A stretch of 64,000 nt of DNA from positions 19,130-83,129 of the IMG/VR virus record IMGVR_UViG_2919450847_000005, one strand, 5' to 3'. A program made the position numbers and the translations under genes. This DNA comes from a virus (taxonomy: Duplodnaviria > Caudoviricetes). Of this stretch, positions 1-64,000 are shown piece after piece. The notes beneath the pieces are model-generated. The model did no database searches, was not told the origin of the DNA, and was given only the letters and a program-made list of their open reading frames with translations. Position 1 is the first letter of the stretch. Each line of letters begins with the position of its first letter.

Positions 1-937
1 TGATGATCACAGACCGGGCCATCGAGGCCCCTACGAACGGGCCATAGACGTGCGGGCCGCTCGTATAGGTGCCGTCCGCGACCTGAACCGTTGCGGTGAA
101 GCCGTTCAGATCATAGCGAGAATGGAGCCTTGAAACCATTTCGGTGATGGTCGCAACGGCACTGCCAGGTGAAAGTCCGTCGTTGGCGTCATTTCCGGTC
201 GACGCATTGACATAGAAGGTGGTGTCGGCGGTCAGGAGTGTTCGCCACGCCAGCAGCACATACGAGCCGTTGATGCGCATATAGATGCGCCCATCCGGCA
301 AGCCGATGCCATGACCATCTCGGGGGGGCATGATTGCCCATCCGGCTGTCGTATACTGGGCAATCTTGCCGGCCTGCCCCGACCAGGCCCCGGTTGCGCC
401 GGTCGGGATCAGGTAGGTTGAGCCGATTGGGGGAGAGCTCGGCGGGGAGGCAGTCGTCGTCGACACCACAGGAATCCAGGGCAAGGTCGTGAGCCGCTGG
501 AGCGCGATCATCATTGAGGGGTCCACTACGATGGTCACATTCGCGAGGTCGCTGAACGCCACCTCGAGCCGGACCGTGCCTTCAACCGTCTGGCCTGAGG
601 AGGGGATCGGCTTGTTGATAGGAGGATCGTAGTGCGCGATGGCGATTAGGTTGCCAGCGTCGTCGATCAGGCCTGCTTCCCTGATCGTGTAAGGCCCCTC
701 GGCAGCCTCAAGAAACGCATCGAAGAAGGCCACATTCGAGGTGCCCACCACCGTGCCGCTGGCTGAAATCGTCTTGCGCGCCACCTCATGATAGAGCGCG
801 GTCTCGCCGCCGGAGGGGACCGTTGCACCGTCGCCAATGGCGATATGCGTGATGTTCACCGTTGTGCCGGCGGCCAGGGCTGCGGCTTCTCTCGACCTGC
901 CCATGTTGGTCAGGATCGCAAACGAGGTCTGGGGCAT
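1..937 (-). CDS. Phage tail fiber protein (P2 gpH-like N-terminus, DUF2793-like segment); runs off the window
   Basis: Manual translation from ATG 937: MPQTSFAILTNMGRSREAAALAAG...ITHIAIGDG...GPYTIREAGLID...WSGQAGKIAQY; follows the tail I gene. Confidence 0.85.
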   Translation of the reverse strand, partial: MPQTSFAILTNMGRSREAAALAAGTTVNITHIAIGDGATVPSGGETALYHEVARKTISASGTVVGTSNVAFFDAFLEAAEGPYTIREAGLIDDAGNLIAIAHYDPPINKPIPSSGQTVEGTVRLEVAFSDLANVTIVVDPSMMIALQRLTTLPWIPVVSTTTASPPSSPPIGSTYLIPTGATGAWSGQAGKIAQYTTAGWAIMPPRDGHGIGLPDGRIYMRINGSYVLLAWRTLLTADTTFYVNASTGNDANDGLSPGSAVATITEMVSRLHSRYDLNGFTATVQVADGTYTSGPHVYGPFVGASMARSVII

Positions 938-949
938 ATTGAGCCTCTA

Positions 950-1612
950 TCAGGGGGCGCGCGGGTGGGCCGTGGCAGACGTGAATGTGGCCGCCGTTGC
1001 CGCCATGCTTGTCGTGGCGCGCAGAACGGTGGCATCGAAGACGAACGGGTGTGCCACGGCGAGGAGTTGCGTGCGGGCATAGCCGCCGACGTAGAGCGGC
1101 CCGCGCGCGCCGAGGACCGCCCGCGTGGTGAACACCCGAGTTTTCGGTTTGGCCGACCGCACCGCGGTAATAGCCTGGCCCTGCAAAATGGGATCAAAGA
1201 TCGGACTGCCGTCGTGGTAGTTGATCTCGACACGGAAGGTTCCGCGTCGCGCATCGTCTTCCCACCACTCGACCACGTTGGTATCGAGAGAAAACGCCGC
1301 CAAAGACCGCTTGACGGCGCCTAGGGTGCCTTTCAGCCGATGTACGATGGGGGAGGCGGCGATCACCGCCCGCTTCTGAGATTCCGACCAGCCGTCGGAC
1401 CAAACGTCCACGGACACGGCTTGAGCAAGCCACGGCAGCAGCACCACCGGACACGTCGCCGGGTTCCAGATGGTCGCGATCACCCTCGGGTCGACCGTGG
1501 CCAGCCGTGCGAGTTCTGCAGTCAGGATCGCCTTCTCGAGCGGCGTTGCGTTTGCCGGCAGCATGGCATCGGCGATAGGTGCGACTGCGGCAATCTCAGT
1601 CTCAATCGTCAT
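950..1612 (-). CDS. Phage tail protein I (P2 gpI-like)
   Basis: LLPWLAQAVSVDVWSDGWSESQKRAVIAASPIVHRLKGT motif; downstream of baseplate J. Confidence 0.9.
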   Translation of the reverse strand: MTIETEIAAVAPIADAMLPANATPLEKAILTAELARLATVDPRVIATIWNPATCPVVLLPWLAQAVSVDVWSDGWSESQKRAVIAASPIVHRLKGTLGAVKRSLAAFSLDTNVVEWWEDDARRGTFRVEINYHDGSPIFDPILQGQAITAVRSAKPKTRVFTTRAVLGARGPLYVGGYARTQLLAVAHPFVFDATVLRATTSMAATAATFTSATAHPRAP

Positions 1613-2657
1613 CCCAGGTGCCCTGCGTCTGGACGGCGGTCACCGTGACCGTTCCGACCTGTGCCGCACCCTTCGGGCCAGGCTCGATGTCGGTCGCCGG
1701 CTCAGTGATCACCACCGTCACGGTGTCGTCGATGGCGGCGCGTCCGCCGATCACCTCGCGCTGCACGGAAAGGCCGATGCGCCGGCGGGCCGCTGCATAG
1801 GTCTCGAGACGAGTCTTTGCCTCCGCCGCGATCGTCGCGGTGTCGGCACCCGGCGCGTAGTAGAGGATGACCGCGATGTCGTAGTCGGTGACGGTCGCCG
1901 CCTCGATGCGAACATTGTCGCCAAGCGGCCTGACATCTTCCGGCGTCACCGCCGCGAATACACGGTCCAGCAGCGGCTGGTCAGCATCGCCATAGGAGAG
2001 GGTTGGCAGCACCACCACCAGCGCCTCTGGCGCCAGCACCGGGTCACCCTCGTCGCGGCCGGCGAACGGGGTGGAACGCTTGCCGGCGGTATGTGCGTCG
2101 GCGTGCAGCGTATCGCTGTAGGTGGCCTCGTCCTCCTCGGAGTACACCACCGCGTCGGCGACGTCGCGCACACCATCGAGTTCCAGGGCGTGGAAGACAT
2201 AGGCGCCTTCCGGCCCGGCCGTGCTGAACGCCTCATAGGCCAGCTTGATGCGCTCGCGGAAGACGGAGTCGAGCTCCACCCATTTGCCGAGCGTCGCATC
2301 CCACTGCGAATTGGGCGGCTGGTCGTCAGGGGCGTTGTCGTAGACAAGCCTCCCGATGCCGGCATTGGTGGCGCCGATATGATCGAGGTCACCGGTGAGC
2401 GCTGTGGCGAGCGACAGTGCCCGGATCGACTCGTTGACGCGCTGGCGGAACAGCGCTTCCTGGTAGCCACCGCCTTCGCTGTAGGCGATCACCAGAGGGT
2501 CGGTTTCAAGGCCGGTCACATCGTAGACGATGCCGCGCTGTGCCAGCGCCTCGACGAGATAGGCGTCGCGGCTCGACTTTATGTCCTCGAAATTGACCGG
2601 GACGACGGCGGGAACATCGCCAAGCTGCGACAAGTCCGGTGCGATGAAACGGCTCAT
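1602..2657 (-). CDS. Baseplate assembly protein J
   Basis: LETDPL, LDHIGA, FSTAGPEGAYVFHAL, VRPLGDNV motifs. Confidence 0.92.
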   Translation of the reverse strand: MSRFIAPDLSQLGDVPAVVPVNFEDIKSSRDAYLVEALAQRGIVYDVTGLETDPLVIAYSEGGGYQEALFRQRVNESIRALSLATALTGDLDHIGATNAGIGRLVYDNAPDDQPPNSQWDATLGKWVELDSVFRERIKLAYEAFSTAGPEGAYVFHALELDGVRDVADAVVYSEEDEATYSDTLHADAHTAGKRSTPFAGRDEGDPVLAPEALVVVLPTLSYGDADQPLLDRVFAAVTPEDVRPLGDNVRIEAATVTDYDIAVILYYAPGADTATIAAEAKTRLETYAAARRRIGLSVQREVIGGRAAIDDTVTVVITEPATDIEPGPKGAAQVGTVTVTAVQTQGTWDDD

Positions 2658-3079
2658 GTGACGGCCTCGACGGTGACGCCCAGCAGCTGCGGCGTGATGG
2701 TGTAGGCGATCTCTTGCAGGGACGGGTTGCTGTAATCCCCCAGGTGCCCCCGCTCGAAGAACACTCCGCTTATCAGCAGGATGACGTGCCCCGGGGTGCT
2801 CGCATCAATGCTGGTGCGCATCAGGACGAAGCCCGGCTCCCCGTATTGGCGGCCCTCCACCAGGCGGGGTTGAAGCGCCTCGGCCACCGCGACGTAGAAG
2901 CTGATGATGGTTTCTTCGTTTTGCGGCTTGTCGATGAGGCCAGGCACGTTCGAACCGAACTTGCGGCGCTGCACGCGCTCACCGATCTCCGTGGTGAGGA
3001 TCTTGCCAATGCTCTGAACGCAATGCGACCAGCCGGAGAGGATCTGGCCTGTCTTGGCGTCCAGGCCGACCCTCGCCAT
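2654..3079 (-). CDS. Baseplate wedge protein (gpW/gp25-like)
   Basis: HCVQSIGKILTTEIGERVQRRKFGSNVPGLIDKP. Confidence 0.9.
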   Translation of the reverse strand: MARVGLDAKTGQILSGWSHCVQSIGKILTTEIGERVQRRKFGSNVPGLIDKPQNEETIISFYVAVAEALQPRLVEGRQYGEPGFVLMRTSIDASTPGHVILLISGVFFERGHLGDYSNPSLQEIAYTITPQLLGVTVEAVT

Positions 3080-3288
3080 CAGCGCGTCTTCCGCTCAAGC
3101 ATCGCCGGGTCGGGCTCAGGCTTGGGCGGGCTTTCGACCGCCCCGACCACCGGGGGGTCTTGTCCCAGCAGGCCGGCCAATTCCGGGTATTTCGCCTCGC
3201 GCTCGGTCAGAGGGCCGACCGGGTCGCCCTTCTTGCGCATCGCGCCGGCAATGAAGCCGTCGACCTGGGCATAGTAGTATTTCCGCAT
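3079..3288 (-). CDS. Small hypothetical virion-operon protein
   Basis: RBS (GGAGA) and coupling to neighbours. Confidence 0.65.
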   Translation of the reverse strand: MRKYYYAQVDGFIAGAMRKKGDPVGPLTEREAKYPELAGLLGQDPPVVGAVESPPKPEPDPAMLERKTR

Positions 3289-3300
3289 CGTCGTCTCCTT

Positions 3301-3870
3301 TCAGGGGCTCGTCTGGGGCGGACCAGAGATGTCGTCGCCGCCCTGCACCTCGATGTGGCGATGGGTGTCGCCGATGTTCCGGCCGTTGTGGGTCATGGCG
3401 CCGCCAGACGCCGCCAGCCCGGCATTGCTGATCTCGAGCATCCCCTCGGTGAACCGATAGGTCGCGCCGCCAACGCCGATTTCGAGGCTGCTGCCGTTGT
3501 GCTTGATGGTGACGTTGCCGACCTTGGTGGTCTTCTGGCCGGCAGTATTGTCCGGCTGCGGCACGTCGTTCGTGTAGCCGCCGGGGATGATGAAGGCGCG
3601 CCCCATGTCCCCGTTCGGGCTCATCAGCACCACCCGTTGGCCGGCGCTCAGAGGTATCCACTCGACGATGTCGCCGGCCTGCGCCTGCCAAGCGGACTGC
3701 TTGCTCTTCACGCCCTGGGCATCGACGATCGCAACGCCGGACTCGAGATCGACGGAGATCACCTTGCCGTCGCGGATCATGTTGTTCTGGCGGACTTGCA
3801 GCCGAGCCACCTGCTTGCTCAGCGCCTGAACCTGCGTGATTAGCCGAGCGAGGGCGACCTCATAGTTCAT
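3301..3870 (-). CDS. Baseplate assembly protein V / central spike
   Basis: WIPLSAGQRVVLMSPNGD; C-terminal HNGRNIGDTHRH. Confidence 0.9.
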   Translation of the reverse strand: MNYEVALARLITQVQALSKQVARLQVRQNNMIRDGKVISVDLESGVAIVDAQGVKSKQSAWQAQAGDIVEWIPLSAGQRVVLMSPNGDMGRAFIIPGGYTNDVPQPDNTAGQKTTKVGNVTIKHNGSSLEIGVGGATYRFTEGMLEISNAGLAASGGAMTHNGRNIGDTHRHIEVQGGDDISGPPQTSP

Positions 3871-4631
3871 GGCTCACCTCCCGATAGGAGCGTGAAGTCG
3901 ATCGCCGGCGGCAGCACGATGGTTGGATTCGCCGGCATGCCGAGCGCATCCATGACCTGGCGCGAATAGCCGAAGTTTCGCATCTCCCGCTCGTAGGCGG
4001 TGGCGCCAGCGCCCCGGGTGAGGCCCTGACGGATCATCGCCACTCGCGGCCCGTAGTCGGCGTGCTTTTCGAGCTCGGCGAGGAAGGCCTCGACGGGCTT
4101 CATGAGCGTGCCCATGAGCGGCTCACGAGACGCTTTCATCTCGGTGGTGATCTGTCGCGCCGCCAGCCGTTGGCCGCCCTCCACCGACGCGCCGCGCCGG
4201 CTGATCGTGGTGTTGAGGTTCGGGCAGATCGCGTTAAAGGCATCGCTCGCCAGTGAGCCGGCATTCAGCGCCCAGAGGATCTGGGATTCGAGATCGTCGA
4301 GATCCTGCTCAATCTCACTGTCAGTCAGCGGGCAGCCGGCGCGATAGGTGTTCGGCTTCTTCTTGTCTTGCTCCATCTGGACGACAAGCAGTTCCATCGT
4401 CACGGATAGCAGGCGGTCCTTGTGCGACATGGACCCCTTGGTCCAGTGGTCCTTGTCGTAGTCGGTGTAGACGACAACGCAGGGGAAGGCCCGGTCGGCT
4501 GCCATGTCTTCGATCGGTTCGATCTTGGAATCGAAGATGTTCCTGCCGGCCAGCGTCGGCCAAGGCTCCTTGAGGTAGTTGTTGAGCGCATGGACGACCG
4601 CCAGCCGTGCGACCGTGCGGAGCATGCTCAT
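3867..4631 (-). CDS. Putative tail completion/neck protein
   Basis: Position between head-tail joining gene and spike; 4-nt overlaps on both sides. Confidence 0.6.
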   Translation of the reverse strand: MSMLRTVARLAVVHALNNYLKEPWPTLAGRNIFDSKIEPIEDMAADRAFPCVVVYTDYDKDHWTKGSMSHKDRLLSVTMELLVVQMEQDKKKPNTYRAGCPLTDSEIEQDLDDLESQILWALNAGSLASDAFNAICPNLNTTISRRGASVEGGQRLAARQITTEMKASREPLMGTLMKPVEAFLAELEKHADYGPRVAMIRQGLTRGAGATAYEREMRNFGYSRQVMDALGMPANPTIVLPPAIDFTLLSGGEP

Positions 4632-5053
4632 ACCTGGCCTCCGATCATTGCCATCTCCAGCACCAAGCGGGAGAGGCCATCGCGCTGCACCGACACCACC
4701 TCGAACTTGGGCAGCTCGCAGTTCTTGGTGAACGTGACGATGTCGCCCTGCCGCGGCTCGCGCTGAGTGGCGTTGTCGAAATAGCGGCGGTCGATCGAGA
4801 GTTGCGGATCTCGGCCAACTTGGAGCGCGCGGAGATCGTTCGCCTCCCGGTAGGATCGACGCACACCAAGCTGCACACCGTATTCGACCGAGACGAAATC
4901 GAAGATGCCGTACCCTGTGATGGTGATCCGGGTCGGGTCAGGCTGCGGCCGGCCGTTCGGCGTCGATTGCGTTGGATCGATCCTGAAGGCGATCGCATTG
5001 ACCCGATCGACCGCCCGGCTCGTGCTTCTATCCAGGCGGTCGAAAATGCTCAT
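4628..5053 (-). CDS. Putative head-tail joining protein
   Basis: ATG 5053 (MSIFDRLD...); position after DUF2190; EPRQGDIV...FEVVSVQRDG. Confidence 0.7.
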   Translation of the reverse strand: MSIFDRLDRSTSRAVDRVNAIAFRIDPTQSTPNGRPQPDPTRITITGYGIFDFVSVEYGVQLGVRRSYREANDLRALQVGRDPQLSIDRRYFDNATQREPRQGDIVTFTKNCELPKFEVVSVQRDGLSRLVLEMAMIGGQV

Positions 5054-5055
5054 GG

Positions 5056-5385
5056 TCAGAAGTCGCTGTTCAGGCGCACCCGGCCGGTGGCCGACGGGTT
5101 CGCCGCCGCAGCGGTTGCGACGCCGACCTTGGTGTTGCTGGTGGCCGTGGTCGTCATGACGCCGGCGGCCGTCGCATAGATCGTGGCGCCGACGGTCCAC
5201 GCCTCGGCCGAGGTCTTGTCGAGGTCGTACACGCCACCGGTCTCGAGGTCGAACAACTCGCCCTCGTTCGCAGAGTAGACGGCCACGCCGAAGATGCCGC
5301 CGATCTTGTAGAATTTGCCGCCGATGACGCCGCCGGTCGGGGCCGGCAGGGTGAGCGTCTTCCCGGGCTGCACGTAGTTCTTCAT
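5056..5385 (-). CDS. DUF2190 family capsid cement/decoration protein
   Basis: MKNYVQPGKTLTL...GVAVYSANEGE...GRVRLN; directly after capsid gene. Confidence 0.9.
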   Translation of the reverse strand: MKNYVQPGKTLTLPAPTGGVIGGKFYKIGGIFGVAVYSANEGELFDLETGGVYDLDKTSAEAWTVGATIYATAAGVMTTTATSNTKVGVATAAAANPSATGRVRLNSDF

Positions 5386-5462
5386 GGGATATCTCCCTTG
5401 CTGGAAATGGAAACGCCGGCCCGAAGGCCGGCGCGCGCATCAGCTCTGTTCGGGGTCCCCGA

Positions 5463-7667
5463 TCAGAGGCCCGGGTTCTTGTAGGCGAAGCGGTAGTCGG
5501 TCAGGCCCGCGCCAAAGTAGTGGTCGAGGCGATACTCGACGCCGTCATAGTCGAAGCCATGACGCTCCATCGTGCGCGGCGTCTCGTAGCCCGCGAGGTA
5601 GGCGTACTGCAGGCCGCGACCGAGCGTGGCGGCCGGCGACGCGAACAGGAACCAGGCCTTGGCGGACAGGCCATCGATACGGCTCTCGTAGACCGGCTGC
5701 ATCGACTTGATCGCCTGGGGCACGATCTGGTCGGTGGTGGTCGGCGAGGTGATACCCTGGATGAGGGTCTGGGCGTCCACCTCGAGATCGGTGCCGGTGA
5801 ACACGTAGGTCGGGGCGAGCGAGATCTGCTGGCCGTCGATGTCCTTCATGAGACGGAACGCCTTGCGGGCCGCGATCAGGTTGGCCTTGTCCAGCGCGGT
5901 GCCGGCCGCGGCGAGGTTGCCGTGGTTGGCATGGAAGAGGGCCGTGTTGTCGCTCTTCAGCTTCTTGTTGCTGATGATGACGCCCCAAGTGATATTGCCC
6001 TCAAGGCGGGCCACCACGCGGCCCCAGTTCGCGATGAGGTTGGAGAAGGCTCCGAGCTGATCGTTGATGATGATCTTCTCGGTCAGGCCGATCACCTTGC
6101 CGTAGTGGCTGATGGTGAAGCCTTCCTCGCTCTCGCGGACGGTCCCGCGCTTGTACTCGCCCTTCTCGGTGATCTCCTCGAGCTCGGGGCCGTTGCCCAT
6201 CTCGAGCACTTTCACCTCGCGCAGATCCGGGAGCACGTTCCGGCTTCCGATCAGCTGGAAGGTGTTCTGCTCCTGCTCGAGGGTATAGGCATTCATCATC
6301 GTCTGGCGGGTAATGTCGCCGAGGATGATCGGGAAGTCGGTAGACGCATTCAGCGAGCGCCGGACGATGTCGATGGCCGCCCCACGCGGGCTCTCGCCGC
6401 GCGCCGCCAGACACTCGCGGGCGAGGTCGACGAGCGTCATGTTGCGGTACTCGTTCGCACCGGCCTCCAGCGTCGGTGCCAGGCCATGGCGATGCATGAT
6501 GCCGTTGGCCGCGAGCCGGCGCATGGTATCCTGCGCATCGCGCCCGCCGCGCGTCGAGACGTGCGGGAAGGTGGGCGTCTGCGCCTGACGTGCGATCATC
6601 ACGTCGAACGCCGTGTTGCGGAACGCCTCGATCGTGGTGCCGGTATCGATGGCCGTGCGCACCTGCTGGTCGTCGAGGGCGATACCGGCAGAGCGCGCCA
6701 GTTCCTCGATCTCGCGCACGCGCCGACGCTCATTGGCGACCGCCGTGCGGGACTGCTCCTCAACCTGCGCCTGCGTGACCGCAGGCTGCAGAGGGGCGAG
6801 GCCGCCAATACCAGTGGCGCTGGCGGCGCGGAGCGCGGCCTCCTCCTGCTCCCGGCGGGTGGCCTCTTCGGCAGAGCGCCGCTGCGCCTCCTCGGTGGCG
6901 CGGGCCGCGGCGTCTTCGGCGTCGTAGGCCGCCAGCAGGCGCACGCTCAGCGCCTCGTCGGTCTCGTTCGCGTTGCGGGTGATCCCGGCGCCGAGGGCCA
7001 GGGCGTCCAGCTTCTCGCCCTTGTAGGACTTGGCGGCGTCGCGCTTGTTCATGATGGAGTCCTTCTTCGTAGCGGCGGGCGCCGCGCCAATGGGGGTGTC
7101 CTGGCGAACCAGGACGGTGTCGTAGTCGTCGCCGCTGGGCTGCGATCGTGAGTAGGCGCCGGCATCCGCGGGCACCGGGACCGCTGACAGCTCCATGGGC
7201 TCCCAGTCGGTCGCACGAAGGATCGGCAGCTGGCCGTCGGACCCTTCGGTTTTCTCGTAGCGGTGGATTTTGTAGCCGACCGAGATGGAGACCGGATGCC
7301 CGTCCCGGAGATCTTGCAGGATCTCCTCCGCCTTTTGCTTCCGCGAGAACTTGATCGTCGCGTAGCCCTTGCCGCCGTCGATGCGGATACTGCCGGGCAC
7401 CACCGTGCCAAGGCGCGAATCCATCGACCAGCTTTCGTGCGTGTCGAGCAGTGCCATGGCGCCAAAGCGGTCCATCCGGATCGCCTTATTGTCCACGGCA
7501 AGCTCTTCCATGTAGTACCCCTCATCCCAGGAGTACCTCTTCACCCTCGCGCCAGTGGTCCAGCAGACCTCGACGGTACGATCATCGACGTTCAGAGTGT
7601 CAGAGCGCACCTCGACGGCACCGAAGCCCTTCGGGATGCGAATTTCCTTCTCATTGGGTGCCGGCAT
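5463..7667 (-). CDS. Prohead protease / scaffold / major capsid fusion protein
   Basis: ATG 7667; N-terminal HK97-type protease (LLDTH, SISVGY, WEPMELSAVPVPAD), Ala/Glu-rich middle, Mu gpT-like capsid (TDFPIILG...YGKVIGLT...HGNLA). Confidence 0.9.
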   Translation of the reverse strand: MPAPNEKEIRIPKGFGAVEVRSDTLNVDDRTVEVCWTTGARVKRYSWDEGYYMEELAVDNKAIRMDRFGAMALLDTHESWSMDSRLGTVVPGSIRIDGGKGYATIKFSRKQKAEEILQDLRDGHPVSISVGYKIHRYEKTEGSDGQLPILRATDWEPMELSAVPVPADAGAYSRSQPSGDDYDTVLVRQDTPIGAAPAATKKDSIMNKRDAAKSYKGEKLDALALGAGITRNANETDEALSVRLLAAYDAEDAAARATEEAQRRSAEEATRREQEEAALRAASATGIGGLAPLQPAVTQAQVEEQSRTAVANERRRVREIEELARSAGIALDDQQVRTAIDTGTTIEAFRNTAFDVMIARQAQTPTFPHVSTRGGRDAQDTMRRLAANGIMHRHGLAPTLEAGANEYRNMTLVDLARECLAARGESPRGAAIDIVRRSLNASTDFPIILGDITRQTMMNAYTLEQEQNTFQLIGSRNVLPDLREVKVLEMGNGPELEEITEKGEYKRGTVRESEEGFTISHYGKVIGLTEKIIINDQLGAFSNLIANWGRVVARLEGNITWGVIISNKKLKSDNTALFHANHGNLAAAGTALDKANLIAARKAFRLMKDIDGQQISLAPTYVFTGTDLEVDAQTLIQGITSPTTTDQIVPQAIKSMQPVYESRIDGLSAKAWFLFASPAATLGRGLQYAYLAGYETPRTMERHGFDYDGVEYRLDHYFGAGLTDYRFAYKNPGL

Positions 7668-9222
7668 TGCCGTCTCCGTTCTTGCCTCCCGGCTCCATCT
7701 GGAACTGGCCGTTGTTGGTGACCTTCCGTGGATCGGAATCGAGGATGACCTTGCTCGAGGTCTGGTCGACGGCGGTGTTCCACTCGTCGATTTCCTGCAG
7801 CACCTCCTTGGGATCCCGACCGGTTTTGCCGATGACCTCCTGCGGCGAGCGCTTGCCCATCCGCATCTCGATGAGATCGGCGCGGGCATCGTCGAGGCGC
7901 GTGATGCTCTCGACTTCCGGCGGGTTCCACTCCACGCCGATCTTCCAGGCCCGAGGGATTTTCCCTGCGTCCTTTGCGGCGGCGATGAACCACTCCCAGA
8001 CCTGCTGAAGCACCGGTGGGATCATGAAGTGCCACTGCACGGCGGACACGAAGGTCTGGTACTCGAGGAGACCCAACTTGCCGGACGCGAAGTTCGCCTG
8101 GCTGAAGTCCCCCGTCAGCAGCTCGTAAGGCAGCAGCACGCCGGCGGCGATCGTGCGGTGCCGGGTCCTGATGTAGGCCTCGATGCCGGCAGAGATGGCG
8201 GGCGTGTTGAACTTCACGTCCTTGCCGCCGCGCAGGATCGCAAACGACCCGGGCTCCATAGTTTCGAATGGGTTGCCCTGGAAGTCCTCGATCGGCGCAC
8301 CCTTTTCCTTACCGTCGGCAGGGTCGAGGAGGCCGATGTTGGGATCGTCGGCGTTGTCGTCGGCGGGAATGACCAAGCCAACGACGGCGGCCTCGGTCTT
8401 CTTGCGAATGTTCTCCGAAAGCTCGTAGTCAGCGAGGTTGTCGATGTCGTTCATCACCGGCGCCATCCAGGGCACGCCGTGCACCTGGTTGGTATCGGGG
8501 CGGTAGATGTGGGCGACGTCCGATGCGGGGATGAACTTGCTCGCCAGCGCCGTGCCGGTGCCCCAACCGAGGATGTCCTTCGGGTTCCGGGGGAACATCC
8601 AGTAGCCGGCTCGATTGCCGATCAGATCGAATTCGACGCCTTGCCGGATCTCATGGCCCGTGTCGGACGCCGTCGTCTTGCTCCAGTCGCAGTATTCGGA
8701 ATCGAGGATCTGCAGCTGCAGCGGGACCGGCAATCCATCCGACGGGCGACGGCTGCGCTTGCGGAGGTACGCTTCGCCGTCCGTCACCATCATCCTGGTG
8801 AGCATGTACTGGGCGCCATAGAAATCCATGGCGCCGCCAGTTATGCACACCTTCGACCATTCATCGAAGAGCTCGTTGACCTTCTTGGCCTTATCCTTGG
8901 TCTTGCCGTCACCTTCGACTTTCGCCCGCGGCCTGATGCCGAAGCCGGTGATGTTGTTCGCGTGCGACGTTACGATCTTTGCCGCGAGCGGATTATTGCG
9001 GACAAGATCGCGCGACCGGTCGCGAAGGCGCTGCCCTGCCTTTCCGATCTCAGCATCAGCGCCAGCCGATGAGCCGTGCCAGTATGCCGAGATGCGTCCG
9101 CGACCGGCAGCTTCGTATCTACGGGTGCCCTCGAGGAGGGCGATCCGTCGCCTGTTCGCTGCACGCTGTGCTCCGATTTTCGGGCTGAAGTAGCCGATCG
9201 CCTTATCCAGAAGGTTCGTCAT
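7651..9222 (-). CDS. Phage portal protein, lambda family
   Basis: LRDRSRDLVRNNP, QVHGVPW, TGDFSQANFASGKLG. Confidence 0.95.
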   Translation of the reverse strand: MTNLLDKAIGYFSPKIGAQRAANRRRIALLEGTRRYEAAGRGRISAYWHGSSAGADAEIGKAGQRLRDRSRDLVRNNPLAAKIVTSHANNITGFGIRPRAKVEGDGKTKDKAKKVNELFDEWSKVCITGGAMDFYGAQYMLTRMMVTDGEAYLRKRSRRPSDGLPVPLQLQILDSEYCDWSKTTASDTGHEIRQGVEFDLIGNRAGYWMFPRNPKDILGWGTGTALASKFIPASDVAHIYRPDTNQVHGVPWMAPVMNDIDNLADYELSENIRKKTEAAVVGLVIPADDNADDPNIGLLDPADGKEKGAPIEDFQGNPFETMEPGSFAILRGGKDVKFNTPAISAGIEAYIRTRHRTIAAGVLLPYELLTGDFSQANFASGKLGLLEYQTFVSAVQWHFMIPPVLQQVWEWFIAAAKDAGKIPRAWKIGVEWNPPEVESITRLDDARADLIEMRMGKRSPQEVIGKTGRDPKEVLQEIDEWNTAVDQTSSKVILDSDPRKVTNNGQFQMEPGGKNGDGNAGTQ

Positions 9223-9452
9223 CAGACGCCCCTCCGGAACGTGGTGAGTACGACCTGGGGCCGCTTCGGCTTGCCGGCGATCGCGGCCTCGAGGTCGGTG
9301 ATGATCGCCTTCATCTCCTCGATCGACCGGTACGTGACGTCGCGCTCGCGGAACCGGACACGTGTGGCGCCGAGGTAGTAGGCCTCTGTGAGGTCTCGCA
9401 GCAGTTCGCGCTTATCGGCCGGCGATAGAACGTCGATGTCGATGCCGGGCAT
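9222..9452 (-). CDS. Head-tail joining protein (gpW-like)
   Basis: GATRVRFRERDVTYRSIEEM; between terminase and portal. Confidence 0.85.
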   Translation of the reverse strand: MPGIDIDVLSPADKRELLRDLTEAYYLGATRVRFRERDVTYRSIEEMKAIITDLEAAIAGKPKRPQVVLTTFRRGV

Positions 9453-11530
9453 TACCAGAAGCTCTCTTTGCGGCCTCCCCAAAAGCTCGAGGACCGCCGC
9501 GCCCCCTGCCGGGGAGGCGAGGCTGGCGGAGTTCCGGATGGAGGCGGGACGTCGGGGGGCGGATCGGCGGCGGCCCGCCTAATCAGCGGCGGCCCGTCGC
9601 GCAGCTTGGAGAGGTTGAGCATCACGAGGGCCGCGCCCTGCATGGCCTCGCAGTCGAGGAAGTGGTTCTCTCTTGAGCGTCGAGCCCACTTTACCTTGCC
9701 GTTCGGAGCCACCGTGCGCGCTTCAGCGACGATCTGTCGGCAGTAGTCTTCCGTGATGTCCTTCGGAAGATACCAAGATCCCGGCGTGTTGTGCAGCCAT
9801 CTCACCTTCTGCTGAACCCAAGATTTAAGATAATCTGGGTCCAGAAAGACGAGATCGATGCCTTTCTTTATTTCCTTGCCATTGATCTTGATGTCGATCT
9901 TGCTCACGGAGATCGGCTTGCGCATTGGGCGCGACGAGCCCTTGGTGGCGCGTACCAGGTTGGGGAACCGACGTGCGAAAGCATAGACCCGATGTTCGGG
10001 AACTATGTACGGCTTGCCGGGGCGGAAGCCTGAATCAACCAGCACCAGCTTGAGCGGCATGCCGCTATAGGCCTTCGGGTCGGTGATGATGTCGGCGAGT
10101 TGCGCCCAGACATCCTCGTCCTCTGGCGCGCCCATCAACTCCGCGGCGTCCACCAGCCAGGACGTTCCGAACGCGCCCCATGCACGCACGGTGAAGACGA
10201 GACGATCCTTCTGCACGTCGACGGTCATGGTCAACACGCGGCTGCCCGCTGGGACAACCCCCATCTTGTAGCTGTCGATCGCGCAGTTCTGGACCTCCTT
10301 CCACTCCGGCACGTCCCCGCCGCCCGGCGCGTAAAGCTCTCCGAACCCCGCGTTCTTCGCGGTCTGGACGTCGCCCGGATTGCCGGATCGAACTGCCTCT
10401 ACATACTCGGCGGCGCGCTGACCGAACGATACGAACGGCGAGCACAGGCCAGACGCCCAATAGCTGATCGTCCAACTCTCCGGCGGTAGGCCGTGCACGA
10501 TACCGTCGGAGGTGACGCGCTGCCCCGGCGCCACGTAGACGCCGCGGCGGTTCATCTCCTCCTTGTGCGACTCGAGGATGGGATCGGCGCACCCCTGCGG
10601 GCATTGGAGGTATGCGGTCTTGCCCGCCAGGACCGGGGTCGAGGGCCGTTCCTTTCCGTCCTTACCCTTCGGCTTTTCCCACTTCAGGCACTCGAACCGA
10701 GGGATGAAATACTCGGCGCAATGCGGGCAGGGCCAAGCCCAGTGATAGCGCGTTCCGCTGAGCCAGAGGCGCCAGATCGTCGATTGAACCTGCGCCTGCA
10801 GCTCTTCCTCATCCTCGGGGCAGGACCAGAAGTCGAGGCCGCTCTCTTCGTCCCTCTCCACCTCGGCAACCCCCTCGCTCGGCGTCGACGTGATGACGTG
10901 GACGAAGTCCGCATAGGTGTACCCTCGGGCGTCCACCGCCGCGACCGGGTTACCGAGACCCTTCAGCGTGGCCATCATCTCGTCGGCTTCGTCGGTGAGC
11001 GCTAAGCCGATCGAATCTGATTTCAGCTCGCCGCTGGATCCGCCATGGGCCATGCGCAGAGAGACGCCGCTTACAATGCGCGCGGTCTTCATCTGCATCC
11101 GACTTGGCGCCATCAAGCTAGCGAGGCTCGTGTTCTCGAGCAGGTCGTCCATGCGCGGGGATAGCCGCTTGCGGATGAAGCCTTCCGAAGGGGCGACCCA
11201 CAAAATCGGCACCGGCGACGTGGCGAGGCGCGTGCCGGCGATGTCGAGCATCGTCTCGGTCTTGCCCATCTGCGCGCCGACCACCACGACGATGCGCCGA
11301 TGCAGCCGGGAGTGCGCGGCCAGCGCCGGCGCGATCATGTAGGGGGTCTTGTAAGGATCGCGGGGCCCCGGCACGCCAGTCGAGGATTTATGAACGCGGT
11401 TCTCGGCCGCCCATTCAGGCGGCGTCTTCTGGGGCTTGGGCTGCCATAGCCGAATTGCCGACTCGTAGAGCTTGCTGGCGTTTTGCCGCGCGATCGGCCA
11501 ATCGTAGTCGGCCCTTGTCGATGATGCCAT
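9452..11530 (-). CDS. Terminase large subunit (lambda GpA family)
   Basis: GAQMGKT, LTDEADE, TSTPS, CPHC, VDVQKDRL, VDSGFR, NHFLDCE. Confidence 0.95.
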   Translation of the reverse strand: MASSTRADYDWPIARQNASKLYESAIRLWQPKPQKTPPEWAAENRVHKSSTGVPGPRDPYKTPYMIAPALAAHSRLHRRIVVVVGAQMGKTETMLDIAGTRLATSPVPILWVAPSEGFIRKRLSPRMDDLLENTSLASLMAPSRMQMKTARIVSGVSLRMAHGGSSGELKSDSIGLALTDEADEMMATLKGLGNPVAAVDARGYTYADFVHVITSTPSEGVAEVERDEESGLDFWSCPEDEEELQAQVQSTIWRLWLSGTRYHWAWPCPHCAEYFIPRFECLKWEKPKGKDGKERPSTPVLAGKTAYLQCPQGCADPILESHKEEMNRRGVYVAPGQRVTSDGIVHGLPPESWTISYWASGLCSPFVSFGQRAAEYVEAVRSGNPGDVQTAKNAGFGELYAPGGGDVPEWKEVQNCAIDSYKMGVVPAGSRVLTMTVDVQKDRLVFTVRAWGAFGTSWLVDAAELMGAPEDEDVWAQLADIITDPKAYSGMPLKLVLVDSGFRPGKPYIVPEHRVYAFARRFPNLVRATKGSSRPMRKPISVSKIDIKINGKEIKKGIDLVFLDPDYLKSWVQQKVRWLHNTPGSWYLPKDITEDYCRQIVAEARTVAPNGKVKWARRSRENHFLDCEAMQGAALVMLNLSKLRDGPPLIRRAAADPPPDVPPPSGTPPASPPRQGARRSSSFWGGRKESFW

Positions 11531-11948
11531 TGAGCCGCTGCCTCTCCGCCGGGGTGCTCGAAATCTCGGCCGGCAGACCTTGAAGCCATGTGATGAAATC
11601 GGCGATCAGCCCCTGCGTGACGGCATCCGCAAGATCGAGGGGGATGAGCTCGCCTTCCTTCTGCAAACGCTTCATTCGAAAATCGAGCGCGCGTTCTGTG
11701 TGCCAGTCATCGACAGACCCGGTGGCGACCTTCTTCTCAGCGCTGGCGCGAAGGAACTCGCAATAGGCGGCCGTCGCCATATCCGGGTCGAACTGACCAC
11801 GGCCGATTGCTGGGATCGTTCCTTCTTTCACGAGCTGTTGCAGCCACCGCGTCTTGATGCCGAGATGCTTCGCCATGCCCTGAGAACTCAGGCTGATGCC
11901 ACTCAGATCGTCGCGGCGCACGTCCGCCGGCTTCCGCTTGGTGACCAT
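11415..11948 (-). CDS. Terminase small subunit (Nu1-like)
   Basis: N-terminal winged HTH (MAKHLGIKTRWLQQLVKEGTIP); directly upstream of terL, overlapping it. Confidence 0.8.
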   Translation of the reverse strand: MVTKRKPADVRRDDLSGISLSSQGMAKHLGIKTRWLQQLVKEGTIPAIGRGQFDPDMATAAYCEFLRASAEKKVATGSVDDWHTERALDFRMKRLQKEGELIPLDLADAVTQGLIADFITWLQGLPAEISSTPAERQRLNGIIDKGRLRLADRAAKRQQALRVGNSAMAAQAPEDAA

Positions 11949-12634
11949 CAGAACCTCATCAGCTTGGTCAGTCGCTTTTCGACGGATTGCAGCAGGAATA
12001 CCGGCCCCTCCCTCATGAAGATCTCGAGGGATTCATCCTCGGGAATTTCCTTCATGAGCGACGGACCGAACAGCCGGCGGACCTTGCCGTACTGGACGTT
12101 CGTCGACGCGAAGCGGCCATTGGCGCCGCGCGGCTGGTTCTCCTTCAGCCCGTAGGTCCAGAGGATTTTCGGTGCCTGGCTGGTCGTGCCAGCTTCTGGT
12201 GGCCGGAACGCATAGAACCCGCTGTCAGTCGCGAACGACCGCTTGAACACACGCGGGTTGTTCCACACGCTCGACCTGACTGTGCCGCGTTCGATGCCGC
12301 GGCGGCCCAGGTTCATGCGGTTCGATCGCGCCACGGCACGCAGGCCGCGGTACTCTTCGATGTCCGTTCCACCCTTCACGCCGAAGATGTCGAAGGCGAG
12401 CAGTTCCCGGCGCGGGATGCCCCGCGTCCCGGCCACCACGTAGCTCTGGTAGTTGCCCGACCGCAGCGCCATCTGGTGCGCCACGGCCTTCTGCACTCGG
12501 GTCTTGATCTTGCGGCCGGCATCCACCACGCCGCGATGCAGCTCAGTGCGCGCTCGCTCACTCGCCAGGATCTCCGCCATCCCGGCGAAGCGGCCAATCA
12601 GCTGCAGATCCTTCCCGCTTTTCACGATGCGCAT
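11948..12634 (-). CDS. Putative minor tail/neck protein (GPZ-like), first late gene
   Basis: Basic 228-aa ORF with RBS; C-terminal LFGPSLMKEI; coupled to terS. Confidence 0.55.
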   Translation of the reverse strand: MRIVKSGKDLQLIGRFAGMAEILASERARTELHRGVVDAGRKIKTRVQKAVAHQMALRSGNYQSYVVAGTRGIPRRELLAFDIFGVKGGTDIEEYRGLRAVARSNRMNLGRRGIERGTVRSSVWNNPRVFKRSFATDSGFYAFRPPEAGTTSQAPKILWTYGLKENQPRGANGRFASTNVQYGKVRRLFGPSLMKEIPEDESLEIFMREGPVFLLQSVEKRLTKLMRF

Positions 12635-13538
12635 AATGCGGGGCCCTCAACCTATTGGTGCTGTATCCCCGGGGGTCGAGGGCATTTCGCCATTCGGATT
12701 GCAACCTGAGATCGGCGACGTCGACCTCATCAAGCGAGGAAAGGCGCCCTGGAATACGAATCCGCAGCGCAAAATCAAAAGCCCCTCAAAGGGGCGGATA
12801 TCGCGCTGCCGCGCACCCGCGGAGGCCGGCCCCACCCCCCGAAGAACCTAACCCCGGGGGAGGGTTCCAACCCATTGGCAATGCTAGGCTTTATGCCGCG
12901 GAGGGCGCAGCGGCCGGAGGAGGGCAGGCGAGGGCAAACCCCTTGAAGCGCAAGGCTTTGGTGCCTGTAGCGTGGTGTGCCGCCGTGGTGCATCCCCCAA
13001 GGGTAGGGTGGCACGGGGCATGCTACGTGCGACGCGCACGGCTTTGCCGAATAGGCGCGGGCAGGGCATGGGGCTGGCGCTGTCGTCGCGGGGGGTGCGG
13101 GTGGCGTTCGCCGTGCCGGGGATCGCAGATCACTGCGAATCAGTTCCGACAGGCACACTGCGACCGTTCGGCGTCGGATATGACTCGCGGCGGGTGTGAC
13201 ACGCAAATGCAGCGTCGCGCGCTCCCCTGTCTCCTCCGCTTCGCTCTCCCTGTCCCTTCCCTGTCTTCTCCTCCCTTGAGGGTGGCTATGGGGCGGGGTT
13301 GCGACGGCGTATCGGCGGCGCAATGCGCACCTGGTGCGCGGGGTAAGGGGCTTGGTCGCCGGAGTGGCGCGAATCAGCCGGGTTTTTCTGCGTCTGTGCC
13401 TCGCAACCCGTTGATATTTCGAAGAAAGTTTTGCGCGGAGCGATCTGAAAAACTGGCAAAAACGGGCAAGTTTTCATGAGCTCCGGATTTTCGAAATCCT
13501 TATTTTTCAACGACTTACACATTTCATACGAAACGGCT

Positions 13539-13567
13539 TTGCATATCGTACAAAACGTACGAATATT
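13539..13567 (+). promoter_or_regulatory. Putative sigma70 promoter of the accessory operon with an overlapping GTAC-N5-GTAC operator (13548-13560)
   Basis: TTGCAT-N17-AATATT; the spacer contains CGTACAAAACGTAC, also found at 40589-40602. Confidence 0.6.
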
Positions 13568-13620
13568 CACTTGCCGACGCGGTGAGCCGCAGAGGCAGCC
13601 GGGCCGAAAGGCACCCGGCG

Positions 13621-13633
13621 GCTCTTTGAAAAT
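13621..13633 (+). promoter_or_regulatory. boxA-like antitermination element preceded by a GAAA-capped hairpin
   Basis: GCTCTTTGAAAAT resembles rrn/lambdoid boxA; hairpin GCCGGG-CCGAAAGG-CA-CCCGGC at 13598-13619. Confidence 0.5.
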
Positions 13634-14107
13634 CAGGCATCTGCTCTTGCCTTCCTGCCGGAAGGTGTACCGGGAACGTGGTTGCTTAGGCGACGTGGTT
13701 TCTGGCGATTGGACGGCAGGCGGGAGCGACAAGGGACGATGACGCAATAGGGGTGCATCCGTGTCGGCCGTGACGGGCTGGCCAGTGTACGGGCTTTGCA
13801 AGGGGGCTGCTTAGAACTGACCTTGCCGTGTGGATAGCGGGAGACCGTGCCAATCTGCACCATAGCCAGCGGGAACGCTGGTTTGAGCGAGCTGCGGCAT
13901 GCGGCGAGGCTTAGGAACCGGTCAACAAGCGGCCGGCGGGGCGGAGGGTCTAACCGCCGAAACAACCGAGACACAAACCCAATTCGTTGGAAGCCGGTGC
14001 GGTATGTGCTGCACCGGCTTTCAGCATTTCAGCGTCAAAGCGATGACGTCGCTTTGGCGGTGCAATGCACCTTCCCCCGCCGCTCATGGCACAAATGGAG
14101 ACCTCTC

Positions 14108-14656
14108 ATGACCAAGTTCACGATCCTGACCGGCGCCGCTATCGGCAAGGCCATCGCTGGTTTCGGCAAGGCAATCGAGACGTTCAAGGCGCGTGAGCAT
14201 CAGCTGGCGTTCTCGGCGCTTAACCACGTCGACATGCACAATGATCCCAAATATCTCAATGCCCTCTACGCGGCGACGCCGGCCAACTATCGCGGCGGCC
14301 TGCGCCTCTGGGCGACGCATTTCGGCGCCGTGAAGTTCGACGAAAAGGCGGAGTCGGGCCCGTTCGTCTACGCCAAGGGCAAGACGGCGGACATGGAAGG
14401 CGCGATGAACACGGCGCCGGCGGACTTCGTGAAGTCGCAGAAGGGCGACGCGGCAGACAAGGCGTTCGACATGGTCGTAGAGCTGGAGCGGCTGCTGAAG
14501 CGAGCTGGCGACAAGGGCGCCGGCCTGCGCGAGCTCAACGCGGTCAAGCTGGCGATTTCCAGCCTCAAGGGCGCCGAGATCGTCAGTGCCAAGCCGGCGC
14601 CGATCGTGAAGAAGGCCAAGCCGGCGGCCGTGGCCGAGGTGCAGGCCGCCGCCTGA
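14108..14656 (+). CDS. Hypothetical early phage protein, first gene of the accessory operon
   Basis: GGAGAC RBS, strongly biased codons; followed by a GC hairpin at about 14685-14708. Confidence 0.85.
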   Translation: MTKFTILTGAAIGKAIAGFGKAIETFKAREHQLAFSALNHVDMHNDPKYLNALYAATPANYRGGLRLWATHFGAVKFDEKAESGPFVYAKGKTADMEGAMNTAPADFVKSQKGDAADKAFDMVVELERLLKRAGDKGAGLRELNAVKLAISSLKGAEIVSAKPAPIVKKAKPAAVAEVQAAA

Positions 14657-14795
14657 CTGTCCTCGCCCTTCGCGGTAATTCAGGGGGGGCGGCGCTAATG
14701 CCGCCCCTGTCTGCCGTGTCCCTACGTGAGCGCGCCTTCTACGCGCTGACGCGGCGACATGCCGATCCCGCAATCATGCGACAATGGAGACTTCT

Positions 14796-15155
14796 ATGCG
14801 CCGCCCGACGCCCGTATTGCGTCCGCACTATCGCACGCCGTTCATCAGCCGGGAGGGCGCCCGCGCGCTCATTGCTGCCGCGGTGCTTTCGTTCACGGGT
14901 GCGGCCATCCCCGTCGCGCTGATCTTGAACGACATGCCGCAGATGCCGCTGGTGCAGCGCATCGCGTCGGCTCGCGCGGATGTGCTCGCCCGTCCGTGTT
15001 TCACCGACACGGACTGCCGGCGCCGCATCGCTGCGCACGGCGTGGATCCCGTCTACTATGAGGGGCCCGACGAGTGGCTGGAGTCCGGCTGCCTCGCGAA
15101 GCGTGATCGGACCGCGTGCGCCTATCTGGCGGCTTGGCGGCAGATCGAACCGTGA
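14796..15155 (+). CDS. Hypothetical protein with a TM segment and a Cys-containing C-terminus
   Basis: RBS GGAGAC 14786-14791; ORF track. Confidence 0.65.
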   Translation: MRRPTPVLRPHYRTPFISREGARALIAAAVLSFTGAAIPVALILNDMPQMPLVQRIASARADVLARPCFTDTDCRRRIAAHGVDPVYYEGPDEWLESGCLAKRDRTACAYLAAWRQIEP

Positions 15156-15376
15156 GCCAAGTTCACAATGAGCGCACCAAGCTGACAGCCAATGCGCTCG
15201 ACCGGGCCTCTACCGCCTGCCTGACGGTCGGGGTACTTGGGCCCGGCGCCGCCGCGCTCTACGGCGTGGGCGGAGCGTCGGCCGGCGGGTGGATCGTCGC
15301 CGGCGCCCTGCTTTGGCTGTCCGCCGCTGCGGTGCTACACTCCATGGCACGCCGCACCCTCGGGAGCCTCAGATGA
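15152..15376 (+). CDS. Small membrane protein
   Basis: GTG overlapping the upstream TGA; NERTKLTANALDRAST plus two hydrophobic segments. Confidence 0.7.
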   Translation: MSQVHNERTKLTANALDRASTACLTVGVLGPGAAALYGVGGASAGGWIVAGALLWLSAAAVLHSMARRTLGSLR

Positions 15377-15486
15377 CCGGCCTTTGGATCTTCGCCTTCG
15401 TGGTGCTGCCCATCGTCGTCGTCGCCATGGGCTATGCCGCCATGCGCCTCAACGAGCGCAACATCGGCCTTCCCGCCGGCGAATAG
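15373..15486 (+). CDS. Small single-TM protein (37 aa)
   Basis: ATGA coupling; MTGLWIFAFVVLPIVVVAMGYAAMRLNER. Confidence 0.65.
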   Translation: MTGLWIFAFVVLPIVVVAMGYAAMRLNERNIGLPAGE

Positions 15487-15512
15487 CCGCAGCACCAGCA
15501 CCATTCGCACAG

Positions 15513-15538
15513 GGCCGCCCGCTCTCGGGCGGCCTTTT
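15513..15538 (+). terminator. Rho-independent terminator
   Basis: GGCCGCCC-N6-GGGCGGCC-TTTT. Confidence 0.7.
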
Positions 15539-15728
15539 GCTTTCCCACGCCCGGGCTCTTCTGCGCCGCCGGCTGTAGGCGGGCATGAGACCGTGCGCAG
15601 CATAGGAGACTGCCATGCGCCGGGCCTGAAAGCCGGCTCCAGCACCATCGGCGGGAGATCAGCGCGCCCGTCCCGCCCGTGAAACCGGACGCGCACCCCT
15701 GCAATCATGCACCCCCACGGAGACCCCC

Positions 15729-15980
15729 ATGTTGCGCTACCTGCGCATGACGTGGATCGTTGTGCGGTTCTCGCTCAACGTCCGCGCCTCCTTCGCCGAC
15801 TTTGTCGAACTGCACGCCCTCTGCACGTTGGTCGTCGCCAGAGCCCAAACCCCGACCGGGCCCATGCTCCTTGGCCAGGCTCGCGCCAAGGTGCGCCGCA
15901 TGCGCATCGCTCGCGCGCTTTCCCGTGCCCGGCGGGAAGCGCCCCGCGGCTGGTACACGCCGCCGCCGCACGTCGCCTGA
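15729..15980 (+). CDS. Hypothetical protein
   Basis: Leader motif plus GGAGAC RBS. Confidence 0.55.
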   Translation: MLRYLRMTWIVVRFSLNVRASFADFVELHALCTLVVARAQTPTGPMLLGQARAKVRRMRIARALSRARREAPRGWYTPPPHVA

Positions 15981-15991
15981 CGGAGGCGGTC

Positions 15992-16222
15992 ATGAAGAGT
16001 CGCGACCGCCGAAAATGGCTGGAAATGCGCGCCGAGACGCTGGGCGATATCCGGTTCTGGCAGAATCAGCACCACCAGTCCTACGCGCTCGCCGTCTCAA
16101 GCATGGCCCTTAAGCGATACGGCCAAGCCGCCACCGCACAGCGCCGCCAAGCCTGCGCGCACACCAAAATGTCGGGCGCCCTCCGGCACCTCGCCGAGAT
16201 CAACGACGCGCTCGGGCTGTAG
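15992..16222 (+). CDS. Hypothetical protein
   Basis: GGAGG RBS; ATG 15992. Confidence 0.6.
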   Translation: MKSRDRRKWLEMRAETLGDIRFWQNQHHQSYALAVSSMALKRYGQAATAQRRQACAHTKMSGALRHLAEINDALGL

Positions 16223-16311
16223 CTCCTGCTGCACCTGCGCGCTTTCTCACGACCTGCACTTTCTTCGACGACCAGCACCCCGGCGAACATGCCTCCAGGA
16301 GACCAGCCCCC

Positions 16312-16503
16312 ATGAAACCCGCCATCCCCTACGTCTATCGCGTCAGCCGCCGTCAGCGCGCCCGCCGCAACCGGTGGACGCTGTCTGTCATCCCTCCGCA
16401 TGGCCAGCCCGACATCCTCGCCCGTTACGGCTCCCGCCGGCAGGCGGTCGAGGCCGCCGATATTCTCGCCTCATGCGGCGGGATGGTTGAGGTGCGGTCA
16501 TGA
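16312..16503 (+). CDS. Hypothetical protein
   Basis: Leader motif plus RBS. Confidence 0.6.
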   Translation: MKPAIPYVYRVSRRQRARRNRWTLSVIPPHGQPDILARYGSRRQAVEAADILASCGGMVEVRS

Positions 16504-16784
16504 TCAAGAACGCTCTGCACACGCCTCTGCGGCTCTCGGACCGCCGATCGGATGTGGTCACCAATGCATTCGGCGTCGACATCGCGCAGTGCATGTCGGT
16601 CGACCATGCTTTGCCGCTGATCCATGCCGCAAACTGCCATGACGACATGCTGGCGGCGCTGATCGGCCTCGTTGGTAACGGGTTCACTGACGAAGAGCTG
16701 GCGCGACGTTGGTCGTGGCGCATTGAGGATATCCGCACGGCCCGCGCCGCCATCGCCAAGGCGGAGGGCCGGGCCGATGGCTGA
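16500..16784 (+). CDS. Hypothetical protein
   Basis: ATGA coupling. Confidence 0.6.
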   Translation: MIKNALHTPLRLSDRRSDVVTNAFGVDIAQCMSVDHALPLIHAANCHDDMLAALIGLVGNGFTDEELARRWSWRIEDIRTARAAIAKAEGRADG

Positions 16785-17031
16785 GGCATCCGGCTTCTGC
16801 ACCTGGCTCGCCGCCCGCCATGGCACCCGCTGGTGCGTGGCGCAGCGCCTCACCGACCGCCTGCGTCGGCAGGGCTATGACCTCGCCCTGTCCCCGAAGA
16901 AGTATGCCGCGCTCGAGGCGGAATACGAGCGCCTGACCGGCGAGCAGGCCCGCCAGATCGCCGCCGACTATGAACGCCGCTACGGCGCGCCGCTCGCCGC
17001 CATGCTGAACGGGGGCTACACCAATGGCTAA
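16777..17031 (+). CDS. Hypothetical protein
   Basis: GGAG RBS; 8-nt overlap. Confidence 0.55.
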   Translation: MAEASGFCTWLAARHGTRWCVAQRLTDRLRRQGYDLALSPKKYAALEAEYERLTGEQARQIAADYERRYGAPLAAMLNGGYTNG

Positions 17032-17272
17032 GGGGAAAATCGTCTACCAGAAGTCCGTCGCGGTCGAGCCGAACGAGTCGATCACGGCCTACTGGTTCAA
17101 GCACTACCTGAACCCCGGCGTCGGCTTGTGCGGCCTGTGCGGGAACTCCGGCACGATCGACACCACGGCAACGGCGATCAGCGCCGCAGGGGTCCGCGCC
17201 GGCGGCCGGTTCCTCTGCATCTGTCCGAACGGGCAGGCTTTGCGCAATGCTGGAGAGCACCTCGATGCCTGA
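17024..17272 (+). CDS. Hypothetical zinc-finger-like protein
   Basis: CGLCGNSG...CICPNG; coupled. Confidence 0.65.
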   Translation: MAKGKIVYQKSVAVEPNESITAYWFKHYLNPGVGLCGLCGNSGTIDTTATAISAAGVRAGGRFLCICPNGQALRNAGEHLDA

Positions 17273-17552
17273 CCATCCCAACATCCGCCGCTTCCTCGAC
17301 CTGTCGACGGCGCACCTCAAGCTGGAGACGCGCGGCCTCTGGTCGACCACGTTCAATCGCCCGGTTCATGTCCACCAGATCGAGTACGGCTTCTTCGTCT
17401 GGGCCGGCACCGATGAGGACGATGGCACGGACGACGGCTGGCCGACCGAGGTCGCCGCCTGCCGCAAGCTCGCCCGCTCGCTCGACTGCGACTACCTGCT
17501 GTTCGACGCCGATGCGGACACCGTCGAAGGACTGGAGGTGTTCGATGACTAG
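17265..17552 (+). CDS. Hypothetical protein (LDLSTAHL motif, DUF5983-like)
   Basis: FLDLSTAHL...YGFFV...YLLFDADA. Confidence 0.7.
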   Translation: MPDHPNIRRFLDLSTAHLKLETRGLWSTTFNRPVHVHQIEYGFFVWAGTDEDDGTDDGWPTEVAACRKLARSLDCDYLLFDADADTVEGLEVFDD

Positions 17553-17781
17553 GTGGCTCTCCCCGACCGGCAGCCTGATCATCGGCACGCTGGAGAACAT
17601 CCCCGGCATCGCCCGGCTCATCGATATCAGCGACGATGGCCGCATCGAATACCTGGGCGGAACTGACATCCTTTGGGATGGGCAGGCGACCGTCCAGCGC
17701 GACGGCAAGTCGGTCTTCGTCGACGAGGGCGGGGACGAGTGGGCCTTCGACCAGCTGGTGAAGGCGCCGGCCGATGGATGA
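17545..17781 (+). CDS. Hypothetical protein
   Basis: GGAGG RBS; MTRWLSPTGSLIIGTLE. Confidence 0.65.
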   Translation: MTRWLSPTGSLIIGTLENIPGIARLIDISDDGRIEYLGGTDILWDGQATVQRDGKSVFVDEGGDEWAFDQLVKAPADG

Positions 17782-18382
17782 CCTCACCTCTCGACTAGCC
17801 GCTAAGCTCCGCGAGGTCTTAGAGTTCTTCAACGACGCGCCCCGCTTCAGCCTGCGCAACAACCGCCGGCGGGACTCCTATCAGATCGCCGGTGAGATCG
17901 ACCTCCTGCTCGAGGAAGCGGACGGTTCGGCCCCGCCACCCGCGCCTAGCATCCCCTCGGACACGGCGCTGAATGTCCGCATGTCGGACGCCAAGAGCTA
18001 CACGCCGCTGCAGATGGAGGCGGCTCTCTGCGCCTGGGAATGGATGCTCGAGCACCAGTCGCTTGGAGCCGACAACACCGACCTCTGGGAAGCCATGGGC
18101 GCCAGCGCCATGCGCAATTGCTCGATACAGGCCGGCTGCATCGCGCTGCTGGTCCACGAGCACATGGAGGCGCAGGGATACGAGTTCATCGGGGCGTACG
18201 ATTGGGAGTTCGTTCCCTCCATTCTGGAGCGGCTGGACTGGCGGGCACTGGCAAACGACAACCAGTATCACCTCGTGCCCTACAGGCCCGATGTCGCGGC
18301 GCTGTTCGTGGTCGTCCTCACCGCGGATATGGCAACTCATCCGCCTAGCCACCGCCTCTTTTTCAAGCGGGGCGCCGCATGA
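17774..18382 (+). CDS. Hypothetical protein
   Basis: 202-aa coupled ORF. Confidence 0.7.
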   Translation: MDDLTSRLAAKLREVLEFFNDAPRFSLRNNRRRDSYQIAGEIDLLLEEADGSAPPPAPSIPSDTALNVRMSDAKSYTPLQMEAALCAWEWMLEHQSLGADNTDLWEAMGASAMRNCSIQAGCIALLVHEHMEAQGYEFIGAYDWEFVPSILERLDWRALANDNQYHLVPYRPDVAALFVVVLTADMATHPPSHRLFFKRGAA

Positions 18383-18783
18383 TCGGCGACCTGTTCCGCG
18401 AGGCTCTCCCGCATCGGCTCGCGCCAGACCATCCCGTCCATCTTGTCGGCCCCTATGCCCGCCAGACTCTACACGGCTTCCGGCTCAAGTTCTGGTTCGC
18501 CATGACGGGGCACAAGGATGGCACTCGGAGGTACGAACTGGCTTTCGATGTCGGCGACCCGAAAGGCAGGCACAGGTATCGCGGATCGGGCGAGCCGGGC
18601 GACTATCGGGAGCACACCCTGCCGGGTGACCTGTCGCTCTATCCTTCGATGCCGTTCCCGGCGCACGGCCAGCGCATCGAAGACGCGCTGACGTCGATGC
18701 TCACCGGAGACGACCTTGCCGACGTCGTTCGGCTCACGCGCTTCGGCATCATGCCGGCGCGCTGCATCATCGAGGAGGGCTGA
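18379..18783 (+). CDS. Paralog-family protein 1 (most divergent member)
   Basis: FWFAM...YELAFDV; C-terminal DALTSMLTGDDLADVVRL. Confidence 0.65.
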   Translation: MIGDLFREALPHRLAPDHPVHLVGPYARQTLHGFRLKFWFAMTGHKDGTRRYELAFDVGDPKGRHRYRGSGEPGDYREHTLPGDLSLYPSMPFPAHGQRIEDALTSMLTGDDLADVVRLTRFGIMPARCIIEEG

Positions 18784-18784
18784 C

Positions 18785-19135
18785 GTGCCCGACATCGAAG
18801 CGATCAAGGCGAGGATCGACTACCTAGGACGAGCGCCGCACGGCCATAAGGCACGTGTGCTCCATTGGACTTTCTTCGCGAAGCCCCCGGGCAAAGCCGT
18901 CTGGGAGATCACTTTCGACCTAGACGAACGGAGCTTCTCATCCCGAGGGAGGAGGCGAGATCGCATAAAATCCGCGCGGACGCCCGCCAGCTTTCACGCC
19001 ATCCTGATGGCGCTCTTACCGCCTGATGAAATCGCCTATGCAACGGCGGCTTCGATTACAGGCCTGACGCCGCGGAAGCGCCCGCGCAAGCCAAGCCCCC
19101 CCGCCGAGAATGGCACAACCCGGAGACCAGCGTGA
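18785..19135 (+). CDS. Paralog-family protein 2
   Basis: HWTFF...WEITFDLDERSF; AILMALLPPDEIAYATAASI. Confidence 0.75.
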   Translation: MPDIEAIKARIDYLGRAPHGHKARVLHWTFFAKPPGKAVWEITFDLDERSFSSRGRRRDRIKSARTPASFHAILMALLPPDEIAYATAASITGLTPRKRPRKPSPPAENGTTRRPA

Positions 19136-20037
19136 ACGTCATGACCCAACACCAGTCCGTATCCACCGTCCTTGCCTCCCGGGCGATGCTCGTATCGCTG
19201 TCCATCTCGCAATGGTCCGGCCACAGGCTGGACCGGAAGGTCACCGACGAGGTGAACCAGCAGCACAACGCCGCCGCTGACGCCGGCCGCTACAACAAGC
19301 ATCTTCTTCCGAAGGCGGCACTCGCCGGCATCGTCAGCGTCGTGAGCGAGACGAAGGCCGGCTTCTATGGCCGGACTCTGCCGTGGATGGACAGCGGCGC
19401 CCGGATCATGGCGGCGCACGCCTACCTCCCTCACATGGCCTGGATCCGCAAGCAGTCGAGCAAGTTCGACAAGGCCGTGGACACCTTCATCGGCGCCTAT
19501 CCGGGATACGTCCGGGACGCCCAGGCCCGGCTGAACGGCATGTTCAAGCCGGAGGATTACCCCGACGCCGATGTGCTGCGCGGCAGGTTCGCCATGCAGG
19601 TGAAGGTCCTGCCGGTGCCGACCTCCGATGACTTCCGGGTCGATATGAGCGAGGCGCAGGCAGCGATTATCCGCAAGGAGATCGAGCAGCAGGTGACCGA
19701 CGCCACCACGTCGGCGGTTCGGGACATCTACGACCGCGTCGCCGAGGTCACGGGCCGCATGGTCGAACGGCTGAACGCCTACCGGCCGGCGGTGAAGGAG
19801 GGAGACCGCGCCGAGGGCGTCTTCCGGGACTCCCTGGTCGGCAACATCCGCGACCTGATCGACGTGCTGCCGGGGCTCAACATCACCGGGGATCCCCAGC
19901 TGGCCGCGATGGTCGAGAAGCTGCGGCCGCTCGCCGAGCACGACGCACATGTGCTGCGCGACAACCCGAGGATCCGGCGCGATGTCGCAGCCGAGGCGCA
20001 GGCGATCCTCGACAGCATCGGGGGCTTCCTGGCGTGA
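19132..20037 (+). CDS. DUF3150-like protein
   Basis: MLVSLSISQWSGHRLDRKV...TLPW...EDYPD; family often found beside AAA/VWA genes in mobile elements. Confidence 0.75.
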   Translation: MNVMTQHQSVSTVLASRAMLVSLSISQWSGHRLDRKVTDEVNQQHNAAADAGRYNKHLLPKAALAGIVSVVSETKAGFYGRTLPWMDSGARIMAAHAYLPHMAWIRKQSSKFDKAVDTFIGAYPGYVRDAQARLNGMFKPEDYPDADVLRGRFAMQVKVLPVPTSDDFRVDMSEAQAAIIRKEIEQQVTDATTSAVRDIYDRVAEVTGRMVERLNAYRPAVKEGDRAEGVFRDSLVGNIRDLIDVLPGLNITGDPQLAAMVEKLRPLAEHDAHVLRDNPRIRRDVAAEAQAILDSIGGFLA

Positions 20038-20330
20038 AGGCGCTCCCGGACGACTTGTGCTTCATCGCAGGACGGACGGTCACGGCGCACACGATCACCT
20101 GGGAGTTCCGCAGCGAGGCCGAGTTCGCATCGCGTCGGCCTACCCGCTTCTTCCTGGTGATGGACATCGCCAGCAGAACCTTCGACACGACGCAGCGGCC
20201 GACCGCCCCGGCGATTAAGAGCGACTATCCGGCCGGAGTCGAAACCCTGCGCTCGCTCCTTCCGACGAAGGAACTGGTGTTGGCGACCGCTCTCTCCATC
20301 ACCCACCGACAATCGGCTCCCCCCGCTTAG
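20034..20330 (+). CDS. Paralog-family protein 3
   Basis: TWEFR...FFLVMDIASRTF; ETLRSLLPTKELVLATALSI. Confidence 0.75.
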   Translation: MKALPDDLCFIAGRTVTAHTITWEFRSEAEFASRRPTRFFLVMDIASRTFDTTQRPTAPAIKSDYPAGVETLRSLLPTKELVLATALSITHRQSAPPA

Positions 20331-20414
20331 CCAGGGCGCGGCAGGCGAGGGCAGGGGCGGGGCGCCATCACCCCCAAGATGGCGCCCCGTTTCCTATCAA
20401 CTGGAGGACCAAGC

Positions 20415-20822
20415 ATGCCGCCAACTTCAAGGCCGGCACCGCCGTCGCACACCATCACCTACCTGCTCATCCCGGTGATCGGTGACATCAAGACATTCGA
20501 ACTCGCACGACCTCGCGATGAAGAAGATTACGGCCGGATGCTCCAAGGCATTCGCCAGCATTTCGATGAACGTTTCGAGCATGTGGCCGTGCTCTACAAC
20601 GGAGAGCGCCGGGACATGTTCGTCGGAGAGACCTCGGCGATCAACGGCCGCCACATCCGCAACGTGCGGGCCACCGCGATCTACCGGGCCAATGCTCGGG
20701 CCCAATGGTTGGCGGGGCTGCACTCCCTCGACCGCGTCCCCGTCGTCGGCTTCAACGCCGAAGCCCTGCCGGCCATCAGCGGCCCGGCGGTCCTATTCCC
20801 TGCCACACTCGTCTGGCGCTAA
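20415..20822 (+). CDS. Hypothetical protein
   Basis: GGAGG RBS; ATG 20415. Confidence 0.65.
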   Translation: MPPTSRPAPPSHTITYLLIPVIGDIKTFELARPRDEEDYGRMLQGIRQHFDERFEHVAVLYNGERRDMFVGETSAINGRHIRNVRATAIYRANARAQWLAGLHSLDRVPVVGFNAEALPAISGPAVLFPATLVWR

Positions 20823-20878
20823 GCCCTGTGCAGGGCCGCTCCGCATCCCCGCCGATCATGGCGCAAATGGAGACCTCC

Positions 20879-21880
20879 ATGCATATCAAGTCCGCCGCCC
20901 TCAATCTGGCCGACTATCTCGATGAGGACACGCCCGCCTTCATGATGGGGCCGCCTGGCATCGGCAAGTCGGCCATCGCCCGGCAGATCGCCGTATCGCG
21001 CGGCTGGAACCTGATCGACTTCCGCGCCTCGACCCGCGATCCCGTTGCCCTGATGGGGCTGCCCGACCTCTCCGACGCGACCACGAAGTGGAAGGTTCCC
21101 GACGAGTTCCCGCAGGTGGAGCGCGATGGCGAGGAGGGCATTCTCTTCCTCGACGAGCTAAACGCCGCGGCGCCGTCCATGATGGCCGCCATGTTCGGCC
21201 TGGTGCTGGACCGGCGTGTCGGCGACTACCAGCTGCCGCCGGGCTGGCGCGTGGTGGCGGCGGGCAACCGGCAGGCGGACCGCGCGGCGGCGCAGCGCAT
21301 GCCGACGGCCCTGGCCAACCGCTTCGCTCACATCGAAGTCAGCGCCGACACCAGCGGCGACCACGACAACGTCCACGTCGAGCACTTCAACACGATCGGT
21401 GTCGACCCGATCCTCATCGCCTTCCTGCGCTTCCGGCCGGCGCTCATCCACAGCATGCCGACCAATGATGCGCTGGCCTTCCCCACGCCGCGCTCTTGGG
21501 AGCAGGCGGCGAAGTACATCGGCAAGCCGTCATCCCGTCGGCTCAGCCTCATCACCGGCGTGGTTGGGGAGGGCGCGGCGGCCGAGCTCGAAGGCTTCAT
21601 CCGCGTCTACCAGAACCTCCCGTCGCTCGACCTGGTGCTGTCGAAGCCTGACACCACGCAGCTGCCCGCCGATCCGGCGGCTCGCTTCGCCATCTCGGCC
21701 GGCCTCGCCCGGAAGGTGGACGAGAGGACGTTCGCCAACGCCATGGTCTACATGCGCCGGCTGCCGCGCGAGTTCGAGATCATGTTCACCGTCGACGCCG
21801 TGCGGCGCGACACCAAGCTCTCGCACACGCCCACCTTCACCGACTGGGCCGTGCGCAACCAAGACGTGACGCTCGGCTGA
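20879..21880 (+). CDS. MoxR-like AAA+ ATPase
   Basis: Walker A GPPGIGKS, Walker B ILFLDELN, VVAAGN, ALANRF, PTPRSWE. Confidence 0.92.
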   Translation: MHIKSAALNLADYLDEDTPAFMMGPPGIGKSAIARQIAVSRGWNLIDFRASTRDPVALMGLPDLSDATTKWKVPDEFPQVERDGEEGILFLDELNAAAPSMMAAMFGLVLDRRVGDYQLPPGWRVVAAGNRQADRAAAQRMPTALANRFAHIEVSADTSGDHDNVHVEHFNTIGVDPILIAFLRFRPALIHSMPTNDALAFPTPRSWEQAAKYIGKPSSRRLSLITGVVGEGAAAELEGFIRVYQNLPSLDLVLSKPDTTQLPADPAARFAISAGLARKVDERTFANAMVYMRRLPREFEIMFTVDAVRRDTKLSHTPTFTDWAVRNQDVTLG

Positions 21881-21883
21881 GCC

Positions 21884-22273
21884 ATGGCGAATGCCCCCAT
21901 CGTGTGGATAGCCGGACCGGTCGGGTTCCAGATCAGCAACTCCATCGAAGCGGATGCGACCATTACCCGGTTCAGCCATGTGGTCACAGCCGCACGATGG
22001 GAGTTCGTCGGCCGCAGCGAAGCGGACGAACTCCGCCGCTGGGCCCTGCGGTTCGAGCTGAGCTCGCGGAAGTTCACGGTCAACAGCCTGAACGTCAGCA
22101 AGTGGGAGCAGGCGCACAGACAGCGCCTGTTCGACCTCTACCGGCCGGCCGCCATTCTACGCCGTGACCTTGCGGGCCGAAGCATGCTTGCCGCCATGCG
22201 ATCGATGCTCACCGATATCGAGATCGCGGAGCTCACCGCGCTGGCCATCCGTGGCGGAGCCGCCGATGGCTAG
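21884..22273 (+). CDS. Paralog-family protein 4
   Basis: RWEFV...WALRFELSSRKF; AAMRSMLTDIEIAELTALAI. Confidence 0.78.
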   Translation: MANAPIVWIAGPVGFQISNSIEADATITRFSHVVTAARWEFVGRSEADELRRWALRFELSSRKFTVNSLNVSKWEQAHRQRLFDLYRPAAILRRDLAGRSMLAAMRSMLTDIEIAELTALAIRGGAADG

Positions 22274-22586
22274 GATCAAGCGCATCTGGGGGCCGAGCAA
22301 GCGCGCCGACAGCCCCGGCATGGCGGTGTGGACGTTCTCGGCTGAGCATGAGGACGGTCGCACCGCCATGTACCGGCTGACCTTCTTCCTCGACAGCCGG
22401 CGATTTAAGGTCAACCACCTCGGCGAGGACAAGCAGGCCAAGGCCTATCTGCAGACCATGCATACCTTGATGAAGCCGGACGACGGGATCTTCGAGGGCA
22501 AGGTCACCGACATCCTCAAAGCGCGGATCCCTCCGGAGCAATTGGCGGCCGTCACGGCGCGCGCCCTCCTGCATGGGAGAAAGTGA
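22266..22586 (+). CDS. Paralog-family protein 5
   Basis: VWTFS...YRLTFFLDSRRF; DILKARIPPEQLAAVTARAL. Confidence 0.8.
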   Translation: MARIKRIWGPSKRADSPGMAVWTFSAEHEDGRTAMYRLTFFLDSRRFKVNHLGEDKQAKAYLQTMHTLMKPDDGIFEGKVTDILKARIPPEQLAAVTARALLHGRK

Positions 22587-22960
22587 TGGCAATCATCCGC
22601 AAGGTGCTCGGCCCGTTCAGCCCTGAGGCTGTTCACCCAGGCACGAAGGACGCGGAGCTGCGCTGGTACTTCGTCGGCATCCGTGGCGACCAGACCACCG
22701 CGCATTGGGCGCTGATCTTCAAGGCAGAGGATCGGAAGTTCACCGTCTCCACCAGCCAACTCGGCAGCGCGTGGCGCGGGAATTCCATGGCGCGCGCGTC
22801 GAGGGAACTCGGCGACGCGTACCCAAGCGTGGTGGTCCATCCCGATGCGTTTCTCGACGGCAGCCCAGTGGAGGAGGGACGTGTCGTCGACATCCTGCGC
22901 AAACGCCTGAACCCTGAGGATTTCGCCAAAGCCACGGCGTTGGCGATTGCTAGGAGGTGA
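22586..22960 (+). CDS. Paralog-family protein 6
   Basis: RWYFV...WALIFKAEDRKF; DILRKRLNPEDFAKATALAI. Confidence 0.8.
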   Translation: MAIIRKVLGPFSPEAVHPGTKDAELRWYFVGIRGDQTTAHWALIFKAEDRKFTVSTSQLGSAWRGNSMARASRELGDAYPSVVVHPDAFLDGSPVEEGRVVDILRKRLNPEDFAKATALAIARR

Positions 22961-22962
22961 GA

Positions 22963-23307
22963 ATGGAGCGTGCCTATGGCGTAAAGAGGAGGGGGGACTT
23001 CCGCTGGATGATCGAGCAGCGCGTCGCTAAGGCGCCCATCATGCGGTTCGATCTGAGGTTCTCGATCGCAACCCGCACCTTCGACTGCTCCGTCTGGAAG
23101 AGGTATTCAAAGGCCAGCCCATGGATGAATCGCAAACCCGCTACTGAAGCCGAGCTCGCCATGGCGAAGCAGGCCATCGGCGCCGAAGAAATTGCCCGCT
23201 GCGTCGCCGCCTCTCTCGCGACTTCAGGATCGATCGCGGACACCAGGCGCGCCGTGAATTCCTGGCTTATCGGGACCTCCGACGGCATTCACCCGAGGCG
23301 CGCGTGA
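22963..23307 (+). CDS. Paralog-family protein 7
   Basis: RWMIE...FDLRFSIATRTF; AMAKQAIGAEEIARCVAASL. Confidence 0.75.
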   Translation: MERAYGVKRRGDFRWMIEQRVAKAPIMRFDLRFSIATRTFDCSVWKRYSKASPWMNRKPATEAELAMAKQAIGAEEIARCVAASLATSGSIADTRRAVNSWLIGTSDGIHPRRA

Positions 23308-23627
23308 CAACACGGCAAGAGCGTTGGCTTGTCGCGATCGAAGGCCCCACCGAACGCACGGCCATTCCCGACTGGCATCTCGATAGAGGCGGCGCCATCG
23401 AGTGGTGCTGGCGCTTCCACCGGCGCGGCGATAAGACCCGGTCTTATCTTCTTTCGATCAACCTGGGCTCAAGGGAGTGGCAGGCTCTGCATAAGCCTCG
23501 CCGCATTGAAGAAGGGTACAGGTTCCCTTCGCTGTCCCGAGCCATCCCGCTCCTCCGCTCCAGACTTTCTCACCAGGACGTCGCCGAACTGACAGCGGCG
23601 CTGATCACACGCGGGGCGAAGCCATGA
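23304..23627 (+). CDS. Paralog-family protein 8
   Basis: CWRFH...YLLSINLGSREW; PLLRSRLSHQDVAELTAALI. Confidence 0.75.
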   Translation: MTTRQERWLVAIEGPTERTAIPDWHLDRGGAIEWCWRFHRRGDKTRSYLLSINLGSREWQALHKPRRIEEGYRFPSLSRAIPLLRSRLSHQDVAELTAALITRGAKP

Positions 23628-24043
23628 AAGCCGAGACGCTGCGCAAATACTATGGCGCTCCGACGCTCGACCGGAGTCTTCCGATCCCCAGCTTCGTATG
23701 GCACCCGAAGAAGAGAGGGTGGCCGAAGACGAGCTACCGCCTCAGCTACAGCCCGAGCGGCAGGATGTGGTTCGGTTCGACCCACATTCGCATCAGTCGC
23801 CTCACGAAGAATCCCAGCGCAACCGGGCCGCTCAACCCGCCGGATGTCGAGATCCTAAAAGCCGCGCTCAAGCCCGAGCAGATCGCCATGTGCGCCGCAG
23901 CCTCGATCGAGGCGACCAAGCGACCGCAGGGCGATGCGGTCGTGACGGTTTCCCACGTCCAGTACACCCGCGTCATCAACCTCAAGATCTCCGCCGGGGG
24001 GCATACCTTCACCTCTCCGCCCACCAACAGAGGCGTACCATGA
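23624..24043 (+). CDS. Paralog-family protein 9 (C-terminally extended)
   Basis: VWHP...YRLSYSPSGRMW; EILKAALKPEQIAMCAAASI. Confidence 0.72.
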   Translation: MKAETLRKYYGAPTLDRSLPIPSFVWHPKKRGWPKTSYRLSYSPSGRMWFGSTHIRISRLTKNPSATGPLNPPDVEILKAALKPEQIAMCAAASIEATKRPQGDAVVTVSHVQYTRVINLKISAGGHTFTSPPTNRGVP

Positions 24044-25197
24044 ACACCGACGATAAGATCCTCGCCGCGAAGACGGCGCTCATGTGGGACCACCCGTTCT
24101 TCTCGGTGCTGCTGGTCCAGCTGAAGATGATCGATGCGACAGACGACCCGCGCATCAACACCATGGCGACCGATGGGCGGCACCTCTACTACGACCGGAA
24201 GTTCGTCGACGGCCTGAAGAAGGACGAGCTCGTCTTCGTGCTGGCCCACGAGGTCATGCACAACGCGATGCTGCACAGTATCCGACGGCAGGAGCGGCAC
24301 CACATGCTGTTCAACATCGCCTGCGACTACGCGATCAACGGCGAGCTCAAGGCGTGCAACGTGGGTACGATGCCGAAAGCTGGGCTCATCGACGATCGGT
24401 TCACAGGCCTCGGCGCCGAGGAAATCTACCGCATCCTGCTGGAGGAGAACCCGGCGGCAGCAGCCGCGGCGTCGCAGCCTGGCGCGGACCCAGGCGGGTG
24501 CGGCGGCGTGCTCGATGGCTGCGCACAGCACGACGAGGCGGCCAAGGCCGAGCTGAAGGCCGAGATCATGACGCAGGTGCAGCAGGCGGCGATGGTCGCC
24601 AAGGCCACCCAAGCCGGGAAGCTGCCCGCCGGCATCGCGCGGCTCATCGACCAGCTGCTCGCGCCCAAGGTCGACTGGCGCGCCGTGCTGCGCCGCTTCA
24701 TCGACGAGTCCTCGCACCGCGATTTCAGCTGGGCCAAGCCGAACCGCCGGCTCATCCCGCACGGCATCTATACCCCGAGCACGATCAGCGACGGCGTCAG
24801 CCACATCGTGATCGCGGTCGACACGTCAGGGTCCATCGATGACGCGATCCTTCGGGACTTCGCCGCCGAGATCAACGGGGCGTTCGGCGAGGGGGCGGTC
24901 GATCGGCTGTCCGTGATCTACGCCGACGCCCAAGTGAACCACATCGAGGAGTTCGAGACCGGCGACGAACTGGTGCTGCACCCCGCCGGCGGCGGCGGCA
25001 CGGCATTCAGCCACACGTTCAAGACGATCGCTGACCAGTTCCCGGATGCGCGGGCCACGATCTACCTGACCGACATGCACGTCTGCGACTTCGGCGAGGA
25101 ACCGCCCATGCCGACGCTCTGGGGCGTCTATGGGCGGACCAAAGACTTCGGCTCGCTTACCCCGCCGTTCGGCGAATGCATCAATATCAGCGTCTAG
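24040..25197 (+). CDS. DUF2201-like metallopeptidase plus VWA domain protein
   Basis: TMATDG...HEVMH (HExxH); MIDAS DTSGS; GGGGT; YLTD. Confidence 0.9.
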   Translation: MNTDDKILAAKTALMWDHPFFSVLLVQLKMIDATDDPRINTMATDGRHLYYDRKFVDGLKKDELVFVLAHEVMHNAMLHSIRRQERHHMLFNIACDYAINGELKACNVGTMPKAGLIDDRFTGLGAEEIYRILLEENPAAAAAASQPGADPGGCGGVLDGCAQHDEAAKAELKAEIMTQVQQAAMVAKATQAGKLPAGIARLIDQLLAPKVDWRAVLRRFIDESSHRDFSWAKPNRRLIPHGIYTPSTISDGVSHIVIAVDTSGSIDDAILRDFAAEINGAFGEGAVDRLSVIYADAQVNHIEEFETGDELVLHPAGGGGTAFSHTFKTIADQFPDARATIYLTDMHVCDFGEEPPMPTLWGVYGRTKDFGSLTPPFGECINISV

Positions 25198-25209
25198 AAA
25201 GGGGCGAAG

Positions 25210-25929
25210 TCACTTTTCCTCCCGCTGAGTGGTGGCAGTGGACACAGCTAAGAAGGCAAAATCCGCCATGATAAGCGCGTTGACGCTCGATTTCATGGTG
25301 GAATAGGTCACGATACCATGAATGCAGGCATGTCGGTTGGGGACTGGGTCTCGTGAAATGGCCTCGATGGATTCCTTTGTCTTCAGCTTTTTGTACATGT
25401 GATTTGTTAACTTCTCAATGAGCCCGTACGTAAACATACCGCCACCATCTGCGTACTCTGCGATTACTTCGCCGGAGCTCCTTTGCAATTCATGGAGGCT
25501 TGAAATCATTTTCCCGGGCTCATCTTTTTTATGCCAAGTGATGCGCCCCAATCGCTCAAGTTCCGGAAATATCAATCGAGGTACAGATCTATAAAATCCT
25601 GCCTCATGGCAATTGATAGCCTCTTCGAATGTCGCTTTAGCTTCATCGTCGATATTGTGTTTGGAGACCGAGCTGAGCAAAGTGTGGCGGACCGCGATCC
25701 AGTTGTCGCGATAAAATTCTTCGAGTCGCAGGTCTAGTATTGCTGGGTCCAGAAATACGGATTCTTCAAAATCTGGTGTCGTTGCGTGAGGTAGCCATCC
25801 GGATAAGATGACCTGATCAGATCTAGCGATAGCTTTATTGAAACCTTCGACGGCTCTAGATATGTTCCGAAGGATGTTCGTGAACGGAGTTATGTCGATG
25901 CGAGGGAATAACTGTCGAATCGTGGTCAC
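25210..25929 (-). CDS. AT-rich moron; putative HEPN-domain protein
   Basis: Opposite strand, visibly lower GC, NRHACIHG (R-x4-H) near the C-terminus. Confidence 0.65.
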   Translation of the reverse strand: MTTIRQLFPRIDITPFTNILRNISRAVEGFNKAIARSDQVILSGWLPHATTPDFEESVFLDPAILDLRLEEFYRDNWIAVRHTLLSSVSKHNIDDEAKATFEEAINCHEAGFYRSVPRLIFPELERLGRITWHKKDEPGKMISSLHELQRSSGEVIAEYADGGGMFTYGLIEKLTNHMYKKLKTKESIEAISRDPVPNRHACIHGIVTYSTMKSSVNALIMADFAFLAVSTATTQREEK

Positions 25930-26054
25930 TTTCCCCTCATCAATCTCAAGAGCATGAGGTGTGATATATAACCGTAGTTATCTCATTCTGACAGAAATTT
26001 TTAGATCCGCTCACGACCAACGCCCCGCCGCTAATGGCAATCAAGGAGACCGGC

Positions 26055-26663
26055 ATGCCCATCTTCGACATCTTCGTGACCAAGAGCGGCGTGGAGCGCC
26101 ATAGCGTGAATGCTGCTTCTTTCGCTGACGCGCTGAAGCTTTTTCATTTCGGCGAAACGACCATCAAAGACGACGTGACGAGTGACATCGCGCAAGTCAT
26201 TTTCGAGGATCGGGAGACGGGAGCGCGTCTCACCGACGAGCAGATCGAGGCGGGTGCGAGCGAGAACGCCGAACCCGTCGTCCGCTCGTATGGCGTCCGG
26301 CTGTGGGGCACCTTCCGCGGCTGCGCCACCACGGAGGTCGAGGCGACCAGTTTCGAAGAGGCGATGGCGAAGGCAGCCGAGCTTGAGCACTTATACTTCG
26401 GGTTCTCGCTCGAGGACGGGATCGAGGGCGATCAGACGATGAGCGTGTTCGGCCCGGCGGACGACGCTCCCGACGATGAGGATGCCTGGGGCGGGGACGG
26501 CACGGAAATCGACAAGCGCGACGACGGCGAGCCCTTCAGCTGGGACGCGGTGAACATCGTGAAGGATCTGGCCAAGGCCAGCCCCGACGGCAACACCGAG
26601 ATCATCATGACGCTATCGACGTTCATCGACCGTGCGAAGAATGCCTGCTCGAAGGAATCGTAG
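26055..26663 (+). CDS. Acidic hypothetical protein
   Basis: Leader motif plus RBS. Confidence 0.7.
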   Translation: MPIFDIFVTKSGVERHSVNAASFADALKLFHFGETTIKDDVTSDIAQVIFEDRETGARLTDEQIEAGASENAEPVVRSYGVRLWGTFRGCATTEVEATSFEEAMAKAAELEHLYFGFSLEDGIEGDQTMSVFGPADDAPDDEDAWGGDGTEIDKRDDGEPFSWDAVNIVKDLAKASPDGNTEIIMTLSTFIDRAKNACSKES

Positions 26664-26665
26664 AC

Positions 26666-26956
26666 GTGAACCCGGCGCGTCTCCGGCCGCTGATCGCAAA
26701 GGTCGAGGTATGCGAGAGCCACACCGACAAGAACGCGATCTACATCGACTTCTGTGACGAGCAGCGCACACGCTGGTACGTCATATTCCTGACCAAGCGG
26801 CGGGGCTTCGGCGTCGCGCGGCGCTTGCGCCCGGATGGGCAAGGCGGCTGTGAAATTCCTGCCCGCCTCCGAACCTACCTGATCTCCATCATACCGCCCG
26901 ACATCATCGCCCGCTGCACGGCCGCCACGCTCGGCCTTAACGCCGCCCGAGACTGA
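26666..26956 (+). CDS. Paralog-family protein 10
   Basis: YIDFC...WYVIFLTKRRGF; TYLISIIPPDIIARCTAATL. Confidence 0.72.
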   Translation: MNPARLRPLIAKVEVCESHTDKNAIYIDFCDEQRTRWYVIFLTKRRGFGVARRLRPDGQGGCEIPARLRTYLISIIPPDIIARCTAATLGLNAARD

Positions 26957-27032
26957 CGCGCCACAATCCGCGAACTGCCGCCGACGGCCATCTCTGGCCC
27001 GCCGGGAGGCCTTCTATTGCCAGGAGAACCCT

Positions 27033-27446
27033 ATGACCCAACTCCACCTTCAGCCGGAGGCGGACGACATCCCGTGCCGCTGCGAGAATTGCGACGCCAC
27101 CATGCCGGCGTCGGAGCTCGTTATGGTCACCGACATCGAGGAGCGCATCAGTCCCGGCTGTATAGTGCCGGCCGGCCAGTGCCCGCACTGCCATGGCCTG
27201 GCCTACTACGAAGACGCCAGCGCGCCCAGCTGGACGGCGCAGGCGATTGGTTACCGTCTCCTCGCCGAAGCGGGCGTGACGAAGACCGCGCTGCAAAAAG
27301 CCGAGAGCGCCCTGGTCGGCGCCTATGGCGAACCGGTGGCGGGCGCCAGCCTGCAGAGCGCTACCGGCGTGGACGCGATCATCGCCGTGCAGTTCGCGCT
27401 GTCGGGTGCGCCGGCGGACGAAGTGGCGGTCAATGCCAATGGATGA
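27033..27446 (+). CDS. Hypothetical zinc-ribbon protein
   Basis: CENC...CPHC; GGAGA RBS. Confidence 0.7.
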   Translation: MTQLHLQPEADDIPCRCENCDATMPASELVMVTDIEERISPGCIVPAGQCPHCHGLAYYEDASAPSWTAQAIGYRLLAEAGVTKTALQKAESALVGAYGEPVAGASLQSATGVDAIIAVQFALSGAPADEVAVNANG

Positions 27447-27696
27447 GCACGACTCCAGGACCAGCGACGCCCTTCGCCGCGCCAAGAACGCGCACGCCCG
27501 GCACTTCGGTCGGCTGAATGGCCTCGTCGCCCGGGTCTGCACGGGCACCGACCGGCGCCTGCCCGGCGCCCGTCACTATCCGAAGCGGTTCATCCGCGTG
27601 GAAGACCAGGAGAGCGGCGCCATCACCGACTGGGCCTTCCACCGGCCTCGCCTCGAGAAGATCGCTGAGCGGCCGCCGAGCGGCGCGGAGGCGTGA
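27439..27696 (+). CDS. Hypothetical protein
   Basis: Coupled ORF. Confidence 0.55.
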   Translation: MDEHDSRTSDALRRAKNAHARHFGRLNGLVARVCTGTDRRLPGARHYPKRFIRVEDQESGAITDWAFHRPRLEKIAERPPSGAEA

Positions 27697-27811
27697 CGTG
27701 GACCACAGGACACGCATCCCATCCCCGGCGGAGCGCGCAGTGCTGCGCCAGCGGCGCCTGATGCGCCGCCTATCCGGAGGCGCCCGCCTCGGCAGGCGAG
27801 GAAAAGAGGCG

Positions 27812-29005
27812 CTAGTCTTTCTTGCCGGTGATCAACTCGATGAGGTTGGGAGGAATGACGTCCGGTTCGCCACTGCCGGGCGGAGCCCGGAAAAGCGCGT
27901 TCAGTGCGAGCGCGCGCTCTTCCCGGCTCACCTTGACCCCGGGTTCACCCACGAGACCGATGAATGTGTCTGCGATGGCCTTTCTTTGGCGTGCGTCATC
28001 AAGCATAGCTAGGTTCTGCATCATGAACCGGCTGATGATGCGCAGAAGCCACGCGGCGCCAAGAACTGGCGCCGCTATAAGCGCGGTGACCGCCAGTTGG
28101 TTGTTCTGTCCAGCCACATCTATGAGGCCGCGCACGTAATCCCCGCCGAATTCATACAGCAGCAATACCGATCCGACGAGTACAAGAACAAAAAAGAAAA
28201 TATTAGCCGCGAGCCATTTGCTATGTCCGTCTCCCTTGCTTTTCCATAGGGCAACGACGGGGGAAATCGTAGATAGCTCTTTCTGAGCAGATCTCAGAAG
28301 TTCTATCTGCTCTTCAGTCGCCTTTTTTGCCTCGTTCATGTCATGTATCATGCCGGCGGCCTGGTCTTTTATCAATTGCGCCGCTGACTCCGCCGAGCTT
28401 TTATATATTTCGATATCAGTATTGGCGTAATTCAACTCTTTCAATATAGATTCTATTTTTGTTGTTGCCGATTCATTTATTCTGTCGTTAATGGATGAAA
28501 GTAATTTCTCGGTTTCATCGACTGCAGAGTTGATCTTGTCAACGGCAAGTCTGCTGCTTTCTTCGGCAGAGATAATAAGTTTTTCCGCGTTTTTTCTTAT
28601 TGCAGTTTCGTATACTTCTGTTGAACTCGCAATATGTTGAACTCTGTCTTTAATGGTAGAGCCGAGGATGAATTGCCAAGTCGAATCCGATATGGCGACC
28701 CCTTTGTTATTTAGTTGCTCTTTGATCATTATCATGGATTGATACGGGTACAATTTAACGTAGTCCCCGATTTCCTCCCCGGCTGCTTGTCTCAGCCCAA
28801 GCGCTTTTCGAGGCTTAGCAGAGCCTAAGGCGTTTTCAAAAACCCGAGCGGTTTCTGGCCCATAAAGTGATATAAAGTTAGAAAAAACTGCTGCGATAGC
28901 TTTATCTTGTTCGCTTAAGCTTAGTGCTCCGACCGAATTTGCTGTAGCGATTACCTGTAAATTGTGGATAAGCCACTCAGAAAAATCCATACCGGACATC
29001 GTCAT
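27812..29005 (-). CDS. AT-rich moron; coiled-coil protein with C-terminal TM helices (DUF6161-like); start uncertain (29005 or 29125)
   Basis: Low GC, long heptad region, two TM helices, then WLLRIISRFMMQNLAMLDDARQR. Confidence 0.7.
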   Translation of the reverse strand: MTMSGMDFSEWLIHNLQVIATANSVGALSLSEQDKAIAAVFSNFISLYGPETARVFENALGSAKPRKALGLRQAAGEEIGDYVKLYPYQSMIMIKEQLNNKGVAISDSTWQFILGSTIKDRVQHIASSTEVYETAIRKNAEKLIISAEESSRLAVDKINSAVDETEKLLSSINDRINESATTKIESILKELNYANTDIEIYKSSAESAAQLIKDQAAGMIHDMNEAKKATEEQIELLRSAQKELSTISPVVALWKSKGDGHSKWLAANIFFFVLVLVGSVLLLYEFGGDYVRGLIDVAGQNNQLAVTALIAAPVLGAAWLLRIISRFMMQNLAMLDDARQRKAIADTFIGLVGEPGVKVSREERALALNALFRAPPGSGEPDVIPPNLIELITGKKD

Positions 29006-29041
29006 TTTGATTCCCAGGGGCAAATTTGCGGGAGAGTTTCT

Positions 29042-29140
29042 GTGAAGGTCGATCTTTCCGGCCGAATCTGGGTACGTCGTATTCTCTTCGTACTCATCAT
29101 CGTGGTAGTGGTGACGGCATGGCAATGGCTGATCGGGTGA
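29042..29140 (+). CDS. Unannotated 32-aa hydrophobic peptide
   Basis: GGAG at 29031, GTG start; VKVDLSGRIWVRRILFVLIIVVVVTAWQWLIG. Confidence 0.45.
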   Translation: MKVDLSGRIWVRRILFVLIIVVVVTAWQWLIG

Positions 29141-29144
29141 CGAA

Positions 29145-29354
29145 CTACTCCGGCTGTCCGGTCACCGCGATCCGGGCCGCCCGAGCGTAAAACGCCATCT
29201 CGGTATCACCGTCGATCAGCCGGTCGAGCAGCTCCTTCATGTCCCGCTGGTCCGACAAGGACTGGAACGGGCCCGGCTGCCTTTCAATCGCCAGCACGGC
29301 GATCGCCAGTGCCTTCTTCACCAAGTGAAGATCTCGCCCCGTAAACTCGACCAT
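29145..29354 (-). CDS. Small hypothetical protein
   Basis: AGAGGGG RBS; 69-aa ORF. Confidence 0.65.
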   Translation of the reverse strand: MVEFTGRDLHLVKKALAIAVLAIERQPGPFQSLSDQRDMKELLDRLIDGDTEMAFYARAARIAVTGQPE

Positions 29355-29401
29355 CCCGATTCCCCTCTACCCCTCGCGATTATGCGATCACGGAGACCGC
29401 C

Positions 29402-30568
29402 ATGAACGCTCACGCCCGTATTGCGTCTGCCGCTACCTTCGCCTCGCTCGATTATCCGGCATTCAAACTCGCCATGGTCAACGCCTGCAAGGTCATCGAC
29501 CGGCGGAACACCATCCCCGTGCTCGCGATGGTGATGATCAAAGCCACGAAGGGCGGCGCCTCCATCATCGGGACCGACCTCGATCTCTACACCACGACCT
29601 TCGTGCCCGGCACGGTGACGTCCGACTTCACGGTGCTGGTCGATGCCCACCGGCTGAAGGCGACGCTGGACAAGGTCAAGGATGCTGCAACCATCAATTT
29701 CGCCATCGATGACGCCGCGCTCGTCACGTCGATCGGCAAGCTGAACCTGTCCCTGCACCGCGGCCTGGACGCCAGCGAGTTCCCGCTCGAAGCGGCCTTC
29801 CGCACGGCGTTGGGCACTTCGAACTGCTCCTTCGTGCTGCCGGCCGCGACCATCGCCGCTGTCCTCGACAAGGTCTCCTTCGCCGTCTCGACGGAGGAGA
29901 CCCGCTACTACCTCAACGGCATCTACATGCACGTCGACGAGCACGAGCAGAAGCTCTGCTTCGTCGCCACCGACGGGCACCGCGCCGCGCTCTACAAGGT
30001 CGATGTGCCCGCCGGCGCCGGCGCGCTCCCGGACGCCGGCATTATCATCCCGCGCAAGACAGTCGCCGAGCTGCATCGGATGGTCAGCCGCAATGGGCGA
30101 GCCCAGGATGCCATGGTGACGGCTGCTGAGAAAGGCGTGTCCTTTCTGGTGGGCGAAGACGAGCTACTCGAGTCGAAGGCGATCGACGGCACCTTCCCCG
30201 ACTACGGCCGCGTGATCCCAACCAGCAACCGGCACCGTGTCGGCATCCCCTCGGCCCCCCTGATCGATGCCATCAGGCAGGCGAGCTCAATCATGTCGGA
30301 GAAGAGCCGGCGCACCAGCCTTTCGTTCTCGCCGGGCCGCCTGGTTGTCAGCTGCTCTTCTCCCGAGTTTGGCACCGCCTCAACGGAAGTGCGCATCACC
30401 AGCGACTTCGAACTCTCCATCGGCTTCAACGCCGGGTACCTCATGCAGCTGCTCGGCCAGCTGGATGGCGGCGCCATGCTGGAAATCGACGACCCGTCCG
30501 GCCCGGCGGTGATCAAGGATGGCGCAGATCCAGCCATCACCTATGCGCAGATGCCGATGCGCATCTGA
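29402..30568 (+). CDS. dnaN: DNA polymerase III beta sliding clamp homolog (phage-borne)
   Basis: RRNTIPVLA, FAVSTEETRYYLNG, VATDGHR, IIPRK, DGTFPDY, GFNAGYL, MPMR. Confidence 0.92.
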   Translation: MNAHARIASAATFASLDYPAFKLAMVNACKVIDRRNTIPVLAMVMIKATKGGASIIGTDLDLYTTTFVPGTVTSDFTVLVDAHRLKATLDKVKDAATINFAIDDAALVTSIGKLNLSLHRGLDASEFPLEAAFRTALGTSNCSFVLPAATIAAVLDKVSFAVSTEETRYYLNGIYMHVDEHEQKLCFVATDGHRAALYKVDVPAGAGALPDAGIIIPRKTVAELHRMVSRNGRAQDAMVTAAEKGVSFLVGEDELLESKAIDGTFPDYGRVIPTSNRHRVGIPSAPLIDAIRQASSIMSEKSRRTSLSFSPGRLVVSCSSPEFGTASTEVRITSDFELSIGFNAGYLMQLLGQLDGGAMLEIDDPSGPAVIKDGADPAITYAQMPMRI

Positions 30569-30632
30569 CAACCTGCCGGGAGGCGGATAGCCGCCTCCCA
30601 CCCCCGCCGATCATGGCATTCAGGAGATACCC

Positions 30633-32192
30633 GTGACTGCACTCCTCCCCACCAACACCGTCGAGCAGATCTGCGCCTTTCGCGACGAAGCCATCCGCCG
30701 CTACGACGCGGCCTTCGACGTCATCCAGGCCGCCGGCGACGCCGTGAAGGAAGCCGGGATCCTTTGGGAGAAGGCCTCGCCCGGGCGGCATGCCCACTGG
30801 TCCGATCAGGCGGAGGAAGTGAAGGCCTTCTTCCATGCCGTGCGTGTACCCGATCGCGAGCAGTTCCGGCGCACGGCGCGTCGGCTCATCGACGTCACCG
30901 TGTGGACGCACATTATTGAGCTCTCCGGCATCGAGGCGCTGATGGACGCGCAGGCGAAGCAGGAGCTGCGCGACCAGATGCGCTATGTCCCCGAGCGCAC
31001 CGACAGGGAAGGCCAGTTGATCAATCAGGACGAGATCGCTCGCATGCTGCCGGAGGTCACGCCCGAGAACGTCTACGCCACGCTCGAGCACTTCCAGAGC
31101 CAGGCCGAGATCATCTTCCGCCGCGGAATCGTCAACGTGTTCTCGAAGCTGGACCGGCGTTTCCGCTCGCACGACGGGTTCAAGGTCGGGTCCCGGCTGA
31201 TTCTGAACTACCTCGTGAGCAGCGACACCGGGCACTTTTCCAACTATGGCGACCGCGCCGACATGCTGGCGGACGTCGAGCGAACCTTCCTCGTGCTGGA
31301 CGGCAGGCCGGCGCGTGCACGGTATGCCGGCATCGGCGAGCAGATTTCGGCAGAAAGGCGCTTCAACGCCTTCAAGCCGCACCAGTCCGAGCACCAAGGC
31401 GACTACTTCAAGGTGAGGATCTTCAAGAACGGGAACGCCCACCTGTGGTTCGCCCGGGATGATCTCGTCGAGAAGGTGAACCGCATCCTCGCCGACCACT
31501 ATGGCGAGGTGCTGGGCGACGGCCAGACGCAGGAAGCCGACCCGCTGCAGGAGAAGAAGCTGACGCCGGCGCGCCGCTTCGGCTTCTTCCCCAGCCCTGA
31601 CGAGGTGGCCGAGCGCGTCGTGCGCAATGCCTATGTCCTCCGTCCCGCCAACCAGGAGCGGCTGCGCATCCTCGAGCCGTCGGCCGGCACCGGCAACCTT
31701 GCCCGGCGTTGCGTCAAGCGGTTCGATCCCAAGGACTGGGGCCATTACGCCGAGCGCTATCGCGATGAGTATCGCTGGGACAACCTGGTCGACTGTGTCG
31801 AGATCCAGCCTGAGCTGGCCAACCAGCTGACCGCCGAGGGCATCTACAATCGGGTCACCTGCGCCGACTTTCTCGCGATCCGCCCCAACGAGCACCGGCT
31901 ATATGACCGGGTGGTGATGAACCCGCCGTTCGATCGCGAGCGGGACATCGACCACGTCATGCACGCCCTCGACTTCCTGAAGCCGGACGGCTGCCTGATC
32001 GCCGTCATGTCGGCCGGCACCGAGTTCCGGGAGACCCGCAAGTCCATCGCGTTCCGCGCGCTGATGGAGAAGATGAAGGCGGTTTGGGATGACCTTCCGG
32101 CTGGCTCCTTTGCGGAGGCCGGAACCTACGTTAACACCATGATCCTTCGAGTCTGGAAGGATGGGCGACATCAGTACGGGCTCGATCGATGA
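30633..32192 (+). CDS. DUF4942-like domain plus N6-adenine-type DNA methyltransferase
   Basis: YFKVRIFKNGNAHL; ILEPSAGTG; VMNPPF. Confidence 0.85.
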   Translation: MTALLPTNTVEQICAFRDEAIRRYDAAFDVIQAAGDAVKEAGILWEKASPGRHAHWSDQAEEVKAFFHAVRVPDREQFRRTARRLIDVTVWTHIIELSGIEALMDAQAKQELRDQMRYVPERTDREGQLINQDEIARMLPEVTPENVYATLEHFQSQAEIIFRRGIVNVFSKLDRRFRSHDGFKVGSRLILNYLVSSDTGHFSNYGDRADMLADVERTFLVLDGRPARARYAGIGEQISAERRFNAFKPHQSEHQGDYFKVRIFKNGNAHLWFARDDLVEKVNRILADHYGEVLGDGQTQEADPLQEKKLTPARRFGFFPSPDEVAERVVRNAYVLRPANQERLRILEPSAGTGNLARRCVKRFDPKDWGHYAERYRDEYRWDNLVDCVEIQPELANQLTAEGIYNRVTCADFLAIRPNEHRLYDRVVMNPPFDRERDIDHVMHALDFLKPDGCLIAVMSAGTEFRETRKSIAFRALMEKMKAVWDDLPAGSFAEAGTYVNTMILRVWKDGRHQYGLDR

Positions 32193-32221
32193 TCGAGCTT
32201 GCCGCATTGGAAGGAAGCAGC

Positions 32222-32665
32222 ATGAGCAACAAGCCGGCGTCCAGGCTGATCGCGAAGGCCTTGCCTCGCGGGTCACAGTTCGCGGCGCAGTTTGCCCTGC
32301 CCGGGCTGGTTCCCGATCTGGTGCGCGACCGGGCTGGAGTGTGCCTCTACGACGATGAGCGAGCAGCTGAGATTGCAGCCAAGGAGGCGGTGCTGCGCCT
32401 CTATGACAGCCGCACCCGCGATACTCGGAAGGCCGGCGGGTATCAGCGGCTCACCGGCGCCGAGCTCGCCGATCTGATCGAGAAGATGGACACCACGGTG
32501 ACCTACTTCTCTGAGCTTGCCGGTTTCCCCCAGAGTCGGGTCATGGGGTGGATCGATGGAGAGCAGGACATACCGCACAGTGTGCATGTCCTGGCGAGGC
32601 TCTTGGCGGCGAGCGACGAGAACTTCGAGCTCGCCGAGCGCATCACCGAGCAGGCGCAGCGGTAG
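32222..32665 (+). CDS. Hypothetical protein with C-terminal HTH
   Basis: TVTYFSELAGFPQSRVMGWIDGEQDIP. Confidence 0.65.
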   Translation: MSNKPASRLIAKALPRGSQFAAQFALPGLVPDLVRDRAGVCLYDDERAAEIAAKEAVLRLYDSRTRDTRKAGGYQRLTGAELADLIEKMDTTVTYFSELAGFPQSRVMGWIDGEQDIPHSVHVLARLLAASDENFELAERITEQAQR

Positions 32666-33398
32666 AGCGCTGCCACCTGCGAACCGACGGCGGCATGACC
32701 GGTGCGCCATCGGGCCACCGGCGCTTGAAGCCGGCTCGGTTAAGGTTGCCCAGTTCAACCGCCACGACATCCAGACCAAAGCACAGCGCCGAAATCGTCC
32801 GGTCCCGCCGCCCATCTCCATTGTCGTGCTCAGCACGCAGGTCGAACCATTGGTCTCGGACGACGGCCGCCTCGAACATGGGATAAAGCCAGGGCTTCGG
32901 CATTGCTGCTCGGATCCGCTCGATGTGCTTGATGCAGTCCAGCTGATAGCCGGACAGATCCGAGGAGGCGCCGCCGCCGTCCACGCGCTCGAGCGAGAAC
33001 GACTTGTAGCCGCGCCCGCCCGCGCTTGAGTGGAGATCCCTGAAGCGCACCGCCGAGTAGAAGCGGACGCCCGCCATCCCCTCGTCGTCGAGAGGCGTCT
33101 CGAGCTCACCCCGGTACACCAGAAGCTCTATCGGGCTGGCGTCCACGTTGAGGATGCCGACCGCGTCGCCCCAGTCGAGGAGCATGTGGTGCTGGCGCAC
33201 AGGGGTGTCGGCGGGCAGGCGCGCATCGTCCATCGCCATGACGCGCTCGATTGCGTCATACATCTTTCGGCGCATCGCCTCACTTTCCGGCTCGCGCCCG
33301 TAGAAGGCGACGAGCGGCAAGACGCCCCGCTTCATGGGCGCCGACGCGCCGGCCTTCACCCGCTTCAGGCGATCGAGAATCCCCTGTCCAGTCGCCAT
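32643..33398 (-). CDS. Putative late-gene regulator (DUF6456-like)
   Basis: End of replication operon; ERVDGGG motif; resemblance only. Confidence 0.5.
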   Translation of the reverse strand: MATGQGILDRLKRVKAGASAPMKRGVLPLVAFYGREPESEAMRRKMYDAIERVMAMDDARLPADTPVRQHHMLLDWGDAVGILNVDASPIELLVYRGELETPLDDEGMAGVRFYSAVRFRDLHSSAGGRGYKSFSLERVDGGGASSDLSGYQLDCIKHIERIRAAMPKPWLYPMFEAAVVRDQWFDLRAEHDNGDGRRDRTISALCFGLDVVAVELGNLNRAGFKRRWPDGAPVMPPSVRRWQRSTAAPAR

Positions 33399-33399
33399 C

Positions 33400-33723
33400 T
33401 CAGCTGCTCCCCTTCCTTCGCTGTGCCCGCCGAAGCGGGATGATCTTCATGGGCACCCGGTCCAGGATCCCGCCGTCCACCGTTTTTCCGTCCTCGCCGA
33501 GCCTGACGGCCAGCAACTCGTTAATCGCGGCTTGCCGCTCCGCGTCCGTCATTTCCGACCGCTTGGCGTAAGGCGATCGGTCTACGATGCCGGCGACCTG
33601 CTTGCGCCGCTTCAGCAGCACCGCGGCGATGGAGCTCTGCGACATGCCGATCAGCCAGAGCACCCACGCGACGTATGCAGTCCGGTCAGTGTGCTGCGTT
33701 GTGCGCTTTCCGGCCGAACCCAT
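33400..33723 (-). CDS. Hypothetical HTH-like protein
   Basis: GMSQSSIAAVL; purine-rich RBS. Confidence 0.6.
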   Translation of the reverse strand: MGSAGKRTTQHTDRTAYVAWVLWLIGMSQSSIAAVLLKRRKQVAGIVDRSPYAKRSEMTDAERQAAINELLAVRLGEDGKTVDGGILDRVPMKIIPLRRAQRRKGSS

Positions 33724-33997
33724 GCTTCCCCCGTCGCCTCTTCCGCCGGACCTCCGGCTTGAAAAACTGGTCTGCCGCTGCCTCGGCCTGGGCAATCTCG
33801 CCATCCCGGACCAGATTGCCGTTGATGTATTGGATGAGGTGCTTCATCGCCTCGCGGGTGGCTTCTAGCTCTGTGGCGAACACCGCCGGCTTACCTCCCT
33901 TGGAGAGGATAGGCTTTGCCGCGGCGTCGCGGACGGTACGAAGGAAGGCGATGAAGCCGCCGGGCACAGGTTTCGCGAAGGCATTACACTCGTTCAT
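33686..33997 (-). CDS. Hypothetical protein
   Basis: GAGG RBS; MNECNAFAKPVPGG. Confidence 0.6.
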   Translation of the reverse strand: MNECNAFAKPVPGGFIAFLRTVRDAAAKPILSKGGKPAVFATELEATREAMKHLIQYINGNLVRDGEIAQAEAAADQFFKPEVRRKRRRGKHGFGRKAHNAAH

Positions 33998-34005
33998 TGG
34001 GCGCC

Positions 34006-35400
34006 TCACAGCGTGATCGCGTCGTCGAAAAGGGCGGTCTGGGAAGCCTGATCCCGGAAGACGGTGCTCGCGCCGTCCCACTCGAAGATCCGACGATCAC
34101 GTGGGGGGCCGAACCTATCCTTCAGCTTGTAGACTTCGATCTTCCCGGCGGTGCTGTTCTTGTTGCTCAACCATTCCTCATAGGCCTTGCCCTGCTTCGT
34201 GACCGGCGGGTTGCGGTTGTGCCAGTCGTTGCGGTTGAAGTTTGCGAGCATCAGGTCGGCGTGCTCCTCCAGTGAGCCACCGTAGAAGTCCTCCATCTCG
34301 GGCTCGGGGTGCTCCTTCTGCCGCGCAGCTTTGGTGAACTGGCAGAGGCCGATCACCACGCAGCCGAGGTCCTTTGCCAGCGCCTTGAGATCGCGCGCGT
34401 TCTCATAGGCGCGCTCCACCGGGTCCATGCGGTTCTTGGTTTGGCGCTCGACTAGCTTGATGTGGTCGACGGCGAGGAGATCCAGGCCGTATTTGCGCTT
34501 ATGCGCGTAGGCGCGGCTGCGGATCTGCTGGATGGTCATCTTCGCCGGGTGGACGATGGTCATCTTGAGGCTGGCGAAGTCCGCCTTCGCCTTCATCAGC
34601 GCCTTGTACTGAGCCTCGGTCAGGCCGTTTGCCATATTGCGGAGCGACACGCCGGTCTGGCCAGACGTCGAACGGGTCACGAGAGATTCCGAGTCCATCT
34701 CCAATTCGAAAAGAGATGTCGGGTGGACCGTGCTGGAGAACAGCATTTGCTGCATGGCGATGGCGGTCTTGCCGCTGCCGGGCGCTCCGCCCCAGAGGAC
34801 GAGAGAGCCGGGCCGGAAGGTGCCGACCATTTCCTCCAGCCCGATCAGGCAGGGGCGCAGCACCACACCGCTGCCCTTCGTCGAGTAGGATTCCGCGATC
34901 TTGGCGAACACGCCCGACACCGTGGATTCTTGCTCGATCGCCGCCGAGCGCGAGATATCGGAAAGGCGCTCCGACGCCCGGTCCGCTATCTGGTCCGGGT
35001 CATATTTCACATCCTGCGCGGCCTTGACGATGCTCTCACCGAGGGCAATGAGCTTCCGCCGTGTCGCCGACGAGCGCAGTTCAAGCGCATAGTCGCTCAG
35101 CGGGATGGAATCCTCTCGAGACGCCACGTGCAGGAGCATCGAGGTATAAGCCTCGGCATCCTTACCGTCGCTCAGACCTCCAATCCGCCCGGCAACGATG
35201 GGGACCCGGATTGCCTTTCCGTCAGAGGCAAGCTCGTAGATGATCGCGTATATTTTCTGGTGGTCCTCCGATCCGAACATGTCGATAGAGAGGATGTCGT
35301 GGACAGCCCAGTAATTTTCCTCGTTCATAAGGATGGCGCCGAGGACGATTTGCTCGATCTTGACGTTAGAAATATTGGACGAAGCGCTGTTGCCGCTCAT
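34006..35400 (-). CDS. dnaB: DnaB-like replicative helicase
   Basis: EQIVLGAIL; GGAPGSGKT; ELEM; VDHIKL; LKALAKDL; LEEHAD; KDRFGP. Confidence 0.9.
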   Translation of the reverse strand: MSGNSASSNISNVKIEQIVLGAILMNEENYWAVHDILSIDMFGSEDHQKIYAIIYELASDGKAIRVPIVAGRIGGLSDGKDAEAYTSMLLHVASREDSIPLSDYALELRSSATRRKLIALGESIVKAAQDVKYDPDQIADRASERLSDISRSAAIEQESTVSGVFAKIAESYSTKGSGVVLRPCLIGLEEMVGTFRPGSLVLWGGAPGSGKTAIAMQQMLFSSTVHPTSLFELEMDSESLVTRSTSGQTGVSLRNMANGLTEAQYKALMKAKADFASLKMTIVHPAKMTIQQIRSRAYAHKRKYGLDLLAVDHIKLVERQTKNRMDPVERAYENARDLKALAKDLGCVVIGLCQFTKAARQKEHPEPEMEDFYGGSLEEHADLMLANFNRNDWHNRNPPVTKQGKAYEEWLSNKNSTAGKIEVYKLKDRFGPPRDRRIFEWDGASTVFRDQASQTALFDDAITL

Positions 35401-36472
35401 CTTTCTTCCTCTGAACCCAGCAATCCAGCCAGTCGTCAGGCTCAGGCGACGGATAGACAGCCGCCTCGATGCCCTCGTTGATGGCTCGCTCCTGCAGGAT
35501 CTTTGCTGCCTTGATACCCGGCGGATCGGAGAGGCCGCCGGTCTGAATGTTCTCGCGGTAGCGGTCCGCGTCCGCGTAAATCTCGATCCGGCGCACGCCG
35601 GCGGGGATCTGAAAGTTGACCATCCCAGAGGTCGACAGGGTCGCCCACACCGGCACCCTGCAACAGGTGAGCAGCATGACTCCGAGACCGGTCTCGATGC
35701 CCTCCGTGAGCCGAAGTACAGGCCCTTGCGGAGCCAGCCTAACGGCACCGCCGGCCGCCGGCCCGAGGCCTAGCTTGATCTTCTTCCCGTCGCCGTCGAG
35801 GAGGGGGCGACCGTCCGGCCCGATGAATATGCGCCAGATAGCGATAAGCTTCCGATTGGCTGCTTGGACGCCGCCGATCAGAGCAGGGTGCCGTTCCCGG
35901 CCGAGCATGACAGCGGGATGGTAGCGAAGGCTCGGCATCCAGCCGGTGCCTTGCGGGAAGTCAGTCAGCTCGATCGAGCGGGTGCGCAAATATTCCTCGG
36001 CCGGCGTGCCAGCTATCGGCACCGCTTCGTGCCAGACAGCGCTCGCCGTCTCCGCCTTCCGCTGCCTATCCCGCTCGTCGGCACGCCGACGCTTCTCCGC
36101 CTGCCGCTTGGATGCATCCTGCTGCCGCGCCCATTCCCGCTTCTCTTCGGCCGTGAGCTCGCGACGCCCTTCCAGACCGAGGAAGCGGGTCTTTGCAATC
36201 TGCACTGCATCGCCGTGGGTCTTGCAGTTGAAGGCGAGTTCGATCAGCGTGATCAGGTTGCCGCCGCCCTTGGCATTGGCGACGTGCTGCCCCTGCCAGT
36301 ATCCCACAGTGCCCGCCCGGCCGCCGCGGATATGGACGGACACCTTGCCGTGCAGGTCGCCGCGCCAGTAAACGCCCTCGCGCTTTCCATTCGGGATGCA
36401 CTGCTCGGCAATCGCTTCCGCCATGTCGTTCAGGCGGTTGACGATCTCTTGATACGTGAGGTCACTCGACAT
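35366..36472 (-). CDS. Phage primase (Toprim domain)
   Basis: LTEGIETGL, VWATLS, EIYADAD, DDWLD. Confidence 0.85.
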   Translation of the reverse strand: MSSDLTYQEIVNRLNDMAEAIAEQCIPNGKREGVYWRGDLHGKVSVHIRGGRAGTVGYWQGQHVANAKGGGNLITLIELAFNCKTHGDAVQIAKTRFLGLEGRRELTAEEKREWARQQDASKRQAEKRRRADERDRQRKAETASAVWHEAVPIAGTPAEEYLRTRSIELTDFPQGTGWMPSLRYHPAVMLGRERHPALIGGVQAANRKLIAIWRIFIGPDGRPLLDGDGKKIKLGLGPAAGGAVRLAPQGPVLRLTEGIETGLGVMLLTCCRVPVWATLSTSGMVNFQIPAGVRRIEIYADADRYRENIQTGGLSDPPGIKAAKILQERAINEGIEAAVYPSPEPDDWLDCWVQRKKDERQQRFVQYF

Positions 36473-37059
36473 CAGAGGAGCGTCTGCTGCTGGACGTAGG
36501 ACTTGCCCCTGTCGAAGGCGAGCCCGGGCTCGTGCTCGATCCGCAGTGCGTGAAGCATGCACAGCGCCTCGGCCTCGTCTTCGGTGTTGTAGGACCACCC
36601 CTCCCGGTCGCAGTAAATTATGGCCTGCTGCTTGAGCCATTTGCTGCGTTGAGCCTGCGGCGCCTTCTCCAGATCCTTTGGCACGCGAGTCTTCCCGTGC
36701 GTGCGGGAGCGCCAGGTCGCGATCGCTATGGTCTCGGCGGGCCGCAGCCTCATCTGGAAGCAGACGGCCTTGGCAATCGCCTGCCAGCCGGCGGAGAACG
36801 CAATCTGCTCGGGGTCGATAACTTGGTTCGGGCCGTGCGCGACGATGGTCATCAGCTCCATCGTAAGCTGGGGATCCGGCAGGCCCGACAGCAGCCGCCT
36901 CAGGTACGCTGCAAATTCCGCATACGCCTCGCCATGGTCTTCCTGCTTAAAGCGCCATGTCCCGTGCCGGAGGCCTGCACCTCCGGCAAGGCAATAAGCA
37001 AACCCTGCGGTTCGGCCGGGATCGAGGACAAAGTAGGAGCCGGGCGCGCCATTTCGCAT
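36472..37059 (-). CDS. RuvC-like/RNase H-fold resolvase
   Basis: VLDPGRTAGFA...DEAEALC. Confidence 0.65.
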   Translation of the reverse strand: MRNGAPGSYFVLDPGRTAGFAYCLAGGAGLRHGTWRFKQEDHGEAYAEFAAYLRRLLSGLPDPQLTMELMTIVAHGPNQVIDPEQIAFSAGWQAIAKAVCFQMRLRPAETIAIATWRSRTHGKTRVPKDLEKAPQAQRSKWLKQQAIIYCDREGWSYNTEDEAEALCMLHALRIEHEPGLAFDRGKSYVQQQTLL

Positions 37060-37634
37060 GCCGCTTTCTCCGTGTTGAATTTGGTGGTCTCGTTACCGAA
37101 TGCGTGCCAGCCCGGCCGCTGCTCGCGCGCGAAAACGTCGGCGCGGCGGGCGTGGGGCATCACGCGGTCGCAAATGGCGTAGAACTCGTCGGGCTTGCGG
37201 CTGTGTTCACGCACGACCCCGTCGAATACCGTGCGTGGCACCCAGCTCTGCCTTGGGTTACCGATGGCACCAACTACAACGATCTCGCCGGTGGTGCGGA
37301 CACGATATCCTGTACCCATCCGCTCCTTGCCCTTGGCCGTGCGCTTCCGCCAGACCAAGAAGGACTTGTACTTGAACCCCCACGCCTTGACGCAGTCGAT
37401 GGCGAGGGGGAGTTGCGGTGCCGTCGCCCAGAGGTAGAGGAGGCAATTCATCGAAGCGAGCGAACCCACCGGCAGGGCAAGGATCTCGTGGTCCATCATG
37501 CAGGGGTATTGCCGCTGCGCCGATTTGGCGTTGCCCTTCTCGCTATACAGCCCGAAGTCCCACGGTGGGTCGACCACAATGAGTTCGTAGTGCAGCGGGA
37601 GCAGGGGATCGAAGAACCATGTGCTCGCGCTCAC
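36900..37634 (-). CDS. MT-A70 family adenine methyltransferase (C-terminally extended, probable stop loss)
   Basis: IVVDPPW, LYLWAT, WGFKYK, REHSRKP, GWHAFGNE. Confidence 0.9.
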   Translation of the reverse strand: MSASTWFFDPLLPLHYELIVVDPPWDFGLYSEKGNAKSAQRQYPCMMDHEILALPVGSLASMNCLLYLWATAPQLPLAIDCVKAWGFKYKSFLVWRKRTAKGKERMGTGYRVRTTGEIVVVGAIGNPRQSWVPRTVFDGVVREHSRKPDEFYAICDRVMPHARRADVFAREQRPGWHAFGNETTKFNTEKAACEMARPAPTLSSIPAEPQGLLIALPEVQASGTGHGALSRKTMARRMRNLQRT

Positions 37635-37647
37635 GTTCCCGCCGCCC

Positions 37648-37899
37648 TTAGCGCTTCGGTGCCGGGACGTCGCGGCCGGGGGTAGCGCCGTTGTCGAGCG
37701 TGATTTGCCCGATTACGGCAACCTCCTCGAGCCGCTGCTCATCAAACCAGTGCCCCTCCAGCAGCTTGCCGTCCTTGTCGACGCCCGGCTGGAGAAGCAC
37801 CTGCGAGCAGCCGGAGATGTAGTGGGAGTGGCCGGTGGCGATACCCTGGAATCGGGTGATGCAGTCGCGATAGGTACGGCCGAACTCGATCTTGCTCAC
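37648..37899 (-). CDS. Conserved phage hypothetical protein
   Basis: DCITRFQGIATG...YISGC...WFDEQRL. Confidence 0.7.
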   Translation of the reverse strand: MSKIEFGRTYRDCITRFQGIATGHSHYISGCSQVLLQPGVDKDGKLLEGHWFDEQRLEEVAVIGQITLDNGATPGRDVPAPKR

Positions 37900-37967
37900 G
37901 GAAATTTCCTCATGATGTCGGTTGACGAAAGGCGGCGATCCAGTTGAGGGATCGCCGTTCTGGGTTG

Positions 37968-38468
37968 TCAGTCTGGCTGCTCTGCCATCGCGCCGGCGAG
38001 CTCCTTGTTGACGAGCTTGTTGCCGTCGCGGATGCCATCCTCCCAGCGCTCGAATTCTCTCGTGCTGGGCTGATAGGGATTGGCGATCTGCTTTCGGAGC
38101 CGTCCCGCCGCGAAGCCCGCCTGATAGGCTCGCTCGTCCTGCGACGCGGGATCCTCGTCGAGGAGGCTCATTTGCCGGCCGATACGGTGGCCGAACAGCT
38201 TCGCGATGCGGATCTTCCGCTCGAAGTCGGCGACCACCTGGCCGACGTCCTTGTCCTCGAGCGTCTTCGCGAATTCGAGGTCCTTCTTCGTCCAGCCCAT
38301 ATCCTTCAGGCGCTTCAGCGCGGCGCCGATATCACCCTTTGTGCTCGCCATGTCGGACTCGAGGCGTTTGATCTCCCCGAAGGTGTCGAGGAACTTCTGG
38401 TCCTCCCAGATCTCCTGCTGCGTCTTCTCATTGTGCTCGCTGGTCACGATGCGCTCCTTCTTGGCCAT
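37968..38468 (-). CDS. GapR/DUF2312-like nucleoid-associated protein
   Basis: IKRLESDMASTKGDIGAALKRLKDMGW...QMSLLD. Confidence 0.5.
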   Translation of the reverse strand: MAKKERIVTSEHNEKTQQEIWEDQKFLDTFGEIKRLESDMASTKGDIGAALKRLKDMGWTKKDLEFAKTLEDKDVGQVVADFERKIRIAKLFGHRIGRQMSLLDEDPASQDERAYQAGFAAGRLRKQIANPYQPSTREFERWEDGIRDGNKLVNKELAGAMAEQPD

Positions 38469-38487
38469 CGTCGTTGGTCTCCTCGGT

Positions 38488-38805
38488 TCAGTCTTTCTCG
38501 ATGCCTAGCTGCTGGCGGGCTTCCTCGATCGGCAGGCCTGACCTCAGGAGCTCGGCATACCGAGGCTCCAGGTCGGGCGGGACGTAGAAGCCGCGGCGTG
38601 CGCGGTTGAAATCTTGGATGTGGCGCGGCATCCGCGCCCCCGCCGGCGCGCTGGGCTCATTGAGCCCCAGTTTCTTGATGCGCCGGCGCACTACTTCTCG
38701 ATGGATTCCCAGATCACGAGCGATCGCGCGCTCGGACTTCTTCAAAGAAACCAAAACGCGAAGAGCATCGTCTCGCTCAGAATTCCAAAATGGAACGCCC
38801 CCCAA
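38488..38805 (-). CDS. HTH protein resembling the GcrA N-terminal domain
   Basis: WNSERDDAL...SERAIARDLG; GGAGG before TTG. Confidence 0.55.
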   Translation of the reverse strand: MGGVPFWNSERDDALRVLVSLKKSERAIARDLGIHREVVRRRIKKLGLNEPSAPAGARMPRHIQDFNRARRGFYVPPDLEPRYAELLRSGLPIEEARQQLGIEKD

Positions 38806-38859
38806 GAAACGCCTCCAAACATGTAGTTTCTATGGAGAGATCGATACGTGACGAGGAGA

Positions 38860-39105
38860 TTATGCCTTCGATTTCGCGTTAGCCCGCCCAAGCCACTCCC
38901 AATCGATACCGGGAATTTCTCGTTTCTTGCAGGAGGCAATGAGCGCCTCCCAATAAATGGGAGCAATACTCTCCCTTCTATACATTTGCCTTGCCGCCTC
39001 ATATCCGCAGCCGACGTCGTTCGCGAACTCCACGAACGTTTTCCAACGACCAATCAGGTCGGGGATGGAGGCCGGGATAGATGAGTTCAGGTCAACGGTT
39101 GTCAT
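38860..39105 (-). CDS. Cro-like regulator
   Basis: Divergent from repressor; short HTH-like protein (FANDVGCGYEAARQMYRRESI). Confidence 0.7.
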   Translation of the reverse strand: MTTVDLNSSIPASIPDLIGRWKTFVEFANDVGCGYEAARQMYRRESIAPIYWEALIASCKKREIPGIDWEWLGRANAKSKA

Positions 39106-39144
39106 GTGGTCCTGTGCCGGGTTCCGGTTGGCCAGTTCCCAAAC

Positions 39145-39217
39145 AGTACATTTCGTACGAAGGTTGTTCAAGAGGAAATCGTACGCCTTGGACGAGGAAA
39201 ATCGTTCATCGTGTACG
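39145..39217. promoter_or_regulatory. cI/cro operator cluster (three GTAC-N5-GTAC-like sites)
   Basis: GTACatttcGTAC 39146-39158; GTACgccttGGAC 39181-39193; GTTCatcgtGTAC 39204-39216. Confidence 0.7.
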
Positions 39218-39218
39218 G

Positions 39219-39836
39219 ATGGAAGAGCCGAAGAACAGATTGCAGAAGGCGAGGGCGGCTGCGGGATTTAAGAGTCCTGCTGAGGCGGCCCGTGCGTTCC
39301 CGCGCCTCATCAACCAGAACACCCTCACCAGTAACGAGAACGGCAACCGCCCGATCTCGCGGAAGATGGCGCCGATCTATGCGGACGTCTTCGGCGTGGA
39401 TGCTGGATGGCTGTTGTACGGGCAGAAAGGGAAGGGCGCCCAAACGTCAGAAGTGGACGTTCCCGTCCTTTCCATGGTGAGTGCCGGCAATCTTCGACAC
39501 CAGCCAACGGTGGAGGAGCACGACGTACTCCGACGCATCAAGATCGGTGATCTCCCGGAGGGCGAGTGGGTTGCTCTTCAGGTGGATGGCGACTCCATGA
39601 ACAGGGTCGCGCCTGACGGAGCCATCATTGTGATCAACCGGGCGGATACGCGGCTCATTGACGGTAGGTTCTATGTGTTTTCCCTCGACGAGGGAGAGGC
39701 CACCTTCAAGATGTTCAAACGCGATCCTGATCGCCTTCAGCCGTTCTCAACGAACCCGGACCACATGGCGACGCCGGCGGACCGCGAGGATCTCTATGTG
39801 TTCGGCCGTGTGAGAAGGGTCATCCATGACATCTGA
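39219..39836 (+). CDS. CI-like repressor (HTH plus S24 peptidase)
   Basis: RLQKARAAAGF...ENG; VSAG cleavage site; VDGDSM; ATFK. Confidence 0.92.
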   Translation: MEEPKNRLQKARAAAGFKSPAEAARAFPRLINQNTLTSNENGNRPISRKMAPIYADVFGVDAGWLLYGQKGKGAQTSEVDVPVLSMVSAGNLRHQPTVEEHDVLRRIKIGDLPEGEWVALQVDGDSMNRVAPDGAIIVINRADTRLIDGRFYVFSLDEGEATFKMFKRDPDRLQPFSTNPDHMATPADREDLYVFGRVRRVIHDI

Positions 39837-40167
39837 AAGGATCGTGCTCGCCGGCTTTCTTTCCGCCATCCTGGCTGCTTCGCCAGCAGTCGCAGATTCA
39901 ATCCCGATCGATAAATTTTCGGTGTTCGGCAAGCCAGATGATAGAGCCGAGGCGGTTGAGGCGGCGACATTCGTCAAATCGTCGGGGAACATCTGCTTCA
40001 GCATTTCTGGGGGCATTTCAATGCCAAGCAGGGATGGGGCGGTGGGGTTCCGACTCATGTGCGATAAGTTCCTGCGCACATATGATGTCGTCGACAATGG
40101 CGTAAACCGGGTCATCTTCCAGATGGAATCCGGGTCGCCGTTCGTTTTAGGGAACGCCCCTCAATAG
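39826..40167 (+). CDS. Exported hypothetical protein co-transcribed with cI
   Basis: Signal peptide ending AVA-D. Confidence 0.6.
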   Translation: MTSERIVLAGFLSAILAASPAVADSIPIDKFSVFGKPDDRAEAVEAATFVKSSGNICFSISGGISMPSRDGAVGFRLMCDKFLRTYDVVDNGVNRVIFQMESGSPFVLGNAPQ

Positions 40168-40211
40168 AACGTACACCATTCTTCTCATGTCTTGCTCTTG
40201 TTCTATCTTTC

Positions 40212-40321
40212 GCTCTGCTTGATCAGTGGTGAGCCTAGAGCCCGGACATAGGAGGACTAAGCCCCGTGCTCTGAGAGCATCCGGGGTTAGCCCCTATGCC
40301 GAGTGACTTGATCAGCGGAGC
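40212..40321 (+). ncRNA. Candidate rod-like structured RNA
   Basis: Nested helices GCTCTGCT/AGCGGAGC, CATAGG/CCTATG, CTAAGCCCCG/CGGGGTTAG, TGCTC/GAGCA; strand not certain. Confidence 0.45.
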
Positions 40322-40464
40322 CGCCTGTCACCCATCCCCGACGGTCGTCTTCCAGCGCCGCCAGTCGTCCGCACTTTTTCGTCGCTCCTGGTAGAGCAAC
40401 GGCAGGTACCCCTTCGGACTTTCGGAGTGGGGCTTCTATTTACCTGCGCCCGATGGTATAGAAC

Positions 40465-40550
40465 AAACCGCGATCAAACGGAGAGGTCGCCACCGTCTTC
40501 AAACCAACCGACCTCTTTTCGAAGCCCCGGGTCTCCAGCCCGGGGTTTTT
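40465..40550 (+). ncRNA. Candidate small RNA with own promoter and terminator
   Basis: TTCTAT-N17-TATAGA upstream; hairpin GAGAGGTCG/CGACCTCTT; terminator AAGCCCCGGG/CCCGGGGTTTTT. Confidence 0.5.
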
Positions 40551-40589
40551 CGTTTGTACGACCAGCCGCACCCCTCGGCAAGATTTTTC

Positions 40590-40631
40590 GTACAAAACGT
40601 ACTTGACCATGTTTCGTACATAACGTACGTT
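40590..40631 (+). promoter_or_regulatory. PL-like promoter with two operators
   Basis: TTGACC(40603)-N17-TACGTT; GTAC-N5-GTAC at 40590-40602 and 40616-40628. Confidence 0.75.
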
Positions 40632-40868
40632 TCGATCGTCAGCCGGGCGAGGCGGCTATGCCGAGCGGCACATCCCAACTGCAGGCGGAAATGGCAGGAG
40701 CCATCCGAGCCTTGCACAGCGGCGATGAGCCCTCGGAGAGGTGACGCGATCACATGAAATTCGCCCGGATCGCGTGTCTGGCCCACTGCCACGGGGTGGT
40801 TCTTTAGCCACGCCTTCGCGCCAACGATTCCGTCGGGGGATGTGAGGTTCCTCGACAAGGGGAGCCTC

Positions 40869-42167
40869 ATGAAAATCGTCTCGCTTCGCGCCGAGAACAT
40901 CAAGCGACTGACCGCCGTCGAGATCACGCCACAGGGAAATGTGGTGGAGATCACCGGCAAGAATGGCCAGGGCAAGACGTCCATCCTGGATGCGATCTGG
41001 TGGGCGCTCGGCGGCAAGAAGCCGGTGCAGTCGAAGCCGGTGCGGGACGGCGCCGAGAAGGGCGTCATCGAGCTCGACATCGGCGACTACGTGGTCACCA
41101 AGACCTTCAAGGTGAAAGAGGGGGGCGACTACACCGAGATCCTGACGGTCAAGAACCGCGACGGCTTCAAGGCATCAAGCCCCCAGGACGTGTTGAACGG
41201 CTTCCTCGGCGAGCTCACTTTCGACCCCCTATCGTTCTCCCGCATGAAAGCGGCCGATCAGGTGACCGCGCTGCGCAGCATGGTGCCCGGCTTCGACTTC
41301 GCGGCCGCCGACCAGGCCAACAAGGAGGACTTCGCGGCCCGCACCGAGGTGAACCGCAAGGCCAAGGATCTCGTCCCGGTGATCGACGATATCCGCGTTC
41401 CCGACGACACGCCGGACGAGCGGATCAGCGTCGAAAGCCTGATGGCCGAACTGAGCGGTGCGCTGGACCACAACAGCAAGATCGACCAGCAACTCGCCAA
41501 CCAGCGGCGGCTGCAGGATGGCATCGCGTCGTTCAAGGCCACGCGGCTGCGGAACGCCGAGCGCATCGCCAACCTGGAGAGGCAGATCGAGGATCTGAGG
41601 AACGAGGATCTTCAGACCACCGAGGCGCAGGCGGAAGCGGAACGCCTGCTCGGGACACTGGTCATCGACGACCCGATCGACATCGTGCCGATCCGGCAGC
41701 GCATCAGCGAATCCGAGACCACCAACCGCAACGTCGACCAGAAGGACCGGCTCGCGTCGCTGGTGAAGCAGCGGAAGGGCCTGCTCGATGAGAGCGAAGC
41801 CCTCACCAGGGCGATGGAGGCTCGAAAGGAGGCCGCGGCGAAGGCGGTGCGCGAGGCGAAGCTTCCGGTCGCCGGGCTGGAGCTCGCCGAGGACGCGGTG
41901 CTCCTCAATGGCCAGCCCTTCGACCAGGCCAGCGATGCCGAGCAACTGCGGGTGTCGGTGGCCGTCGCCGGCGCGATGAACCCGAAGCTCCGAGTCGTGC
42001 GGGTGCGCGATGGCTCGCTCCTCGACGAGGACTCCATGGCGGCGCTTGCCCGCTATGCGGAGGAGAATGACCTGCAGATATGGGTCGAGACTGTCCAGTC
42101 GGGCCGCGACAGCGCGATCGTCATCGAGGACGGCATGGTTGCTCAGGTTCGCGAGGCTGCGGAATGA
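40869..42167 (+). CDS. SMC/SbcC-like AAA ATPase
   Basis: ENIKRL...GKNGQGKTS; coiled coil; QASDAEQ; DGSLLD. Confidence 0.88.
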   Translation: MKIVSLRAENIKRLTAVEITPQGNVVEITGKNGQGKTSILDAIWWALGGKKPVQSKPVRDGAEKGVIELDIGDYVVTKTFKVKEGGDYTEILTVKNRDGFKASSPQDVLNGFLGELTFDPLSFSRMKAADQVTALRSMVPGFDFAAADQANKEDFAARTEVNRKAKDLVPVIDDIRVPDDTPDERISVESLMAELSGALDHNSKIDQQLANQRRLQDGIASFKATRLRNAERIANLERQIEDLRNEDLQTTEAQAEAERLLGTLVIDDPIDIVPIRQRISESETTNRNVDQKDRLASLVKQRKGLLDESEALTRAMEARKEAAAKAVREAKLPVAGLELAEDAVLLNGQPFDQASDAEQLRVSVAVAGAMNPKLRVVRVRDGSLLDEDSMAALARYAEENDLQIWVETVQSGRDSAIVIEDGMVAQVREAAE

Positions 42168-43261
42168 GCGAGCTGCTCCCTTTGGGCCTTCACCTCGGCC
42201 TTGCGGAGGAGGCCTACCACGCCGATCCGGCTCTCGGCTCCACCTCGATCAAGGGGCTGGCGACCAAGCCGTGCAAGTGGCAGTACGACCGCCTACGGCC
42301 GCGCAAGGACGTGGAGCCGGAGCATCTGGTCTGGGGGCGGGCATGGCATTGCCGCGTCCTGGAGGGCAAGGCTGCGTTCGAACAGCGCTACGCCAAGCCG
42401 CCGCGCCCGGAAGATTATCCCGACGCCCTTAATACGACCGACCAGATCAAGGATTTCCTGCGCATGCATGGCCAGAAGCTGACCGGCAACAAGCCGGAGC
42501 TGATGGCGCGCGCAAAGGAGATGGACGACTGCCCGGCGTTCTTCGACGAAATCTTCGCGCGGTGGTCGGCTGAGCATCCCGACCATGTGCAGCTGACTGA
42601 TCGGCAGGTGCAGGAGATCGAGGACGCAGTCGCCAACATGGAGCGGGATCCGACCCTCTCCTCGGTCATGACCGCGGGCTCGCTGCTCGATGGCGCCGCC
42701 GAGATGTCGGTCATTTGGGTTGATGAGCGCGGCATCCGCCGGAAGTGCCGTTACGACTACGGCATTGGGCCAACGCCTCAGCGCCCAAAGTCTCTCATTG
42801 TCGATCTCAAGTCATTCACCTCCTACAAGGGCGGCTCCGACGAAGAGGCGGCGATCCGCAAGGTCTACGACGAGTTCTATGACTTGCAGACCGGCGGGTA
42901 CATGGACGGCTACGTGGCCGGCCGCGCCTTCCTGAGTGAAGGGCAGGTATTTGGCATCCCGCCAGCGCCTGGCTATCTCGAGTCGTTCTTCAACGCGCCC
43001 GGCGTCGACTGGGTGTGGATCTTCATGCGGCGGGACAATGGGATGATCCCGATCACGCTGTCGATCGATACCGAGGACGTGATGTTCGTCGAGGCGCGCA
43101 AGACCGTCACCGCGGCGCTCGACACCTACCTCGCCTACGTCGCCCGGTTCGGTGTCGACCAACTCTGGACGCCGCCGCCGAAGGCTCCCCTCCGGCTGAA
43201 CCACACCGTCATGCCCACCTACAACCGAGGGATCCTCCATGAGCAGCCGAACCACCGCTAA
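42164..43261 (+). CDS. PD-(D/E)xK exonuclease (ExoVIII/RecE C-terminal-like)
   Basis: YHADPALGST; WGRAWHCRVLE; KCRYD; IVDLKS; YDLQ. Confidence 0.85.
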   Translation: MSELLPLGLHLGLAEEAYHADPALGSTSIKGLATKPCKWQYDRLRPRKDVEPEHLVWGRAWHCRVLEGKAAFEQRYAKPPRPEDYPDALNTTDQIKDFLRMHGQKLTGNKPELMARAKEMDDCPAFFDEIFARWSAEHPDHVQLTDRQVQEIEDAVANMERDPTLSSVMTAGSLLDGAAEMSVIWVDERGIRRKCRYDYGIGPTPQRPKSLIVDLKSFTSYKGGSDEEAAIRKVYDEFYDLQTGGYMDGYVAGRAFLSEGQVFGIPPAPGYLESFFNAPGVDWVWIFMRRDNGMIPITLSIDTEDVMFVEARKTVTAALDTYLAYVARFGVDQLWTPPPKAPLRLNHTVMPTYNRGILHEQPNHR

Positions 43262-44501
43262 GGCAGTGGCGCTCGCCACCGATCCGGCGGCCATCCTCGA
43301 TGAGGTGAGGGGAGATATCGCCCCGCTGCTCGCGGAGAACGGTCAGAGCTACGACCGCCTTCGGTCGACGCTGATGATCGCGATCCAGCAGGAGCCGAAG
43401 ATCCTGGAATGCACGGCCGACAGCCTGCGTCGCGAGATCATGAAGTGTGCCGCCGACGGTCTGGTGCCCGACTCCAAGGAAGCGGTGCTGCTCCCGTACT
43501 GGGATAGCAAGGCTGGCGTCATGCTGGCGAACTACCAACCCATGGTTCACGGCGTTATCAAGCGCCTGCGCGAACTTGGCGGCGTGTTCTCGATCGTCTG
43601 CAAGCTGGTCTACGAGAAGGACGAGTTCATCCTCGACGAGGCTGATCCCGACTCCCTCTCGCATAAGTCCGACCCGTTCTCCAAGGATCGTGGACCGGTG
43701 GTTGGCGGCTATGTGGTGTTTCGCGACGACCAGAAGCGGGTGATGCACCTCGAGACCATGTCGGTCGACGAGTTCGAGAAGGTGCGCAAGGCGTCGAAGG
43801 CACCCAATAGCCCGGCCTGGACGAACTGGGGCGACGAGATGCGGCGCAAAGCCGTGCTCCGCCGCGGTTCGAAATACATCTCGGTCGACAACGACAAGAT
43901 CCGCGCGCTGCTCCAGCGCCAGGACGACATGTTCGATTTCAGCCAGCCGCGCGTGGCCGAGCGTGTCGATCCGTTCTCCGGGCGGATCATTGAAGGGGAG
44001 ACCCGCCCTGCCGTCCAGAGTGCCGCCACCGCGGCCATCGAGAACAAGCCGGCCATCGCTATGCCGCAGGACCGGCAGCCGGCTCCAGCGTCGAATGTCA
44101 ACAGCGGCGATGCCGCGCCGCGTGAGACAGGGCGTGTCGAGAGTGACACGGGCAGGAACGAAGGGCCGAAGCCGGCACCGCTGGACCTGCCTGACATGAC
44201 CGTCGACGCGGCCGACCGCGAGAAGGCCATTGAGGGCGTCACCAAGCTGCTCGCCATTGGCCTGGAAGCTGGCATCACGCCGAAAGAGCGCAGCGACATG
44301 CTGAAGGATGCCGCGCCGCTCTGGAAGGGGGCGACCCCCGAATATCTGCACCCGCTGCTGAAGGCCTGTGTCGACATCACCCTGTGGGCGGTCAAGGCCG
44401 ATGCCGAGGGCCGTCCCTGGACGGCGGATCACGCCATGTTCGTCCACAAGGTTCGGGCCCTGCTCGACGTTCCTAAGCTTGCCATCGGCAAGTATCCGTG
44501 A
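43239..44501 (+). CDS. recT: RecT-like recombinase
   Basis: CAADGLVPD..EAVLLPY; YQPMVHG; VYEKDEF; EMRRKAVLRR. Confidence 0.88.
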   Translation: MSSRTTAKAVALATDPAAILDEVRGDIAPLLAENGQSYDRLRSTLMIAIQQEPKILECTADSLRREIMKCAADGLVPDSKEAVLLPYWDSKAGVMLANYQPMVHGVIKRLRELGGVFSIVCKLVYEKDEFILDEADPDSLSHKSDPFSKDRGPVVGGYVVFRDDQKRVMHLETMSVDEFEKVRKASKAPNSPAWTNWGDEMRRKAVLRRGSKYISVDNDKIRALLQRQDDMFDFSQPRVAERVDPFSGRIIEGETRPAVQSAATAAIENKPAIAMPQDRQPAPASNVNSGDAAPRETGRVESDTGRNEGPKPAPLDLPDMTVDAADREKAIEGVTKLLAIGLEAGITPKERSDMLKDAAPLWKGATPEYLHPLLKACVDITLWAVKADAEGRPWTADHAMFVHKVRALLDVPKLAIGKYP

Positions 44502-44511
44502 GGCCGCTGCC

Positions 44512-45237
44512 ATGAAAATTCGCGTCGTGGACTTCGAGACGACCGGCATGGTCGGCAAGGACGAGCCGGTCGGCATCGTCGAGGCGGGATGGACGGATGT
44601 CCTTCTCGGCGGCTCCATGCCCCACATCACCCGCCCCAGCTTCCTGATGGTGAATCCCGGCATCCCGGTGATGCCGGAGGCGCGAGCCGCCCACCACCTC
44701 ACCGACGACGAGATAGCCGGCGGCGTGTCGCCGGAGGACGCGCACGCGTTTCTCTACACGGGCATGGAGTTGGGCGACGTGTTCGCCGCGCACCATGCGA
44801 AGTTCGACCGCGCGCTGTTTTCTGGCGATCCGTTCCCGTGGATCTGCACCATGGTTTGCGCCAAGCACCTGTGGCCGGACATGCCTTCGTACGGCAACCA
44901 GGCGCTTCGCTATCGGCTCGGGATCGACAAAGGATTCGTCTGGCCGGAACTGGCGATGCCGCCACACCGAGCAGGGCCGGACACCTATGTCACTGCTCAC
45001 ATTCTCGGCCGGATGCTGTCGACGACACCTGCCGCGCGGCTGGTGGAGCTCACAACAACGCCGGTGCTGCTCAAGACGGTGCCGTTCGGCAAATACGAGG
45101 GGCAGCTCTGGTCCGACATGGACCGCGGCTATCTCGAGTGGGTGGTCGATCCGAAGCGCGAATTTAAGCAGGAGGTCGTCGACACGGCCAACCACTGGCT
45201 GCGTCGGCTGAGCCAGTACCGCGATCCGTTCGCGTGA
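44512..45237 (+). CDS. DEDDh 3'-5' exonuclease (ExoX-like)
   Basis: VDFETTG; AHHAKFD; HRAGPD; PFGKY. Confidence 0.9.
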   Translation: MKIRVVDFETTGMVGKDEPVGIVEAGWTDVLLGGSMPHITRPSFLMVNPGIPVMPEARAAHHLTDDEIAGGVSPEDAHAFLYTGMELGDVFAAHHAKFDRALFSGDPFPWICTMVCAKHLWPDMPSYGNQALRYRLGIDKGFVWPELAMPPHRAGPDTYVTAHILGRMLSTTPAARLVELTTTPVLLKTVPFGKYEGQLWSDMDRGYLEWVVDPKREFKQEVVDTANHWLRRLSQYRDPFA

Positions 45238-45244
45238 GGCAGCT

Positions 45245-45670
45245 ATGGCCGATATCCCGCCGCGCCCCTCGCTAACCCCCAAGCAGAAGCTGACCATCAT
45301 GGCTCGCTACTGCCGATGCCCGGGCCTTCCCGAGCGCGGCGTGAAGTGCGGCAAGCACCTGCCGGCGATGTCGGACTGCGAGTTTGACCACATCCATGCT
45401 CGCGCCTTGGGCGGCTCTGACGACCTCGAGAACATGCGTCCCCTCTGCCCGTCCTGCCACAAGGTGAAAACCAATGGGCTGGGCGGGGAGAAGCGGATCG
45501 CCTCCGCCGGCAGCGACAAGCACGCGATCGCCAAGGCACGCCGCATTTCCAAGAACGAAGAGGCATTTCGGCAGCGCCTCCTGGCCAAGCAGGCGGGAGA
45601 CGAGCCGGCTCCGCGCAAGAGCCGCTGGCCAAGCCGTCCTTTCCCTAAGCGGAAGAAGGAACCGTCATGA
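45245..45670 (+). CDS. HNH endonuclease
   Basis: EFDHIHARALGGSDDLENMRPLCPSCHKVKT. Confidence 0.9.
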   Translation: MADIPPRPSLTPKQKLTIMARYCRCPGLPERGVKCGKHLPAMSDCEFDHIHARALGGSDDLENMRPLCPSCHKVKTNGLGGEKRIASAGSDKHAIAKARRISKNEEAFRQRLLAKQAGDEPAPRKSRWPSRPFPKRKKEPS

Positions 45671-46014
45671 ACGCACAGGACAGGAATCCTGCTGCTCTCT
45701 CGCCGAAGGAGGTGGAACAGCTGCAGGGGCGCATCACACAGCTTGAGGGGCAGGTCAGGGGCCTCGTCCGCGCGAACTTGGCGCTCTTCACTGAGAATGA
45801 CAGCCTCAAGCGGCACCGAACCGATCTGCAGATCGCCAATAACGCCTATCTCGAGCGAGCGCGCCTCGCCGAGCGCAGCAGCGTCAAGATTACGATCGGC
45901 GCGACCCGGGCGGAGAAGATGATGCTCGCCATCCTTGGGTTCGTGCTCGGCCTTATCGCCGGCATCTTGCTGGCCATGGGCCACCTGGCCGCCACTGGCA
46001 CGGGGGAGCTCTAA
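45667..46014 (+). CDS. Coiled-coil protein with C-terminal TM
   Basis: Coupled ORF. Confidence 0.6.
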   Translation: MNAQDRNPAALSPKEVEQLQGRITQLEGQVRGLVRANLALFTENDSLKRHRTDLQIANNAYLERARLAERSSVKITIGATRAEKMMLAILGFVLGLIAGILLAMGHLAATGTGEL

Positions 46015-46529
46015 TGCCCTATCTGTCGGACCGTCAGCGTGTCGAAATCTCCCTGCCGCCCCAGGTGATGCTGGGCGTCGTCATCGCCGGCGTCGACCGC
46101 GAGGACGCGGACTACCGGCGCGCACTGGATCTCCTGAAGGTCGCCGCGCGCGAGCCCATCGACGACCTTCCTGAAGACCGGGCCCACAAGATCCTCGAGC
46201 GCGTTCGCCGCGTTCATAAGGAAGTGCTCGGCCCGTATTCCGGCGAGGGGCAAGACGTCGCGAAGTTCGGACTCGTCGCCTTCTACTGGATCAAGGCGAT
46301 GGTCGAGACCGGCTATTTCGTCTTCGCCGAGGGTTCGGCGATCGACGAGGCCATGACCCTTTTCATCGGCGCGATCGAACACCGCGCCCAAGTGCCCGCC
46401 ATCGATGCGTCAGCACAGAAGCAGGCCCGGAAACTGATCCGGTCGCTGCAGGCGCTTGGCTACTACCGCGGCTTGGATCTGCTGGCTGTCGGCGGCGCGC
46501 CCACCAACAATCAGGACCGCGCAGCATGA
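46014..46529 (+). CDS. Hypothetical protein
   Basis: Coupled ORF. Confidence 0.65.
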   Translation: MPYLSDRQRVEISLPPQVMLGVVIAGVDREDADYRRALDLLKVAAREPIDDLPEDRAHKILERVRRVHKEVLGPYSGEGQDVAKFGLVAFYWIKAMVETGYFVFAEGSAIDEAMTLFIGAIEHRAQVPAIDASAQKQARKLIRSLQALGYYRGLDLLAVGGAPTNNQDRAA

Positions 46530-46927
46530 TGACCAATGACGAAAAGGAGGCCGTCGGCGCCTTCTTCGAGCGCGTGAAGGTCGAGACCGACCGCCGCCTC
46601 GCCGCCAGCAAGCAGAGGGGCGTCCCGCCGCAGATGGCGAAAGTCGCGGCGGCGCAGAATGCGCTGCGCGGCTGCATGGAAGTCGTCTTCGACCACTGCC
46701 TCCCCTACGACCAGCTGTTCGTCATGGAGATGGCGATACGGCTGGCCTCCTACGCAATCAGCTCCGCGCCCATCGAGGCGCACAAGAAGATGTGCGAGCT
46801 CGTGGCGGAAGCTCTGCCCGGCGCTCTGGAACGGCGGGTCCGCGAGGGCATCGCCATGCACACGCAGTGGGGTACCGGTCCCGGAGACGCCTCCCCCAAC
46901 ATTCCGAGCAAGGGGGACATCCAGTGA
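46526..46927 (+). CDS. Hypothetical protein
   Basis: Coupled ORF. Confidence 0.65.
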   Translation: MMTNDEKEAVGAFFERVKVETDRRLAASKQRGVPPQMAKVAAAQNALRGCMEVVFDHCLPYDQLFVMEMAIRLASYAISSAPIEAHKKMCELVAEALPGALERRVREGIAMHTQWGTGPGDASPNIPSKGDIQ

Positions 46928-47391
46928 TGCCGCACCCCTGCGCCTCTGGGCATAAATGGAAGTTCCTCGGCGGCAAGAACTGCGGCTGCCATCCCGATGC
47001 GTCGTGCTCGCTGCCGGTCCACGAATGCGAGGTCTGTGGCGATTGCGACTACGGTGACACGGCGGCCGCGCACAAGATCATCCGGGAGTGCCCCGAAGCC
47101 GCCGAGTGCAAGGCGAAGGGCTACGCCGGGTTGCCGGCGCTGCATCTCACCAAGGCCGAGTTCGACGATCTCGACGAGTACAGCGCCTCGCTGCCAACCG
47201 GCAATACGCCCGGCAAGCGGTGGAAGCGGCACGATGGCGCCTTCGACCCCGGGTTCATCGCCGCCGGCGGCAAGCCGACCTGGCTGATCGGCGAGTACAA
47301 GGCGCTCTTCGGTCGCGACGATTGCATCATGGTGGTTTGGCACATCCCGGTGCCGCGTCTCGACGCGCCCCTGTCTGGAGGGGCGGCATGA
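46927..47391 (+). CDS. Cys-rich hypothetical protein
   Basis: TGATG coupling; MPHPCASGHKW...CEVCGDCD. Confidence 0.6.
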   Translation: MPHPCASGHKWKFLGGKNCGCHPDASCSLPVHECEVCGDCDYGDTAAAHKIIRECPEAAECKAKGYAGLPALHLTKAEFDDLDEYSASLPTGNTPGKRWKRHDGAFDPGFIAAGGKPTWLIGEYKALFGRDDCIMVVWHIPVPRLDAPLSGGAA

Positions 47392-49400
47392 AGACTGGCG
47401 CCAATTTCCTCGACGAGCTCGTCATCGACAGCTTCGCATGCGGCGGAGGGACATCCGAGGGCATCGAGATCGCGCTTGGCCGCGGCCCTGATATCGCGGT
47501 GAACCATGACGAGTACGCGCTCGCCATGCACCGGGCAAACCATCCCGGCACCAAGCACATGATTCAGGATGTCGCGACCGTCGATGCCGTCGGCATGTGC
47601 GCCGGGCGGCCGATCGGCATGCTCTGGATGTCGCCGGACTGCACCGACCATAGTAAGGCGAAGGGAGCGGCGCCGAACCGCGTCGGCGTGAACACGCGCG
47701 GCATCGGCTGGGCCATCGTCGGCTGGGTAAAGGCCCTGCCGAAATGGCAGCGCCCGCGGGTCGTCTTCCTCGAGAACGTCGGAGAATATGTCGACTGGTC
47801 GCCCCTGCTGGAGAACGGCAAGCGTGACCCGAACCGCAAGGGAGCGACCTTCAAGGCCTTCGTCGCGGCGTGGCGTTCCCTCGGCTATACCAAAATCGAG
47901 TGGCGCATGCGCCGTGCCTGGAAGGACGGCGCCGGCACGATCCGCGACCGCCTCTACATGGTCATGCGCTGCGACGACGAGGAGATCGTCTGGCCGGAAC
48001 CGACGCATGGCAACCCGGACGACCCCACCGATGCCGCGCGCATCGCCGCAGGCGAGCTCCAGCCGTGGGTGCGCGTCGCCGACTGCCTGGACTTCTCCCT
48101 GCCGTGTCCGTCGATCTTCGACACCGCCGCCGAGATCAAGGCGAAGCACGGGCTGCGGGCCAAGCGGCCGCTTGTCTTCAACACCATGGCCCGGGTCGCC
48201 AAAGGCACCAAGCGCCACGTCATCGATGCGGCGCGCGCCGGCAAAGCATTTGTCGTCAAGGTGAACCACACCGGCCGGGACGAGGCCCGCGATCGCCCTG
48301 CCGACGCTCCCCTGTCCGCCACGACCAGCAAGCGAGACGACGCGCTCGTCACGCCATTCATCACGAAGTTCCGCAGCGGTTCGGTTGGGCACGCGGCGAC
48401 GGAGCCGACGCACACGATCACCGCGCACAGCAGCGAGACGCACGGCGGCGGCGCCGCGCCTCTCGGCCTTGTTGCCCCCATCATTGCCTATGCCCAGCAT
48501 GGCGGGGCTACGCGCTCGGCCGAGGTACCGGTCCATACGCTTACCGCATCGCCGAAGGACCAGAACAGCCTGATCGCCGTACACGTCACGCGGCAGTTCG
48601 GCAAATCGACTGGTCGCGACGCCTCTGACCCGGGCGGCACGGATATGGCCGGCGGCGGCGGCAAGTCAGGTGTGGTTGCCGCCTTCCTCGCGCAGCACAA
48701 TGGCGGCCCACGCCCCGGCTCGCCCGCACATGGTGCTGATGAACCGGTCTCGACGATCGCCACGGCCGGCGCGCAGCAGCAGCTCGTCGCCGCCGCCATG
48801 ATGACCCTGCGCGGCAGCGACCGGCGCGATGCTGGCGCCGACGAGCCGGCGCGCACCTTCTCCGCGAAGGGGCAACACAGCGCGCTGCTCTCCCTGCCGC
48901 TGATGACGGTCTACTACGGCATGGACGACGACGGCGCGCCGGCTGACCAGCCGAGCCGCACCGAGACGGCCAAGCCCCGTTTCGGGCTCGTCGACGTGCT
49001 TGCCAGCGCTCCGCCCTTCACGGCCGAAAACGAGGCGCGTGCCCGCCAGGTTGCGGAGTTCCTGCGCGCGCACGGCTGCTGGAATGGCGGCGAGTTCGTC
49101 ACCATCGAAATCAACGGCGTGACCTATGTCCTGGTCGACATCGGCATGCGCATGCTGACGACGCGCGAACGGTTCACCGCAAACGGATTCCCGCCGGACT
49201 ACATCATCGACCACGGCATTGACGAGAACGGGAACCGTATCGATTTCTCGCTCGAGCAGCAGGGCTACATGTGCGGCAACGCGGTATGCCCGCCGGTCGC
49301 CGCGGCGCTGGTGCGAGCGAACTATCGGCCTCGCCAAGTGCGGGCTCCCCGGCGACGCTCCTGCGATTCCGTGCCCCTCTTCCAGGAGGCCGCGGAATGA
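47388..49400 (+). CDS. C5-cytosine DNA methyltransferase with long repetitive variable region
   Basis: DSFACGGG, SPDC, LENV, RDRLY, GNAVCP. Confidence 0.9.
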   Translation: MKTGANFLDELVIDSFACGGGTSEGIEIALGRGPDIAVNHDEYALAMHRANHPGTKHMIQDVATVDAVGMCAGRPIGMLWMSPDCTDHSKAKGAAPNRVGVNTRGIGWAIVGWVKALPKWQRPRVVFLENVGEYVDWSPLLENGKRDPNRKGATFKAFVAAWRSLGYTKIEWRMRRAWKDGAGTIRDRLYMVMRCDDEEIVWPEPTHGNPDDPTDAARIAAGELQPWVRVADCLDFSLPCPSIFDTAAEIKAKHGLRAKRPLVFNTMARVAKGTKRHVIDAARAGKAFVVKVNHTGRDEARDRPADAPLSATTSKRDDALVTPFITKFRSGSVGHAATEPTHTITAHSSETHGGGAAPLGLVAPIIAYAQHGGATRSAEVPVHTLTASPKDQNSLIAVHVTRQFGKSTGRDASDPGGTDMAGGGGKSGVVAAFLAQHNGGPRPGSPAHGADEPVSTIATAGAQQQLVAAAMMTLRGSDRRDAGADEPARTFSAKGQHSALLSLPLMTVYYGMDDDGAPADQPSRTETAKPRFGLVDVLASAPPFTAENEARARQVAEFLRAHGCWNGGEFVTIEINGVTYVLVDIGMRMLTTRERFTANGFPPDYIIDHGIDENGNRIDFSLEQQGYMCGNAVCPPVAAALVRANYRPRQVRAPRRRSCDSVPLFQEAAE

Positions 49401-50497
49401 CGCAGTGGTCCCCCCAGCAGAACGAGGCCCTGTCCAAGGCCGGTGCGTGGCTGCGCCTGAAGTATGCGCCAACCTTTTATCTCGCTGGCTATGCCGGCAC
49501 CGGCAAGACGACCCTCGCCAAGTTCCTGGCGGGGCACGCCAAGGGGAAGGTGGCCTTCGCCGCCTATACCGGCAAGGCGGCGGCGGTCATGCGCTCGAAG
49601 GGGTGCAAAGGCGCATCGACGATTCACGGGCTCATTTACAACACGGACACCGATCCCAACACCGGCGCGCTGACCACGAAGCTGGTCCCGCCGGGCTCAC
49701 TGGACGACTATTGTTTGATCGTCGTCGACGAGGTGTCGATGGTCGACGAGGTCGTGGGCAAGGATCTCCTCTCTTTCGGCATCCCTGTCCTCGTGCTCGG
49801 CGATCCCGAACAGTTGCCGCCTGTGAACGGCGCCGGCTACTTCACCAACCGCGACCCGGACTACCTGCTGACCGAGATACACCGGCAGGCGGCCGAGAGC
49901 CCGATCGTCCGGCTCGCCACCGAGATCCGCGAGGGTAGATTCACGCCGCGCCCGATCAAGGAGCCGGGCCTCGTCGTATGCGACCGCCATAGCCTCGTCC
50001 CCGGGGATGTCACGAAGGCCAATGTGGTGATCGTCGGGAAGAACGAGACCCGACAGAAGTTCAATAGGCGGCTGCGCCAGCTCGCCGGGCGGTCTAGTCG
50101 GATCCCGCACGCCGGCGAGACGCTGATCTGCCTACGCAACGACCACGAGACCGGCATCTTCAACGGCGAGATCTTCTCGGTGGTAACCGCCAAGCTGGGA
50201 AGCGCCGCGGTCTCACTGCGGTTGCAGAGCCCGGACGGCGATGGCCGGCTGATCGACGTCAACGTGTTGCAGGACTTTTTCGACGACGACGTCGCGGCGG
50301 CCAAGCTCTCTTATCGTGACCTATACGGCACCCAGCAATTGACCTAGGGCTACGCGATCACCTGCCACAAGTCGCAGGGCTCCCAATGGGGCAACGTCTG
50401 CGTGTTCAACGACAGCCACATCTTCCGCGAGGACGCCAGCCGCTGGCTTTACACGGCGGTCACCCGCGCCTCGCAACATCTAACCTTGGTGATCTAA
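49397..50497 (+). pseudogene. RecD/Dda-like SF1B helicase interrupted by an in-frame TAG (50345-50347)
   Basis: GYAGTGKT, VDEVSM, GDPEQL, HRQA; after the TAG the frame continues GYAITCHKSQGSQW...LYTAVTRA to TAA 50497. Confidence 0.85.
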
Positions 50498-50498
50498 C

Positions 50499-50741
50499 AT
50501 GAAGATTCAGAAACTCTCCATCGTCATCGGTGGGCATAAGACCAGCATTTCGCTGGAGCCGGAGTTCTACGAGGCCATCAAGGACGTCGCCCGCCGGCGG
50601 GATATGACCGTCAGCGCCTTGGTGGCCGAGATCGATGCCGACCGCGGCGAGGCGACGAACCTCTCCTCGCACATCAGGCTGCACGTGCTGGCGGACCTTC
50701 AACGCCGTGCGGCTCTGGCGGGAGATCGGGCCGATGTCTGA
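50499..50741 (+). CDS. Ribbon-helix-helix protein
   Basis: GHKTSISLEPEF...SALVAEID...NLSSHIR. Confidence 0.85.
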   Translation: MKIQKLSIVIGGHKTSISLEPEFYEAIKDVARRRDMTVSALVAEIDADRGEATNLSSHIRLHVLADLQRRAALAGDRADV

Positions 50742-51051
50742 CGTGTGCAAGGACACGATCAAGATCGACGATGGTGGCCCGGCGTTCCCGGTGATGCCTC
50801 CCCTGGACACGAGCGGATTCGTCGGTTCGGCCAGTGGCTATCCCTATCCGAGCGCTGGCCTGTCCAAGCGGGAGTGGTTCGCCGGCTTGGCTCTGATTCA
50901 GCACGCCAACCTGATCACGCTCACGAAGGACAACCCATTCGTCCGCGCACAAATGAACGTCATTGCAGAGATTTGCTACGCTCAGGCCGATGCGATGATC
51001 GCCGCCGGCAGTCAGGCGGGTGATCGTCCGGACGGGGGCGCCGATGCGTGA
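50734..51051 (+). CDS. Phage hypothetical protein (GGPAFP motif)
   Basis: DGGPAFP...GLSKREWFA...ADAMI. Confidence 0.75.
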   Translation: MSDVCKDTIKIDDGGPAFPVMPPLDTSGFVGSASGYPYPSAGLSKREWFAGLALIQHANLITLTKDNPFVRAQMNVIAEICYAQADAMIAAGSQAGDRPDGGADA

Positions 51052-51406
51052 CGCGCTCGCGAAGTTCATGGCGGCCGGCCGCCGGCTCACCGAGATCGAA
51101 GAGATGGCGAAGGCGGCCGAGTACCTGCCGACCAGCTACGCGAACGCGATCGAGCGGGTCGCGGTTAGCGGCGAAGGCTACTACAGCCGCGCCACACCCG
51201 AGGACATCGAGCGCGTCAAGGCTGCGCAGAAGGCGCTTGCCGCCGAGGAGCGCCGGCGCGGCGAGATCGACCGCGACGACAAGCTCCGCGCCCTCGGGCT
51301 CGAACTCGACGCGATCCGGGTGACGCTCCCCGGCTTGGCCGCCGCTGCGTCGATCGAGCTTGGTGCGATCGCCCGCCGGATGATGGGAGGCGGCAATGGC
51401 CGATAA
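51044..51406 (+). CDS. Hypothetical protein
   Basis: Coupled ORF. Confidence 0.6.
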   Translation: MRDALAKFMAAGRRLTEIEEMAKAAEYLPTSYANAIERVAVSGEGYYSRATPEDIERVKAAQKALAAEERRRGEIDRDDKLRALGLELDAIRVTLPGLAAAASIELGAIARRMMGGGNGR

Positions 51407-51755
51407 GCAGGCATGGAAGGTCGGCGAGTACGCGATGTCGCGCGGGATGCCGATCCGAGTGAACGAGATAGACGGCAAGGCTGTGACGCTGGAATTGGTC
51501 GCGGATTATCGCGAGGGGGTCGGCATTACCTGCGGCGGCTATTGCAGCGGCGGCGGGCAGCTTGGAGACCTCAAGCCGATCACCGATCCCGAGATGATCC
51601 TGCGGTGTCGAGCCTATGAAGCCTATCGGCGGATCAAAGAGGCGAAGAGCACCATCGTCGAACAGGAGAAGGTTCTCGCCGCCCAGACGGCCGGCCTGCG
51701 CGCCCTGCAGGACGCACATAAGGCCGCCGCCGAGGAGGGCGCCGCCAATGGCTGA
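51396..51755 (+). CDS. Hypothetical protein
   Basis: GGAGG RBS. Confidence 0.6.
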   Translation: MADKQAWKVGEYAMSRGMPIRVNEIDGKAVTLELVADYREGVGITCGGYCSGGGQLGDLKPITDPEMILRCRAYEAYRRIKEAKSTIVEQEKVLAAQTAGLRALQDAHKAAAEEGAANG

Positions 51756-52353
51756 GGCTTTCCCCCTCTCGTGGCCGGAAGGCTGGGAGCGCACGCCGGC
51801 GGCGCAGCGGAAGGCGTCGAAGTTCCGCACGCGCTACGCCGAGGCTTACGACAACCTGATGCGCGAGCTCGGGCTCCTCGGCGCCTCCTCGATCGTCGTC
51901 TCGACGAATGCGCCGCTGCGCCGCGACGGTCGCCCCTATACCGACTTCATGGAGGACGACGTCGCCGAACCCGGCGTCGCCGTCTACTTCCTCCTCAAGG
52001 GCCAGCCGCGCGTCATGGCTCGCGACGGGCACCCGAGGCCGGTCGAGAACCTGCACGCGATCGGGCACGTCATCGCGCACCTTCGGGGGATCGAGCGCCA
52101 CGGCGGCTCGGCGATGATGATGAAGAGCTTCGACGGGTTCTCGGCGCTGCCGGCGCCGGGCGCCAAGCGGTCGTGGATGGACGTCCTCGACTTCAAGCCG
52201 AACGACCGATCGCAGATCACCGCCGAGATCATCAAGTCGCGCTTCGCCCGGCTCGCGACGATCCGTCACCCCGACAAGCCCGGCGGCTCGCACGACGCGA
52301 TGTCGGAGCTCAACCGCGCCCGCGACGAGGCGTTGAAGGAAATTGGATCATGA
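51748..52353 (+). CDS. Phage J-domain (DnaJ-like) protein
   Basis: FPLSWPEGW; C-terminal HPDKPGG...ELNRARD. Confidence 0.88.
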   Translation: MAEAFPLSWPEGWERTPAAQRKASKFRTRYAEAYDNLMRELGLLGASSIVVSTNAPLRRDGRPYTDFMEDDVAEPGVAVYFLLKGQPRVMARDGHPRPVENLHAIGHVIAHLRGIERHGGSAMMMKSFDGFSALPAPGAKRSWMDVLDFKPNDRSQITAEIIKSRFARLATIRHPDKPGGSHDAMSELNRARDEALKEIGS

Positions 52354-52712
52354 AGCTGGATCGAAACCTCAACGCCGAGGGCGATGGGAAATACGCGCTG
52401 ATCAGGAAGCGCCGCATTCGCGAGATCCGGGCGCAAGCGGCCGGCGGCGACCAGTCTGCCATCGCCGATGCGGAACTCATGGATTCTGCGCTTGCCGTGC
52501 TCGAGGAGCTCGGAGTGCTTGATGACTCGGTCGTTGGGACCGAGGGGGAATTCTTCGTGTTCAGGCTTCGCGACGTGTTCGCGGAGCCAGCGCTACGCGC
52601 CTATGCCCAAGCCGTTCGTGCCACGGGCGATGGCGACGAGTACGCGGCCGAGATCGACGAGATGGCCGACCGCTCCGGCCCCCACAACCCGCACTGCAAA
52701 TACCCGGATTGA
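52350..52712 (+). CDS. Hypothetical protein
   Basis: EFFVFRLRDVFAEPALRAYA. Confidence 0.7.
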   Translation: MKLDRNLNAEGDGKYALIRKRRIREIRAQAAGGDQSAIADAELMDSALAVLEELGVLDDSVVGTEGEFFVFRLRDVFAEPALRAYAQAVRATGDGDEYAAEIDEMADRSGPHNPHCKYPD

Positions 52713-52721
52713 GGCGCTGCC

Positions 52722-53099
52722 ATGAAGCCGCGCCGCTTACGATCTGAAGAGTCCATGTTCCTGAAGATGTTCCGCAGCGATGCGGCCATCGAGCAGGGGC
52801 GCCGCTGCGCATACTGCACCGAGCCGATGCTTAAGGTGGAGTTCACCGCTGACCATGTGATGCCGCGTTCGCGCGGCGGCACGACAAAGCGCGAGAACAT
52901 CAAGGCCTGCTGCGGCGCCTGCAACCGGGCCAAGGGCAGCATGTCGGTGAAAGCATTCATGTCCGTTATCAGTTACCCGCCTAAGGGGGCGTCGCTCGCG
53001 ATCCTGCGGGCCCACATGCGCCGGCGGATCTGGAGGCGGGCGCATCTGGCGTGTCAGCGCATCGAACGCGCGGCGGGCATAACCAGGGAGAGCAGGTGA
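52722..53099 (+). CDS. HNH endonuclease
   Basis: CAYC...TADHVMPRSRGG...ENIKACCGACNRAKG. Confidence 0.9.
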   Translation: MKPRRLRSEESMFLKMFRSDAAIEQGRRCAYCTEPMLKVEFTADHVMPRSRGGTTKRENIKACCGACNRAKGSMSVKAFMSVISYPPKGASLAILRAHMRRRIWRRAHLACQRIERAAGITRESR

Positions 53100-53395
53100 T
53101 GGGACAAGTATTCACCCCTGAGGAGGTCGCCGAGCGGTGGAAGTGCTCGCCTTCGTTCGTGCGGCGGCTGGCGGCCAATGGCAAGATGCCGGGCAGCTTC
53201 CGTCTCGGCGGCAAGCTCCTGCGGATTCCTCTTGAGACCATCGAGGCAATCGAATGTCAGAACCAGAGTACCGTTTCCAGCGCTTCCGAGGCGGCTGGGC
53301 CATTGCAGAATACCGAGACGGCGAGCGCGTCTCGCGTCACCAGCTTGAGAGCGGAGATGCGGTTGCGGCGGCTGAGGAGTTCCGCTCCATCGTAG
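53099..53395 (+). CDS. Excisionase-like HTH protein
   Basis: TPEEVAERWKCSPSFVRRL...LLRIP; overlaps int. Confidence 0.8.
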   Translation: MGQVFTPEEVAERWKCSPSFVRRLAANGKMPGSFRLGGKLLRIPLETIEAIECQNQSTVSSASEAAGPLQNTETASASRVTSLRAEMRLRRLRSSAPS

Positions 53396-54288
53396 CGGCT
53401 CGCGAGCGCGCGTCCTCGCCCGACATCGCCACGCTCTGGGCGAAGTATCGCAAGGACCGCGAGGGGCGCGTCATCGCCGGCAACATGGAGTTCTCAGGAC
53501 GGGCCATCCTGCCGTTCTTCGGCAAGATGAAGCCTGCAGGGATCACCACTACTCTGTGCCGCGACTACGTCGCCCGCCGGCGGCAGATGGGGCGGCAGGA
53601 CGGAACGATCTGGACCGAGCTCGGACATCTGCGCACGATGTTGAGATGGGCGGAGAAGGAGAAGCTGATCGACGAGGCACCGAGCATCGAGCGACCGCGT
53701 CAGCCGCCGCCAAAGACCCGGCACCTGACACGCTCCCAGTTCGAGACGTTGCTCGATGCCGCCGAGATGCCGCATATCCGGCTGTTCATGATCCTCGCGA
53801 TCGGCACGGCGGCGCGCGAGCAGGCGATTCTCGGTCTCACGTGGGACCGGGTGAAGTTCGAGCGCGGCCGCATCGAGCTGCACGACCCGGAGATGGACCA
53901 GCCTGTGAAGGGGAGGGCCGTGGTGCCGATGACTGCCAGCGCCCGGGCAGCTTTGCAGAGCGCTCAGGCCGGCGCGCGCTCCCCGTTCGTGATCGAATGG
54001 GCGGGGCAGCGGGTCAAGAAGGTGCGGAAGGGGCTCGACAAGACCGCCGAGCGGGCCTGCAAGATCGACCCCAGCATCGGATCGATCAGTCCCCACCTGT
54101 TCCGGCACAGCGCCGCGGTGTGGATGGCGGAGGCCGGGAGGCCGATGGCGGAGATCGCCCAGTACCTCGGGCACGCCGATAGCCGCATCACCGAGCGGGT
54201 CTACGCCAGGTTCAGCCCTGACTATCTGCGGGAGGCAGCCGACGCCCTCGAAGTCGGAAAAGTGAGGAGTGTCCCCAGGTTCGCCTGA
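53254..54288 (+). CDS. Tyrosine recombinase / integrase
   Basis: TAAR, HLFRHSAA, YLGH, RVYAR; next to the att site. Confidence 0.93.
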   Translation: MSEPEYRFQRFRGGWAIAEYRDGERVSRHQLESGDAVAAAEEFRSIVAARERASSPDIATLWAKYRKDREGRVIAGNMEFSGRAILPFFGKMKPAGITTTLCRDYVARRRQMGRQDGTIWTELGHLRTMLRWAEKEKLIDEAPSIERPRQPPPKTRHLTRSQFETLLDAAEMPHIRLFMILAIGTAAREQAILGLTWDRVKFERGRIELHDPEMDQPVKGRAVVPMTASARAALQSAQAGARSPFVIEWAGQRVKKVRKGLDKTAERACKIDPSIGSISPHLFRHSAAVWMAEAGRPMAEIAQYLGHADSRITERVYARFSPDYLREAADALEVGKVRSVPRFA

Positions 54289-54386
54289 ACCTGCGAAGGG
54301 CATTTCCCAGCCGCCCTGGCGCGGAGGGCGCGGAACTTACACGGAACCGTCGCGGACGAAACGTGAAAGTCACCGGGAGCACATTT

Positions 54387-54431
54387 TTCACACGGGAGGG
54401 GTCACAGGTTCAATCCCTGTATCGCCCACCA
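54387..54431 (+). repeat. att site: 3' fragment of tRNA-Val(CAC), anticodon loop to CCA
   Basis: TTCACAC-GGGAG-GGGTC-ACAGG-TTCAATC-CCTGT-ATCGCCC-ACCA; no pairing 5' half upstream. Confidence 0.85.
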
Positions 54432-54798
54432 TCGATCTTCCCCCTTATGTCTCGAAGCGGTCGGCGGCGCAGGCGCGCCGAGGCATGACGCGCGGCCACA
54501 GCGAGCGGTGGCGCTATCGTCGTTCGGCGCGAGGCTCAATCGCTTCGCGCTCGCGCGCGATGGGACGAGCCGAGCGGCTTGTCGGCGGATCGACGCGACA
54601 TCGTCCCGCCGAAGGGCGTGCTCTGCGCCCTATCCGGCAATGTCGACCGCTTCAGTTCCCCGAGCCCCTATCTCGGCACGCATGAGGGCATGGCGGTGGC
54701 CATGCGACCGGCAGCGACGGAACTCGGCGCCGCCGCGGCTCGCCATCGCGGGCGGGCGGCTGATCGGGCGCCGGACGCGCCGGCGGCTTTCACCGCGT

Positions 54799-55179
54799 TC
54801 AAGGACGCCTTTTCGTCCGTCCGCCACCGGAGAGCACGGCGGCGGCGCCGAGAATGGCGGTGAGCTGGGAGGAGAGCGAATCGACGCTCGGCGGCGTGCC
54901 GTCGGCGATGTCGAGCCCCAGCGAGTAGGCGCCGCCGATCAGCGCGACCAGGGCGCCCAGCGTCACGCGCGACTGGTACCAGGGCCGCGCGCCGCCGGCG
55001 TGATCCGGGCGGGCGAGGGCGTCCCGCATTGCCGGCTGCCGGCGCAGTTCGGCCACCACTTGTGTCGCGATCTCCTCCGCCGCTTCGGGAGGTGCCGGAT
55101 TATCCGGCGAGCGGATCACGGTGAGGACGGCGCCGCGCACGGCATGGGTGAGAGTGTCTTCCGGAGTGATCATGGGCAA
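54799..55179 (-). CDS. Holin-like membrane protein
   Basis: PWYQSRVTLGALVALIGG; two hydrophobic segments; directly after lysozyme. Confidence 0.55.
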   Translation of the reverse strand: MPMITPEDTLTHAVRGAVLTVIRSPDNPAPPEAAEEIATQVVAELRRQPAMRDALARPDHAGGARPWYQSRVTLGALVALIGGAYSLGLDIADGTPPSVDSLSSQLTAILGAAAVLSGGGRTKRRP

Positions 55180-55191
55180 CTCCCTGCGGAC

Positions 55192-55881
55192 TCAACGGAT
55201 GGGGAACAGATCGCCGGCAAAGGCCGCGGCCGGCGCGGTCGCCGGCCGGGGCGGGGCGGCGGCCGGGTGAAGGGTGGCGGAGGGGGAGGGCGGCGCCTGC
55301 GAGGGCGGGTGGACGGGCGTACCCGTTCCCGCGCCCAGCGCCACGGCCATCGCAGCGCGTATGTCGATGCGCCGGGCGCTCGACCGCTCCGGCGTGGCGC
55401 CGGCGGTGAGGCGGGTGAACTCGGTCACGCCGCCGTCAAATGACCATGCGGCATCGAAGAACAGCGCGCATTCCTGCCGCCGGCGGGGGAGGATCGCCGC
55501 CGGCCGGCTCCAGTCCATGAACGCCCGGCGGGCGCCGGCGGTATCGCCGGCCCGCCACAGGCGCACCCAGCCGGCACGCGCGATCGCGCCGGTGTTGTAG
55601 TGGAAGGACAGCGCGGCCGCGAACTGCGCCTGGGTCAGCACCCGGCCGCGAAAGGCGTCGCGCACGGCGGGGGCGTATCGGCGTTCCAGCAGCCAGACAT
55701 AGACCGCCAGGCAGTGCTCCAGCGCCTGCGGCCGGCCGATATAGCGGGTGACATCGTGGCCGGAGGCGCTGGTGACGCCGATCGACCACGTCCAGACCCC
55801 CTCGCTGTCCCTGTAGGCCTGACGCACCAGCCCCTCATGCGAGGCGAGCTCGAGCGCGACATCGGTGTCGATGCGGTTCAT
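55192..55881 (-). CDS. GH24 phage lysozyme
   Basis: HEGLVRQAYRDSEGVWTWSIG (E-x8-D-x5-T); LSFHYNTG; RRRQE. Confidence 0.9.
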   Translation of the reverse strand: MNRIDTDVALELASHEGLVRQAYRDSEGVWTWSIGVTSASGHDVTRYIGRPQALEHCLAVYVWLLERRYAPAVRDAFRGRVLTQAQFAAALSFHYNTGAIARAGWVRLWRAGDTAGARRAFMDWSRPAAILPRRRQECALFFDAAWSFDGGVTEFTRLTAGATPERSSARRIDIRAAMAVALGAGTGTPVHPPSQAPPSPSATLHPAAAPPRPATAPAAAFAGDLFPIR

Positions 55882-56095
55882 GTCGGTGCTCCGTGTGGGA
55901 GAGAAGGGCCGCCCGCAGACGGCCCGGAGATCCGGGATTGCCGGCGCCTCATGCGCGGCGCTCCCCGCGCCGGCGGTCGCGCGGGAAGCGATTGGCGGGA
56001 GCGAGGCCCCGTCCGCCTTCGGCCGGTTCCGGCGTCTCACCGGAACCCCTGTGCGGGTGCCTGCGGCCGCGATGGGTCAGGTCGGGCCGCAGAAA

Positions 56096-56125
56096 CAAAA
56101 AAGCCGCCCAGCGGGCGGCGGACGG
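56096..56125 (-). terminator. Rho-independent terminator after the beta-helix gene
   Basis: Minus strand GCCGCCC-N4-GGGCGGC-TTTTTT. Confidence 0.65.
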
Positions 56126-56145
56126 GGCGGGCAGAGGGGCGCCGG

Positions 56146-58791
56146 TCAGGCGTTGCTGGTGAACGAGATCAGGTAGAGCAGGCCACCGCTCATGATGAAG
56201 GTCGCCCGGTCCTCGGCGGAGTCGAGCGTCAGGTTGCCGGTCATCCGCAGATTGCCGGTGTTCTCGGTCAGCGTCAGCGTGAACGCGCTGCTGTCCTTGG
56301 AAAGCACCAGCAGTTGCCCGTCGCGCAGACCGCTGATGGTGGCGACGTTGGCGTTGGCGGTGAGGGTGACCGCGGCGCGCACCACGGCGGCCCGGCTGGT
56401 GGACACCGCGACGCTGCTGCCGGATACGGTGACCGGGAAGGACTGGTCGCCGAAATTATTGCCGAACACCACCAGTTTGAGGGTGCCGGCATCGGTCTTG
56501 GCGGTCGGCACCGTGCCGCGCTCGCGGTTGTCGACCAGTTCGAGGTCGCCGGCCGTCGACCAGCCGCCGGTGGCGGTGGCGTTCAGGCTCAGATGCGCCG
56601 TGCCGATATTCTCGAACTCATTGTCGAGCACGCGGATGTTCTTGACCTGCTCGCCGGCGGCGCCGGTGTGCAGCACGGCGACATTGCCGTTCTTGAGCCG
56701 GTTGCCGCGGATCACCCAGTTGGAGCCGTCGGTCTTCGCCGGGATGTTGCCGGCGATGATCGGATTGGTGGTGGTCAGGCCGGTGATGTCGCAGCCGGAG
56801 ATTTCGACATTGCTCTGGTGCCGGCCGAAGAACGTCACCGGCTGGCCGCCGACGATGGTGCAGCCGCGCACGATCAGCCTGTCGAAGGACTGGTGGGCGA
56901 CGAGGCCGGGAGCCGTATCGCTCTGCCCGCGGAAGCTGCAATTGACCAGCTCCACGGTGCCGACCGACGGGTCCTCGCTATAGGCCGAGGGATCGTCATA
57001 GTCGGTGATGCCGGTGCCGACGCCGCTGTCGAGATCGACCGCCACCCAGCGGACATTCTTGCCGCGGATCTGGCCGCCGGACATTGCCCGGCCGATATGG
57101 CCGATCAGCTCGACATTGTAGGACTGGTGGCCGCCGGGCTGGGTGCGGCAGTCGATCGAATAGCCGCCGGTGATCACCACGTTCTGCGAGACGACGCCCT
57201 CGCTGAACGACGAGGCGTCATCCGCCCAGCCGGTCACCGATGACGCGCCGAGATCGATCGCCCGCCGGCAATACTCGCCGATCGGCGAGACGATGGAGGC
57301 GCGGCTGCAACCGCCGATGCTACGGCCATAGAACCACCGGCTCGTCGGGTTGGTGTTGGTCGGGTCGCCGAGCTTGCGGCCGACGGTCTTCGGCGTATCG
57401 AGGGAGAGCGAGGCGCAGAGCGCATAGGCGATCGAGCCGCCGGGGAAGTTTTCGACGCCGGTATGCTCATCGCGGACATGGGCAAAGAAGCGAATGGCGA
57501 GGAAACTGGTGCCCTCATTGGCGTCCAGCTCGCCATGACCCGGCCCGACCCCGCGCAGGCCGGCGAGCACGAAATGCCCGGCCATGACGATCTTGCGCAC
57601 ATTCACCGTGCCGCCGGAGATCGGGTAGCCATGCGACAGCGGCGTGCCGGTCGCCATCACGTCGGGCGAGCTGTTGGGGTTGCGGATCTGCACCAGCTCG
57701 CCCTTGTACTGCACGCCGAAGCCCGATGCGCCGGTGATGCCGTTGAAATAGTCCCAGGTCGAGGTCACCGCGACCCAGTCGCCGACGAGGAAGCCGTCAT
57801 TGTTGACGACGCTGAGCGACGAGCCGTTCTGGGTGGCGTCGGCCTTGAGAGTGGTCTTGGTGACGCCGTCATAGCCGGGCCCGTTCACCGCCAGCCAGGG
57901 CAGCGTCGTCTCGTAGCTGGAGCCGGAAAGGTCGACAACGCCGATCCCGAGGCCGTCGATCTCGAGGTCTGCGTTCTGCGGGATGCTGATGCGGAGGCCT
58001 GGAAGCACGCACACATAGCGGCCCGGCATTTCGACCCGCAGCCGGGTCAGCAGCGGCGCGGCCGGATCCATCAGCGTGTTGATCCGCTTCACCAGCCGGG
58101 TCATGGCGTTGTCGTCGTTCGTCTCGGTGCCGCCGGTGTCGTAGCGGCCGCGGAACATGTCGGGGCGCAGCACCCCGTCCAGCGGGACCGGGAGATAGGT
58201 CGCGCCCATGATCGGCTGCTGGCCCTGCTCGAGGAATTCCTTCAACGAGACATCGTCGAGACGGCCGTCGAAATTGGAGGAGCCGACGATGCGGATCTGG
58301 TTCTCGCCCGGCTGGGCGGTGAAGACGATGTTGCCGTCGCCGCTGCCGCCGGTGCCGACGATGCGCGCGGTGCCGCCATGCGGCGAGCCGGCGATGTTGG
58401 GGTTGCTCACCACATAGGCGGTCCAGCCGCCGCTACTGCGCCCGGAAATGTCGAAGCGCAGGCGATAGGGCTTAAAGGCGTCGAGCGCGAGCGCCTTGGA
58501 GGACAGCGTCTTCACGCCGGAATTCGGACCGAGATGGTCGGGCGTGACGCTGGGCGGGGTGGCCTGCCAGGTCCAGACGGAAAGATACCAGTCGACTGAG
58601 GGATCGGTGGTGAAATCGCCATTGACGAGGATTTCGGGGCCATCGATCGGCATCGCCGAGCCCTGGAGCTCGAACAGCGTTTCGCCGCCATCGCCAAAGG
58701 CGAAGCGGCCGCCGATGCGCACCCGGTTGGGCAGCGGGCTGGTGGGCGCGGCGGCGCGGGCGTCGGCAAGCGTGGGGAAAGAGGCGTCCAT
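56146..58791 (-). CDS. Right-handed beta-helix (pectin lyase/tailspike-like) protein with a CBM-like domain
   Basis: GDGG motif; ILVNGDF...W jelly-roll-like segment; repeated I-x-G/N-x-x-I beta-helix rungs; no signal peptide. Confidence 0.75.
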   Translation of the reverse strand: MDASFPTLADARAAAPTSPLPNRVRIGGRFAFGDGGETLFELQGSAMPIDGPEILVNGDFTTDPSVDWYLSVWTWQATPPSVTPDHLGPNSGVKTLSSKALALDAFKPYRLRFDISGRSSGGWTAYVVSNPNIAGSPHGGTARIVGTGGSGDGNIVFTAQPGENQIRIVGSSNFDGRLDDVSLKEFLEQGQQPIMGATYLPVPLDGVLRPDMFRGRYDTGGTETNDDNAMTRLVKRINTLMDPAAPLLTRLRVEMPGRYVCVLPGLRISIPQNADLEIDGLGIGVVDLSGSSYETTLPWLAVNGPGYDGVTKTTLKADATQNGSSLSVVNNDGFLVGDWVAVTSTWDYFNGITGASGFGVQYKGELVQIRNPNSSPDVMATGTPLSHGYPISGGTVNVRKIVMAGHFVLAGLRGVGPGHGELDANEGTSFLAIRFFAHVRDEHTGVENFPGGSIAYALCASLSLDTPKTVGRKLGDPTNTNPTSRWFYGRSIGGCSRASIVSPIGEYCRRAIDLGASSVTGWADDASSFSEGVVSQNVVITGGYSIDCRTQPGGHQSYNVELIGHIGRAMSGGQIRGKNVRWVAVDLDSGVGTGITDYDDPSAYSEDPSVGTVELVNCSFRGQSDTAPGLVAHQSFDRLIVRGCTIVGGQPVTFFGRHQSNVEISGCDITGLTTTNPIIAGNIPAKTDGSNWVIRGNRLKNGNVAVLHTGAAGEQVKNIRVLDNEFENIGTAHLSLNATATGGWSTAGDLELVDNRERGTVPTAKTDAGTLKLVVFGNNFGDQSFPVTVSGSSVAVSTSRAAVVRAAVTLTANANVATISGLRDGQLLVLSKDSSAFTLTLTENTGNLRMTGNLTLDSAEDRATFIMSGGLLYLISFTSNA

Positions 58792-58804
58792 TTTTGGTCT
58801 CCAA

Positions 58805-58830
58805 ACAAAAAAGGCCGCCTCGCGGCGGCC
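58805..58830 (-). terminator. Terminator immediately upstream of the beta-helix gene RBS
   Basis: Minus strand GGCCGCC-N4-GGCGGCC-TTTTTT, then GGAGACC and ATG. Confidence 0.65.
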
Positions 58831-59370
58831 TGTTGCGTTGATGGGTCAGAGAAGGAAGGAACCAGCGGCGGGAGGCCGGCCTCGCGGTGCGGCCGTCTCC
58901 AAGGCGATGGGTAGGAGCGTCCGGTGGGAACCGGGGGAACTCGCGTGCTCGCGAAAATGGCGCGGGTTCGATCACCCCCAGGCACCCGTGCGTCTGCGGT
59001 CGGACAGCGGGCCGGCCGGGGAGATGTCACCGTTGCGGGGCTGCTTTTAATTTGCCGGCGAATATAAAGGGACTACGCCGAGCGGGGGCTGTTCTTCCGG
59101 AGCGGGGGAGCCGTGTGGGTTTCGGGCTTGCGCGGCAGGTGCCGCGCGTGGATTGCTGAGGGCGATCACCCCGGCTCGGCCGACCGGTCGAGGAGAGGAA
59201 CGGTGCGCCGGTCGCTGAGGCAAGGGCCTTGTGAGGCGGCGAAGACGAACGGCTGGAAGCCGACGGGCGGTTGCGGCCGTCAGCCGTTCACCCGCCCTTG
59301 GTGAGGGCGTGATGTCGATGGAGACGGTGCGGTCTCCAAGCTATCGCCGCCGCGGCAAGTGAGGTTCTAC

Positions 59371-59405
59371 AAACAAAAAACCCGGCGAGCCAAAAGCGCG
59401 CCGGG
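59371..59405 (-). terminator. Terminator after the putative late regulator
   Basis: Minus strand CCCGGCG...CGCCGGG-TTTTTT. Confidence 0.6.
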
Positions 59406-59461
59406 ACAAAAATTCTCACTCTCTCATTTCGCCCTTAGGATATGTCGAGGGCCTCATGATG

Positions 59462-60115
59462 TCAACTGCCGTCGTCGTCGAAAAGCCGGCTATCTGAATC
59501 CGCATCGTAGGTCGCCCGCCCGACGCGCGGCCGGGCAGGGCGCGTTCCTGTCGCGGCTGCGGTCGGCTCCGCCGCCGCCAGCTTCCACAGCTTCGCCAGC
59601 GCCGACAGGCCCGTCCTCAGCGCCGCGACATCGGCATCGGCTTCGACATCATGGACCACGACACGGCCAACCACCGAGGCGACCTGCTGCCCGTCCGGCA
59701 GCGCCTGCAGCACCGCCCTTGCCGCAGCATATTGCCGGTCCAGGCGGCGGCGGCGAGCTTCCCCGCCCTCCGTGGCGACCCGGCAATCGGCGAAGGCGTC
59801 GCCGCCGCCCAGCCGGCCCAGGGCGGATTCCACACCGCGGGGGGCAGAGATCGCCCGCCGATAGGCGGCGACCAGTTGGCGGTAGTTCTGCCCGGCGGTG
59901 AATTCGGGTGCGGTGATGGCATTCGAGAGCAGCAGGCGGCCGAGTTCGCTCTCGGCGAGCTGGCTGCGGCGAAGGCCCTTGGGCAGTCGGGCGCGATGCG
60001 GCTGGGCGAGCGCCACCGCCATGGTCTCCTGTTCGGCGGCGCTTTGGGCGGCCTTGGAGCGCGACAGGCGGCCGGAGGCCGTGCGCGGGCGATTGCTTTG
60101 CTTGCGGCGTGCCAT
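59462..60115 (-). CDS. Putative phage late-gene regulator (DUF6456-like)
   Basis: RTASGRLSR...SELGRLLL...ITAPEFTAGQNY, typical of alphaproteobacterial phage regulators; resemblance only. Confidence 0.6.
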   Translation of the reverse strand: MARRKQSNRPRTASGRLSRSKAAQSAAEQETMAVALAQPHRARLPKGLRRSQLAESELGRLLLSNAITAPEFTAGQNYRQLVAAYRRAISAPRGVESALGRLGGGDAFADCRVATEGGEARRRRLDRQYAAARAVLQALPDGQQVASVVGRVVVHDVEADADVAALRTGLSALAKLWKLAAAEPTAAATGTRPARPRVGRATYDADSDSRLFDDDGS

Positions 60116-60385
60116 CGGCGTTCTCCGAGAATGTCCAGGCGCGCCGGAGCCCGGCGGCGCGGGAGCATGAGCAGGGGATTTCGGTGTTGCGGCCGGCGCC
60201 GGGCGCGGTCCTGTGCTGCCCGGTCATGACGGGCAGCGCGGCCCGGCAGTTGACGAGCGATGTCGCGGATGGCCGGGATGCCGGCATGTACCGGGCGGCG
60301 CGGATCATTTACGCGCGGCGGTGCCTTCCGCTTTCCCGGCTTGGCGGGGCGCGGCGCGCATCCGCGAAAGCAGGGCGAGGGGATC

Positions 60386-60862
60386 TCAGCTGTCGCTTTC
60401 CGCTGCCGATCCGGTGCGGGCATAGGCGTGCCAGGCCGCGGGCCGGATCACCCGGCGGGCATGCGGCTCGCACCAGGACCGGCCGCGACGCATGACCGGG
60501 GCACCACAGCATAGCGCCGCGCCATGCTTCGTCTCGCCCTCGATCCAGGCGCATTGGAAATCGGTACGGGCGAGCAGGGATACCGGCGGATGGAGCGGTG
60601 GGTGGCCGGCCTCGTTAGGCCCGACCGGCGCCAGCGATGCCGGCGTCGGCGCTGCGGGCTTGGCGGCTCGTACCGGTCGGGGTTCGCCTTGGCCGGGCTC
60701 GCGCTGCCGGCCGCCGCCATCACTTTCTTCCGGCGGCGCTGCCCAGTCGGTCCCCTCGGGGAGCGGTGATTCGAGGAATTGGGCCTCGGAATCGAGCCAG
60801 TGGTCGTGTCTGGCCAGCCAAGTATCGAGGAAGGGGGTGAAACGCGCCATGTCGCTTGCCAT
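60386..60862 (-). CDS. GcrA-like protein (C-terminal domain only)
   Basis: SLLARTDFQCAWIEG...CCGAPV...SWCEPH. Confidence 0.7.
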   Translation of the reverse strand: MASDMARFTPFLDTWLARHDHWLDSEAQFLESPLPEGTDWAAPPEESDGGGRQREPGQGEPRPVRAAKPAAPTPASLAPVGPNEAGHPPLHPPVSLLARTDFQCAWIEGETKHGAALCCGAPVMRRGRSWCEPHARRVIRPAAWHAYARTGSAAESDS

Positions 60863-60874
60863 CTCGTTTCGAGT

Positions 60875-60937
60875 GATGCAAAACGTATCGTAGCAGTCGA
60901 TGCGATTTGTATCAATGCATGTGATACGATTTGCATC
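60875..60937. promoter_or_regulatory. Three palindromic operators GATRC-N5-GYATC spaced 24 bp apart
   Basis: GATGCAAAACGTATC 60875; GATGCGATTTGTATC 60899; GATACGATTTGCATC 60923. Confidence 0.85.
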
Positions 60938-60957
60938 GAGAGTCGGGAGGGCTGGTG

Positions 60958-61578
60958 ATGGACATGGCGGAAAGGCTGCGCTGCGCGCGCGAGGCGGCGG
61001 GCTACAAGAGCGCGGCGGAGGCGGCGCGGGCCTTCGGTTGGAACGAGGTCACCTACCGTGCGCATGAGAACGGCGTGCGCGGGCTCAAGCGCGAGGCGGT
61101 CGACAAATATGCCCGCGCGCTGCGTGTCTCGCCGGTGTGGCTATGGTCGGGCGAGGGGACGCCGGACAAGCGGAACACCGTGCTGGTGCTCGGCTATGTC
61201 GGCGCCGGCGCCGAGGTGTTCACCATCGATGATCACAGCAAGGGCGACGGTTTGGAGGAGGTCGAGCTCGATTTCCCGGTGCCTTATGGCAGCATCGCGC
61301 TGGTGGTGCGCGGCGACAGCCAGTACCCGATCTTCGAGGATGGCGACCTGATCGGCTACCATGAGCGCAGCGAGGACCCGACCTTCCTCGTCGGCCGCAT
61401 GTGCATCGTTCGCCTGCTCGACGGCCGGACCTTCCTGAAGCGCCTGCGCAAGGGCGCCGGGCCGGGCCTGTTCACGCTGACGAGCGCCAATGCCCCGGAT
61501 ATCGAGGATGTGCCGGTGGAATGGGCGGCGCGCTACACATTCCATATCCCGTCCTATGCCTGGCGGAAAGAGCGCTGA
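60958..61578 (+). CDS. CI/LexA-like repressor (HTH plus S24)
   Basis: RLRCAREAAGY...HENG; VGAG; VRGDSQ; TFLKRL. Confidence 0.92.
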   Translation: MDMAERLRCAREAAGYKSAAEAARAFGWNEVTYRAHENGVRGLKREAVDKYARALRVSPVWLWSGEGTPDKRNTVLVLGYVGAGAEVFTIDDHSKGDGLEEVELDFPVPYGSIALVVRGDSQYPIFEDGDLIGYHERSEDPTFLVGRMCIVRLLDGRTFLKRLRKGAGPGLFTLTSANAPDIEDVPVEWAARYTFHIPSYAWRKER

Positions 61579-61710
61579 TACGATTGGTGTCGAGTTGATC
61601 GGACTTCACAAAATGAATTGCCGCGGGGCCGATGGCTCCGGTCGGATCGCCGGGACCGGTGCGGTGGCCGGTCGGATTGATCGGCGGCGGCGCCGCGCTA
61701 GTCTGGTCCC

Positions 61711-62418
61711 ATGTGCAATCTCTACAGCCTGAAGACCAACGCCCAGGCGATCGCCGACCTTGTCGGAACGCTGGACGAGCGCGCCGGCAACATGCCGCCG
61801 CAGCCGGCGATCTTCCCGGACCAGCCGGCGCCGATCGTTCGCCGGGCGGCGGGCGGCGGGCGCGAACTGGTCCGCGCCCGCTGGGGCATGCCGCCGCCGC
61901 CGCATTATGGCGGGCCGCCGGTGACCAATATCCGCAACCTCGGCTCGACGCATTGGCGCGGCTGGCTCGGCCCGGCGCATCGCTGCCTGGTGCCGTTCAC
62001 CTCGTTCTCGGAATATGCGCCGGAGCCCGATCCGGCGACCCGGCGGCGCGACATCGTGTGGTTCGCCCTTGGCGAGCAACGGCCGCTCGGCTTCTTCGCC
62101 GGCCTGTGGACGCCATGGCACGGCCTGCGCGGCACTCGCGCCGAGCCGGTGGCGGGGCCGCACGAACTGTTCGGCTTCCTCACCTGCCCGCCCAATGCGG
62201 TGGTGGCGCCGATCCATCCCAAGGCGATGCCGGTGATCCTCACCACCGCCGAGGAGCACGACGTCTGGCTGCGGGCGCCGTGGGAAGAGGCCAAGGCTCT
62301 GCAGCGGCCTCTGGCGGATGACCGGCTGTCGATCGTCGCGCGCGGCGCGGCGAAGGAAGACCCGCCGGAGACCGAGCCGACGCCGCGGCCGCCGCCGCGG
62401 CAGATGTCGCTGTTCTGA
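61711..62418 (+). CDS. SOS response-associated peptidase (SRAP/YedK/HMCES)
   Basis: N-terminal MCN; RWGM; TNIRN; [11 protein letters not shown]; [10 protein letters not shown]. Confidence 0.93.
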
Positions 62419-62440
62419 GCCGCCGGCCTGCGGCGAAACG

Positions 62441-62468
62441 GAATGCCCGGCGCGGCGGCCGGGCATTC
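62441..62468. terminator. Hairpin between convergent SRAP and tctA genes
   Basis: GAATGCCCGGC-N6-GCCGGGCATTC. Confidence 0.7.
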
Positions 62469-62488
62469 GCTTTGGATGGGCGGTGTCG

Positions 62489-64000
62489 TCAGTCCTCGTC
62501 GCCGCCGACCGGCGCCTTGCGGCCGGTGATGAGGTAGAACAGCAGCGGCCCGAACAGGGCGAGCGCGGCGAGCGCATAGAGCGTGGCGGCGATCGGGCTC
62601 TGGAACAGCACCAGCGGATCGCCGACGCTGATGGCGAGCGCCCGGCGCAGCTGCTGCTCGGCGAGCGGGCCGAGGATGAGGCCGACCACCACCGGCGCGA
62701 TGGGGTAGTCGTAGCGGCGCAGCACATAGCCGAGCAGGCCGAAGATCAGGAGCATGCCGAGCTCGACCAGCGACGGGTTGGCGCCGAGCGTGCCCAGGGT
62801 CGCGAAGACGAGGATGCCGCCATAGAGCCAGGGCCGCGGGATTGCCAGCAGCCTTACCCACATGCCGACCAGCGGCAAATTGAGGATCAGCAGCATGATG
62901 TTGGCGATGAACAGCGAGGCGATCAGGCCCCAGACCAGGTCCGGATTGGTGGCGAACAGCAGCGGGCCGGGATTGAGGCCATATTGCTGGAAGCCGGCCA
63001 GCATGATCGCCGCCGTCGCCGAGGTCGGCAGGCCGAGGGTGAGGAGGGGCACCAGCACGCCGGCCGCCGCCGCGTTATTGGCCGCCTCCGGCCCGGCGAC
63101 GCCCTCGATAGCGCCGTTGCCGAACTCGTCCGGTTTCTTGCAGAGCCGCTTCTCCAGCGCATAGGAGAGGAAGGTCGGAATTTCCGCCCCACCCGCCGGC
63201 ATGGCGCCGATGGGGAAGCCGAGGAAGGTGCCGCGGATCCACGGCCACCAGGAGCGCTTCCAGTCCTCCCTGTTCATGAACACCGAGCCCTTCACCGGCT
63301 CGATCACCTCTTCCGCCCGCGATCCCGCCGCCGCTACCGAAAGGGTCTCGCCGATGGCGAACAGCGCCACCGCCAGCGTCGTCACCTCGACGCCGTCGAG
63401 CAGGTCCGGCACGCCGAAGGAGACGCGCGCCTGCCCGCTCTGCAGGTCGATGCCGACGAGACCGAGCGACAGGCCGATGAAGAGCGAGGTAAGCCCGCGC
63501 GTCACCGAGGAGCCGAAGGCCGCCGACACCGTGGTGAAGGCGAGGATCATCAGCGCGAAATAATCCTCCGGTCCGAAGGAGATGGCGATGTCGACCACGG
63601 TAGGGGCAATGAGCGCGAGGCCCACGGTGGCGATGGTGCCGGCGACAAAGGAGCCGATGGCGGCGGTGGCGAGCGCCGGTCCGCCGCGCCCGGCGCGAGC
63701 CATCTTGTTGCCTTCCAGCGCCGTGACGATGGACGAGCTCTCACCCGGCGTGTTGAGCAGGATCGAGGCGGTGGAGCCGCCATACATGCCGCCATAATAG
63801 ATGCCGGCGAACATGATCAGCGAGCCGGCCGGGTCGAGCTTGAAGGTGATCGGCAGCAGCAGCGCCACGGTGAGCGCCGGCCCGATACCCGGCAGCACGC
63901 CGACCGCGGTGCCGAGCATGACGCCGAAGAAGGCGAAGACGAGGTTCATCGGTTGCAGCGCAACCAGGAGCCCCTGGCTGAGAGCGGCGAATGTATCCAT
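62489..64000 (-). CDS. tctA: Tripartite tricarboxylate transporter permease (host gene)
   Basis: [35 protein letters not shown]. Confidence 0.95.

What the first reader, a model, noticed from the sequence alone, without database searches (positions are those of the whole stretch)
18379..26956. Ten divergent paralogs interleaved with a DUF3150 / MoxR AAA+ / metallopeptidase-VWA triad: candidate variable-adaptor system
Seen: ten small coupled ORFs (18379, 18785, 20034, 21884, 22266, 22586, 22963, 23304, 23624, 26666) share W-x-F-x(6-14)-[WYF]-x-L-x-F-x3-R-x-[FW], a variable middle, and a C-terminal helix consensus L-[RK]-x2-[LI]-x-P-[ED]-[EDQ]-[IL]-A-x2-T-A-x-[AS]-[IL]. Examples: DILKARIPPEQLAAVTARAL, DILRKRLNPEDFAKATALAI, EILKAALKPEQIAMCAAASI, AILMALLPPDEIAYATAASI, TYLISIIPPDIIARCTAATL. 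Six fill the whole gap between the ATPase and the HExxH-VWA gene, and three lie around the DUF3150-like gene. Known: MoxR ATPases work with VWA partners as remodelling chaperones, and AAA/VWA/DUF3150 genes co-occur in ICEs and phages. Inference: the conserved helix docks on the ATPase/VWA machine or a shared host factor, while the diversified beta-sheet selects different targets such as host defence proteins. That would be an expandable, substrate-programmable remodelling or proteolysis module. I do not recognise this as a described system.
Basis: partly seen in the sequence, partly recalled or inferred. Interest (0 to 1): 0.85.

Follow-up and report, generated by a model that had tools for sequence, protein, structure and literature searches.

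The report
Small paralog family around phage MoxR-vWA module
The arrangement recurs in related phages, and with unrelated small families in two distant phages, so these are probably the machine's exchangeable small partners, though no binding has been shown.

Summary
All ten ORFs exist at the stated coordinates, look coding (GC3 0.69-0.87) and mostly overlap their neighbours by 4 nt. All ten belong to one family. Profiles stripped of each subfamily's detectable relatives still find that subfamily against 59,045 genome ORFs (E 6e-10 to 2e-3). No eleventh copy exists in the genome.

- **Setting:** the early operon of a prophage, not an ICE.
- **Family:** no Pfam, NCBIfam, PHROG or PADLOC match, and about 178 clusters among 1.84 billion representatives. 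A confident AlphaFold model (pLDDT 90) has no PDB or viral match. The family is strongly basic (median pI 10, against 5.3 for neighbouring small genes).
- **Context:** every sampled relative lies in the same DUF3150-like / AAA_5 ATPase / zincin-vWA block of related Hyphomicrobiales-type prophages, with about 3-10 copies.
- **Age:** copies form position-specific orthologous clades, so the duplications are old and the order is fixed. They still evolve faster than the triad (33-57% against 69-79% identity).
- **Limits:** the triad also occurs without them. No binding test was possible.
- **Parallels:** unrelated paralog arrays flank the same gene pair in phages Presley and phiFa.

The adaptor reading is partly supported. 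Earlier scan notes report similar associations on other DNA; these are unverified leads.

The parts
18379..18783 (+). paralog p1 (134 aa), the 'pre-DUF3150' subfamily
   Evidence: Stripped-profile E 3.8e-6. Forms a clade with the same-position copies of L016, L001 and L022, support 100/100. 46% identity to the L016 copy.
18785..19135 (+). paralog p2 (116 aa)
   Evidence: Stripped-profile E 6e-10. Pairwise 20 bits to p10. No clear positional ortholog.
19132..20037 (+). DUF3150-like protein (301 aa), mostly long helices
   Evidence: No direct Pfam hit. 1117 homologues, some carrying PF11348. AF2 pLDDT 87.6, with only generic helical-bundle matches. Preceded by the leader cassette.
20034..20330 (+). 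paralog p3 (98 aa), the 'post-DUF3150' subfamily
   Evidence: Stripped-profile E 3.5e-5. Pairs with L016_5963 in the same position. P0103 occupies the same position in L028.
20379..20822 (+). conserved 147-aa gene, not a family member
   Evidence: Orthologues in L016, L028, L026 and L022 at 43-57% identity. Family HMM E 0.7.
20879..21880 (+). MoxR/CobS-like AAA_5 ATPase (333 aa)
   Evidence: PF07728 29.1 bits against a cut-off of 22. phrog_1297 at 8.8e-82. Walker A GPPGIGKS and Walker B LFLDE are visible. Homologues in 810 phage records, including rV5-type 'MoxR ATPase'. The start follows the leader cassette.
21884..22273 (+). paralog p4 (129 aa), first after the ATPase
   Evidence: Leave-one-out E 3e-10. 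Forms a clade with the first-after-ATPase copies of L016, L017 and L022.
22266..22586 (+). paralog p5 (106 aa), the modelled member
   Evidence: Leave-one-out E 1e-9. AF2 pLDDT 90.3, pTM 0.79. Clade support 97/93 with L021, L025, L022, L016 and L018.
22583..22960 (+). paralog p6 (125 aa)
   Evidence: Leave-one-out E 1e-10. 50% identity to the L016 and L021 copies.
22957..23307 (+). paralog p7 (116 aa)
   Evidence: Stripped-profile E 1e-7. Pairs with L022_15826.
23304..23627 (+). paralog p8 (107 aa)
   Evidence: Leave-one-out E 2e-6. Clade with L016_9371, support 100/97, 44% identity.
23624..24043 (+). paralog p9 (139 aa), last before the vWA gene
   Evidence: Leave-one-out E 5.5e-3. Clade with the last-before-DUF2201 copies of L016, L021, L022, L025 and L018.
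24040..25197 (+). zincin metallopeptidase + vWA protein (385 aa)
   Evidence: PF13203 at 7e-48 and PF09967 at 3.8e-20. phrog_1314 at 7e-99. HExxH (H70 E71 H74) and MIDAS D261-x-S263-x-S265, T321, D345 are invariant in 7 orthologues. Homologues in 752 phage records.
26666..26956 (+). paralog p10 (96 aa), downstream outlier after a 209-aa gene
   Evidence: Stripped-profile E 1.7e-3. 57% identity and a 99/97 clade with the same-position copy L016_11823.

Best explanation
Shown: Members are about 100 aa, strongly basic and stand-alone, with a predicted five-strand beta-meander followed by helices. They sit at fixed, translationally coupled positions in the early operon of a temperate phage, around a DUF3150-like gene, a MoxR/CobS-like AAA_5 ATPase and a zincin-vWA protein with intact HExxH and MIDAS motifs. 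Inferred: they are the exchangeable small partners of that ATPase/zincin-vWA machine, either clients or target-selecting adaptors. All paralogs keep the same scaffold, including the C-terminal helix and the conserved R45, R/K85 and D/E92, while surface loops and the middle helix differ between subfamilies. By analogy with known MoxR-vWA systems, the vWA MIDAS would hold a conserved acidic or handle element of each paralog. The ATPase ring would remodel the bound complex, and the fused zincin domain could cleave either the paralog or whatever it brings. The likely purpose is early host takeover or counter-defence. Binding, cleavage and targets are all unshown.
For: 1. Exclusive co-location. Every family member placed on a contig with usable flanks lies inside the DUF3150-like..DUF2201 block or just downstream of it: L001 has 4 copies, L016 has 8, L017 and L018 at least 2-5, L021 3-4, L022/23 8, L025 at least 8, L026 8, L028/29 7, plus the P0046 contig. 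L022 carries the block on a different head/terminase backbone. 2. Fixed positions and old orthologous clades, with 4-nt overlaps to the ATPase and vWA genes. 3. Core conserved, surface diverged. Orthologues are 33-57% identical against 69-79% for the triad. 4. Independent parallels that I checked. In N4-like phage Presley, eight paralogs with a shared C-terminal motif plus a ninth with a variant of it sit directly upstream of the ATPase and between the ATPase and the vWA gene. The strict motif occurs in 8 of 60 CDS, and all 8 are in that array. In Thermus phage phiFa, most paralog links among 61 CDS involve genes flanking the pair. 5. Established knowledge: vWA MIDAS domains hold clients for MoxR-type ATPases, as in midasin, RavA-ViaA and the ATV tail system. 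Zincin peptidases paired with small, fast-diverging proteins that keep a conserved C-terminal part are also described (Kaur et al. 2020, PMC7159879). 6. A rV5-type phage MoxR ATPase is required to overcome a predicted defence system (bioRxiv 10.1101/2025.11.20.689424). rV5-type MoxR ATPases are homologues of the window's ATPase (32% identity, E 5e-19).
Against: The triad occurs without the family: Pseudovibrio axinellae L024 has the ATPase and vWA genes abutting, G776 L030 lacks it, and isolated phages lack it. All family-bearing loci are related prophages with wide synteny, so co-location is partly inherited and not fully independent. In other phages the ATPase-to-vWA gap holds unrelated genes (MazG in CRP-7, RNase H in phiFa), so the gap tolerates insertions. 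The conserved residues fit a buried core, and the acidic position is only 58-83% conserved. Paralog arrays may simply be common in phage early regions; my controls cover only 40-45 kb of two phages. The family's positive charge fits nucleic-acid binding just as well.
Confidence: 0.42

Rival explanations
1. The paralogs are independent early accessory proteins. They act on their own, binding nucleic acid or host proteins for takeover or counter-defence. They sit near the triad only because the family arose and duplicated in a permissive stretch of one prophage lineage's early operon and was inherited with it.
For: The family is confined to one group of related prophages. Only the window's own genome among 401 same-class genomes has it, and there are 178 clusters worldwide. 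The ATPase-to-vWA gap holds unrelated genes in other phages. Copies also lie outside the gap (p1, p2, p3, p10). The triad works without them. Median pI is 10.0, with 90% of members above 9, against 5.3 for 62 non-family small proteins of the same operons. The best weak structural neighbours are nucleic-acid binders: SpoVG at Z 4.7 and Pur-alpha at Z 4.1.
Against: The block keeps its paralogs on a different phage backbone (L022). Positions are fixed next to each triad gene, not in one tandem pile. Unrelated paralog arrays flank the same pair in Presley and phiFa. The structural matches are below any meaningful level.
Confidence: 0.33
2. The ATPase/zincin-vWA pair is a virion-assembly chaperone and protease, as proposed for jumbo phages. 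The basic paralogs would be small virion or DNA-associated proteins that it folds, processes or loads.
For: Iyer et al. 2021 (PMC7824862) propose this role for the same MoxR + metallopeptidase-vWA pair. They cite the ATV MoxR-vWA tail-assembly system. Small basic proteins could be packaged with DNA.
Against: The block lies in the early/replication-side operon with DnaN, a methylase, DnaB and RecT. It is on the opposite strand from the head and tail genes. In N4-like phages the pair also sits beside replication genes. No paralog resembles a known structural protein.
Confidence: 0.08
3. The paralogs assemble with each other into a hetero-oligomer, such as a ring or filament, whose subunits are the fixed-order subfamilies. 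The MoxR-vWA pair would serve as its assembly factor.
For: The subfamilies are old, kept in fixed order and translationally coupled. The C-terminal helix carries two small-residue ridges (A94/A98 and A96/S100), the kind used for close helix-helix packing. Known MoxR-vWA pairs mature specific multi-subunit complexes.
Against: Copy number ranges from 3 to 10 between related phages, which is hard to square with a fixed stoichiometric complex. No oligomer prediction could be run.
Confidence: 0.07

Closest known systems
Phage MoxR-type AAA+ ATPase + metallopeptidase-vWA pair (N4 gp24/gp25 type; PHROG 1297 + 1314; Pfam AAA_5 + DUF2201_N/DUF2201; Iyer et al. 2021, PMC7824862)
   Same: The window's ATPase and zincin-vWA genes belong to this pair: phrog_1297 at 9e-82 and phrog_1314 at 7e-99, in the same ATPase-then-vWA order, with homologues in 750-810 phage records.
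   Different: Here the pair is joined by a DUF3150-like gene and interleaved with ten copies of a lineage-specific small family. That family is not described with the pair and is absent from the isolated phages I checked.
Zincin peptidase + small fast-diverging precursor proteins (FxSxx-COOH type) attached to vWA-MoxR ternary conflict systems (Kaur et al. 2020, PMC7159879)
   Same: A vWA-MoxR context, a zincin peptidase, and small rapidly diverging proteins whose C-terminal part is the most conserved.
   Different: There is no FxSxx, RxD or acidic C-terminal peptide. The conserved segment is a helix inside a folded domain, not a terminal peptide. There is no radical-SAM, VMAP or AP-ATPase gene. 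The setting is a phage, not a cellular conflict system.
Midasin (Rea1) MIDAS domain with the UBL domains of Ytm1 and Rsa4
   Same: This is a working analogy only. An AAA_5-class motor with a MIDAS domain grips several different small-domain partners through a shared conserved acidic residue, while the rest of each partner differs (general knowledge; listed among MoxR-vWA couplings).
   Different: No homology is shown. The paralogs are not beta-grasp/UBL folds. Their acidic position is only 58-83% conserved.
Presley_22-29 and Presley_32 array of Acinetobacter phage Presley (KF669658.1)
   Same: Nine divergent small paralogs (96-174 aa) sit directly upstream of the ATPase and between the ATPase and the gp25-like vWA gene. 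Eight share the strict C-terminal motif and the ninth carries a variant.
   Different: Unrelated in sequence (hhalign probability 0.2%). Not uniformly basic (pI 5.8-9.6). No DUF3150-like gene.

Membership tests
Pfam DUF3150 (PF11348), for 19132-20037 | Match to the PF11348 profile at the gathering score | tested here: inconclusive
   hmmscan gives no hit, even at E 10. Homologues at 50-62% identity carry PF11348 in precomputed tables and UniRef names, and the L025 orthologue has only a weak hit.
AAA_5 / MoxR-class AAA+ ATPase, for 20879-21880 | AAA_5 domain above the Pfam cut-off, with Walker A and Walker B motifs | tested here: met
   PF07728 scores 29.1 bits against a cut-off of 22. GPPGIGKS and LFLDE are visible. 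phrog_1297 at 8.8e-82.
AAA_5 / MoxR-class AAA+ ATPase, for 20879-21880 | Match to a MoxR-specific model (bpMoxR PF20030 or RavA NF010054) | tested here: not met
   bpMoxR scores 16.2 bits against a cut-off of 27. RavA scores 14.3 against 681. 'MoxR-like' is therefore a class label resting on homology to phage genes annotated as MoxR.
DUF2201_N + DUF2201 zincin-vWA protein, for 24040-25197 | Both Pfam domains above cut-off, with HExxH and MIDAS DxSxS..T..D present | tested here: met
   164 bits and 72.7 bits. H70, E71, H74, D261, S263, S265, T321 and D345 are invariant among 7 orthologues.
Any curated family, for the ten small proteins | Profile match in Pfam, NCBIfam, PHROGs or PADLOC | tested here: not met
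   No hits for the ten proteins. Scanning all 123 members against Pfam gives at most 2 members for any one family, at E about 0.01.
FxSxx-COOH-type peptide-processing system | Small precursor ending in a conserved FxSxx, RxD or acidic peptide, with a stand-alone zincin and often a radical-SAM gene | tested here: not met
   The C-termini are variable and the conserved segment is internal and helical. No radical-SAM domain appears among the roughly 40 window proteins scanned.
vWA-MoxR ternary (VMAP) conflict system | A third large VMAP component next to the MoxR and vWA genes | tested here: inconclusive
   No VMAP-type Pfam hit appears on any gene of the block that I scanned. No dedicated VMAP profile search of the whole window was made.
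Known nucleic-acid-binding folds (SpoVG, Pur-alpha/Whirly, WGR) | Structural match well above background | tested here: inconclusive
   Best Z is 4.7 (SpoVG, 68 residues aligned) and 4.1 (Pur-alpha). No chain reaches Z 5. Foldseek best E is 0.06.

The most novel reading that the evidence does not exclude
Phage MoxR-type ATPase / zincin-vWA pairs may generally operate with lineage-specific sets of small, fast-evolving proteins. Each set would share a conserved handle while differing elsewhere. This would be a programmable client/adaptor system that phages use early in infection to remodel or cleave host factors, including defence proteins. The ten-copy family here would be its richest example so far, the Presley and phiFa arrays would be independent inventions, and the roughly 800 phages with the pair would share a common logic.
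Probability: 0.25. Interest if true: 0.85.

Novelty: new variant of a known kind. Interest (0 to 1): 0.6.

Why it matters
The MoxR ATPase / metallopeptidase-vWA pair is a core gene pair of N4-like phages. It is found in about 800 sequenced phages, yet its function is unknown. The only experimental hint is a 2025 transposon screen that makes a rV5-type phage MoxR ATPase necessary against one predicted defence system. A family of small proteins that always travels with the pair gives concrete candidate partners to test. This one has a confident model, fixed positions and conserved R45, R/K85 and D/E92 residues. If the link holds, it would explain a large block of phage 'dark matter' genes and define a new way phages diversify specificity around one machine.

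Tried and rejected
**Family and fold searches that found nothing**
- Pfam, NCBIfam, PHROGs and PADLOC on the small proteins gave nothing.
- Fold searches of the p5 model: PDB Foldseek best E 0.06; VIA wide had no chain at Z 5 or above; BFVD best E 0.008 with poor TM.
- The 'atlas' fold library was not available. The ESM Atlas feature search scored below 0.8.
- A profile search of PDB sequences gave only chance-level rows.
- I considered a WGR, Pur-alpha or SpoVG relationship and dropped it for lack of signal.

**Searches for fused forms and related loci**
- A search for fused or longer forms found none (weak evidence). The exhaustive search listed only proteins of 85-198 aa. The one 198-aa hit, P0127, has an unrelated repeat N-terminus.
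- The search for related loci with the family alignment failed because no stretch is conserved enough.
- Megablast of the block against plasmids gave no match.
- tblastn of p5 against 50,697 phage records gave only chance hits.
- Representative genomes were a poor sample: 1 of 401 same-class genomes has the family, and 2 of 401 same-order genomes have the DUF3150-like gene.

**Tests that could not be run or were uninformative**
- The DUF3150-like model matched only generic helical bundles.
- Comparing near-identical contigs for microevolution gave nothing because the pairs were identical.
- The 147-aa gene at 20379-20822 was tested as an eleventh copy and rejected.
- The Presley array is not homologous to this family.
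- Literature on DUF2201 and DUF3150 has nothing functional. The plasmid leading-region paper does not mention these genes.

Full report
**Setting.** The window is contig C12:56547-120546 of a 5.63-Mb, 65% GC genome. It holds a prophage.
- Baseplate J, capsid, lambda-type portal and gpA terminase lie on the minus strand at 1.6-11.5 kb.
- A long plus-strand block runs from about 13.8 to 32.7 kb. It contains DUF5983, the region of the finding, a beta-clamp gene (DnaN) and a DUF4942 protein.
- DnaB and a primase-like gene follow on the minus strand. After them come an SMC-like ATPase, RecT, a C5 methylase, a helicase and an integrase at 53254-54288.
- The nearest homologues of the block's proteins come from Rhizobium, Ensifer, Pseudorhizobium, Aurantimonas, Aquibium, Shinella and Pseudovibrio. 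From this I infer that the host is probably a member of Hyphomicrobiales.

They have coding-like GC3 of 0.69-0.87, and most overlap the previous gene by 4 nt.
- Pairwise similarity is weak, at 13-25% identity to the first sequence, but it forms a connected network.
- An HMM built from any nine finds the tenth as the only extra hit among 59,045 whole-genome ORFs for 8 of 10.
- For the five most divergent subfamilies I used the wider family profile after removing every BLAST-detectable relative. All five still score: p1 3.8e-6, p2 6e-10, p3 3.5e-5, p7 1e-7, p10 1.7e-3.
- There is no eleventh copy in the genome. The neighbouring 147-aa gene is a different conserved family.

**What the family is.**
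- No curated library knows it.
- An exhaustive profile search of 1.84 billion representative proteins found 178 clusters at E below 1e-3. The 150 listed hits are all 85-198 aa and each matches in a single stretch. No longer fused form was found.
- Members with a source name are called 'hypothetical protein'.
- AlphaFold2 with a 123-sequence alignment gives a confident model: pLDDT 90.3, pTM 0.79. It has five antiparallel strands, a variable helix, a sixth strand and two C-terminal helices.
- Nothing in the PDB or BFVD resembles it above background.
- Column statistics show that the conserved positions are G9-P10, alternating aromatic or aliphatic residues in strands 3-5, R45, L84, R/K85, L88 and the small/aliphatic face of the last helix. 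The middle helix is present in only about 30% of members.
- I read this periodicity as a conserved hydrophobic core with diverged surfaces. Without model coordinates I could not measure burial.
- The family is strikingly basic. Median pI is 10.0 and 90% of members are above 9. By contrast, 62 non-family small proteins of the same operons have a median pI of 5.3, and the ATPase and vWA proteins are acidic at 5.8 and 5.1.

**Neighbours.**
- The 333-aa gene is an AAA_5 ATPase (phrog_1297). The 385-aa gene is DUF2201_N + DUF2201 (phrog_1314), with invariant HExxH and MIDAS residues.
- The 301-aa gene has no direct Pfam hit, but its homologues carry PF11348. Its model is a helical bundle with no informative match.
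- The ATPase and zincin-vWA pair is common in phages, with 810 and 752 records respectively. These include N4-like, rV5-like and jumbo phages.
- Iyer et al. 2021 described the pair and proposed a virion-assembly role (PMC7824862).
- A 2025 preprint reports that the MoxR ATPase of phage Bas54 is needed to overcome a predicted defence system. I did not test homology to that exact gene. rV5-type 'MoxR ATPase' genes do match the window's ATPase at 32% identity.

**Context of relatives.**
- I placed seven family members from across the hit list on contigs, and five DUF3150-like homologues as independent anchors.
- Every family copy lies in the same block. Counts are 4, 8, 3-4, 8, at least 8, 8 and 7 copies in L001, L016, L021, L022/23, L025, L026 and L028/29.
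- L022 has a different capsid/terminase module, so the block travels as a unit.
- Pseudovibrio axinellae has the triad with the ATPase and vWA genes abutting and no copy. G776 has the triad in another order, also without copies.

**Age and rate.**
- BLAST and a maximum-likelihood tree show clades that follow position, not genome. Eight subfamilies (p1, p3, p4, p5, p6, p8, p9 and p10) each group with the same-position copy in other phages. Several have support of at least 97/87.
- The duplications therefore predate these phages, and the order has been kept. Copy-number differences reflect loss or gain of whole subfamilies.
- Orthologues between the window and L016 are 33-57% identical. The DUF3150-like, ATPase and vWA proteins are 69, 79 and 72% identical.

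**Is the link functional?**
- Against a link: other phages hold unrelated genes in the ATPase-to-vWA gap (MazG, RNase H), the triad can stand alone, and the family-bearing loci are kin.
- For a link, I checked two unrelated phages after earlier scan notes suggested that such pairs often sit beside lineage-specific small families.
- In Acinetobacter phage Presley, eight genes directly upstream of the ATPase and the single gene between the ATPase and the vWA gene are divergent paralogs. Eight of the nine share the C-terminal motif A-[RKQ]-x-[NKR]-L-[LIA]-[GA], and the ninth (Presley_23) carries a variant. That strict motif occurs in 8 of the 60 CDS in the first 40 kb, all in this array. The array is unrelated to the present family.
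- In Thermus phage phiFa, most paralog links among 61 CDS involve genes flanking the pair.
- These are small controls, and early regions may be rich in duplicates anyway. Still, three unrelated lineages show the same picture.
- Kaur et al. 2020 describe zincin peptidases that process small, rapidly diverging proteins with a conserved C-terminal part in vWA-MoxR systems. They also list MIDAS-mediated client capture as the common logic of MoxR-vWA pairs.

**Verdict.**
- The sequence observation is sound, and the family is new to curated resources.
- I favour functional coupling to the ATPase/zincin-vWA machine, as clients or adaptors, at about 0.4.
- An independent role as basic nucleic-acid-binding or host-protein-binding proteins stands at about 0.3.

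Noticed in passing
window 14075-14105, 19098-19131, 20847-20877, 26022-26053, 30601-30632: A repeated leader of the form CCCCGCCG-N3-ATGGC-N-CAAATGGAGACC sits just before the start codons of five block-leading genes: the 14108 gene, the DUF3150-like gene, the ATPase, the 209-aa gene and the DUF4942 gene. DnaN has a partial version. It contains the ribosome-binding GGAGA. None of the ten paralogs has it; they rely on overlapping stop/start junctions. This is the subject of other scan notes.
   Followed up: partly
window 25210-25929 (-), 27812-29125 (-), 29145-29354 (-): Three minus-strand genes of lower GC (the 2-kb windows covering them read 0.54-0.58 against about 0.65) interrupt the plus-strand operon, one just after the vWA gene and two before DnaN. 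They have no Pfam or PADLOC family, apart from a below-cut-off apolipoprotein-like coiled-coil hit on the 437-aa protein. They look like later insertions (morons).
   Followed up: partly
L019/L033 (Acinetobacter phage Presley, record 9772-14837): Nine divergent paralogs (Presley_22-29 and Presley_32) sit next to and inside the N4-type ATPase/gp25 pair. Eight share a C-terminal A-[RKQ]-x-[NKR]-L-[LIA]-[GA] motif and Presley_23 has a variant. All are annotated as hypothetical proteins in the record.
   Followed up: partly
L034 (Thermus phage phiFa, record 7781-18177): Genes flanking the AAA/DUF2201 pair fall into paralog groups: 7781/8498, 12615/13136, 13651/14391/15490/16845 and 16329/17662. 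Few other paralog links exist in the first 45 kb.
   Followed up: partly
L001 19177-20372: A related prophage contig carries a Thoeris-like pair (ThsB TIR and a SIR2/STALD protein) on the opposite strand at the end of the same accessory block. This is probably a prophage-borne defence system.
   Followed up: no
L030 (G776:C3:51400-54600 region): A same-order genome has the triad in the order ATPase, DUF3150-like, zincin-vWA with no small paralogs. Both the DUF3150-like and vWA reading frames are split in two, through decay or sequencing error.
   Followed up: no
window 17247-17552, 29402-30568, 30633-32192: DUF5983 (1.5e-22), a phage-borne beta sliding clamp and a DUF4942 protein share the operon. 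The same set recurs with the triad in related prophages (L016, L021, L024).
   Followed up: no
window 20379-20822: A conserved 147-aa gene just upstream of the ATPase has orthologues in L016, L028, L026 and L022 (43-57% identity). It is not a member of the paralog family and has no known family.
   Followed up: partly
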